The notes under the pieces: generated by a model | Told to the model about the DNA's origin: nothing | Databases searched by the model: none | The model's input: the letters and a program-made list of their open reading frames with translations, nothing else | Made by a program: the position numbers and the translations under genes | Source: Halorarum halobium | GTDB lineage: Archaea > Halobacteriota > Halobacteria > Halobacteriales > Haloferacaceae | Length of the DNA stretch: 34,620 bases | Assembly (NCBI RefSeq): GCF_032116555.1 | Contig: NZ_CP134950.1 | Location: 124,001 to 158,620, forward strand | Direction of reading: 5' to 3' | Shown here: positions 1-34,620 of the stretch, piece by piece | How positions within the stretch are numbered: position 1 is the stretch's first letter | Layout: each line of letters begins with the position of its first letter

Positions 1-1184
1 GGATAGTACCGACCCTCGTCTTTGCTGTAGAGGTAGGTCTGGATCGGTCTAAGAGTGTTTGAGTTTCGCCCGAAGAGAAAGGCGAGCCCCATCGGGCCAG
101 CTATGAAGAGATGAATAGTCGATGTTTTTGATAGTTCTTTGATTGCGTCTCGTACCTTGGTACGGAAAACACCTGCAGCATGGGCTGCCTGTGCCGGGGA
201 CAATTCCACACCAGGCCCATCTTCCGGTGTCAATCTGAGAATACCGTTGAAATCCGGAAGGTCGTTATGCATTTGGTCGATCTCCGGTTGCACATCGGCA
301 GCGATGTTGACGAGCACCGCCAGCTCCGCTCCGTGATTCGGTTGTCGCTGGAGATCTCCTTCTAACCCGCTTTCCTCTTCGTCGATATCGAGTCTCCATT
401 CTGTCATCCCGGCAGGACCGGTGGGTTGCATCCACGTTGCTTGGATACGACGTGTGGTTGGAAGACAGTAACCGGCCGCGAACGCAGCGGGAAGATGCGT
501 TCGGCCACGGAATCGGAGGGTGCGGCCCGATGCGTTTTGAATGAGACTGTCCGTTACCGTAGTTAACGCCGGGAGTAGACGCTGGTTCCATACTTCTTGG
601 GATGGTGGACCATGTTCGAACGATCTCGACCAGTCAATAGCAATCGCTGGATCGTTGTCGTGAGCGGGCGATTCGTAGGTATCAAGTGAACATTCGAGGG
701 GCTCACCGTCCGGCAAATACCCATCTATCCGCTCGATGCGCTCTGATAAGACGGCCTGGACGATCTCTGTAGCTTTGTCAGACGTGGTCTCCTCTAGGGG
801 GAGCATTTTCCAGGCGGAAAAGTCGTGGAGGATCGGTGCCTCGTTGAGTATCGATTTGGCTTCTCCAACGCTGATATCGGGACATGGCACAACGACCACG
901 AAAAACTCGTCATCCTCGTCCCAGCGCTTGTTGAATCCCGGCAACTCGTCGTTGAGAATGATGTCGGAGTCGGCTACGCCCTCACTGACGAGCGCAATAC
1001 CACTGGCCGTTTCCGGGTTCTCCAACTGGTCGATAATCTCATCTCTGAGTGGCTCTGGCTTCAAATCGAAGATATCCCGCCAAATCGGCACCCCGTGTCG
1101 CTCGAGTTCCGTTTGCAGGAAGTTGGCGATGTCCGTCTGTTCGTGCTTATAGCTGAGAAATACACGGCCAGTTGGATCAGTCAT
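1..1184 (-). CDS. CBASS effector, TIR-SAVED (3' end runs off the window)
   Basis: Translated by hand from ATG at 1184, which overlaps the upstream stop (ATGA). It reads MTDPTGRVFLSYKHEQTDIANFLQTELERHGVPIWRD (TIR start, FLSY...G.PIWRD), then SDIILNDELP (candidate catalytic Glu), then a C-terminal IHLFIAGPMGLAFLFGRNSNTLRPIQTYLYSKDEGRYYP (SAVED signature). About 394 open codons to the window edge. Confidence 0.9.
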   Translation of the reverse strand, partial: MTDPTGRVFLSYKHEQTDIANFLQTELERHGVPIWRDIFDLKPEPLRDEIIDQLENPETASGIALVSEGVADSDIILNDELPGFNKRWDEDDEFFVVVVPCPDISVGEAKSILNEAPILHDFSAWKMLPLEETTSDKATEIVQAVLSERIERIDGYLPDGEPLECSLDTYESPAHDNDPAIAIDWSRSFEHGPPSQEVWNQRLLPALTTVTDSLIQNASGRTLRFRGRTHLPAAFAAGYCLPTTRRIQATWMQPTGPAGMTEWRLDIDEEESGLEGDLQRQPNHGAELAVLVNIAADVQPEIDQMHNDLPDFNGILRLTPEDGPGVELSPAQAAHAAGVFRTKVRDAIKELSKTSTIHLFIAGPMGLAFLFGRNSNTLRPIQTYLYSKDEGRYY

Positions 1185-3517
1185 ATATCGTCACCGACGT
1201 TGAGAGTTGTAGCTGCATCTGGGTTGTCAATCCGTTCTAACTGCTCGTATTCCTTACTATCATGGAATAGATAGGCGTTGATCGTGAATTGACCTTCTTC
1301 GTCCTGTCCAACGATGAAGAGGAGCGGATGCGGACAGTCGTAGCCGTCGTCGTTGGCGATGTCATTCATCGCAGTCCGATCGACCCGACTGAGATCGGGT
1401 GAAGCGCCGGGATGGTAGTGCCATTCACCGAGATAGTCGATGCCAATGCTCTCCCTGGCGTCTTTGAGCCACTCCTCGACTTTGTCGGTTCCGCGGAGGA
1501 ATCGAGTTGGTTCTTGAATGGAGTCCCGCGGTGGGTCGCGGGCATTCACCACCAGTGCTGGCCCATCGAGACGGTCGGTTCCAGCGAGAATACCGCCCGT
1601 TTCACAGGGGTGTTCTTCCCGACAGCGCTCATACATCGCTTCAAGACACGTGGCCGGAATCTGTACGGTGATTGGTGATTCCGGTGCTCGCCATATAGTT
1701 CCGTCCTGGAAGGGAGGTGTGGCCTGTGAAATGGTCGGCAGCTCGTCGCCACTACCGGTCTCGAGTACGGTGAAGTGATTCTCGCGCAGGCTCAATGCCG
1801 TCGCCTGATCGAGAAGTCGTGTCACTGTCCCTGCCCACGTCATCACCCGGTCCGTTCGGATAACTGATGCTGGGTGCCAGCAGCCGACTCGCTCGGGGAT
1901 GGCATCCTCGTCTTCGTCCCATTCGATCTGTTCTTGCAACCGCCATGGATCGAACGCTTCGTTGTAATCGCTGTACGGAAAGGTATGTGAGTAAGCTGTG
2001 AAGCAGAACAACCGGCTCGCTCGCCGACCCATCGCAGCGGAGCAAAACACGACCGGGTGATTCCATCTAATCGCATCCAGAGCGCGACGAACTCCCCGTG
2101 ACGCGGTACAGTCAATTACTACCTCCGCTTCTCTAATTGACTCCGGCAACTCACCGCTCGGTGGAAAGGCGCTATCCACATCAAAGACTTGGGCGTACGG
2201 TGCAATGGATTCGAGCCGGTCCGCGATTGCTGTCGCCTTGTTTCGTCCTACCTCATCGATTGTTAGTGTGTGGCGAGCCACGTTGCCGATCTCATACGTG
2301 TCGTTGTCGACGATGGTAAGCTGCTGACAGCCGGCTCGAACGAGGTTCTCGGCAACCATACTGCCGAGCGCTCCCGCTCCAATGAGTACGATGTTGCGAT
2401 CCAGAAACCACTCTGTCATATGCCCGCGTCTGGTGAGCTGCTCATGCGACCAGTTGTCCGAGTCCAGCCACCGAATCTGTTCCTCTCCAGCTTCCCGTCG
2501 TTCGGCTATCTCTGGCCCCTTTCCAGTATCTCGAAATCCGCCGGAAAGGTCATTCGGGTCCTTGAACTCCTGGATCTCGATTGGTTGCCAATAAATGATC
2601 TCGGGGTCGCCGTCGACCGTAGCTGGGATGGGGAACCCGATTAGAAGAATCTTGACCGGTTCATCGTCCAAAACGGGCTTGATATTTGCCCGTAGTTCGT
2701 ACGGGTCGGTCTCGGTGCCATCGAAAAACCCTTCCAAATCTTGCCACGTTCCCGGGGCCTCCCACGGGGGTTCAATCGGCACCTCTTCTAACAGTGCCCA
2801 CGCTCCGGAAACAGAGTCCTCAGGATTCGCATCGATGTATCCACCCCATTGTGGCTGATAGACGACTTCATCGTCGCTATCTTTGAACGTACCAGTCGCG
2901 TATGTCTCTTCAGCAGTTGGCAACGAGCGGAGATTGACCGTCCCCCACTGTCCATACGTCTCCCTCCATTCTGAGAACGACTCCTGCGTCTCATTGAATG
3001 CGATGGTCGTGGCCGAAGCCGAGTTCGTATCGAAGGCCGGGATTTCAAACGGTTCGTCTGGTTCCCGGAGTTCCCCTTTCGCAGCATTACTTAACCACCG
3101 CAGTGCTCGGTCCATATGCCAACAGAGCCGATCACGGCTTGTGCTGGGTTCGCCGGTGGCTCCCGTTTGACTGAGGGTGTGCCCATACCGAGCAACACAG
3201 ATATCGCCTCTTCGCCATGGAGTATCGTTGCTCCCAGCCACGTTCAGCTTCTGGTGGGGGAATGTGGCGGAAATGGTGTTCTCTTCTTGATCTGCAGGGT
3301 AGATCCCAATTGAACCTGCGGGGTACGTATCCCGTAGATGGAGATACCAGTCCGTCTCGCGTGGCACGTCCGGATGGGGTTCTAAGTCGTCTGGAGAAAG
3401 CCTGATCTTGACGATCCACCGTCCGTTGCTATCGTGTCGATATGGCTCTTTGAGGACGGTGACTCCGTCCCGTTCGGCAATGGCTGCAACGGCTTCTGTA
3501 ATTTCGTGGGGAGGCAT
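1181..3517 (-). CDS. cap2/cap3: CBASS Cap2-Cap3 fusion: E2-like + ThiF/E1 + JAB (MPN+) isopeptidase
   Basis: N-terminal E2-like region (YP...FPHQ...GDICV). E1 nucleotide-binding motif IVLIGAGALGSMVAENLVRAG...D.D.YEIGNVARH, plus IDCTA and GCWHP. C-terminal JAB motif ETGG...YLGEWHYHPGASPDLSRVD (HxH-x7-S-x2-D). Lies 8 bp downstream of the CD-NTase. Confidence 0.9.
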   Translation of the reverse strand: MPPHEITEAVAAIAERDGVTVLKEPYRHDSNGRWIVKIRLSPDDLEPHPDVPRETDWYLHLRDTYPAGSIGIYPADQEENTISATFPHQKLNVAGSNDTPWRRGDICVARYGHTLSQTGATGEPSTSRDRLCWHMDRALRWLSNAAKGELREPDEPFEIPAFDTNSASATTIAFNETQESFSEWRETYGQWGTVNLRSLPTAEETYATGTFKDSDDEVVYQPQWGGYIDANPEDSVSGAWALLEEVPIEPPWEAPGTWQDLEGFFDGTETDPYELRANIKPVLDDEPVKILLIGFPIPATVDGDPEIIYWQPIEIQEFKDPNDLSGGFRDTGKGPEIAERREAGEEQIRWLDSDNWSHEQLTRRGHMTEWFLDRNIVLIGAGALGSMVAENLVRAGCQQLTIVDNDTYEIGNVARHTLTIDEVGRNKATAIADRLESIAPYAQVFDVDSAFPPSGELPESIREAEVVIDCTASRGVRRALDAIRWNHPVVFCSAAMGRRASRLFCFTAYSHTFPYSDYNEAFDPWRLQEQIEWDEDEDAIPERVGCWHPASVIRTDRVMTWAGTVTRLLDQATALSLRENHFTVLETGSGDELPTISQATPPFQDGTIWRAPESPITVQIPATCLEAMYERCREEHPCETGGILAGTDRLDGPALVVNARDPPRDSIQEPTRFLRGTDKVEEWLKDARESIGIDYLGEWHYHPGASPDLSRVDRTAMNDIANDDGYDCPHPLLFIVGQDEEGQFTINAYLFHDSKEYEQLERIDNPDAATTLNVGDDI

Positions 3518-3525
3518 TTGTTACG

Positions 3526-4650
3526 TCAGCTGTCCGACTCGGCGAACTGGTGGTCAGATGGATCCTCTACCTGTGAGGACGACCCTACTGACATGGCTTT
3601 CTCCCCTCCATCGTCGGAATCGTCGTCGCTTCCGAAGGGAGGGAATTTCTCACCGAAGAGCTGGTACCAGTAATCCCTCGATGTTTCTTTGTCCTCCTCA
3701 TCCAGTGCTGTCCGCGCGAGCGCTGCGGCATCTTCGGCCTTATCGTAGAACGCCGCGAAATCGTCCCCGTCGATTTGTTTGAGGACGTCATTCTCGGGGG
3801 TTTCCGGGAGCCCGTGAGCAGGCAAGACGGGGGTTTCCTCGGCCATTGCTTCGGTCTTGAACTGCCGTGTGAGTTCTTCCAGCGTCCTTGTCACGCCTTC
3901 AGCGACGCTGTCGATATCATGAGGACAGCACTGACCAACGATGTGCTCGAGGGGATAGCTTGTCGGTCCTTCGACGTCGGGTGTCTTCGTTCGCCGCCAC
4001 CATTTGATGGCTTTGACGACGTTCACGTAGTGGCCATCCGTGATATCGTTTTTATTAATGGTGAAGGCGATAGTCGCGAGGGGATGGGTATTCTCCCACT
4101 TGTTCTCATCTCGATGTGGGATCTTGAGCGGTTGGTCCTTCCACTCGTCGTCGCCATCTGCCGACATATTGAGGGCCTCCGCCACGGTCGAAAGGTCGTC
4201 TGGACTCAGGGCTGTGCCAACGTCTAGTGAACCCAGTGATTTGACGGCTTCACGTGTTGCCTCGCTCGGTGCCGCTGTCAAGACGAGATCGATCTCCACC
4301 TTCTCTTCCTCGATCTTGTAGGAGTGCGCGTTCGGTTCCCACTGCCCCACATAGTGTTCATCCAGGAACGGCTCGCATTTTCTTAGCGCAACATCGGTAT
4401 CGAGATCACTGCTGAGATCAGAGACAAAGACGACGTCAACGTCGGATTTCTCGTCTTCCTGCGGTCTGAGTGCCGTCCACCGACGGTAGCTCCCCTGTAG
4501 AAAGTCTGCAACGTAGAACTCGTCGATGTCCTCGTCACTCTGCAAGTGATCGCGGAGGGTTTCGTGGCCCTCCTTGTAGGCATCATTGTGCTCGTCCTGC
4601 GGGCGGATGTCTGACAAGAAGGTCTCGAACAGTGTGGGGAGTGTGGTCAT
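3526..4650 (-). CDS. cGAS/DncV-like nucleotidyltransferase (CD-NTase, SMODS)
   Basis: FLQGSYRRWTALRP...SDVDVV (GS...DxD), IDLV, LKIP, W..THP, VKAIKWWR, SYPLE, LFGEKFP. In an operon with E1/E2/JAB and TIR-SAVED genes. Confidence 0.93.
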   Translation of the reverse strand: MTTLPTLFETFLSDIRPQDEHNDAYKEGHETLRDHLQSDEDIDEFYVADFLQGSYRRWTALRPQEDEKSDVDVVFVSDLSSDLDTDVALRKCEPFLDEHYVGQWEPNAHSYKIEEEKVEIDLVLTAAPSEATREAVKSLGSLDVGTALSPDDLSTVAEALNMSADGDDEWKDQPLKIPHRDENKWENTHPLATIAFTINKNDITDGHYVNVVKAIKWWRRTKTPDVEGPTSYPLEHIVGQCCPHDIDSVAEGVTRTLEELTRQFKTEAMAEETPVLPAHGLPETPENDVLKQIDGDDFAAFYDKAEDAAALARTALDEEDKETSRDYWYQLFGEKFPPFGSDDDSDDGGEKAMSVGSSSQVEDPSDHQFAESDS

Positions 4651-4674
4651 AGTGTATCGATGTTCTGGAATGTT

Positions 4675-5703
4675 TTAAGTGGTTGTTGCAGCAGGTGGTG
4701 ACTCAATGATCGCGTATTCTCGATCCCGGCTCGTGCCCTCGGCCTCGAGGAGGTTGTACTGAGCCATCTTCGAGAGATAGGACCGGATGGTCCGTTTCGT
4801 CCGTGGGTCGTCGACTTCGTCCGTATAGCGCTCGTGAATCTCGCCCGGGCCGAGCGGGCCGTGCTCACGAACGATGTCGTAGACGACGCGCTGGTGCGGC
4901 GTGAGTGAGTCGAGGCTCTTCTGCTTGATCTGGGCCCGAGCATCCTCGGCGGCGTCCAGGAGAATATCGTCGGTGATGCGCTCGTGGTTCTCGCGATCAG
5001 CCTTGCCGGCGGCCGTTCGGAGGATGCCGATTGCGAGGCGGGCGTCGCCGGTGGCCGCGTCGGCGATTCGATATAGCTGGTCGTCGGTGATGACGTCCTC
5101 GTCGAGCCCCCACTTCGCCCGCGCACTCAGGATATCGTACAGCTGCTCGTCGTGGTACTTGTCCATCCGGACGTGTTCGCTGGAGCGCAGGCGGCTCACG
5201 AGGCGGCCGTCGACGCGGCTGAACAGCTCCTCTTCCTTGTTCGCGATGCAGATGATCGCAAACTGCGGGAGGCTGTGGAGGTCGTAGATGACGCTGGGAT
5301 CCTCCAGTTGGTCGACCTCGTCGAGGATGATGACGGTTCGAGAGCCGTCGTGCTGCTGGAGGCGATCGACGAGTTCGTCGTGGGGCGTCGACTGACGGTG
5401 GATGTCGATGGTCGCGCCGAGGTCGTCGAGGATCTGATAGAGCGTGCGGAATCGGGTGTAGTTCCGCCAGCAGTTGACGTAGGTCGCCTCGACGTCGAGG
5501 ACCTCTTCCCGGAGTCGTTCGGTAACGAACTTCGAGATGCAGGTCTTGCCGGCGCCGCTGGGTCCGGTGACGATGGCCGTGTCGGCGGGCTCTCCGTTCG
5601 TGATGGGCTCGAGGACGCTGGAGAGATGGTTGACTTCGGCGTCGCGATGCTCAACTTCCCGAGGAACGAACCCGGCCCGGAGGACGCGAGCATCGCGAAT
5701 CAT
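4675..5703 (-). CDS. cdc6: Orc1/Cdc6 family replication initiator (AAA+ with C-terminal wHTH)
   Basis: Walker A GPSGAGKT, YVNCW, Walker B IILDEVDQL, SRL, GDARLAIGILR and a C-terminal winged helix. Visibly more GC-rich than its neighbours. Confidence 0.95.
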   Translation of the reverse strand: MIRDARVLRAGFVPREVEHRDAEVNHLSSVLEPITNGEPADTAIVTGPSGAGKTCISKFVTERLREEVLDVEATYVNCWRNYTRFRTLYQILDDLGATIDIHRQSTPHDELVDRLQQHDGSRTVIILDEVDQLEDPSVIYDLHSLPQFAIICIANKEEELFSRVDGRLVSRLRSSEHVRMDKYHDEQLYDILSARAKWGLDEDVITDDQLYRIADAATGDARLAIGILRTAAGKADRENHERITDDILLDAAEDARAQIKQKSLDSLTPHQRVVYDIVREHGPLGPGEIHERYTDEVDDPRTKRTIRSYLSKMAQYNLLEAEGTSRDREYAIIESPPAATTT

Positions 5704-5749
5704 CTGTCTCTGACAGACTGATTTCGGGTCAGGTTACAAAAGCCTGACC
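5704..5749. promoter_or_regulatory. Putative cdc6 promoter overlapped by two inverted repeats
   Basis: GGTCAGG (5727-5733) and CCTGACC (5743-5749) flank an AT-rich core (minus strand CTTTTGTAA) about 30 bp upstream of the ATG. CTGTC-tct-GACAG (5704-5716) abuts the start codon. Confidence 0.5.
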
Positions 5750-5755
5750 GGGTTG

Positions 5756-5862
5756 CTTCCGGAAACTCCCATGATAGTACCATCTTGAGCACCCAAAAAC
5801 CTACGCTGTATCTCGATTTGTGTTCGTGGAAAGTCGAGCCTTCCGGAAACTTCCGGAAACTC
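5756..5862. repeat. Three copies of TTCCGGAAAC (mini-ORB-like) upstream of cdc6
   Basis: Exact 10-mers at 5757-5766, 5841-5850 and 5851-5860 (the last two in tandem), with a palindromic TTCCGGAA core. They resemble the TTCC...GGAAAC core of archaeal origin recognition boxes. Confidence 0.6.
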
Positions 5863-5984
5863 AGCTCCCACTACTGATTTGGCACTAAGTGGGTGATTTC
5901 TCTTTGGCCCTCCAACGACAGGATGCCGGAGTAATGGTCCTTATGATAGAGTGACAAGCAAATCTAATCCGGCCATCGACTTCA

Positions 5985-7133
5985 ATGCCATATCTTGGAG
6001 TTCAAAACGGAACACGGGTAATCCCACCACAAGTAGCCGACGGCACGACTGTTACTTGTCCTGCGTGCGACCAACCGATGGCCGTTGTACGGTCTCACGA
6101 ACGAGGTTCTGCTTTCATTTCTCGTCATTTTCGGCACCACGAACAGGAGGGTCGTTCTGAGATGGGCCAAACTACAGGTCAGGCAACCTTTGCTGATCTT
6201 GTAGATGTCGGCGAGTGCCCTGGTGAATCGGACGAACATATGAAAATGAAGTCGATTGCGTATGCTCGATTGGAACACGATTTCCCTGATGCGACAGTTG
6301 AGCTTGAATCCGGTATCGACGGCCGAATTGCGGATGTCCTGCTCACATTCGACACTCCCCGAGAGCCCTATGGAAGGGGTATCGCGATAGAGGCTCAGTA
6401 TCGGAATCAGGGCAAAGATATCGAGGCAGTTACTGACCATTATCTACAGCGTGACTATAGCGTTGCGTGGCTCGATGAGGGCGATTTCTCAGAGTACGAT
6501 GTTGATCTCTCCGGAATACTGTCCGTCTGGCCCTATGCGCTTCCGTCGCGGTCTGATATGGAGGGGTACCCGGAAGTCATCAGGTGGCTCTGGCAAGAGA
6601 AATCGCCCACTGTTGCGTTGGAAATCCCTATACCAGGAGAGTATTGGGCTTCGTTCGATAAGTCGGATGAATGGGTGACTGTCGCTCAACAAGATCTCCG
6701 CCGGAAGGGACGCGCTTGGGCGACTGTTTCTCGCTCACCAACGGGTCAGCTTACTCTTCAGCTCGGAAAGAAGGACTGGGGCTGGGATGGCGATACCCAC
6801 CGTGTCACCGTTCAACTTGAAGATTCGGATACCCAGGAACTCCGATCATTCACTGATAACTTGGAACGGCTAGCGTTTGGACCAGATCGCCCGAGTGAGG
6901 AAGATCGGGAACGCCCTTGGCATGATTTGACGACTGCTTGGTTCGCTGGCTCTCCTCGTGTTACCTCTTGGCTTTCGGCTTCCCTCTCTCCCGATGACGA
7001 CGTGGTCCTCTCGTTAGGAAAGAAACATCCCAAGGAGACTGACCGAGTTAGTGTTCAGATCGACGATACTGCGACTCAGGCTCTGGACGACCTAACCACA
7101 CTTCTTGAGAGGTCCTTCGAACTGGAGGCCTGA
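5985..7133 (+). CDS. CoiA-like PD-(D/E)XK nuclease with N-terminal Zn finger and duplicated C-terminal domain
   Basis: CPAC...HFRH...C.GESDEH..MK zinc-finger region, RIADVLL...IAIEAQY nuclease motif, DYSVAW, and two ~70-aa C-terminal repeats. Confidence 0.7.
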   Translation: MPYLGVQNGTRVIPPQVADGTTVTCPACDQPMAVVRSHERGSAFISRHFRHHEQEGRSEMGQTTGQATFADLVDVGECPGESDEHMKMKSIAYARLEHDFPDATVELESGIDGRIADVLLTFDTPREPYGRGIAIEAQYRNQGKDIEAVTDHYLQRDYSVAWLDEGDFSEYDVDLSGILSVWPYALPSRSDMEGYPEVIRWLWQEKSPTVALEIPIPGEYWASFDKSDEWVTVAQQDLRRKGRAWATVSRSPTGQLTLQLGKKDWGWDGDTHRVTVQLEDSDTQELRSFTDNLERLAFGPDRPSEEDRERPWHDLTTAWFAGSPRVTSWLSASLSPDDDVVLSLGKKHPKETDRVSVQIDDTATQALDDLTTLLERSFELEA

Positions 7134-7139
7134 CTTCTA

Positions 7140-8906
7140 CTAGAACGGCTGGTGTTCGAGGATGTGCTCCATAATGAGCCGTTCGCGGGCGTCCACGAAC
7201 TCTTCGAACGTCATCTCCTTTGCGCCCTCCGGGATATGATGAGTCTGCTTGTAGTCGTCCGTTCTGGAGTTCATCCAGTCCTCGAAGTCATCGTCCGATT
7301 TCATCTTGTTCGTCTTGTCAATCAGTAACTGGAGGTTCCCCACCCGGTCAGCATCTGCTTCTTCGGGGAGAACCGATTTTGGGATGATGTGGTCGATATC
7401 GTAGTCTTTGCCCCGTGCCGGCTCATCGGGGTAGTGTGATAGCTGCAGAAGGAACTCGATGTCGCGCTTCCCGTACTGGAGCTCCTCGAAAAGCGTGGTC
7501 AACTTTTCTTCGGTGAAACGGAGGGAGGTTCCGTAACTGGATGCCACTTCATCACTGATCCGCTCAAGTGGGAACTCCGAGCTCTCTTCCTCTCGGATAA
7601 CATCCCGGACGAGTTCTGCGATCTGGTTCGATGATTGGCTGGTGAATCCGTTGAGTCGGGCTGCACAGATATAGTAGAGAATGTCACGACGTCGCCCGCG
7701 ACCTTTGATTGAGGTCGAATCGAGCGAGGGATTCTCGTTCTGGTAGAGGTAGTAGGCGATAGGTGTGTAGAGGGCGGGACTGAGGATGTAGGTCACCGTC
7801 GGATAGTAACTATTCAGAAGCTCAGCGAGTTGTTCCATCGTGTTCGAGAACGTATCGGTGAGCCAGATCTCCTTCAGATTCCGCAGCAAGTCGAGTGTGT
7901 AGTTGTCGAACCGATACTGGATCTCGTTGCCGTTGATTGCGAGCAGTACCTTCTGGACGTGCTTCGTAGCAAAAGGAGCGTTCCCACCGTCGATGATCCC
8001 GTTCAGTTCGTCGACCATCGAGTGCACCTCGTCCCGTGCGTTGATTTCCGGCGGCTCCTGTTGCCAGCTACTAGTCATCAACGACAGGAGGATTTCGGCA
8101 CGATTCGGTGTCACCCCTCCCTGATTGATCCGTACGAAGACGTCGCGAACACGGGTGATGTCGTTCTCGTCTTCGGTAAAGAAGTGGAGCTTCTCGTCCT
8201 TGTGGACCGCTCGATAGAGGTCCTCGAAATTACGCTGAGCGTTGAGAATCAGACTATCTGAATTCTCTATCTCGGGGTGGTTCTCGACCAGCTCCTGGAT
8301 CTCTCCCTCAATTTCCTGGCGTTCTGCATAGAAATCGTCGTTGTCAGAGATGGACATGATTCGGTTGACTGGATACCAGTATGCATTCGCGGTTGCGGAC
8401 TGCTCAGAGCGGAAGGAGAAGTCGTATTTATTGCCGAGTTCCGAGTCCGCTGTCTGCGGGTCCGAGAGGAGGTTGAGATAGAGTCGCTTCTGAACCCACG
8501 AACTGGCCTTGTTCCGAGGGTGGTTGTGTTTCCGCTCGTAGAATGATCCGGTCAGACCGATATTGAGCGCGGTCAGTCGCTGCTGGCCGTCGAGGACTAG
8601 TTTCACCGGTGACGGGAGTGGGTCTTCAGAATTGTGCGGGGGGTTTCGATGGGTCGGTGTTGTGAGTGACTGGGGAAAATTTGGTTCGTCGACGTAGTGG
8701 GTGACGAAGCGATATTTGGGCTGAGCCTGTGCTTCCTCAGCCGAGAGGTTCCACTGAAGGAGCGCACCGATCGGATAGTCCCGTAACAGGGAATCAAACA
8801 GATCCACGATGTCACTCGTTTCCCAGACGAACTCCCGCTGAATCGCGGGTAAGAGATAAGAATAATTTATGTTTTCCACGACCTCAGCGATCCGCTTGGT
8901 TTCCAT
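7140..8906 (-). CDS. gmrSD: GmrSD-family type IV (modification-dependent) restriction endonuclease, DUF262 + HNH (DUF1524)
   Basis: LPAIQREFVW, DSLLRDYPIG, LVLDGQQRLT, FVRINQGG; C-terminal DIDHIIPKS...GNLQLL...N..KSD. Confidence 0.88.
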   Translation of the reverse strand: METKRIAEVVENINYSYLLPAIQREFVWETSDIVDLFDSLLRDYPIGALLQWNLSAEEAQAQPKYRFVTHYVDEPNFPQSLTTPTHRNPPHNSEDPLPSPVKLVLDGQQRLTALNIGLTGSFYERKHNHPRNKASSWVQKRLYLNLLSDPQTADSELGNKYDFSFRSEQSATANAYWYPVNRIMSISDNDDFYAERQEIEGEIQELVENHPEIENSDSLILNAQRNFEDLYRAVHKDEKLHFFTEDENDITRVRDVFVRINQGGVTPNRAEILLSLMTSSWQQEPPEINARDEVHSMVDELNGIIDGGNAPFATKHVQKVLLAINGNEIQYRFDNYTLDLLRNLKEIWLTDTFSNTMEQLAELLNSYYPTVTYILSPALYTPIAYYLYQNENPSLDSTSIKGRGRRRDILYYICAARLNGFTSQSSNQIAELVRDVIREEESSEFPLERISDEVASSYGTSLRFTEEKLTTLFEELQYGKRDIEFLLQLSHYPDEPARGKDYDIDHIIPKSVLPEEADADRVGNLQLLIDKTNKMKSDDDFEDWMNSRTDDYKQTHHIPEGAKEMTFEEFVDARERLIMEHILEHQPF

Positions 8907-8996
8907 ATTCCGTCTTGTGGTATGCTGGTTTTATATATCTACATAGTGGTGGTCGCCTATCATTTATAACGAAACAGAGCAATTTCTGATACGGAA

Positions 8997-10052
8997 ATGA
9001 GCTTGAATATCCCACTTCCTGCGGGTCTCGGGGACTATGCTTGGCTCGAAACTCTTGTTCAACGTGAAGAAATTGGTCAAACGATTCCTCTCTATATCGA
9101 AGCTGATGACGGGATTGAGGTCGTCGCTGTTTCCCTTCTCTGTGAAGATGATCTTCGGATGATCTACCGGGCACCTAATGGCTGGCAATTGCTCACAGAA
9201 TATGAGTTGTCCGAGGACCCGATTATTCACGTAGACGACCTCCTTGATGCTGTCGTTGCATTTGTGGGAACAGACGCGAGAGTTGTTCAAAAACTCGCTC
9301 AGGAACTCGGTGAGAAGTTAGAGGAGCATTGGAAGATGGGATTTGTTCCGTATAGTCAATCTGGGAAGGGGGACAAATTTGAGGAACTTAGACAGGACTG
9401 CAATTGCTCAGGGATTGACGACCCGTCAATTGAGCGTGTTCCGGGAATGTCCGAAATCGAGGAATCAGCAGAATTTCGCTGCCATAACTGTATGAGCTTA
9501 TATGGTATCGAGTATCAGGGTCGTAGAATCGATCTTGATGAGGTGTTCAGTGCTGAGTGGCTCTTCACGAATTCGACTCCGGATGACATCGTGGAGATCG
9601 GTGCCGAAGATTCATTTCTCGTATATTCTGATGGTCGACCAATAGACAAAACAGAACGAGTCATCGGCGCGATGACTAGCTATGGTGGTGACACGAGTTC
9701 TTCTTTTGCCCGATATATCCCTGAGAACCACCAGGGATTGCTCTATATTCGAGATGACGACGCGGCTGGATACGTCACTTGGGAAGAGCTGGATGGAATA
9801 CAGGTTCTTCGACAGCTGTATGTCCGGGATCATTACCGGCGCCGGGGGATTGCTGAGGAATTGATTCAGACTTGGTGCCAGGAGTACTGCGAGGATGGTG
9901 TCTACTACATCGACGAACCGAACGACAAGAGCCGATCTCTGTTTTCAAAACTGGGTCATATTGACGGTGACGGTGAGTACGAAGCGATCGAACTATACCC
10001 GATTCGCGGAGTCGGAAATAGTCTCGACGGTAGCCAGACTCTCCCTCAATAG
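8997..10052 (+). CDS. GNAT-family acetyltransferase with an uncharacterised, Cys-containing N-terminal region
   Basis: C-terminal LRQLYVRDHYRRRGIAEELI (acetyl-CoA motif A) and YIDEPNDKSRSLFSKLG. Central CNC...CHNC is a possible Zn ribbon. Confidence 0.75.
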   Translation: MSLNIPLPAGLGDYAWLETLVQREEIGQTIPLYIEADDGIEVVAVSLLCEDDLRMIYRAPNGWQLLTEYELSEDPIIHVDDLLDAVVAFVGTDARVVQKLAQELGEKLEEHWKMGFVPYSQSGKGDKFEELRQDCNCSGIDDPSIERVPGMSEIEESAEFRCHNCMSLYGIEYQGRRIDLDEVFSAEWLFTNSTPDDIVEIGAEDSFLVYSDGRPIDKTERVIGAMTSYGGDTSSSFARYIPENHQGLLYIRDDDAAGYVTWEELDGIQVLRQLYVRDHYRRRGIAEELIQTWCQEYCEDGVYYIDEPNDKSRSLFSKLGHIDGDGEYEAIELYPIRGVGNSLDGSQTLPQ

Positions 10053-10073
10053 TTCATCCACGCTCTCATCAAC

Positions 10074-10511
10074 TCAATCAGCCAGGTCTCGAATTCCCTC
10101 TACCACACTCTTTCCTTGCCAACCCACGATCTGATCTGCGTGGTCTTCAACGAAATTGGGCATCTGCTCGTTTCCGCGCGGTGTAACACCCAGAATAGGC
10201 TTGCTCTCGATTTCAGCTAAAATAGTTTCTTTCTTGATCCATTTGCTGTGTGCTACGTACATTCCCCCGAGTATTATTACGACCGTAGCTGGCTTGATCT
10301 GGTCTTCCCGGAGCGCCTGTTCCAGCTCCTCTTCGGTGTCAGCATCGATCTCATCCACCTTCGGTACTGAGTAGTTCCGGAAACTGAAATTCGGGTAGTC
10401 GCGAAGTAGTTCTACCATCCGATTGTACTCGTCGCTGTACTCCCAAGAGTGCGAGATGAACAGTCGGTATTCGCTCCGACGGTTGCTTGAAGATCTGCTG
10501 TTGAAGCTCAT
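10074..10511 (-). CDS. TIR-domain protein (ThsB/MTH538/DUF1863-like)
   Basis: YRLFISHSWEY...NYSVP...IKPATVVIILGG...SKWIKKE (catalytic Glu)...KPILGV...P..V...AD.IVGW. Confidence 0.88.
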   Translation of the reverse strand: MSFNSRSSSNRRSEYRLFISHSWEYSDEYNRMVELLRDYPNFSFRNYSVPKVDEIDADTEEELEQALREDQIKPATVVIILGGMYVAHSKWIKKETILAEIESKPILGVTPRGNEQMPNFVEDHADQIVGWQGKSVVEGIRDLAD

Positions 10512-10638
10512 AACTATATGCGAATTGTTGACGGCTTACCCGTTTAGTACTATGGTCCTCTCTGATGCGGAATCCAAATCTGCCGATATTCCAGGGGGAA
10601 GAACTTATACTATTTAAAAACGGATTGTTCATACGGTT

Positions 10639-11580
10639 ATGAGCCAAGACACCTCCTCCCCATTGAAAACCACCTGGGAGGCTGCGTTTGATGATATTCG
10701 TGGCAGTCCAAACCCCGAATCAGCTGTTCGATTCGTTCTGAAGTCAGCTGTTAACGATCTACCTACCGGATTCTATCGCGATGATGGAGACCGCCTACTG
10801 CCGACCTACAAAGGGAACGATCTCGGAAAGGAGTTCACCGTTCGAGAACTCGGCCCCGTTTATACAGTAACGCAATCTGGGGATAACAGTCTCCCTGAGC
10901 TCAGTTCCTCTCAACCATCGCTCTTCGAGCCGAATGACCAACAGTCGGGCCTTGTCCCGACCGACAATTCCCTGAGCCGCAGTTCTACCGACACTCAGAA
11001 CCAGCAGGGTCTCTCGTCTGGACAAAAAATCGCTGGCGGTGCTTTGCTCCTATATGCTGCCTACAAAGGGCTGGAAGCCTTTGCCTCTGCAGGCTCGTCG
11101 ACTCAAGAGTCCTCTTCCTCCTCAGGCGGAAATACTGGGCAATCACTCCCTCGCTTAGCACGCGCTGCAACTCGACTTGAGGACAAGCAGTACAACGTTT
11201 TTGTCTCCCACTCGTGGGAGTACGACGAACACTACGAGCGTATCGTTGATTTCCTTGATGAGGTTCCGTCGCTCAAGTGGCAGAATCATAGTGTCCCTTC
11301 AACTGACCCCCTGCCCGTGGATACCGAGTCTGCCCTTCGTTCTGAACTCCGGAACCAGATGAAAACGGCGTCGGTTGTCGTCGTAAGTAGTGGAATGTAC
11401 GGTGCTCACAGCACTTGGATCCCGGAGGAGCTGGAACTCGCCGATGAACTGGACAAGCCGGTGATCGCAATCATTCCAGAGGGACAATCGAAGGTCCCCG
11501 AGAAAATCCAAGAAGTCGCAGATACTCAGGTAGGATGGCGAAAGGCCTCGCTTGTCGACGCACTCGCTGAATATGCCTGA
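10639..11580 (+). CDS. TIR-domain protein (ThsB/MTH538-like) with N-terminal extension and putative single TM segment
   Basis: C-terminal YNVFVSHSWEY...NHSVP...ASVVVV...STWIPEE...KPVIAI...AD.QVGW. The hydrophobic stretch IAGGALLLYAAYKGLEAFA lies between Ser-rich linkers. Confidence 0.85.
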   Translation: MSQDTSSPLKTTWEAAFDDIRGSPNPESAVRFVLKSAVNDLPTGFYRDDGDRLLPTYKGNDLGKEFTVRELGPVYTVTQSGDNSLPELSSSQPSLFEPNDQQSGLVPTDNSLSRSSTDTQNQQGLSSGQKIAGGALLLYAAYKGLEAFASAGSSTQESSSSSGGNTGQSLPRLARAATRLEDKQYNVFVSHSWEYDEHYERIVDFLDEVPSLKWQNHSVPSTDPLPVDTESALRSELRNQMKTASVVVVSSGMYGAHSTWIPEELELADELDKPVIAIIPEGQSKVPEKIQEVADTQVGWRKASLVDALAEYA

Positions 11581-12343
11581 TTCAACCGACGAAGCGGCGG
11601 TTGATCTCTCAGAGGATGGCGCCGATACTGACGATGGAGACACGCCCGAAACAGAACCTGAACACTCTGAAGAGGTCACTGGAGGGGACCCTGCTGAGCC
11701 ATCTGAGGAGGAAGATGTTACAACTGGACCGCTGGCTAATCTAAGTGAGGACGAGAAGAATCGACTGATGGAGCAGTACATACATTACGGGGAGGTTGCG
11801 ATCGAGACAGCCAATCAGCGAGTCCAGATGAACCGCTTTTTCGGTCTGATTTTAACCTCGATACTGGCCGGTCTCTTTGCTCTCGCCCGCGGCAATCTCA
11901 CAACCACTAACGCTGCGATCGTTCTCTTCGCATCAGGATTCGGCAGTCTGATTTGCTACTTCTGGTATCAGAGTCTTCAATCATACCGCCGGCTGAACAA
12001 AGCTCGATACGCCATCCTGAATGAGATCGAGTCGGTCCTGCCTGTTCGTATGTATCTCGATGAATGGCGATATTTGAAGCGAGAGAAGCCTGACCCGGAA
12101 ATCGTTGATCCCCGTCCAGCTGAAGATGCTGACCACCGCTCACATACGATTGTGGAACAGTGGTTCGTCCGCCTATTGGCTGCTGGATACATATCTGTCG
12201 GAGGGTATGCCGGAGGATTCATTTTTACTCCCCAAGTGAAGAGGTTCATCCCATCACTGCCGGACCCATCGGTGGTTGGTTTTGGTGTTGGTGGCGTCCT
12301 CTTGCTCGGCTTAGCTATCCTCTTTAGGATTCAAACCCGCTGA
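11573..12343 (+). CDS. 4-TM membrane protein, putative pore-type effector (resembles the RipA-like octameric membrane protein family)
   Basis: Likely start ATG 11573 overlaps the TIR stop. Acidic disordered N-terminus, then QY...R...NRFF-TM1-TM2-ICYFW...SYRRLN.ARY.ILNEIE..LP.....EW, then two more TM segments. The family call is from recalled motifs. Confidence 0.65.
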   Translation: MPDSTDEAAVDLSEDGADTDDGDTPETEPEHSEEVTGGDPAEPSEEEDVTTGPLANLSEDEKNRLMEQYIHYGEVAIETANQRVQMNRFFGLILTSILAGLFALARGNLTTTNAAIVLFASGFGSLICYFWYQSLQSYRRLNKARYAILNEIESVLPVRMYLDEWRYLKREKPDPEIVDPRPAEDADHRSHTIVEQWFVRLLAAGYISVGGYAGGFIFTPQVKRFIPSLPDPSVVGFGVGGVLLLGLAILFRIQTR

Positions 12344-12350
12344 GAATACT

Positions 12351-12572
12351 ATGAGACGCTTCGAAACCGGTGATTCGGTCCGAATCGATATCCCGGACGA
12401 GACAGATCCAGATCACGAGCGCCTCCATGGACGTCGAGGAACAGTCGTTGAGATCATCTCAGACGATGCGGGGGCTGTGACTGATGATCAACGAGAGGGC
12501 TATCTTTTTCGGGTTAAAATCGCTAATGGTGACACCGTTGACGTCCGCTGGCGGGATCTTCGGCCAGTTTGA
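12351..12572 (+). CDS. Small KOW/SH3-like beta-barrel protein
   Basis: 73 aa, FETGDSVRI...HGRRGTVVEI...FRVK...DLRP. Starts 7 bp after the membrane protein gene. Confidence 0.65.
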   Translation: MRRFETGDSVRIDIPDETDPDHERLHGRRGTVVEIISDDAGAVTDDQREGYLFRVKIANGDTVDVRWRDLRPV

Positions 12573-12651
12573 TTGGCTATTGTCTGGTGCTATTTCTGTA
12601 GGGAGGTCACTAAACACTAAGTTCGCGTACTGAATACATCTCTGCATTACG

Positions 12652-15600
12652 ATGCTCTCACTTCCTCCGCTTGTCGATAACGCTAACAGAACACTAGAAG
12701 ACGCTTACAAGCGGATTATTCCTCAGATCGAGGAAGGCCGTATCGCAACTGGCTACTTTTATCTCTCAGGATTTGACCTCTACCGGGAAGACCTTGAAAA
12801 CCTGGCTGACCCCGATGAGCTCGGCCACGCTCCGCTTCGGATTTTGATGGGCCGTCAGACGAATAGGGGAACTGCTGACGAAATCGGTGAGGGACAGAAT
12901 CTCAAAGAGGAGCTCAAAAGAGAGGTGAGAGAAAGCATCTCGGAGCTGAATAACGCTCAAATTGGCCGACTAGACCGGCTACGAGACTTTATCGCCGAAG
13001 GCGAGGTGAGCGTCCGTGTGCGAAATCCTGAAAACGGTTACTTCCACGCAAAGGGTGCCTCATTTCGAGCGCCACTCGAAGATGACGAAGATTGGGGACA
13101 AGACGAGGATGAAGACACCCGCCCATGCGCTACAGTTGTCGGCTCCTCGAACTTCACCAAGAGCGGCCACCAGAACAACATCGAGCTGAACCTCACGAGT
13201 CAGGATCGACACAAGGCCGAAGCGTTCGAGGAGTGGTACGACAACCAGTGGGCCAACGCCGAGGAGTTCAGTGAAGAGATCATCCGAATCATCGAGAACA
13301 GCGAGGAGTACCAGGACTGGAAGGAACAGCAGGAGGACGAGTCCGACCAGGAGACGTCATCTGAGGAGCTGGGCACGTATCTCGAACCGTTCGAGCTCTA
13401 CAAGCTGCTCGCCTACGACGAACTGAGTGGGAACGTCAACATCCGTGACAGCCCACTGTACTACTTCCAGAAGCTCGGGTACGAGAGTGCAAAGGAAAAG
13501 CTTTCACAGTTCAACGGGTGCATCGTCTCCGACTCGGTCGGCCTGGGGAAATCATTTATTGGCGGTGAACTCCTCCACGACTACCGCCAACGTGGCGACC
13601 ACTGTCTCCTCATTGTCCCGGCAAACCTGACTGATCAGTGGGAAGACCTACTCCAGAACGACACTGACGAAGACGGCAATCCGTACTTCGGGTTAGAGGT
13701 AGACGGCACGCACCTTGACGTGATGAGTATCAGCAAGTTCCAGAATCTCTCCTACGACGAGGTGCAGGACCTCAAAGACGAGTTCGACGTCCTGCTTATC
13801 GACGAGGCTCACCGGTTCCGGAACTACGGGAAATGGCGACCGAATCCGGACCACGATGATGACTACAAGGGGACGCGACGACACGCGAATCTCAGGCAAC
13901 TCCGCGGAAAGACGATGATTATGCTGACCGCGACCCCGATTAATAACAGCGCTACCGACCTAAAGAACCTCATCAGCTTGTTCACCAGCCCGGAGGAACT
14001 TCGGAACAAGGCGTCACTCGACTTTGATGCGTTCGACGAATATATCGAACTCTCGGAGACGCGAAAACGCATCGCATCCGGGAAAGAGGAGGTCGGCGAC
14101 GACGAACAGCAAGAAATCACCGAGCAGCTCCAGCGACACTCCTCTGAGATTTCGAATATCCTGAACGAAGTGATGGTTCTCCGGACGCGCAAGCACGTCA
14201 AAGATCAGATTCAGGACAGCGAAGACTTCGAGATGAGCTTCAAGCCGCCGAAACTCAACAAGCAACAGTACTCCCTGCCGGCGGCCTACCAGCCAATATA
14301 TCGGATGCTTCCCGACGTGATGGACGCCCTCCACCTTCCCCACATCACAGTCAAAAATCCGAAAGCAGGGAGCACGCTGAAAGCCCTCTACAAGCTGAAC
14401 CTCCTCAAACGGCTCGAGTCCTCAACGTACGCGTTCGTCCAGTCGATCGAGACGCTGCATCAGAGCGAACGCCAGCTTCTCGGCCTTCTTGGTGAACTCC
14501 CTGAGGACGAAGATATCGATATGCTCCGAACTGTTCGGGAGGGAGATGACTCTGAACTCGGTGACTTTGTCGAAGGAGCCGACGCTGCTGAAGATCTCGA
14601 ACAAACACTCGAAGAATTTGGTTTCGATACCACCGCTATTCAATCGGAAGAAGGAGCTGATACCGAGGGAGATGAACTGGCAGACGCCACCATCGGCGAG
14701 GTGAAGACGTACATTAGGGAGGACCTCACTCTTCTATCGTATTTCCTCTCGCAGTTCATCGGTGATGTCGCCCGGGATGCGGGTGATGTGAGTGATTATG
14801 CGGTTTCCACGCGGCAATGGCTCGCTGACCACGACGCTGGTGTCCTCCCAGATATTCCTGAAGAAGAGATGAATCCGATTCTCTACCCGAATAGTGACTT
14901 GAGCGAAGTCGACCCTGCCACACGCGACTTTTACGAGGCCGTCTTTTCACTCCGCGAGTTCCGCGACCCGAAGATCGACCGACTTGCAGATGTCCTCACG
15001 AATCACGATCAGAAGGTGCTCATCTTCACGCAGTATCGGGCAACTGCAGACTATGTCTATCGAACCCTCTGTGACAACGAGGATTCACCACTCACAGAGG
15101 CGAACAGTGCCGTCGTCAAGGGCGGTGACGAGAATAAGCAGGACATCATTCAACGCTTTGCACCCGAAGCGTCAGGCTACCAGCAAACGCTCGCCGAGTC
15201 GGGGGACTCAGAGCTACAGTACGTAGTGGCCACTGACACGCTGAGTGAAGGGGTTAATCTTCAGGACGTTCATGTGGTGGTCAATTACGACCTGCCGTGG
15301 AACCCGATGCGGATTGTCCAGCGTGTCGGGCGAGTCGACCGGATCGGGAGTACCGCCGAGAAACACGTCCACAACTTCTACCCGGACGGCGACATCGAGG
15401 CGGCGATCAAGCTCCTGAAACGCCTACAGGCAAAGATCAACGATATCGCGCTCATTGTCGGAAAGGAGAACAACATCCTTGATCCGAACGAAGATCAGGT
15501 TCTTGAAAAGACAGGTGTAGATACGGAGAAGACTATCGGGGAATTACAGGTGGACGAGATCGAGGACTCTCTCCAGAAGTCTCGTGAAATTGACGACGTG

Positions 15601-16458
15601 AATGAACTCGACGACACGAGCAAGAATCCGCTCCTCCGCAATGCGGGGAGTAATGAACACGCTGCGTTCGAGCGGTACCTTCTGAAGCGAGAACTGAACG
15701 AGGATTACGACCTGACTGCGGAAGACTTCGAGTACGCTGAGGACTTCTTCGGTGACCCGCCGGAAGAACGGGAATTCCTCTACACGAATGTAACTGACCA
15801 CGATGCAGGTCCTCGTCCGGGCGTATTCGCCCTTGCCCACCTCTGGTTCGACGATGATGACCACGAGTCCCCGCTTGGTCGCGTCCGTCGTGCTTTCTAC
15901 TACAAGCCCTTCGCCGACGAGGTCAAAGAGCGGCCCGTGAGCACGCTCAACATTGACCCTTCAGTTGACGGCGAACCGATTACCGGAAATCCAGAGACGG
16001 TATTATCGAATCGCGGTGAGATTCAAGCAGTACTTGACGAGCGTCTGGAGGTGATTCGAGAAGGCCAAGTTGAGGGTGCTTTCAAACAGGGAGAGGCCTT
16101 CTCGAAGGAACAGGAGACGATCCTCGATTTCATCAGTCACTACGTTCAGCCGAACCACGGCGGTGAGCCAGCTCCTGTCGAAGAGTTCGAAACAATGGGA
16201 GAATGGGCTACCGACATCGAAGAGCGGCTGCAGGAGGTAAAGCTCGCGAACACGGATGAAGACCGAATTCTACGGGAGATCTTTCGCGAGAATGAGCAGT
16301 ACGACTCCTTCCCAGAGTGGCCGACCGGGGAGTTCCTCAGTCAGCTTGAGGAGTTCTTGGAAGAGAACGTCGAAGCCTCTACTGAATACCAGACGAAACT
16401 GATGGGAGAGAGTGATGTACAAGCGAAGCTCGTATGCTGGGGAGTTGTCGGACAGTGA
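12652..16458 (+). CDS. PLD-nuclease domain + SNF2/SF2 helicase (restriction/DISARM DrmD-like partner)
   Basis: IATGYFYLSG, FHAKG...VVGSSNFT...NIELN (PLD HxK); SDSVGLGKS (Walker A), IDEAHRFRN, LTATPINN, KVLIFTQY, ATDTLSEGVNLQ, NYDLPWNPMRIVQRVGRVDRIG. Confidence 0.9.
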   Translation: MLSLPPLVDNANRTLEDAYKRIIPQIEEGRIATGYFYLSGFDLYREDLENLADPDELGHAPLRILMGRQTNRGTADEIGEGQNLKEELKREVRESISELNNAQIGRLDRLRDFIAEGEVSVRVRNPENGYFHAKGASFRAPLEDDEDWGQDEDEDTRPCATVVGSSNFTKSGHQNNIELNLTSQDRHKAEAFEEWYDNQWANAEEFSEEIIRIIENSEEYQDWKEQQEDESDQETSSEELGTYLEPFELYKLLAYDELSGNVNIRDSPLYYFQKLGYESAKEKLSQFNGCIVSDSVGLGKSFIGGELLHDYRQRGDHCLLIVPANLTDQWEDLLQNDTDEDGNPYFGLEVDGTHLDVMSISKFQNLSYDEVQDLKDEFDVLLIDEAHRFRNYGKWRPNPDHDDDYKGTRRHANLRQLRGKTMIMLTATPINNSATDLKNLISLFTSPEELRNKASLDFDAFDEYIELSETRKRIASGKEEVGDDEQQEITEQLQRHSSEISNILNEVMVLRTRKHVKDQIQDSEDFEMSFKPPKLNKQQYSLPAAYQPIYRMLPDVMDALHLPHITVKNPKAGSTLKALYKLNLLKRLESSTYAFVQSIETLHQSERQLLGLLGELPEDEDIDMLRTVREGDDSELGDFVEGADAAEDLEQTLEEFGFDTTAIQSEEGADTEGDELADATIGEVKTYIREDLTLLSYFLSQFIGDVARDAGDVSDYAVSTRQWLADHDAGVLPDIPEEEMNPILYPNSDLSEVDPATRDFYEAVFSLREFRDPKIDRLADVLTNHDQKVLIFTQYRATADYVYRTLCDNEDSPLTEANSAVVKGGDENKQDIIQRFAPEASGYQQTLAESGDSELQYVVATDTLSEGVNLQDVHVVVNYDLPWNPMRIVQRVGRVDRIGSTAEKHVHNFYPDGDIEAAIKLLKRLQAKINDIALIVGKENNILDPNEDQVLEKTGVDTEKTIGELQVDEIEDSLQKSREIDDVNELDDTSKNPLLRNAGSNEHAAFERYLLKRELNEDYDLTAEDFEYAEDFFGDPPEEREFLYTNVTDHDAGPRPGVFALAHLWFDDDDHESPLGRVRRAFYYKPFADEVKERPVSTLNIDPSVDGEPITGNPETVLSNRGEIQAVLDERLEVIREGQVEGAFKQGEAFSKEQETILDFISHYVQPNHGGEPAPVEEFETMGEWATDIEERLQEVKLANTDEDRILREIFRENEQYDSFPEWPTGEFLSQLEEFLEENVEASTEYQTKLMGESDVQAKLVCWGVVGQ

Positions 16459-16466
16459 TTCGGGAG

Positions 16467-18772
16467 CTACGGTAGGGGCCCCTTCTGATCCAGTAAATCA
16501 TATTTCTCCAAGACCAGATCGAAGTACATCTCGTCCATCAGCTTCGGATTCTCAACGCGATGGAAGTCGTCGAGGACAAACTTCACGTCACGACGTTCCA
16601 GGCCATACGCGTGGAATGCGGCCGCATCGATTTCAGCCTGTAATTCTCTGCGTTCTTGATCTTCTACCGCTGCCTCGATTCCGCCGAGTCGCTTACGCAT
16701 TTCTTTGAATTCTTTCCCGTAACAGTTCAATCGGGCAGCTCGTTCAGCGATATAATGGAACCAGTCATCTCCGTCGGTGAGCCGTGGTAGCTGGGATTCC
16801 AATAGCTCGCGCTTGACGATGTGCGTCTCGACTTTAGTTCGCATCAGGAAATCGAACGCAATGCTGTTCAGGAGTCCCGTTGCCACGAAGAGTTCTTGAT
16901 CCGTAAATCGCCGGACGTAGGGTGACCGAAGTGGGGACTCTGTGAGGTGTTCCTCTTTAGGCTCAATAGCGAACGGCTTGAACGTGTTAATGGTGTGGAG
17001 ACAGATGACGTCCTTCGGAAGTACCGTAGCAATTATCGTCCGCTCGTCCCGGGATCGAGAAACGTCTCGAATGCCGATTCGGTATTCAGTGCAATCGAGC
17101 AGGACATCTTCTTCCTCAAGTCCGTGACTACGGTGTTCTTCGAGTAGTTCATCTACGTATTGAACTTGAGACTTGCTCGTCTCTGAACCTCCAAAGGCGT
17201 CGTAGATTGCTCGTTTGAGGTTCCCCCGGTTGAATTTTTTCTCTCGAACACGGTACTGGGCACTATTCGGTGGATCGTACATCCCCCGACTCCAATACCG
17301 GGGGTTGTCCAAACTCTCTGTGTGGGTATTATCGTGTTCGAATTGGTGGATGTTCGCACCCCCATATACTGGATAATCAGCATTATCAGGGGAATCTTGC
17401 AATCGGTCTTTATCGGTGGACTCGACGAATTCTTTCGTCAACATATCCACAGACCAAGCACCTCCGATATTCTCATCTAGAGGTGGTTGAGTGACTACCT
17501 TGCTGAGGACATCGGCTTCGACTTGTGATGTGATCGAGGGGAAAATTCTACCCTCGGGAGAATAATTGAGAAGCACTTGTCGTGGGATTTCTGCGGCCAC
17601 GTCCTCGATATTATAGACCACGTCCATACTCCGTTGATTGAAAATACCTCGGAGTCGACTGGTCCTTCCACCATACTCAAATGTCAGAATTGCAAATCGG
17701 TACTGCCGATGTATCTGCTCAAAGATTCCCTTATTTTCGAATCCGATGAGGTTCTCTATGTCTGTGTGATCCAGTAGATGCGTTCGGAGGTCTTTCCCCA
17801 TCACTCCCCCGAAGATAGTCCCCGGGAGGAGCAGACTCACCTTCACGCCGTCTCTGGAGAGTCTGAATACCCGCTCAAGAAATAGAGCCGAAAGTTCGTT
17901 CTTTGTCGGCATCGTTCGACCCCCCACCACCGGAGATTGGAGCTTATAGACATCTCCCTGCGTGAAGAAGTCTGCCTGAGTTTCCATCGATTCCTTGTAG
18001 TCCTCCCATTCCCACGCAACTTCAGGGCTTGAGAGGAGTTCTTCCATCACACCATCTTTTTCCTCCGACGGATAGGTACGGAACTGCTCATCGTAGCGGA
18101 TGAAGAAGTCGTCGCGATTCGCGTAGAGCATGTCCCACGGCGGGTTCCCGATGAACACGTCGAATCCACCTCTCTCGAAGACATCGGCGAACTCCAACGG
18201 CCAGTGGAAGGGGGACCACTCCCGAATTTCCTCGATCGTTATGTCGTCAAAGCCAGCGTCTTGAAATTCTCGCTGAAGGATTTCATCAAATTTGTCCCGG
18301 TGTTCCTCTATTCTGTCTTCTGCCTCCTTCCGCCATTCTTGAGCTCAATACTGGTCTCCGCTTTCTTGTGCTTCTTGATGGCCTCTTTCACGTCCTCAAA
18401 ACGAGTTTTCACTTCCCAAGAATCGAGATCGCTGTCTCCGTCTTCGTTACTTTCGATGTCCGTATCGAGTTGACCAATTAGGCTGTTGCCCTGTCGTACG
18501 TTGAAATCGATGTTGGGGAGCGGCTCCACCTCGCTCGGTTCATCCTCGATATCAGCGACCATCGACAACCAGAGCCTGAGCTTGCAAATCTCAACAGCAC
18601 CTTCGTCGATATCGACTCCGTACAAATTGTTGAGTATGGCCGTTCGCTTTGCGTACAGTGATGAGGAGCCTTTTCCAGACTCGATTTCCTCAATCTCTTC
18701 TCGCGTTCTGGATTCTAGCTCCCAGCCTTGCCCTTCAGCTTCGAGCCGCTGGAAATACTCAATGCATTGCAT
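16467..18772 (-). pseudogene. Silent alternative C-terminal cassette (catalytic NPPW + target-recognition region) of the Eco57I-like methyltransferase, with a 1-bp frameshift at ~18344
   Basis: Starts at MQCIEYFQRLEAEGQGWELES, identical to an internal part of the 18935-22558 gene, and lacks that gene's N-terminal ~435 aa including motif I. ORFs 18308-18775 and 16467-18197 join if one base is added at ~18344 (giving SIEAQEWRKEAEDRIEE...SPFHWPLEFADVFERGGFDVFIGNPPW). Colinear with the full gene to its end. Confidence 0.88.
18717..18772 (-). repeat. 56-bp perfect inverted repeat, left copy (putative inversion site)
   Basis: Its reverse complement, ATGCAATGCATTGAGTATTTCCAGCGGCTCGAAGCTGAAGGGCAAGGCTGGGAGCT, is identical to 20240-20295. 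Confidence 0.95.
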
Positions 18773-18934
18773 CAACTGAGCGTCTCGCTATTGGCTGTTT
18801 TCGACTTGATTTACGAATGCTCGTGAAATGCGAGCTGCTTCTTGCATACTACGCAACGGGAGGATTGACCAGTTCAGTCGAAAGTCACCCTCGTATCCAT
18901 CATTTTCATATGAGTAAAGCAACTTTCAGGTGGT

Positions 18935-21900
18935 ATGACTCTCCAGCAGATCACCGCATCCGATATCGCGGGCTGGGACTCTTTACAGGATATAGCGAAC
19001 TCCTTTGAAAAACGCGGGCTCAAACCACGCCCGAAACTTGGGGGCGATAACGAACTCGTAGTCCAGCTTGATGATGACGAATTCATCGTCATCGTCAATG
19101 CTGGCCCCGGTGAGACTGCCACGGACTTCAAACCGGAAAATCGCTCACGGCATACCAACCTCGTTGCCACCAACGATTTCGAGACCTTCACCTTCATTAC
19201 GCGAGTCCGAAGCTGGGAGGGGCAGCAGCACGGTCGAATTAAGCATCAAAAGATTTCGTTCTCGAAGGAGCAGTTCACGCGGGACAGCGGAGAGAAGAAC
19301 ACTATTCTCCAGAAGCTGAACTCGATCGAGTACGGTTCCTCTGCTGCGATATACGATACGCTCTACGACACGCAACAGGTCGTCAAAGAGTTTTATGAAC
19401 AGTTCGAGGAACTCCGGACGGATCTCATTCAAGAGGTCACGGGCATTCCCGACGACCGTGGTGACGCGAAGCAACGATATGTGCAGGTCATTCTTGACCG
19501 GATGATATTCCTATACTTCATCCAAGAAAAGCGCCTCCTTGATCGGAACCCGAACTACCTTCACGAACAGCCGAATGAAGTCGTTGACGAGGGCGGTGAC
19601 CACTACGAAGAGTTCTACGAACCGCTCTTCTTCGAATACCTCGCAGAAGACAAGCAGAACCCTGATTTCGGTAGTCTTCCGTACTTGAACGGTGGCTTGT
19701 TCGCAAGGAATCCTGTCGAAGAGGAGTTCCAGGACGCGAAGTTAGGTGGCCCTGCCGAGAAAACGAACGAGCTCTTCGACGATATCCTCGACTTCCTCTC
19801 CGACTGGAACTGGAACGTAGACGAACGACTCGATATCGTCGATCCCAAGAACCTCTCCCCAGCGATATTGGGCCACATCTTCGAGCAAACGGTCAATCAG
19901 AAGGAGATGGGGGCGTACTACACACCGGAAGAAATCACGGGGTTCATGGCCCGACGGACGATCCATCCATATCTGCTCGATCAACTCAACGAGGCTGTGG
20001 ACGCAGACTACGACGAGATCGACAATGTGTTCGGATTCCCCGTGCCCGAGGCAGATAGTAGCGCAGGAGCTGTTGCCGATGGTGGAACTATAACTCAGCA
20101 AGTTCCAACGGGAAACGTCCAGACCAGCCATGTGGAGACTCTATACCACGACATTCTGAAGGAAGCACACATTCTCGATCCCGCCGTAGGAAGTGGCGCC
20201 TTCCTGCTCGCCGCACAGGAGGTGCTGATGGACCTATACATGCAATGCATTGAGTATTTCCAGCGGCTCGAAGCTGAAGGGCAAGGCTGGGAGCTGGAGA
20301 GTCGTAGTCGTGAGGAATTAGAACGTATCGAGGGTGGGCATGGTGGGGAGTCGCTATACGCCAAACGCTCGATTATTCTGGATAATCTCTACGGGGTGGA
20401 TATCGACGAGGGCGCTGTGGAGATCTGTAAACTCCGTTTGTGGCTCTCGATGGTTGCGGATATCGAAGACGAGCCAGGGGAGGTCGAACCGCTCCCGAAT
20501 ATTGATTTCAACATACGGCAGGGGAACAGTCTAATTGGATTTACAGATCTCATCGAAACCGTCAATGAACAGGGTGATACCTCACTCACAAACTATGGAA
20601 TCGGTGAAGAAACACCGGTTAGCGAGTATTATGAGGACGTAATCCACGCTCAGCGGAAACACAAACGGGCAAATTCCTCAAAAGAAGCAACCAACGCCCG
20701 TCGTCAGGCAGAGTCGCTCATCACCAGCTACAGTCAGAATCTGGACAACAAGGTGCTAGATGAGTTCCATAATGCCGGCGCTGAAATCACTCTGGATCAA
20801 GTTCAAGAATTCCACCCCTTTCATTGGATTCTCGAATTCGCGCTAGTCTACGACCAGGGAGGTTTTGATCTTATTATCGGGAATCCTCCTTGGGACCAGC
20901 TTCGAGCGAGTCGCGATGATTACTTCGTCAAGTTTGATGAGCAGTTCCGGTCCCGGATGCCTTCGAATAAGGACGAGATGCAGAAACAGCTGCTGGAAGA
21001 CGAGGAGATTGCCGAGGGATGGGAGGAGTATCAAGAGCAGATAGAGAAGCAAATGCGGTACTTCACTGATGGTTCTGAATACATCCTCCAGAAACCTGTT
21101 ATTGATGGACGGAAGGATCCAAATGAAAACAATCTTGCGGCACTCTTCTTTGAGAGATTGTTCGAACTCGTGAGCGACGAGGGGTATGTAGCGCAAGTTC
21201 TACCCGGAGTGATCTTCAGTGGCTCTTTCTCGAAAGATCTCCGGATGAAACTTTTGAATGATGCGGAAATACAGTCGTTGGTTGGCTTCGAGAATCATGG
21301 AATATTCGGTGATCTTCATCGACAGTATCAGTTCGCTGTTCTCACGTTCAAGAACCAGGGGGAGTCGGAGCAAATCAAGGGAATATTCGATCAACATGAT
21401 GTTTCTGTCCTCCGTCATTTCGACGAAAAAGCGGTTGAGATCCCACGAGAAGTACTAACCCAATATTCGTTGAAAGCGCGGATATTCCCCAATATTACCC
21501 ATCCTGAGGAAGTGGGTATCTTGGAGAGTATTGTCTCACACCCTCCGTTGGGAGAAAAAATCGACAATAAATGGAACGTCACTCCGCACCGTGAACTGGA
21601 TCGATCACGGGCGTCTGACCGCTTCGTCGAAGAGGAAAATGAAGGTGACTACCCTGTGTACGGTGGAGCAAACATTCACCAGTTCCAGCACGACAATACG
21701 TTCGATTCGAGTCTTGATTCCCCTTCACTATGGAGTGTCGATGAAGATCAGCCTGATCTGAGCGCTAAATACCGTGTTCGGGAACGGGCGTACAACGGTG
21801 GAACGCCGAAAAAGGACATATACGAAGCGTTTGGTGGACCGAAGACCAGCAAATCACAGAAGGGATTCGTCAACGATCTTCTTCAGGAACACCGTGGACA

Positions 21901-22558
21901 GGACCTCTGTATGGATGACCTCCTTCCAGACTTCACGGAATACCGGATTATCTACCGAGATATCGCCCGACCTACCGACGAACGGACAATGATTTCGACT
22001 GTGTTACCCAAAGGGCTCGTTTGTGTTCACACACTCCAGACATTTTCGCCATATGAAGTCAATCCGGAGCAGGACGATCTCTCAGAGTATCCCCTGCGTT
22101 CAATCTATGAACGTGCCTACGATGACAAGGAACTGTTCGTCATCACCGGTTTACTGAACAGCATTCCGTTCGATTACCTAATGCGGACGAAGGTCGATTC
22201 ACACATTGTCCGGTTCAAACTGGAAGAATCACAGGTCCCGCGTCTCACAGAGGGCGACAACTGGTTCCACTATATTTCTGACCGGGCGGCCCGACTCAAC
22301 TGCTACGGTAAGGAGTTCGAGGAGATGCGGGAACGGCTCGGCGGAATTGATCCCGCTAAAGAGGAATCAGAGCGTCGGCGACTTCAGGCCGAAGTTGATG
22401 CAGCTTCTTTCCACGCCTACGGACTCGATAGGGAGGAAATGCAGTTCGTTCTTGATGACTTTCATCGGGTGTCGAATCCTCGAATTATGACGGAAGCGTA
22501 CTTCGAGAAGGTCGCTGAGAAATACACTCATCTTGGAGACGTAGGGCCAATGGAGTAA
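18935..22558 (+). CDS. Eco57I-like (type IIG-like) N6-adenine DNA methyltransferase with C-terminal specificity region
   Basis: PYLNGGLF, ILGHIFE, GAYYTP, motif I ILDPAVGSGAFL, NLYGVDI, LPNIDFNIRQGNSLIG, motif IV GFDLIIGNPPW, and a C-terminal TRD-like region (YRDIARPTDERTMI; LNSIPFDY). Confidence 0.92.
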   Translation: MTLQQITASDIAGWDSLQDIANSFEKRGLKPRPKLGGDNELVVQLDDDEFIVIVNAGPGETATDFKPENRSRHTNLVATNDFETFTFITRVRSWEGQQHGRIKHQKISFSKEQFTRDSGEKNTILQKLNSIEYGSSAAIYDTLYDTQQVVKEFYEQFEELRTDLIQEVTGIPDDRGDAKQRYVQVILDRMIFLYFIQEKRLLDRNPNYLHEQPNEVVDEGGDHYEEFYEPLFFEYLAEDKQNPDFGSLPYLNGGLFARNPVEEEFQDAKLGGPAEKTNELFDDILDFLSDWNWNVDERLDIVDPKNLSPAILGHIFEQTVNQKEMGAYYTPEEITGFMARRTIHPYLLDQLNEAVDADYDEIDNVFGFPVPEADSSAGAVADGGTITQQVPTGNVQTSHVETLYHDILKEAHILDPAVGSGAFLLAAQEVLMDLYMQCIEYFQRLEAEGQGWELESRSREELERIEGGHGGESLYAKRSIILDNLYGVDIDEGAVEICKLRLWLSMVADIEDEPGEVEPLPNIDFNIRQGNSLIGFTDLIETVNEQGDTSLTNYGIGEETPVSEYYEDVIHAQRKHKRANSSKEATNARRQAESLITSYSQNLDNKVLDEFHNAGAEITLDQVQEFHPFHWILEFALVYDQGGFDLIIGNPPWDQLRASRDDYFVKFDEQFRSRMPSNKDEMQKQLLEDEEIAEGWEEYQEQIEKQMRYFTDGSEYILQKPVIDGRKDPNENNLAALFFERLFELVSDEGYVAQVLPGVIFSGSFSKDLRMKLLNDAEIQSLVGFENHGIFGDLHRQYQFAVLTFKNQGESEQIKGIFDQHDVSVLRHFDEKAVEIPREVLTQYSLKARIFPNITHPEEVGILESIVSHPPLGEKIDNKWNVTPHRELDRSRASDRFVEEENEGDYPVYGGANIHQFQHDNTFDSSLDSPSLWSVDEDQPDLSAKYRVRERAYNGGTPKKDIYEAFGGPKTSKSQKGFVNDLLQEHRGQDLCMDDLLPDFTEYRIIYRDIARPTDERTMISTVLPKGLVCVHTLQTFSPYEVNPEQDDLSEYPLRSIYERAYDDKELFVITGLLNSIPFDYLMRTKVDSHIVRFKLEESQVPRLTEGDNWFHYISDRAARLNCYGKEFEEMRERLGGIDPAKEESERRRLQAEVDAASFHAYGLDREEMQFVLDDFHRVSNPRIMTEAYFEKVAEKYTHLGDVGPME
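20240..20295 (+). repeat. 56-bp perfect inverted repeat, right copy, inside the methyltransferase gene
   Basis: Identical to the reverse complement of 18717-18772. Contains the palindrome CAATGCATTG (20243-20252). Lies just downstream of motif I. Confidence 0.95.
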
Positions 22559-22606
22559 CTTCTTAGCTAGCACTACGCCGGTTCATGAATGTTAGTCCAT
22601 TCAGGC

Positions 22607-23278
22607 TTACTGATGAATGCTGTCCAGCGCTCGTCGGGTCATCGCTCCGTCGACATTCAGATATTGACGTGCCGTGGTGATGTCCTCCCACCCGAACATT
22701 GCTCGGAGAGCGGGAAGATCTAAGCCTCTTCCGGCGTGATAAGACGCTGCTGTTGCACGTAATCCATGTAATGAGGTTGCGTCGTTAGACAATTCTGGGG
22801 ACCGTTCCAAGGCAGTTTCCAGTCGCCGCTGTAAGGTCGAGAACGAATACGGCCAGCCGCCATGTTCGTCAAGTAGTAATTCAACCGCGACTCGGACTCG
22901 ATACGAAAAGTGGTACGGAACAGTTCGGGAAGCGGCTTCCGTTTTCGGGAGCCAATAACGCTCAGCAAAGCTCTGGAAATCTGTATTGGGATTGTGTTCC
23001 AGCCGTTGTTTCACCGCCTGTCGACAGTATCCACAGATACCGCCATCTCTCCCCTTCGTACAGTTTTGCTGTGTGGGAATCTGGATCATCTGCCGCTCTC
23101 GATCAACCCACGATTTCGACAAGTGCGTTGTTTCTCCTGGTCTAAGTCCAAGACGGCCTCCAAGGAGAATGGCCGCTCGTGTTTCGAGTCTCTGTTGTGT
23201 ATCATCTATACGCCCAGCACCTTCTAACAGTAGTTCGAACTCGCGTTCGCTAAGGGCCCTCTCTCGTGTTGCTACCAT
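22607..23278 (-). CDS. Small tyrosine recombinase/integrase (catalytic domain only, with Cys-rich insert)
   Basis: LGLRPGE (R), KT, HGLRATAAS (HxxR), MFGW, ARQY (Y); insert NCTKGRDGGICGYC. Start uncertain (ATG 23278 or 23284, or TTG 23302). Confidence 0.9.
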   Translation of the reverse strand: MVATRERALSEREFELLLEGAGRIDDTQQRLETRAAILLGGRLGLRPGETTHLSKSWVDRERQMIQIPTQQNCTKGRDGGICGYCRQAVKQRLEHNPNTDFQSFAERYWLPKTEAASRTVPYHFSYRVRVAVELLLDEHGGWPYSFSTLQRRLETALERSPELSNDATSLHGLRATAASYHAGRGLDLPALRAMFGWEDITTARQYLNVDGAMTRRALDSIHQ

Positions 23279-23409
23279 ATCCATCGCTGTCTGTCGATAC
23301 AAAGATAATCCGCTTCTTCTTCGAGTGGCAAGGTGAATCGGTTCACTGCCGCCAGAATTGCCGTCTGATATGACAGGAAATACTTATGGGTGCCCTCCGG
23401 ACGAAGCGT

Positions 23410-23976
23410 ATGGGACTCTTTGAGACCTTATTTAGCTCATCCACTGGGGATACTGTCCCTCAGGCACAGCAACCGAGTCAGCACGAAATCTTCCCCGAGG
23501 ACAAGTACAATGTCGCATACGCTGTAGCCGCTCGGCCTGAAGAAATTCGGGCGTTAGAACATCTTCTAGAAGCGGATCAGACCTCACCGACCGCCCTGGA
23601 GGCTGAGCCTTTTCTTCAGGATATAATCGAAGATATGGAACGGGATCGGGAATACTCCCTCCGCCTTCGCACCTCTGGAGAGGAGCTCGTCGACGATATC
23701 CGTGAACTCATAGAGCATTGGGACAATCAGGTAGATGAGCAGATAGGGACGATTTGGTGGCCTATCGGAGCAGATACGACCTTTAGGTTGTACCTCCATT
23801 ATCTGGAACTCCGTGCTGACGCGGAAGATGACCAATTTTCGTTCCCGGAGTCTGCTGGACAGGTTCACACTCTCGTCCAGCGTGGTCTTAGTGCAATAGA
23901 AGATGATGACGACTCGAAACTCGCTGTAGTCCACAAGCGAGACATTCCTTGGGAAGAACCAGCTGAGGACAGCTGA
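23410..23976 (+). CDS. Hypothetical acidic protein (copy 1; paralogue at 33863-34431)
   Basis: Open frame MGLFETLFSSS...VVHKRDIPWEE. Conservation with the second copy, mostly synonymous changes, supports coding status and the ATG 23410 start. Confidence 0.75.
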   Translation: MGLFETLFSSSTGDTVPQAQQPSQHEIFPEDKYNVAYAVAARPEEIRALEHLLEADQTSPTALEAEPFLQDIIEDMERDREYSLRLRTSGEELVDDIRELIEHWDNQVDEQIGTIWWPIGADTTFRLYLHYLELRADAEDDQFSFPESAGQVHTLVQRGLSAIEDDDDSKLAVVHKRDIPWEEPAEDS

Positions 23977-24033
23977 TCCAGTTCGCTCCTTCTCAAAGAG
24001 ACCGATTAATTGTATCCAGTATCAAACCCAGCT

Positions 24034-24468
24034 ATGGTAGAAATCTCAGACTCCCTGTGTTCGCTGTTCACTGCGAAAATTAAGAAGGAGGATGGCACAT
24101 TCGTCATCGAGATTCCACCGAGTGAGATCAAGCATGGGGCGCTGACTGTTGATGAAACGTACCGCATCGCTCTTCTTGATTCATCCTCCGAAGCTGAATC
24201 AACATCTCCACAGAGCCCACGGCATCCCGCCTCTCAGGGGAGCACGAGCCATGATTCATCTGGTCCTCCTGTTGATGAGGGAGAAGTGCGCGACGTGACA
24301 ATCGAAACCGTCGGTGATCAGGGCGATGGTATCGCAAAAGTCGAACGGGGGTACGTCGTGATCGTTCCCGGCGCTCAGCCCGGCGACGAGCCAACAGTCG
24401 AAATCGAACAAGTTCAGGAGAACGTCGCGTTTGCGAGCATTGTCGATAGCGATCCGCGAGCACTCTAA
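24034..24468 (+). CDS. TRAM-domain protein (haloarchaeal type)
   Basis: PPVDEGEVRDVTIETVGDQGDGIAKVERGYVVIVPGAQPGDEPTVEIEQVQENVAFA; likely start MVEISDSL. Confidence 0.88.
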   Translation: MVEISDSLCSLFTAKIKKEDGTFVIEIPPSEIKHGALTVDETYRIALLDSSSEAESTSPQSPRHPASQGSTSHDSSGPPVDEGEVRDVTIETVGDQGDGIAKVERGYVVIVPGAQPGDEPTVEIEQVQENVAFASIVDSDPRAL

Positions 24469-24592
24469 CCTGTTGTCCCTTCTGTGGATCGGTCTTCTTC
24501 TCGGTAAACCATCGGTGTGAGAAGGCTCCGTTCGCGTTTGTCTGATGGAGGTGGTTCTGAAAGTCACGTCACGTTCTCTTCACGCGCTCGCG

Positions 24593-24898
24593 ATGGCACA
24601 ACCCTCCAAAGCCGAAATACAATCTATGACAAAGGAGCCGATTGAGGTACTCGACGACCTGGCCAACCAGGTCGCCGATGAGTTCGAGGCGTATAGACAG
24701 CCGGACGAATTCAAGGATGTCTCGCTCGTGATTGAGAACAGCGACGAGGAGCGTCCGACGCTAATCGTCCACGTCGATAGGGAGGATGCGGAGGCTCTTG
24801 CCGACCGCATTGATGAGTTCCTCCGCGAGCACGGTGCTCGTACTGAACGGGAACGACACTCAGCTACGGATGTCCGTGTGTTAGCGACGGTCGACTGA
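24593..24898 (+). CDS. Hypothetical small acidic protein
   Basis: Acidic open frame followed by a T-run (about 24914-24919) consistent with an archaeal terminator. Start uncertain. Confidence 0.6.
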   Translation: MAQPSKAEIQSMTKEPIEVLDDLANQVADEFEAYRQPDEFKDVSLVIENSDEERPTLIVHVDREDAEALADRIDEFLREHGARTERERHSATDVRVLATVD

Positions 24899-24983
24899 CA
24901 ACCACCCCTCCAATTTTTTGACTGACTGCAAGCACCGCTGAAGGGCCTTATCTTCACTTCTGGTCAAGGGAGTCCCGACCGAT

Positions 24984-25679
24984 TCAGCTCAGGTGGTCAA
25001 TCTGTGCAGACAGATACTCTTGGAGACCGGTGACCGTTTCTTCTGAGACAGCTGAGGCCCCGAAGTCACTCCGAAATCCGTGCTTGAGTTCGTCGCTCTC
25101 CAAGATATCCAGTCCACGCTCAAGTTGCTCCCGTAGGGCATTGTCGTCCCCTCGCCGCAGATGGGGCGTGACAGCGTTGAGGTCGATCTCTTCAGCCACT
25201 GCCAGGACGTCTCGGAGGTCCGTTTCTCGGCCACTGTGGAGCTTTGCCGCCACGAGGACGGCCCCATCGATGACTCTGGCCGTCGTCGTCACTGTGCCCC
25301 CGCTCACCTCCTGTTGGTGGCTGTGGTCGTACAGGTAGTCGAACGACCACTGTGCCTCCGTCTGGCGACACCCGAGTCCGTTTACCAGGAGATCGAAGCC
25401 GATCGGCTGTTGCGGCGTGAGCCGCTTTTCGTACTCGATTACTTCGGTGTCGTAGAACCATTTCTTGGCGTGACTGTCCGTTTCCTCGAATCCCTGCTGT
25501 TCGAGGAACTCGACGAAGTCAGCCTTGAAGTCCGGCGCGACGACGATATCGAGGTCCGTGGAGAAGCGAGCATTGAACGCTGAGACAGCGTAGCCGCCAA
25601 CAAGAACGTACTCGTGACCCTGTTGGGTGAGCTCCTCGAGCAGCTCGATGAGTGCGTCACTTCGGTTGTTGAAGCTCAT
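24984..25679 (-). CDS. Nucleotidyltransferase, AbiEii/type IV TA toxin-like
   Basis: YVLVGGYAV...RFSTDLDIVV (GG...R.S.DLD) and LVAAKLHSGRETDLRD. Overlaps the upstream HTH gene by 4 bp (ATGA). Confidence 0.78.
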   Translation of the reverse strand: MSFNNRSDALIELLEELTQQGHEYVLVGGYAVSAFNARFSTDLDIVVAPDFKADFVEFLEQQGFEETDSHAKKWFYDTEVIEYEKRLTPQQPIGFDLLVNGLGCRQTEAQWSFDYLYDHSHQQEVSGGTVTTTARVIDGAVLVAAKLHSGRETDLRDVLAVAEEIDLNAVTPHLRRGDDNALREQLERGLDILESDELKHGFRSDFGASAVSEETVTGLQEYLSAQIDHLS

Positions 25680-26350
25680 GGCTGTGCCCGTTCAGTCTCT
25701 CGATACGTGACGCCGAGGTCGAGGTCCTCGTACATCCGGTCGAGCATCGCCAGCGCCGACTGGAACTGGGCGTAGTTCTCGCGCATATACTCGATTGTCT
25801 CTGCTCTCGGGATCACCGGGTACCCTTCGACGTACTCGATATCGAGTGACGTGCGTGGCTCGAGGACGATCTGCAGCGGACCGTCCAACTCGTCTCCGGG
25901 CTGTCGCTCGAAAGCAGTGGGGAGGTCGAACGACTCGAAAAACGCCTCCCAGGCGTCGACGTCCTGCTCACGAACAGCGAGGAACAGTGGATAGTCATCC
26001 GGATTCCGCCCTACTTGGTAGCCGCCTTGGGTCCACACGTAGACGGCGTCGATCCGCGTAAACGCGGACGGCCAGTCGCCGAACTGAGGGATAACATAGG
26101 CTTCCTCGATGGAGGGTGGACTGACGCCGGCGCTGGCAGCGACGAGTTCGCGGGCTGCGTCACGGATGTGCTCGTCGACGACAGCAAGCCCGTCGTCATA
26201 GGAAACGTAGCCTGCGTCTTCGAGCCGATTGACGGCCTGTCGCACCGTCTCGTACGGCGTGTGGAGGTGTTGGGCGACACGACGGATGGAGTCACCACTC
26301 TCGATGGCGAGGATAATCTGCGCCGCCGTGTCGTCGAGAACCTCGTACAT
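25676..26350 (-). CDS. HTH protein, putative AbiEi-like antitoxin/regulator
   Basis: N-terminal wHTH (SIRRVAQHLHTPYETVRQAVNRLEDAGYV). Translationally coupled to the nucleotidyltransferase. Confidence 0.7.
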   Translation of the reverse strand: MYEVLDDTAAQIILAIESGDSIRRVAQHLHTPYETVRQAVNRLEDAGYVSYDDGLAVVDEHIRDAARELVAASAGVSPPSIEEAYVIPQFGDWPSAFTRIDAVYVWTQGGYQVGRNPDDYPLFLAVREQDVDAWEAFFESFDLPTAFERQPGDELDGPLQIVLEPRTSLDIEYVEGYPVIPRAETIEYMRENYAQFQSALAMLDRMYEDLDLGVTYRETERAQP

Positions 26351-26662
26351 CTGGTGGTTACCAATAATCCGGTAACAGTTAAAAGTCTTACTAGAGGTGC
26401 GGTTAGAGTGACTCCGACTGACTTCGATAAACGCGTCAGCTCGCTGTGTCTTGAAGCCGTCACAGTCCTAGTAATGCGGATCGTGATTCAGTTCCAATGT
26501 GGGGACTTGTTGGCCGAGAGCGGCGACGGCGAGGGCCGTACAGCAGGCGTGCGTACCTGATCCCTCTCCGGATGTTGTTGAACAGGTCTCAGGATCGTCA
26601 TCGCTGGCGTGGAAGAAGTGACGAACGCGTTGATCGCTATTACGGGGGTGGAGAATACCTCG

Positions 26663-27146
26663 TCATTCGGTTTGCTCGTCGGCGGTTTCTTCGAGTTGAT
26701 TGCCTTCGTCCTCGTCGAAATCATCCGGAGTGTACGTCATCGGGGCCAACTCGTCGTCACCGAGATCGAGAATCGAATAGAGCGCTTCGACGAAATCATA
26801 CACGGGTCCAGGCGACAGGTCTGTGAGGCTCGCGATCTGCCGGATCGTGACGTCCCTTACTGTGTGCCATCACGAGATCGTATGCGAATGCGAACGTGAT
26901 GATGCCGTAGTCTGCGAGGACCCGCTCGATCGCGGGGGACTCGTTCTTCTGGGCGATTCCCTCGATGAGTTCGGGCGTGATCGAGACTTCCGTCTCGCGG
27001 ACCGTCAAAGCCAGTTCGAACTCTTCAACGGTGTACACGGCGGTCCCGTCATCGTCACCGACTTTGCTGGTCAGGCCCGCCTGCTCCAGATTACTGACGG
27101 CATCGTAGAGCGCCAGCTCGTCCTTATCGGGCATCGTCATCACCAA
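26663..27146 (-). pseudogene. Truncated, frameshifted wHTH transcriptional regulator remnant
   Basis: LYDAVSNLEQAGL...SITPELIE...AHSKG continues after a frameshift at ~26855 as DVTIRQIASLTDLSPGPVYDFVEALYSILDL... (HTH) to TGA at 26663. The N-terminus appears to be missing. Confidence 0.55.
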
Positions 27147-27367
27147 CTCAGCGGATAGAGCTTCTCGTAGTAGTTCTCCAACACTTACGCTTCGCCGTTC
27201 TCAGCGTTAGCTTGCCGGATGTATTGGCACCCTCCGTGTACTCATTTTCGAGATTAGTGGTCATTGGAAGGCATCTCTCGCTAAGAGATTGATCGGTGGA
27301 TAACGTTCTGTGTTTTGTCCGATATGCGTCTTGTATCTTCAAGTGAGACAGGACGAATGTAGGCGCT

Positions 27368-28102
27368 ATGGACGAAGAACTAGCTCTGGATCTCGTTCGA
27401 GAACTCCGCAGCGAATACGAGGAAAACGCGGTGATAGGACGCGAAATACAGGGTGAGACAGTTCAGAATCGTCATCAGGACTCATTCGAGATTCGTGCAA
27501 ATCGGATCCCTATTCCGTATGATTGGGTAAATGGAGATGATCTCCCCGAGATATCCAAAGTTAATCTTCCATCCGTGGTTTCCGGCTTCCATCAGGCAGA
27601 ACGCTGGTTCTTGATCGATCGGCTTTATGAGGCCGATAATGTCCCGACAGTGTCGATTCCGGAGATTACGCATAATAATCTCGTAAAGCCGCTGTCAGAG
27701 GTCTACGATCCAACCCATCTCTATGTTCCCCAATCTGAGCCATTTCTTGGTGTTCAGTCACGACAAGCCATCAATAGCGTCACTGACTCCTTTGATTCCC
27801 TCGAAGAGGTAGGACTGAATACCGACAATCGGGAGGATGTGGACGCCTGTTATGCGATCCGTGGAGACTACATTCGACTTGACCAGTGTACTCGTCTTCC
27901 GTTAGACCAAGCAGAGTGGCTCCCCGACAGAACTGCGACCCCTACGAATGAGCAGATTCCGGAACATCCGCTATATTGTGCGTACGGGACGTCTGAGGAC
28001 ATTGAGGCTGAGTATCTGCTGGCTGTGGCCTCTGTCCTCTCGAAGAACCCCACTATCCGAGACAACGCAGCTGTGAGGATTGAATTGGGAGATGATGCGT
28101 GA
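27368..28102 (+). CDS. Hypothetical protein
   Basis: 244-aa acidic ORF with an ATG start and no recognisable motif. Confidence 0.65.
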   Translation: MDEELALDLVRELRSEYEENAVIGREIQGETVQNRHQDSFEIRANRIPIPYDWVNGDDLPEISKVNLPSVVSGFHQAERWFLIDRLYEADNVPTVSIPEITHNNLVKPLSEVYDPTHLYVPQSEPFLGVQSRQAINSVTDSFDSLEEVGLNTDNREDVDACYAIRGDYIRLDQCTRLPLDQAEWLPDRTATPTNEQIPEHPLYCAYGTSEDIEAEYLLAVASVLSKNPTIRDNAAVRIELGDDA

Positions 28103-28378
28103 TTCTGTCGGGGGTATGATCCCTACTCTGCCCATCATTTGATACTTCCATTTAAATTCCAGACACGATAAGAAACAAGACCTAGCAGCCAGGCCGTACT
28201 GCCGTCCTAGCCATAATTTCGTATTCGTTGCACTGTCAGCTTTTACGAACGAGACACGTGCTCTATATTCAACGCGGCCTCAACGATCTATCGACGACTG
28301 AGGATTTCAACAGAGTCACTTTACCTCCCATCTGGAGATTGGGGAGCATATCTTTCCACCGGGTCTACAGCCGTACTC

Positions 28379-29800
28379 TTAGCTGAGGTTCTCGTCAATT
28401 TCGGTCGCCGCTTGGATAATCAAGTCAGTACTAACCGCTGGTCCGAACGTCCGCATGAGGACAGACTGTGATTCATCAAACATACATTCGGCCAATAACC
28501 TACCATACGCGGTCAGCTCCCACCCATCCTTACTCCCGGTTAGTACAGGCCGCTGCTCCCACTTTCGGCCCGCAAGATCCGTACAGATCTGGGTGACTTG
28601 CCCTTGATATGATGTTTCGGAACCGATATCCCGTGCTATCTGTTTCGAACTGATCGCGCCCTTACTGTTGTGAATGGCCGAAAATACGTCAAGCGCATCT
28701 AGTCCGCGAGTTTTCTTCTCCTGGATTCGATCGGCATCTGTCCGACAATGGCGATACAAAATATTCCGTTCTAGAATTCTACACTCTTCGACTAGGGTTA
28801 CCACACGGTCATATTGGATGAACTCCTCTAGCTCAAACTGCTCTGCTGGACCGTGTTCGGCTTGAAAACCACCCCAGTGTCCAGATGATCCGACTGGATA
28901 ATCCGACTCGATGCTGTTGTCGATCAAAACGAAGAGAAGATCCCGACAGTCGATACCCCTCTCGTTCACTCCTGTTTCCTGCGAGTCAGTATCGCCTCGC
29001 TTTTCGAGCACCCGAGAACGGAACTCTGACATCGATCGTCGAGGGGCAATCGGTTCCGGTGCTTCGTTGAGGATCTCTCTAAGCCGGGAGATCATCGCCG
29101 TTCGATGTTCATCCCACAGATCGCCTTGCACTCGCCACTCACGCTCCCATTCAGCCCATTCACGATCGTATGTCAGCTCATGCTCGAGCTGTTTTTGAAG
29201 GGCTGAAATGATCTCGTTCATGTACTTTTGCCGTTGCTGCATTAATTGATCACCGAGTCCGGCTGGTCTGTGGTCGAAATAGAGCCCTTCAAGAAAGCCG
29301 TAGGCAATATCTTGTAGCACTTCGTCTTCGTCCATCTCACCCGGAGCAAGTGAGAGTTTCCGGGCTAGCTCACCGATATCCCTGCCGAATTCCTTCGTAC
29401 TCGACATCGGACGGCCGATGTCTGTCTCAGTGTCAGAGGCCATCCGACACGCTTCTACGATCTCCGAGTCATTGCTGGGCTCTTCAAAATCGGTAAGCTC
29501 TGGGGCTCTTTTCCTTCGGGTTGACGGTTGGACGGGGTACTCGTCGAATCCGAGTAGACCAACCCATCCGTCCTTCCACGACCCCTCTGTGAGATAGTCG
29601 TTCGCGTGGAGTAAGAAAATGTCCGCTAACAGGTGGTCGATCCGATATCCGAGGCGGTTGATCTTCGTCTCGATTCGGGCCTCCATATTCGTTTTCGATT
29701 CGCCCCCTGGGTCTCCCGACCGGATATACCTCCGTTCAGCTCCGGTTAGTGCGTATGCGGGGCTCCCATGTGTGTCCGCTAGCGGTTCGTTTTCGCTCAT
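28379..29800 (-). CDS. Hypothetical protein with C-terminal winged-helix domain
   Basis: ~473 aa, acidic. C-terminal ALDVFSAI...ISSKQIARDIG...VTQICTDLAG...WELTAYGRLLA. TATA-like TTTTATA about 28 bp upstream of ATG 29800. Confidence 0.7.
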   Translation of the reverse strand: MSENEPLADTHGSPAYALTGAERRYIRSGDPGGESKTNMEARIETKINRLGYRIDHLLADIFLLHANDYLTEGSWKDGWVGLLGFDEYPVQPSTRRKRAPELTDFEEPSNDSEIVEACRMASDTETDIGRPMSSTKEFGRDIGELARKLSLAPGEMDEDEVLQDIAYGFLEGLYFDHRPAGLGDQLMQQRQKYMNEIISALQKQLEHELTYDREWAEWEREWRVQGDLWDEHRTAMISRLREILNEAPEPIAPRRSMSEFRSRVLEKRGDTDSQETGVNERGIDCRDLLFVLIDNSIESDYPVGSSGHWGGFQAEHGPAEQFELEEFIQYDRVVTLVEECRILERNILYRHCRTDADRIQEKKTRGLDALDVFSAIHNSKGAISSKQIARDIGSETSYQGQVTQICTDLAGRKWEQRPVLTGSKDGWELTAYGRLLAECMFDESQSVLMRTFGPAVSTDLIIQAATEIDENLS

Positions 29801-30006
29801 CTGTACCAATATGTCGGGTAGGAAATCGTATAAAAATGGCCTGTGGAAGTACTGCCAGCTACTTCTTTAAATATCGGTTGCGAGCCCACTTGTGATCGAC
29901 CAGTGGTGCAATCACAGAGGGCTCGGGTTGATGCCGGTGCTCAGAGCCCCCGTCGCAACGTGAGTGCGAACAATGGAACTATTGGCTCCCACTGGGATGC
30001 TCTGAC

Positions 30007-31731
30007 ATGGTCAACAACGAAACAAAGCTTTCCTTCTCAGTAAAAAACAACCCTGGCGTCTTCGCCTTATTACTGGGTTCAGGAGCTTCTACAGAGGCTG
30101 GCATCCCTACTGGATGGGATATTGTCCAGGACCTCATCCGAAAAATTGCTGACCAGTACGACGAAGAGATCGAATCGGCCCCCTCCGAGTGGTATGAGAA
30201 TACATTCGACGAAGAAGCGAGATACGACAATGTCATTGAGCAGGTCGCTCAATCAAAGGAAGAGCGACGATCGCTGCTGGAAAAATACTTCGAGCCGACT
30301 GCTCTCGAACGTGAACAAGGTGAAAAACTCCCTACCGAGGCTCACAAGAATATTGCTTGGTTAGTTGAGGAAGGGTATATCGGGATCATCATCACGACAA
30401 ACTTTGACCGATTACTCGAGCACTCCTTCATTGATCGGGAGCTCACTCCGCTGGTCACATCATCCGCCAGGGACGTCCGAGAGGCAGAACCGCTGCAACA
30501 TCAAGAATCGCTCATCCTCAAAGTCAACGGTGACTACAAGGATGTCAATCTGAAGAACGTCTCTGACGAGCTTGACGAGTACGAGGATAGTGTTGCGAAC
30601 CTTCTCAGTCAGGTTTTCTCAGAATACGGGCTCATCGTCTGTGGGTGGTCAGCACGCTATGATACTGCCCTGCAGGAGCTTCTAACGGACAACGCGTGTG
30701 ACCGCTATCCTACATACTGGGCGAACTATGGCGGCTTGGAAGACGAAGCACGTGCGATCATCGATGACCGGGATGCAATACAGATCCCTATTGATGGCGC
30801 AGCCGCCTTTTTTACAACGCTCACGGAGAACGTCCGCGCTCTCGAAGGCGCAGAACGCGAGGGACCATTAACTAACGAAATCGCCCGGGAACGCACCAAA
30901 CGGTATCTGAGCCAATCAGAGAAGAACATTGCTCTCGGCGATCTCTTCCGAGAGGAAACAGAACGGGTGTATCAACGGATCTTCTCCGAGGAACGATATT
31001 CACTTGATCACGAGGTTGATCGCGACGCTGTATACCAGCGGTTTGAGAGCTATGAACAGGAACTGAGTGTCTTGGCGACCGCAGCTGCCACGTGTGCCTA
31101 CTGGGGGCCGAAAGGCGAGAACGGTGGTCGCTTCGCATTAGAAAATATGATCGAGCGCTTAGGCTCACCGCCAAGTCCTGAAAGCCGTACCCGTATGGGG
31201 TCGTGGATGGCGCTTAGACAGCGATATCCGATTGCTTATCTTTCGTACGCGGTGGGCATCACAGGTATGGAAGTTGCTAATTGGGATGCCGTGCGAGCAG
31301 TTCTGCGTGAACCTGAACTCGAGAACTTGCGGGGTGATGTTGCCCCGCTTCGGCAGATTCATCCGTGGGAAATTGGGACCGAATTTCCCGACGGAGGCTG
31401 GGGAAATCGGAATCTGCGACCGCGTCTGAAATCTGCTGTCCGACCGATTCTCTCCGAATATATCCCGTCAGATACGCGCTTTGAGGAGCGTTCACGGGAG
31501 TTTGAGGCGCTGCTTGACTTACTTCTCCTCGTCTCGAAGGAGGTCGACGAGGATCAACGGCTTCCTCACTTCGAGCAAAACTACTACAAAGAAACGCTGA
31601 ATTCCTTGGAAGCGGAACTCGAAGCGAAAGGTGAAGATTGGGGGCCAATACAGATCGGGTTGCTGCCGGCTGATATTGATACTGTAAGCGCCTATCTCTC
31701 GAATCTTGAATCGCGCTTTGATCCATACTAA
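30007..31731 (+). CDS. SIR2-like (SIR2_2) NADase-family protein with helical C-terminal region
   Basis: FALLLGSGASTEAGIPTGWDI, PTEAH, IITTNFDRLLE, LKVNGDY (usually HG), LIVCGWS..YD. Confidence 0.85.
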   Translation: MVNNETKLSFSVKNNPGVFALLLGSGASTEAGIPTGWDIVQDLIRKIADQYDEEIESAPSEWYENTFDEEARYDNVIEQVAQSKEERRSLLEKYFEPTALEREQGEKLPTEAHKNIAWLVEEGYIGIIITTNFDRLLEHSFIDRELTPLVTSSARDVREAEPLQHQESLILKVNGDYKDVNLKNVSDELDEYEDSVANLLSQVFSEYGLIVCGWSARYDTALQELLTDNACDRYPTYWANYGGLEDEARAIIDDRDAIQIPIDGAAAFFTTLTENVRALEGAEREGPLTNEIARERTKRYLSQSEKNIALGDLFREETERVYQRIFSEERYSLDHEVDRDAVYQRFESYEQELSVLATAAATCAYWGPKGENGGRFALENMIERLGSPPSPESRTRMGSWMALRQRYPIAYLSYAVGITGMEVANWDAVRAVLREPELENLRGDVAPLRQIHPWEIGTEFPDGGWGNRNLRPRLKSAVRPILSEYIPSDTRFEERSREFEALLDLLLLVSKEVDEDQRLPHFEQNYYKETLNSLEAELEAKGEDWGPIQIGLLPADIDTVSAYLSNLESRFDPY

Positions 31732-32079
31732 GCCACTTTGGGGAACACCAATGTGTCTCTTCATCGACTACTGAGCTTACAGCAGATCGGCATCCTCCTC
31801 GAATTTAATCGGACAGCGCTCCAATCTATAAACGCAATCTATGAGGTCGGACTTGGCGAGGAGGTGCCGCCACGATACGTCGTCCTCGATCTGGTGAGGG
31901 CTATCTTGGCAAATGCCGTATTGGTGATTTTCACTCCTCCTTCGCTGAGATGGCCTTCTCGTCGAGGAGACTCATCTCTGCTACCACTTTCACTTTGGTT
32001 CACTGAGATATATGTGGGCCCGTACCCTTAGAGAGAAGCAGAGGGCAGTGCGTCCCTCCGTCACACGCTTCACATTCAT

Positions 32080-32217
32080 ATGAGCACTCAGGCCCCACAC
32101 CTCGGTGACTGCCCGCACTGCGGTAGTGAGATTCTGTCTCATCATACGCTGATAGAGTATGCAGGCGGTGTCTGGGCCGAATGTCCCGAGTGTCGGGACG
32201 TCGTCGACCCACAGTGA
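32080..32217 (+). CDS. CPxCG-type micro zinc-finger protein (45 aa)
   Basis: Hand translation MSTQAPHLGDCPHCGSEILSHHTLIEYAGGVWAECPECRDVVDPQ; below the ORF-track cutoff. Confidence 0.8.
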   Translation: MSTQAPHLGDCPHCGSEILSHHTLIEYAGGVWAECPECRDVVDPQ

Positions 32218-32223
32218 GTCTCT

Positions 32224-32370
32224 ATGTTACGCGTCTTAAAGCGGCTGTCACCGAGCTCGACTGATACAACGGAACTGTTCGAATGTCGGTCTTGCGGGAC
32301 CAGTTTAGATGAAGGCCAGGAATCCTGTCCCGAGTGCGGCTGTAGTGAAATCGCTCGGTACGAGTTATAG
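32224..32370 (+). CDS. CPxCG-type micro zinc-finger protein (48 aa)
   Basis: Hand translation MLRVLKRLSPSSTDTTELFECRSCGTSLDEGQESCPECGCSEIARYEL; its 3' end overlaps the convergent PadR gene. Confidence 0.78.
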   Translation: MLRVLKRLSPSSTDTTELFECRSCGTSLDEGQESCPECGCSEIARYEL

Positions 32371-32640
32371 ATCGACGTACTGGCGTTCCCAGTCACGTCG
32401 AGCTTCGAGTTCTCGCTGACCGCGTTTGGTAACTGTATAGACGTTTGTCCGGCGATCTTTCTCTCCTTTCTCGACGAGCCCCTTTTCGACCAGCGTATCG
32501 AGGTTGGGATAGAGACGTCCGTGGTGGATCTCTGATTCGTAGTACTTTTCGAGTTCGTCTTTGATTGCGAGGCCGTGAGGTTCCTCGATACCTGCAGTGA
32601 CCGTGAGCAGATCACGTTGGAAGCCAGTGAGATCGTACAT
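32365..32640 (-). CDS. PadR-family wHTH transcriptional regulator
   Basis: MYDLTGFQRDLL...PHGLAIKDELEKYY...HGRLYPNLDTLVEKGLVEK...RRTNVYTVTKRG, the typical haloarchaeal PadR pattern. Confidence 0.9.
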   Translation of the reverse strand: MYDLTGFQRDLLTVTAGIEEPHGLAIKDELEKYYESEIHHGRLYPNLDTLVEKGLVEKGEKDRRTNVYTVTKRGQRELEARRDWERQYVDL

Positions 32641-32794
32641 CCTTCCGCGCAGGTTTACCCGCTCTTGGTATAATTCTACAGGATTACAGGATAGTCAGCG
32701 ACAGGAACACGATCTGTCCGACTACTTTTCTGGTAGTTGGATACGGGCCTACATCCTAGAATCGTACTCTCCGCGAGTACCTGCTCTACTAGAT

Positions 32795-33250
32795 TTATCG
32801 GTTAAGCAGTGAGGATATCCGATCCCAGTCAGCGAGGGCTAGGAGGGCGAGGGCAATGATGAGTCCCAATCCGAGAATGCCACTTCCGACCCAGAGCCGG
32901 ATGTCCGTGAATTGGAGCACCTGCGTCATACCGACGACCAGTGGGATGAATCCAAATACAAGGAAACCTGCATAGGGGAGGTACTTTTCGCCGATCCGTT
33001 CAAGGAACACTCGTTTTGCCCGGGCATTCTCCTGTGCTGCGACAGCGTTCGCCCGTTCAGTTATTGCCCGCTCTCGGTCGGCGGCGGCCTGTTCGTATTC
33101 CGCTAGCGCACTCGCTGCTCGTTCAAGTCGATCTAACTCTTGGTCTGAAAGATCAGCGAGTTCCTCGTTTTCGATCCGTAATGAGGTTTCTGAGGGATCA
33201 AATTCCGGCTGCTCAAATTCGAATGGGTCGGTGTTATCGGATTCGCTCAT
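32795..33250 (-). CDS. Membrane protein: acidic/coiled-coil N-terminus plus two C-terminal TM helices
   Basis: YLPYAGFLVFGFIPLVVGM and LWVGSGILGLGLIIALALLALA. Its start overlaps the KTSC gene by 17 bp. Confidence 0.72.
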   Translation of the reverse strand: MSESDNTDPFEFEQPEFDPSETSLRIENEELADLSDQELDRLERAASALAEYEQAAADRERAITERANAVAAQENARAKRVFLERIGEKYLPYAGFLVFGFIPLVVGMTQVLQFTDIRLWVGSGILGLGLIIALALLALADWDRISSLLNR

Positions 33251-33446
33251 ATGGAAATTTGTCCTTGATGCGTCGGTGATGGTATTTGCCGTGTGATGCG
33301 GCGTTCATCAACCCGTTGTAGACCGATTCCGGGACGTTGAAGTACTGGTACACCCGGCCACCGTGGAACTCGATTTCCAGGGTATTTGTTGCGGAGTCGT
33401 AGCCGACACTTCGAAGGTTGCTGGAGGAGACAGGTGTTCTATTCAT
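33234..33446 (-). CDS. KTSC-domain protein
   Basis: VSSSNLRSVGYD....TLEIEFHGGRVYQYFNVPESVYNGLMNAASHGKY....IK, a canonical KTSC pattern. Confidence 0.92.
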   Translation of the reverse strand: MNRTPVSSSNLRSVGYDSATNTLEIEFHGGRVYQYFNVPESVYNGLMNAASHGKYHHRRIKDKFPYERIR

Positions 33447-33862
33447 GCTCTTGGTGTTTTTCTATGTGAGCAGTGTATTTGACACTCGATTCTCACCAAT
33501 TGATAGGAAAAGAGCTACCATAAGCTTTCGCCGGCCGGATAACCGATATCTCACGGCCGCGAGAGGGAGTTGCTGTTTATATCAACGAACCTCATTATTG
33601 AGAGCCACACAACCTAGTGAAGAAGCTCTGTTGAGACGTCAATAGCGGGTACGATTCGGTCGGAGTGGCTTCTAGTCGGTTAGCCACTCATCAAGTACTT
33701 GGCTAGTTTCTAGATGCACATTACGTAAACCAGGATTTCGACTGGTGGGTGTCGCTCTACATATAGCGGGATGGGGTTCATACGAACCGTCCTAACTATT
33801 CGAGTCGAGGTGTCTGGGAACGTTGGCACGAAGTACTTATAGATGCCTTTCGGACGCCCAAT

Positions 33863-34431
33863 ATGGGCCTCTTCGAGACCTTGTTTAGTTCATCCACCAC
33901 CGATTCCGTGCATCAACCGCAGCAGCCAGCGCAGCACGAAATTTTTCCAGACGATGAGTACAACGTGGCGTATGCTGTCGCTGCCCGTCGGGAGGAACTC
34001 GGCGCTTAGAACAGCTTCTCGAAGCGGATCAAACCTCCCCGACTGCCGTGGAGTCAGAGCCACTTCTTCGGAAGGTCATTGATGATATAGAGCGTGAGGG
34101 AGAACCATCTCTTCGCCTCCGTGCCTCGGGTGAGGAGCTCGTCGACGATCTTCGTGAACTAGTGGAGCAGTGGGACGATCAGATCGATGGTCAAATTGGC
34201 ACAGTGTGGTGGCCGATTGGGGCGGATACCAGGTTCAGGTTGTATCTTCACTATCTGGAGCTTCGCGCAGACGCGGAGGATGACCAATTTTCGTTCCCAG
34301 AGTCTGCTGGGCAGGTGCATACCCTCGTTCAGCGGGGACTCAGTGTAATCGAAGACGATGACAGCTCAAAGCTTGCAGTAGTCCATAAGCAGGATATTCC
34401 TTGGGAAGAACCGACAGAGGCTGCTGATTAG
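33863..34431 (+). pseudogene. Frameshifted paralogue of 23410-23976 (copy 2)
   Basis: ATG 33863 MGLFETLFSSSTTDSV...AYAVAARREE, then a 1-bp loss at ~34000 gives TAG at 34007-34009. The downstream frame (ORF 34048-34431) matches copy 1 to the end. Confidence 0.8.
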
Positions 34432-34620
34432 AGCCGTCTCTGGTATTTCTGCCTTTCTGGTGACGGAGGATCTACTGATCAATTTCCTATTGTGTGATAT
34501 CTGTTCCTCATAGTGGGTAGAGGAAGCGCTATTTCTCGCCTGTCTCTTCGTTGCTCGCGAGAGCTATTCTAACCCACGCATCAAATCCATCCGTTCAATT
34601 CATATACCTAATCTATGCAC

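Follow-up and report, generated by a model that had tools for sequence, protein, structure and literature searches.

A probable Thoeris-like module of ThsB-type TIR proteins and a RipA-family membrane protein in Halorarum halobium

The 34,620-nucleotide stretch of H. halobium DNA analysed here (the window) encodes two ThsB-type TIR proteins, TIRa and TIRb, and a membrane protein, 8xMP, which together probably form a Thoeris-like anti-virus system that would combine a TIR-made signal with a membrane oligomer. The link between thsB and 8xMP is real and operon-like: a ThsB gene lies directly upstream of 8xMP and on the same strand in 24/24 strong haloarchaeal 8xMP loci (24 genomes, this one included). 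As in Thoeris, ThsB-type TIRs with the catalytic Glu are found in conserved linkage with a separate candidate effector, and the TIR-8xMP pair is probably a variant of Thoeris.

Locus organization and TIR proteins

The module is located in a defence-island setting on a 158-kb contig of lower GC content, between genes for a GNAT protein and a PLD-SNF2 helicase. Its features are as follows.

10074..10511, minus strand: TIRa, 145 aa, a short ThsB-type TIR protein of the MTH538-like 'SHSW' clade
10512..10638, between the divergent genes: spacer of 127 bp, with a TATA-like run that begins at 10613, 26 nt upstream of the TIRb ATG
10639..11580, plus strand: TIRb, 313 aa, a long ThsB-type TIR protein
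11029..11088, plus strand: Gly/Ala-rich, weakly hydrophobic stretch of TIRb (approximately residues 131-150), ahead of the TIR domain
11573..12343, plus strand: 8xMP, RipA-family membrane protein (PF24838), 256 aa, predicted effector
12351..12572, plus strand: KOW/SH3-like gene, 73 aa, apparent island-scaffold passenger outside the TIR module

This layout agrees with the initial annotation, in which two TIR genes diverge from a 127-bp spacer, TIRb overlaps the start of the membrane protein gene (by 8 nt) and the KOW ORF begins 7 bp past the 8xMP stop, at 12351. The start of 8xMP is placed at the ATG at 11573, where its homologues begin; an in-frame TTG lies upstream at 11552. The TATA-like run may serve as an archaeal TATA box for a leaderless transcript. 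A sigma-70 promoter scan, using a model unsuited to archaea, was at chance level. An independent public contig (run X19) spans positions 9000-12654 unbroken with 26 differences. All four genes are under purifying selection: dN/dS is 0.02-0.10 when a gene is compared with its nearest tested relative that is not identical, and 0.37 for KOW, compared with a single close copy. Contigs from RNA libraries (runs X1, X7 and X6) cover TIRa, TIRb and 8xMP in part, at low depth, but no claim of expression is made because DNA carry-over is possible. The CD-NTase-like gene of the window belongs to a separate operon more than 5 kb away, and the flanking genes place both TIRs outside a CBASS, Pycsar, Argonaute or STAND effector context.

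TIRa has the conserved domain PF08937 (ThsB_TIR; over cut-off, E-value: 1.1e-13) and matches the PADLOC ThsB model (E-value: 5e-13). TIRb has the same domain at residues 188-284 (over cut-off, E-value: 3.2e-10). The two proteins are 40% identical, and the best solved relative of both by sequence is MTH538 (PDB 1EIW; TIRa E-value: 1.7e-5, TIRb E-value: 2.9e-6). The TIR motifs quoted in the initial annotation are present in both translations, as is the catalytic Glu, which the alignment column places at E95 in TIRa and E264 in TIRb and which is present in 106/106 aligned TIR domains. TIRa is predicted to be a second sensor and signal synthase. TIRb carries an N-terminal extension of approximately 180 aa that had been overlooked, with the TIR domain starting at approximately residue 185; the N-terminal part had no usable match in the Atlas. 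Its stretch at residues 131-150 is a possible membrane-attaching helix. A similar stretch lies ahead of the TIR domain in all 13 of the other long TIRs examined from haloarchaea, and the best 17-residue hydropathy of the N-terminal parts of long TIRs is 0.9-2.6 (TIRb, 1.04).

The 8xMP protein and its gene neighbors

8xMP has the conserved domain PF24838 ('RipA family octameric membrane protein'; E-value: 6.8e-26, 91.1 bits against a cut-off of 30). The earlier description of a four-TM protein stands in that four hydrophobic segments are present, the third of them weak, but the protein is not an orphan, as it belongs to a named Pfam family. Clustered at 50% identity, this family has 1,769 or more clusters, and its members are mostly 140-200 aa long. 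The window protein has a core of three helices and an additional fourth one, and it differs from the family at large in its acidic N-terminal tail and fourth TM helix; the long N-terminus is missing from most members. Hydropathy and AlphaFold2 models indicate a disordered acidic N-terminus (residues 1-50), a long helix leading into TM1, a TM2 that continues as a cytoplasmic helix, a loop, TM3 and a lineage-specific TM4. Long haloarchaeal forms share a conserved acidic motif in the disordered N-terminus. Conserved residues are R83, N87, W131, Y138, N142, R145, E153, E164, W165 and E195.

Structural comparisons of the 8xMP model gave no Foldseek match in the PDB at an E-value of 0.001 and none among viral models, and a wide structural search returned nonspecific bundles of helices only, the top Z of 11.7 being unremarkable for a helical model. 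The single weak match in a profile search of PDB sequences (MSL10, E-value: 0.0085) was set aside. The Atlas returned unnamed clusters under 0.9 and nothing else, PADLOC had no significant model for the window 8xMP (best E-values: 0.017-0.037), and the one record retrieved from a phage collection was a plasmid. A model of a four-copy 8xMP complex scored 0.26 against a mark of 0.42 and is evidence for neither side.

The co-occurrence check suggested in the initial annotation links the membrane family to TIRs (24/24 haloarchaeal loci against 0/30 DUF2270 control loci), and the proposal that a TIR and the membrane gene form a module is borne out by a unit conserved across the 24 loci. The two genes overlap or are at most 5 bp apart in 19 of these and are approximately 210 bp apart in five. 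As the loci are related, many with recent shared ancestry, they do not represent 24 independent events. Six weaker PF24838 matches in Halobacteria (L025-L030, one marginally over the cut-off) were left out of the 24; they have no TIR and no match to the custom 8xMP profile. Of the 40 haloarchaeal genomes in the sample that have a strong ThsB match, 24 also carry 8xMP. The system had been described as archaeal, yet the same pair is found in many bacterial phyla: among GTDB loci of other prokaryotes, a ThsB-type TIR lies within 600 bp of 8xMP in 41/80 (31/61 of those with full flanks), and on bacterial plasmids one lies within 3 kb in 8/13. Nor is the divergent two-TIR layout a defining trait, as it occurs in 6/24 haloarchaeal loci; short TIRs that lack the extension are the sole 8xMP partner in many loci. 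One representative (P0183) has a weak ThsB-8xMP fusion, with its TIR match below the cut-off (E-value: 0.003).

The window region is full of unrelated defence genes, and the module could in principle consist of chance neighbors in a crowded island. Same-strand coupling in every haloarchaeal locus, with TIRs of two different subclades and across phyla, makes this explanation extremely improbable. A ThsB-type TIR is not near 8xMP in 39/80 GTDB and 5/13 plasmid loci, and in a Bacteroidota sample 16/18 over-cut-off PF24838 places have no ThsB-type TIR nearby, several of these belonging to another PF24838 subfamily. It counts against the Thoeris-like reading that 8xMP is not always TIR-linked and that Francisella RipA, the apparent database namesake of the family, is described as a homo-oligomeric inner-membrane protein with a non-defence role (PMC4322802).

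The KOW/SH3-like protein had been included in the module. Its ORF is confirmed, while the domain label comes from sub-threshold matches (Tudor E-value: 0.038, L21e E-value: 0.011). Membership of the system as a fourth part, be it sensor, adaptor or inhibitor, would fit its position 7 bp behind 8xMP and its presence after 8xMP in 9/24 loci, but it is missing from the other 15, whose downstream flanks all extend for 1281 bp or more, and it is common without TIRs: it is present in 79/201 haloarchaeal genomes, and 25 of its 30 best loci have neither a TIR nor 8xMP. Elsewhere its neighbors, judged by eye, are restriction, helicase and integrase-like genes. In four relatives DNA identity is 77-80% for 8xMP, 90-96% for KOW and 94-98% for the next gene; in two others it is 91-94% for 8xMP and 75-84% for KOW, with an unrelated next gene; and in locus L037 likeness to the window starts at the KOW start. 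By this pattern of divergence, which tracks the downstream gene and not the TIR module, the KOW gene is a passenger, and a part for it in the system is quite improbable.

Relationship to known Thoeris types

The ThsB family elsewhere has SIR2-STALD, Macro, SLATT or caspase proteins in the effector slot. The initial annotation reported no SIR2-SLOG, TM-macrodomain or caspase effector next to the TIRs, and this is confirmed, as the genes adjoining the module contain no STALD, Macro or caspase domain. The SIR2 protein encoded at 30007-31731 has no STALD match. Genome-wide searches for STALD and for Macro gave no match, with the control silent in both, and a genome-wide caspase search, in which the positive control rang, found none. 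In the TIR tree, 8xMP-linked TIRs intermix with caspase-linked and SLATT-linked TIRs and are separate from the SIR2/SLOG clade (support 0.99). Because SLATT-linked TIRs are in the same clade as the window TIRs, the tree leaves the signal unfixed.

In type IV Thoeris a TIR acts with a caspase and the signal is N7-cADPR (bioRxiv 10.1101/2024.10.24.620036). A 2025 survey of 600 million proteins reports 29 putative types and describes small membrane effectors with no known ligand domain that respond to TIR signals in types V, VI and VII (bioRxiv 10.64898/2025.12.03.692087). There, type V consists of ThsB and ThsF (DUF2270) with the signal 3'cADPR, type VII consists of ThsB and the SLATT protein ThsH with the signal cADPR, and type IX, a verified new type, has the effector ThsJ; types V and IX make 3'cADPR, as type I does. 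A membrane-pore effector that lacks a ligand-binding domain is thus not the new principle that had been supposed, since types V-VII, as described there, already work so. The TIR-8xMP pair adds no new principle, since Thoeris is already known to use membrane effectors gated by a signal.

The module resembles types I and II in its ThsB family and in having several TIRs per locus, but the adjacent genes encode no SIR2-SLOG ThsA or TM-Macro domain. It resembles type V in combining a ThsB TIR with a small three-TM effector that has no recognised ligand domain and is modelled as a ring. 8xMP was first suspected to be ThsF because, among 301 Bacteroidota genomes, PF10028 (DUF2270) was found in one and PF24838 in 17; profile comparisons and the TIR tree made this identification less likely. 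8xMP belongs to PF24838 and has no PF10028 match, its alignment with haloarchaeal DUF2270 is not significant (hhalign 1.8%, E-value: 0.027; a weak colinear match over 87 columns), and the window TIRs are outside the type I-like clade. Another 3-TM family, encoded next to ThsB genes like those of type I, aligns better with DUF2270 (48%, E-value: 1.8e-4) and is by this comparison likelier to be ThsF. Type VII shares a membrane effector and a TIR clade with the module, and there is a faint likeness of the 8xMP core to SLATT_1 (E-value: 0.049; 9/144 family members at E-values up to 1). However, the SLATT_1 score of 14 bits falls short of the 26.3-bit cut-off, no SLATT or DUF4231 match is over the cut-off, and the 8xMP core has three TM segments whereas SLATT has two.

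The same mechanism may already be catalogued, as type IX (ThsJ), type V (ThsF) or one of the putative types, and we consider this slightly likelier than otherwise. A survey of that size is likely to have met so frequent a pair (41/80 loci). On the other side are the DUF2270 comparisons above, the 3'cADPR signal described for types V and IX set against window TIRs that lie apart from the SIR2-linked clade, and the main text of the survey, in which PF24838, RipA, 3TM and 4TM do not appear. Literature searches on 8xMP, RipA, ThsJ, ThsF and type IX, in sources that mostly exclude subscription journals, gave no account of a TIR-8xMP pair, and the sources covered for Thoeris in haloarchaea yielded no Thoeris study.

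Type IV has TIR clades in common with the module, and 8xMP adjoins type IV-like caspases in 9/80 loci; here, in contrast, no caspase is present and a membrane protein is the predicted effector. The adjacent caspases are 34-48% identical over their full length to ThsB-linked caspases with the catalytic Cys at position 129, as in PsCaspase of type IV (C129), and are called type IV by context, length and Cys position, not by alignment to PsCaspase. One plasmid has a caspase-TIR-8xMP-TIR operon. In none of the nine caspase-8xMP loci does the flank examined contain a ThsB-type TIR (one has a TIR_2 gene), so proteolytic activation fits them as well as a shared ligand does. 8xMP might be a latent, gasdermin-like pore opened by proteolysis or direct protein contact, with its disordered acidic N-terminus acting as a latch and the TIR link reflecting shared type IV ancestry. 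The lack of a caspase in the flanks of all 24 haloarchaeal 8xMP loci and in this genome, and of a long N-terminus in most of the family, leaves this reading little probability.

The survey's main text cautions that TIRs of unverified pairs could be NAD-depleting effectors (bioRxiv 10.64898/2025.12.03.692087). With polarity so reversed, 8xMP would be a membrane sensor and the TIRs, switched on by contact or by clustering, would deplete NAD+; no diffusible signal would be involved. The possible membrane-attaching helix in TIRb, the P0183 fusion and the occurrence of 8xMP beside caspases and CAP12-type TIRs, both effectors, are consistent with this. The window TIRs, however, are of the PF08937 ThsB type and not the CAP12/Pycsar type, they group with TIRs that partner known effectors, and short TIRs without the extension are the sole partner in many loci, so we regard reversed polarity as unlikely.

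Proposed mechanism and significance

A signal-gated membrane effector, as proposed in the initial annotation, remains the best reading of a conserved TIR-8xMP unit with no canonical effector adjacent. The proposed model, drawn from Thoeris biology, is as follows. The system would have three working parts, the two ThsB-type TIR enzymes and one 8xMP, with no role for the KOW gene. During infection, a TIR would sense a viral cue and convert NAD+ to a cyclic ADP-ribose isomer. The isomer would bind between subunits of an 8xMP ring, with R83, N87, Y138, N142, R145, E153, E164 and W165, which flank the membrane helices, as candidate binding residues. Ligand-bound 8xMP would then open or damage the membrane, and the infected cell would stop. 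The two TIRs probably broaden the range of viruses sensed, and TIRb may be held at the membrane through its extra helix.

Given this mechanism, N7-cADPR, the type IV signal, is the first candidate ligand, at a little below even chances, because the TIRs mix with caspase-linked TIRs and 8xMP occurs beside type IV-like caspases. Another or new isomer would be the next most probable signal, followed by canonical cADPR, the type VII signal. It is conceivable, though on balance doubtful, that TIR-8xMP is an unnamed Thoeris type, more common in haloarchaea than any other type, in which N7-cADPR directly gates a RipA-family ring and one TIR, tethered to the membrane through a helix of its own, senses membrane-bearing archaeal viruses.

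If the model is correct, it would assign a role to the large 8xMP family, which has no known biochemical function, and provide a compact three-gene Thoeris-like system testable in Haloferax. It would also give N7-cADPR, so far known to switch on a caspase alone, a second receptor. A ring gated by N7-cADPR would be both the first biochemical function of 8xMP and the first worked-out archaeal TIR-signalling system.

Gene layout and genomic setting

The four ORFs lie where the initial annotation placed them. Two ThsB-type TIR genes diverge from a 127-bp spacer and each encodes a Glu at the catalytic position:

10074-10511, - strand: TIRa, over the ThsB_TIR cut-off (Glu E95)
10639-11580, + strand: TIRb, over the ThsB_TIR cut-off (Glu E264)
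11573-12343, + strand: 8xMP, membrane protein (256 aa; ATG at 11573, 8-nt overlap with TIRb)
12351-12572, + strand: KOW gene, KOW/SH3-like ORF (73 aa; begins 7 bp past the 8xMP stop)

TIRa and TIRb are approximately 40% identical across the TIR domain. TIRb has ~180 additional N-terminal residues matching no family. Such extensions vary among the 14 long haloarchaeal TIRs examined, but every one of these carries a stretch rich in Gly and Ala, of weak to clear hydrophobicity, a short way N-terminal of the TIR domain. This stretch might plausibly form a membrane-attaching helix.

The window forms the end of contig C2 (158,620 bases; GC 58% versus 68% on the main contig), and the named close relatives of its proteins are from Halobacteria. 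It is a defence island that encodes a CD-NTase-like protein with a Cap2/Cap3-like fusion, GmrSD, a PLD-SNF2 helicase, type IIG restriction proteins, an integrase and a SIR2 protein. Features include the following:

1-4650, - strand, running beyond the left edge (G000:C2:123937-128650): CBASS-like operon encoding a SMODS nucleotidyltransferase, a fused E2/E1/JAB (Cap2/Cap3-like) protein and a 415-aa product whose beginning resembles a TIR by eye
8997-10052, + strand: 351-aa protein with a C-terminal GNAT domain, convergent with TIRa (21 bp gap) and adjoining TIRa also in two near-identical relatives
16467-18775, - strand: type IIG restriction-modification-like region, split over at least two ORFs
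18935-22558, + strand: second type IIG restriction-modification-like region
30007-31731, + strand: SIR2-domain protein (574 aa; SIR2_2 is the sole family over cut-off, with no STALD match)

Linkage of thsB and 8xMP

The 8xMP gene product is a member of Pfam PF24838 (E-value: 6.8e-26), which passed its cut-off in 25 of 401 Halobacteria genomes (24 strong). The proposed association of the membrane family with TIRs was borne out by a neighbourhood co-occurrence check: a ThsB gene lies upstream on the same strand at 24/24 strong haloarchaeal loci, compared to a TIR at 0/30 DUF2270 control loci, counts that describe a pattern and carry no statistical test because the genomes are related. The two genes overlap or are separated by at most 5 bp in 19 of these loci and by ~210 bp in five. 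No TIR is present at the six weaker PF24838 loci fetched. The thsB-8xMP pair is a real, conserved module. At least two TIRs occur within 1.5 kb at 11 of the 24 loci; only six are divergent like the window, the others being tandem or convergent, and the divergent layout is thus not characteristic. In five loci from other genomes (L016, L019, L020, L022 and L023), a 75-87 aa ORF sits between thsB and 8xMP. It looks chimeric, combining part of an 8xMP helix with the C-terminus of a TIR, and is probably a recombination scar.

PF08937 has matches in 113 of the same 401 genomes, strong (best E-value 1.1e-12 or lower) in 40, of which 24 have 8xMP. The 17 other strong ThsB loci have a different 3-TM family (11) or a gene that is SLATT-like by eye (6).

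The system was described as archaeal, but the combination also occurs in bacteria. Outside Halobacteria, a ThsB-type TIR lies within 600 bp of 8xMP in 41 of the best 80 of 559 GTDB matches, from bacteria and some archaea (31/61 where flanks are complete). Of 32 matches on bacterial plasmids, 13 loci were fetched, and 8 of these have a ThsB-type TIR within 3 kb of 8xMP. A Bacteroidota sample counts against universal TIR linkage of PF24838: among 18 places over the cut-off, a ThsB-type gene is adjacent at only two, a TIR_2 gene at one more and a possible TIR-like gene at a further two. Several of these places represent another PF24838 subfamily. In L197 and L198, a small gene comes after a divergent 8xMP; its matches, nucleoside deoxyribosyltransferase/TIR-like, are weak, and it possibly encodes another signal-maker for this effector family.

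The KOW protein had been counted as part of the module. Its gene is detected in 79 of 201 haloarchaeal genomes, is found with no TIR or 8xMP at 25 of the best 30 KOW loci, and lies 3' of 8xMP in only 9/24 loci. Eight loci were compared with the window gene by gene at the DNA level. Four (L016, L019, L020 and L022) are 77-80% identical in 8xMP, 90-96% in KOW and 94-98% in the next gene; L014 and L017 are 91-94% identical in 8xMP and 75-84% in KOW, with an unrelated next gene; the remaining two are almost identical from end to end. KOW identity therefore goes with the downstream gene and not with 8xMP. In L037, which lacks the TIR module, the match to the window starts at the KOW start and continues onward. 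Judged from these comparisons, the KOW gene is a passenger outside the thsB-8xMP system and has the look of a junction element in haloarchaeal islands.

8xMP as predicted effector and its candidate signal

Relatives of 8xMP are named "RipA family octameric membrane protein" in databases (Francisella RipA is the subject of PMC4322802) and form a large family, with 1,769 representatives at E-value 0.001. The "4-TM" reading holds for the window protein, whose hydropathy profile has four segments (89-107, 114-132, 201-219 [weak] and 233-251), but not for the family: among 143 aligned relatives, three segments are scored in 85, two in 52, one in 4 and four in just 2, which marks the fourth helix as an addition. 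Confidence is high in the model of the core (pLDDT 93.8, pTM 0.84), and residues 1-50 are disordered; comparison with solved structures found no informative fold. The most conserved positions (R83, N87, W131, Y138, N142, K/R145, E153, E164, W165 and E195) are polar or aromatic and border the membrane helices, as an inter-subunit ligand site would be expected to look.

A membrane effector without a recognizable ligand domain is not new. Yirmiya et al. (bioRxiv 10.64898/2025.12.03.692087) describe 29 putative Thoeris types, with V-XI verified; effectors of types V, VI and VII are small, membrane or ring-forming proteins without a known ligand domain, and the principle is therefore already established. 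The main text, as available, does not name PF24838 or RipA or describe ThsJ (the type IX effector); the thsB-8xMP pair could be listed, even verified, in its Fig. 1B-C or Table S1. The available portion of PMC13069673 does not mention 8xMP; related papers include PMC13434031 and bioRxiv 10.1101/2025.06.19.660554. The module falls outside types I, II, IV and VII, as its effector differs from each, but may belong to type V or IX. In profile comparisons with haloarchaeal DUF2270 (type V, ThsF), 8xMP scored 1.8% and the other ThsB-linked 3-TM family 48% (5.7% against 8xMP), making the latter the likelier candidate ThsF. This 3-TM family has no significant Pfam match. In both Bacteroidota and Halobacteria it adjoins ThsB genes that are type I-like (L215, L217, L245-L255), in four haloarchaeal loci beside a gene that is HIT-like by eye (L248, L250-L252), and it has relatives on 129 plasmids by protein search. 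In L256-L261, a haloarchaeal ThsB gene and a SLATT-like gene (type VII-like) adjoin a conserved pair of unannotated genes.

A FastTree phylogeny built on 106 TIR domains of the loci fetched places both window TIRs in an MTH538-like clade. This clade also holds most of the TIRs linked to 8xMP, two linked to caspases (L228, L232) and two linked to SLATT genes (L230, L235). Both TIRs of caspase locus L233 fall into a second group, one of bacterial TIRs linked to 8xMP; one of the two has its Glu at residue 79 (hand count), equal to PsTIR E79 (Rousset et al., bioRxiv 10.1101/2024.10.24.620036). TIRs adjoining SIR2-STALD, SLOG or the other 3-TM family are set apart in a clade of their own (support 0.99). 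A caspase adjoins 8xMP in 9 of the best 80 GTDB loci, and one plasmid has the order caspase-TIR-8xMP-TIR. Over their full length, the 8xMP-adjacent caspases are 34-48% identical to ThsB-linked caspases; the latter have their catalytic Cys at position 129, matching C129 of PsCaspase (same preprint). In L108, L116, L118, L123, L125, L127, L133, L147 and L176, as well as in L101, the type IV-like caspase directly adjoins 8xMP without a ThsB gene in the flank examined, and five such loci have a response-regulator-looking gene just upstream. These pairs could instead reflect proteolytic activation. Yirmiya et al. interpreted the same kind of co-occurrence, of ThsH with ThsI, as pointing to a common signal. 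Based on the TIR tree and the caspase/8xMP co-occurrence, N7-cADPR is the first and cADPR the second candidate ligand predicted for 8xMP. The window's own genome has no caspase (search control positive); searches of it for STALD, ThsA_Macro and DUF4231 gave no matches, though their controls were silent.

The thsB-8xMP module is probably a Thoeris-like signal-and-membrane-effector system. The present analysis identifies it as predominant among haloarchaeal ThsB loci, removes the KOW gene from the system and provides a testable connection to the type IV signal.

What the first reader, a model, noticed from the sequence alone, without database searches (positions are those of the whole stretch)
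16467..23278. Candidate archaeal invertible switch that swaps the specificity half of an Eco57I-like methyltransferase
Seen: a full MTase gene (+, 18935-22558) sits back-to-back with a promoterless, N-truncated second C-terminal half (-, 16467-18772). The two share exactly 56 identical bp (18717-18772 vs 20240-20295) with a sharp 5' boundary. Immediately beyond this, near-identical protein sequence (NLYGVDIDEGAVEICKLRLWLSMVADIEDEP) is heavily diverged at synonymous sites, so the identity is locally maintained and not due to a recent duplication. Inverting the 1467 bp between the repeats (promoter region + constant N-terminus + motif I) would fuse the N-terminus in frame to cassette B and silence cassette A. 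The cassettes differ in candidate recognition segments (RDIARPTDER vs RDVSRSRDER; VDSHIVRFKLEE vs VETHIVKRELLE; HRELDRSRAS vs TKEFVESTDK). A tyrosine recombinase gene is directly adjacent. Established: recombinase-driven shuffling of type I hsdS and rearranged or duplicated pglX occur in bacteria. Inference: this is phase variation of methylation/restriction specificity in a haloarchaeon, in which the constant part flips between two fixed variable parts.
Basis: partly seen in the sequence, partly recalled or inferred. Interest (0 to 1): 0.92.

Follow-up and report, generated by a model that had tools for sequence, protein, structure and literature searches.

The report
Invertible methyltransferase specificity switch in haloarchaea
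A salt-loving archaeon carries a DNA-methylase defence gene whose promoter-bearing front part can flip between two alternative back halves; the flipped form exists in nature, so this is a working switch of a kind documented so far in bacteria.

Summary
A 1467-bp segment (18773-20239: presumed promoter plus codons 1-435 of a 1207-aa Eco57I/MmeI-like N6-adenine methyltransferase) is bracketed by a perfect 56-bp inverted repeat. It lies between two head-to-head, 56%-identical C-terminal cassettes, next to a small tyrosine recombinase.

The flip has happened. One metagenome contig matches the window over 14 kb with 1 mismatch and 1 gap, but holds the segment inverted. It encodes an intact 1203-aa N-terminus+cassette-B protein.

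The same module (PLD-SNF2 helicase, cassette, N-terminus, cassette, recombinase) is in many haloarchaeal genomes. Among 13 complete two-cassette loci, 6 are in one state and 7 in the other. All 13 carry the recombinase; 16 single-cassette relatives carry none.

Silent cassettes are intact in 11 of 13 loci and under purifying selection (dN/dS 0.03-0.15). The frameshift in the window's cassette B is an assembly error: 4 of 4 sequencing runs carry the missing base.

The cassettes hold motif IV and the fold region that matches the DNA-recognition domains of M.TaqI, CamA, MmeI and BrxX. A specificity swap is therefore likely but not measured.

Bacterial counterparts with the same domain make-up are published (Milman 2023). 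I found no archaeal report.

The parts
12652..16458 (+). HKD/PLD + SNF2 helicase (1268 aa), conserved partner gene of the methyltransferase
   Evidence: Pfam PLDc_2, SNF2-rel_dom, ResIII and Helicase_C. PADLOC 'HKD+Snf2' 4e-81. It is 82-99% identical and adjacent in the related loci.
16467..18716 (-). Cassette B body: promoterless, N-truncated C-terminal half, silent in the window's state. It abuts the helicase stop (8-nt gap).
   Evidence: Aligns to residues 455-1207 of the full protein; 56% identity for the whole cassette. It is fused in frame to the N-terminus in L034.
18344..18345 (.). One-base deletion in the window's assembly that falsely frameshifts cassette B
   Evidence: 'T put in behind 18344' at full depth in X3, X7, X9 and X17 (table 4). 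L034 reads through here.
18717..18772 (-). Left arm of the inverted repeat (first 19 codons of cassette B); presumed recombination site
   Evidence: In run X3 it is a separate 56-nt unitig at twice the flanking depth (table 8).
18773..20239 (+). Invertible segment, 1467 bp: a 162-nt upstream region (18773-18934) with an A/T-rich TATA-like element about -32 to -24, plus codons 1-435 (nuclease-like N-domain, helical spacer, motif I DPAVGSGAF)
   Evidence: It is 100% identical but inverted relative to its flanks in L034. It forms a stand-alone contig of 1467-1761 nt in 7 of 35 related loci. Upstream alignment. Fold.
20240..20295 (+). Right arm of the inverted repeat (codons 436-454, starts ATGCAATGCATTGAG)
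20296..22558 (+). Cassette A body, expressed in the window's state: conserved linker to about residue 536, then the variable part with motif IV NPPW and the TRD-like region at about residues 857-1170
22607..23302 (-). Small tyrosine recombinase (231 aa), presumed invertase
   Evidence: Pfam Phage_integrase 42.9 bits against a cut-off of 27.1. Invariant R54, K120, H179, R182, W205, Y214, plus C81, C90, C93. The open frame is at most 258 aa. It is present in all 13 two-cassette loci.
23386..23976 (+). 196-aa ORF of no known family; travels with the module in some genomes only, so membership is uncertain
   Evidence: No Pfam or PADLOC hit. It is 96-98% identical next to the recombinase in L066-L071 and absent in L073-L075.

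Best explanation
This is a two-state, recombinase-driven DNA inversion switch in a haloarchaeal restriction/defence module. The module pairs a PLD-SNF2 helicase-nuclease with an MmeI/Eco57I-like gamma-class N6-adenine methyltransferase. There is one copy of the promoter and the first 435 codons. It sits on a 1467-bp segment bracketed by 56-bp inverted repeats that are themselves the first 19 codons of two head-to-head alternative C-terminal cassettes. The adjacent small tyrosine recombinase (inferred) recombines the two repeats and flips the segment. The single N-terminus is then fused in frame either to cassette A (next to the recombinase; the window's state) or to cassette B (next to the helicase; the state of the metagenome contig and of single-cassette relatives). 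The other cassette is left without promoter or N-terminus. Each cassette supplies motif IV and the DNA-recognition region, so the flip most likely changes the sequence that is methylated, and hence what the system treats as self. SHOWN: the anatomy, the in-frame alternative fusion, both states in near-identical DNA and across relatives, recombinase co-occurrence and intact catalytic residues, purifying selection on silent cassettes. INFERRED: promoter position, catalysis by this recombinase, switching within a population, a different recognition sequence for each cassette.
For: (1) The inverted state exists. Locus L034 (one metagenome contig) equals the in-silico inverted window over 14,033 nt with 1 mismatch and 1 gap. 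The 1467-nt segment is 100% identical. L034 has an intact 1203-aa N+B ORF.
(2) Of 13 complete two-cassette loci, 6 are recombinase-side (window, L068, L070, L074, L080, L081) and 7 helicase-side (L034, L069, L071, L073, L075, L078, L079). Close pairs differ in state: L074 versus L075 have cassette dS 0.018-0.025. Finished named plasmids show both: L121 has a 1207-aa gene on the recombinase side, L122 a 1203-aa gene on the helicase side.
(3) A recombinase homologue is present in 13 of 13 two-cassette loci. None was found within the fetched flanks of 16 single-cassette loci.
(4) The recombinase catalytic set R-K-H-R-W-Y is invariant in 12 of 12 aligned homologues down to 42% identity.
(5) Silent cassettes are intact in 11 of 13 loci. 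The window's break is an assembly error; L068's break is unverified. dN/dS is 0.03-0.15 in all 32 pairs computed, including silent-silent pairs with dS 0.43.
(6) The repeat is locally maintained: 56 of 56 nt identical against 68% beyond it. Its N-proximal boundary is fixed while its length varies from 33 to 59 nt among relatives.
(7) The cassette holds the recognition part. The model of residues 400-1207 (pLDDT 76.7) aligns through about model residue 770 to methyltransferase+TRD enzymes: M.BseCI Z 15.8, CamA Z 14.0, BrxX-DNA Z 13.1, MmeI-DNA Z 9.9, M.TaqI Z 9.3. TRD-less HsdM subunits align only to about residue 457.
(8) There are 10 cassette classes, mutually 48-58% identical, among 26 cassettes. 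The N-terminus stays 83-100% identical.
Against: No data here show both orientations inside one culture. The only runs available are k=31 contigs, which cannot span a 56-nt (or 33-nt) repeat. No methylation motifs, expression data or recombinase genetics were available. The cassettes differ along their whole length, including half of the catalytic domain, not just in a TRD, so something other than DNA specificity could be what varies. The recombinase and the whole module are 90-99% identical across different genera, so the recombinase could also, or instead, serve mobility. One silent cassette (L068) is interrupted in its assembly. The census loci are related by descent or transfer and are not independent events.
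Confidence: 0.78

Rival explanations
1. The switch is real, but what it varies is not the DNA recognition sequence. The alternative halves may instead differ in sensitivity to viral anti-restriction proteins or in partner interactions, as an arms-race decoy.
For: Divergence is spread over the whole 670-residue variable part, including the catalytic subdomain around NPPW, not concentrated in one TRD patch. No motif data exist.
Against: The variable part includes the region that aligns structurally to the DNA-contacting TRDs of M.TaqI, CamA, MmeI and BrxX. In the published bacterial inversion systems of this enzyme class, the swapped part is read as the specificity part (PMC9881135, passages read).
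Confidence: 0.1
2. Inversions arise by general homologous recombination between the short repeats. The neighbouring recombinase is an integrase for moving the module between replicons, not an invertase.
For: The module is 90-99% identical in different genera and sits on plasmids, so it is mobile and needs some mobility function. RefSeq labels the gene 'site-specific integrase'.
Against: The association is strict: 13 of 13 two-cassette loci have it, against none of 16 single-cassette loci. The repeats are only 27-80 nt with a sharp conserved boundary. Two different repeat positions (codon 436, or 153-154 nt further) both carry CATTGA or TATTGA 8-9 nt from the boundary. The recombinase is small and lacks an N-terminal arm-binding domain. 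No att-like direct repeats were sought.
Confidence: 0.07
3. Cassette B is a decaying remnant of an old duplication and rearrangement. The locus is fixed in the window's organism.
For: In the window sequence, cassette B is frameshifted.
Against: The frameshift is absent from 4 of 4 runs and from L034. dN/dS is about 0.1 on silent copies. The flipped state occurs in near-identical DNA.
Confidence: 0.02
4. The two 'states' are assembly artefacts: assemblers place a repeat-flanked segment in an arbitrary orientation.
For: In 7 of 35 related loci the segment is an orphan contig of 1467-1761 nt, so assemblers do struggle at these repeats.
Against: Both states occur in finished circular plasmid records and in assemblies of 3-4 contigs. 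A 56-nt repeat is shorter than ordinary reads. Single-cassette relatives fix the helicase-side arrangement as a real gene order.
Confidence: 0.02

Closest known systems
Bacterial gene-altering programmed inversions in Type II(G)-like methyltransferases (Cj0031 homologues) next to a phospholipase-D + SNF helicase gene, e.g. Bacteroides ovatus CP083813.1 (Milman, Yelin & Kishony, NAR 2023, PMC9881135; passages read, supplements not seen)
   Same: The domain make-up of the module is the same: PLD+SNF2 helicase gene beside an Eco57I-class enzyme. The logic is the same: one copy of the upstream part, with alternative downstream parts exchanged by inversion at inverted repeats and a recombinase nearby.
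   Different: That study scanned bacteria only and says so. Sequence homology between those loci and this one was not tested here. Here the invertible DNA is the constant promoter+N-terminus between two head-to-head cassettes. The figures and supplements that show the bacterial layouts were not available to me.
BREX type 1 pglX inversion (Lacticaseibacillus rhamnosus; same paper)
   Same: A related methyltransferase fold (BrxX Z 10.9-13.1). Inversions with an adjacent recombinase change a part of the protein.
   Different: There are no BREX genes here. The BREX-1 PglX NCBIfam score is 76 against a cut-off of 500. In L. rhamnosus a middle part is exchanged by two nested inversions; here one inversion swaps everything from codon 436 to the stop.
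Type I hsdS invertons/shufflons such as the S. pneumoniae hsdS locus with the PsrA tyrosine invertase (PMC4948785, PMC7096588: abstracts seen in search listings only)
   Same: A tyrosine-recombinase-driven inversion changes the specificity of an R-M methyltransferase.
   Different: There a separate S subunit is shuffled. Here the recognition part belongs to the catalytic polypeptide, and half of the catalytic domain is swapped with it. No HsdS/HsdM/HsdR genes were found.
Int1-driven tail-fibre inversion of haloarchaeal virus phiCh1 (Klein et al. 2012, seen only as cited in PMC6471424 and PMC8371274)
   Same: A haloarchaeal system in which a tyrosine recombinase inverts DNA between oppositely oriented gene copies to make protein variants.
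   Different: It is a viral adhesin, not a cellular defence methyltransferase. The recombinase there lies between the copies. Relatedness of the two recombinases was not tested.
FimB/FimE-type small tyrosine invertases, and the Mycoplasma pulmonis vsa/hsd expression-site inversions (both recalled from memory, no call)
   Same: Small recombinases without a large N-terminal domain. A single promoter-bearing 5' end is joined to alternative silent 3' cassettes.
   Different: These are bacterial and unrelated targets. The resemblance is by recall only and was not tested.

Membership tests
Gene-altering programmed inversion (inverton/shufflon-type switch) | Inverted repeats bracket the invertible DNA and lie inside the alternative coding parts | tested here: met
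   56-nt perfect repeat at 18717-18772 / 20240-20295, in frame in both cassettes.
Gene-altering programmed inversion (inverton/shufflon-type switch) | Both orientations observed in otherwise identical DNA | tested here: met
   Window against L034: 14,033 nt, 1 mismatch and 1 gap after in-silico inversion. States are 6 versus 7 among 13 loci.
Gene-altering programmed inversion (inverton/shufflon-type switch) | Both orientations coexist within one clonal population (reversible, frequent switching) | not testable with these tools
   Only k=31 contigs of runs were served. They break at the repeat (table 8).
Gene-altering programmed inversion (inverton/shufflon-type switch) | A site-specific recombinase is encoded at the locus | tested here: met
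   Present in 13 of 13 two-cassette loci.
Gene-altering programmed inversion (inverton/shufflon-type switch) | That recombinase catalyses the inversion | not tested
   Needs genetics or biochemistry.
Type IIG/IIL R-M enzymes (Eco57I/MmeI-like) | Gamma-class N6-adenine methyltransferase motifs and Eco57I/MmeI profiles | tested here: met
   Pfam Eco57I 6.8e-24, N6_Mtase and MmeI_Mtase. Invariant DPAVGSGAF and NPPW. PADLOC REase_MTase_IIG 2.7e-67 over part of the length.
Type IIG/IIL R-M enzymes (Eco57I/MmeI-like) | Target-recognition domain C-terminal to the catalytic domain in the same chain | tested here: met
   The model aligns to methyltransferase+TRD chains through about model residue 770; HsdM aligns only to about 457. 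This is by fold only; no Pfam MmeI_TRD hit.
Type IIG/IIL R-M enzymes (Eco57I/MmeI-like) | N-terminal PD-(D/E)xK nuclease with catalytic residues | tested here: inconclusive
   Residues 7-139 give only weak matches to nuclease-like folds: DrdV N-domain Z 5.7, a putative restriction endonuclease domain Z 5.5 (model pLDDT 66). No invariant D/E/K triad was evident in alignment A4.
BREX (PglX) | PglX equivalog score, and PglZ/BrxC neighbours | tested here: not met
   BREX_1_MTaseX scores 76 bits against a cut-off of 500. No PglZ or BrxC domain was found among the 21 ORFs of the window scanned. RefSeq nevertheless labels silent cassettes 'PglX'.
DISARM class 1 (DrmMI/DrmD) | DrmD/DrmMI equivalog scores, and DrmA + DrmB (DUF1998) genes | tested here: not met
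   DISARM_DrmD scores 145 bits against a cut-off of 610. No DUF1998 or DrmA gene was found among the ORFs scanned.
Tyrosine recombinases | Catalytic domain above the Pfam cut-off, with R-K-H-R-(H/W)-Y | tested here: met
   42.9 bits against a cut-off of 27.1. R54, K120, H179, R182, W205 and Y214 are invariant in 12 of 12 sequences.
Tyrosine recombinases | N-terminal core-binding (SAM-like) domain | tested here: not met
   Arg I is at residue 54, and the stop-to-stop frame is at most 258 aa in the closest homologues. The protein is catalytic-domain-only, with a conserved H/C-C-C-C insertion.
Type I hsdS shufflon | Separate HsdS specificity genes with HsdM/HsdR | tested here: not met
   No Methylase_S or HsdR-type hits among the window's ORFs.

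The most novel reading that the evidence does not exclude
A self-contained, plasmid-borne, horizontally circulating phase-variable defence module of Halobacteria. It would be the first cellular archaeal case of inversion-driven switching of R-M specificity. It would be run by a new minimal tyrosine invertase family (no core-binding domain, conserved Cys-rich insertion) that acts on a short core near a CATTGA motif. Its crossover site has moved at least once within the gene. A pool of at least 10 interchangeable specificity cassettes is traded between genera.
Probability: 0.55. Interest if true: 0.75.

Novelty: new member of a known kind. Interest (0 to 1): 0.62.

Why it matters
Phase variation of restriction and defence specificity is a major theme in bacterial host-virus and epigenetic biology. 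For archaeal cells it has been little more than a computational suggestion.

This locus gives a concrete, widespread example in culturable, genetically tractable haloarchaea. Both states are already sitting in public genomes. It makes several questions directly testable:
- whether archaea bet-hedge their methylome and virus defence;
- how a cell survives a sudden change of 'self' mark when half of the enzyme is replaced;
- what a core-binding-domain-less tyrosine invertase recognises.

It also corrects annotation. Public records label the silent cassettes as separate 'PglX' or 'hypothetical' genes and the recombinase as an integrase.

Tried and rejected
(1) Reads for both orientations. Only Logan k=31 contigs were served. 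They break exactly at the repeat (X3: a 56-nt unitig at twice the depth; X17: a 33-nt unitig) and cannot give orientation. The low-depth 'opposite strands' joints in metagenome runs X7 and X9 (for example 18133/20996) are not at the repeat and have sides of 32-39 nt at 85% likeness. I read them as other organisms' paralogues and did not use them.

(2) phmmer against PDB sequences gave 0 hits for the methyltransferase and for the recombinase. Fold comparison was used instead.

(3) BREX and DISARM membership was considered and rejected.

(4) The pseudogene reading of cassette B was rejected.

(5) An automatic duplicate test by shared 150-mers was useless, because the loci are too alike.

(6) N-terminal nuclease: the fold hints are weak. 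It is left open.

(7) The sigma-70 promoter scanner was not used, because the organism is archaeal. The TATA-like element rests on an 11-sequence alignment only.

(8) The search of earlier findings returned nothing.

(9) Five literature searches and passages of PMC9881135, PMC10028968, PMC6471424, PMC7002104, PMC8371274, PMC10609329 and PMC13076061 gave no report of an inverting methyltransferase in archaeal cells. Supplements were closed. Data S2 of PMC10028968, which lists 12 archaeal invertons, could bear on this.
Full report
**Setting.** The window is part of contig 2 of a 3-contig, 3.68-Mb genome. The region is a defence island:
- a CBASS-like operon (3-4650);
- GmrSD (7140-8906);
- a ThsB-like TIR gene with an 8xMP membrane protein (10639-12343);
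- a SIR2 protein matching PADLOC PDC-S65 (30007-31731);
- between them, the locus in question.

**Anatomy.** These are the parts, from left to right:
- A 1268-aa PLD(HKD)+SNF2 helicase gene (12652-16458, +) comes first. It is followed 8 nt later by the stop codon of an inverted, N-truncated methyltransferase half (cassette B, 16467-18772, -).
- A 162-nt non-coding stretch follows. Then comes a 1207-aa methyltransferase gene (18935-22558, +) and, 48 nt after its stop, a convergent 231-aa tyrosine recombinase gene (22607-23302, -).
- The two methyltransferase copies share a perfect 56-nt inverted repeat, 18717-18772 and 20240-20295. It starts exactly at codon 436 of the full gene (ATGCAATGCATTGAG...).
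- On the N-terminal side of the repeat there is no similarity at all, and the truncated copy has an in-frame stop six codons upstream.
- On the other side the proteins stay 88% identical for 100 residues while the DNA is only 68% identical. Of 82 codons, 43 differ synonymously. The 56-nt identity is therefore locally maintained (P about 3e-10 at that background) and is not the trace of a recent duplication.

In the window as given, cassette B is split into two frames at 18344/18345. Contigs of four public runs were laid on the region: a probable source isolate, two metagenomes and a related organism. All four carry one extra T after 18344 at full depth (7.49 of 7.49, 49.4 of 49.4, 36.1 of 36.1 and 3.31 of 3.31, table 4). 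This restores one 768-aa frame. The break is an assembly error.

**The flip has happened.** A search of the metagenome collection for the first 33 nt of the repeat found one 91.8-kb contig (loci L034 and L035).
- Its flanks match the window at 99.98-99.99%, but the 1467 nt between the repeats lie in the opposite orientation.
- When 18773-20239 is inverted in silico, window and contig are collinear over 14,033 nt with 1 mismatch and 1 gap. The gap is the 18344 base. The inverted segment itself is 100% identical.
- In the contig, the N-terminus runs in frame into cassette B and gives an intact 1203-aa ORF. Cassette A is then the promoterless 772-aa copy.

**The module is a conserved family and is found in both states.**
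- Recombinase homologues were found in 92 of 401 genomes sampled from the class at E<=1e-15. Many are 90-97% identical yet sit in other genera.
- I fetched 20 loci around the best hits and 35 loci around N-terminus homologues. Of these 35, 34 are named Halobacteria records of many genera and one is a MAG labelled Nitriliruptoria.
- Counting loci fetched twice only once, 13 loci show the complete layout: helicase, inverted cassette, N-terminus, cassette, recombinase.
- In 6 loci the N-terminus is joined to the recombinase-side cassette (window, L068, L070, L074, L080, L081). In 7 it is joined to the helicase-side cassette (L034, L069, L071, L073, L075, L078, L079).
- Further loci are cut by contig ends (L066, L067, L072, L076, L077, L083, L089, L095, L101) or are irregular (L082, L084, L110). 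They were left out of this count.
- L090 is 99.7% identical to the window, in the same state, and is not independent.
- Very close pairs differ in state: L074 and L075 have cassette dS of 0.018-0.025. One genome (G387) holds two diverged copies, one in each state.
- Finished circular plasmid records show both arrangements in their public annotation. Halorussus limi plasmid unnamed4 has a 1207-aa gene on the recombinase side and a 768-aa 'PglX' opposite. Halorubrum salinarum pHAR02 has a 1203-aa gene on the helicase side and a 782-aa 'hypothetical protein' opposite. These records may overlap the handle-only loci and are not added to the count.
- In 7 of the 35 N-terminus loci, the segment is a stand-alone contig of 1467-1761 nt. 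This is what assemblers produce at a repeat-bracketed, possibly mixed-orientation segment.

**Origin.** Sixteen relatives have N-termini 66-88% identical and a single full gene, mostly convergent with the helicase. They have no second cassette and no homologue of this recombinase within the fetched flanks (L026, L027, L100, L103, L106-L109, L111-L113, L115-L119). The helicase-side state therefore reproduces the ancestral gene order. The second cassette and the recombinase are a derived addition that always come together (13 of 13 against 0 of 16). These loci are kin, so this is an association and not a statistical test.

**The recombinase.**
- Twelve homologues down to 42% identity keep R54, K120, H179, R182, W205 and Y214, the tyrosine-recombinase catalytic set.
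- They also keep C81, C90 and C93, and nearly always H78, in an insertion that looks like a metal-binding knuckle. That reading is an inference.
- Arg I is at residue 54, and the frame cannot exceed 258 aa in the closest homologues. There is therefore no N-terminal core-binding domain. In size it recalls the small Fim-type invertases (recalled, not tested).

**The repeats.**
- In the lineage with 97-100% identical N-termini, the repeat always starts at codon 436 and is 38-59 nt long. It is 33 nt in the organism of run X17. Its outer arm always ends 163-164 nt upstream of the start codon.
- L078 has a 72-nt repeat of different sequence at the same place.
- In L079-L082, the repeat (27-80 nt) starts 153-154 nt further into the gene.
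- All three kinds have CATTGA (TATTGA in L079) 8-9 nt from the N-proximal boundary. This may mark the core site. It is a lead, not a result.

**Are the silent copies used?**
- Silent cassettes are intact ORFs (723-782 aa) in 11 of 13 loci. The exceptions are the window (explained above) and L068 (unverified).
- The same cassette class is found fused in some genomes and silent in others.
- dN/dS between members of a class is 0.03-0.15 in all 32 equal-length pairs computed. This includes pairs in which both copies are currently silent, such as L034 with L073 (dS 0.43, ratio 0.10) and L070 with L074 (dS 0.44, ratio 0.11).
- Long-term purifying selection on copies that lack a promoter and an N-terminus implies that they are regularly brought into expression.

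**What is swapped.**
- Against the single-cassette relatives, residues 1-536 are 80-92% identical. From about residue 537 on, cassette A, cassette B and the relatives' C-halves are mutually only 35-69% identical.
- Among 26 cassettes there are 10 classes, 48-58% identical to each other.
- An AlphaFold model of residues 400-1207 (28-sequence alignment, pLDDT 76.7, pTM 0.68) matches gamma-class adenine methyltransferases with C-terminal recognition domains:

| Structure | Z | rmsd (A) | Aligned residues |
|---|---|---|---|
| M.BseCI | 15.8 | 6.2 | 359 |
| CamA-DNA | 14.0 | not noted | not noted |
| E. coli BrxX-DNA | 13.1 | not noted | not noted |
| MmeI-DNA | 9.9 | not noted | not noted |
| M.TaqI | 9.3 | not noted | not noted |
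| DrdV | 8.9 | not noted | not noted |
| LlaGI | 8.7 | not noted | not noted |

- These alignments run to about model residue 770. Type I HsdM subunits, which have no recognition domain, stop at about 457.
- The recognition-domain equivalent therefore lies at roughly residues 857-1170, wholly inside the cassette, together with motif IV (NPPW). Motif I (DPAVGSGAF) is on the invertible constant part.
- The constant part (model pLDDT 66) has an MmeI-like helical spacer (Z 9.4 to MmeI 162-448). Its first roughly 140 residues match nuclease-like folds only weakly (Z 4-5.7). Whether it cuts DNA is open.

**Promoter.** An alignment of the region upstream of the start codon in 11 loci shows an A/T-rich element at about -32 to -24 and a CTTTC-like block at about -12 in 9 of the 11 aligned loci; the two most distant single-cassette relatives (L117, L118) do not align there. 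This fits a haloarchaeal TATA box in front of a leaderless or short-leader mRNA. It is an inference. It places the promoter on the invertible segment, so the cassette that is not joined is left silent.

**What it is not.**
- It is not BREX. The PglX model scores 76 against a cut-off of 500, and there is no PglZ or BrxC.
- It is not DISARM. DrmD scores 145 against a cut-off of 610, and there is no DrmA or DrmB.
- It is not a Type I hsdS shufflon.

**What is known.**
- Milman et al. (PMC9881135; passages read) showed with long reads that programmed inversions target Eco57I-domain and Type II enzymes in bacteria. Two of their loci have the enzyme next to a phospholipase-D+SNF helicase gene, the same domain make-up as here. 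They describe the general pattern of one upstream part with alternative downstream parts. They state that archaea were not scanned.
- Chanin et al. (PMC10028968, passages) found 12 invertons in 42 archaeal long-read data sets.
- In haloarchaea, inversion by a tyrosine recombinase is known for the tail-fibre genes of virus phiCh1 (as cited in PMC6471424).
- Five full-text searches found no description of this archaeal methyltransferase switch.

**Verdict.** This is a real, recurrently used inversion switch, and it is widespread on haloarchaeal plasmids. It is a new (archaeal) member of a kind already described in bacteria. The change of DNA specificity, the role of the recombinase and the switching rate remain to be measured.

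Noticed in passing
window 18344-18345: The window's assembly lacks one base (A on the minus strand, in an AA run) relative to contigs of 4 of 4 public runs. This creates a false frameshift in cassette B.
   Followed up: yes
window 3-4650: CBASS-like operon: a TIR+SAVED effector (cut by the window's edge), an E1/E2/JAB (ThiF, Prok-E2_A, Prok-JAB) protein of 778 aa, and a SMODS nucleotidyltransferase. An Orc1/Cdc6-like AAA+ gene follows at 4675-5703.
   Followed up: no
window 7140-8906; 10639-12343; 30007-31731: Further defence genes: GmrSD-type nuclease; a ThsB-like TIR protein followed by an 8xMP octameric membrane protein family gene; a SIR2 protein matching PADLOC PDC-S65 at 1.7e-165.
   Followed up: no
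window 23386-24468: A 196-aa ORF with no family hit and a TRAM-domain gene sit beside the recombinase. They are 93-98% identical at the same place in L066-L071 but absent in L073-L075. They may be cargo of the same mobile segment, or an accessory factor.
   Followed up: partly
L070 and L071 (two contigs of genome G387): One genome carries two diverged copies of the whole module (helicase-side cassettes 97% and 91% identical to cassette B). One copy is in each state.
   Followed up: partly
L087, L091, L092, L096, L097, L098, L099: In seven draft genomes of different genera, the invertible segment is an orphan contig of 1467-1761 nt. This is a simple signature that could be used to screen draft assemblies for such switches.
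   Followed up: partly
L079-L082 versus the window: In a sister lineage, the inverted repeat sits 153-154 nt further into the gene (in the YGVDIDxGAVEICKLRLW coding stretch). The crossover site has therefore moved during evolution. CATTGA or TATTGA lies 8-9 nt from the boundary in every repeat type.
   Followed up: partly
L103: A contig of a MAG labelled Nitriliruptoria (a bacterial class) carries an N-terminus 88% identical to the window's, with the helicase convergent. This is either a binning error or transfer across domains.
   Followed up: no
L082 (G397) and L068 (G390): Irregular copies. L082 has a recombinase, a silent cassette and an N-terminus, but no downstream cassette or helicase, and has cassette fragments 11 kb away. 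L068's silent cassette stops after 217 aa in the assembly.
   Followed up: no
L121, L122 (public plasmid records): [quoted passage not shown] Nothing in the annotation flags the switch.
   Followed up: yes
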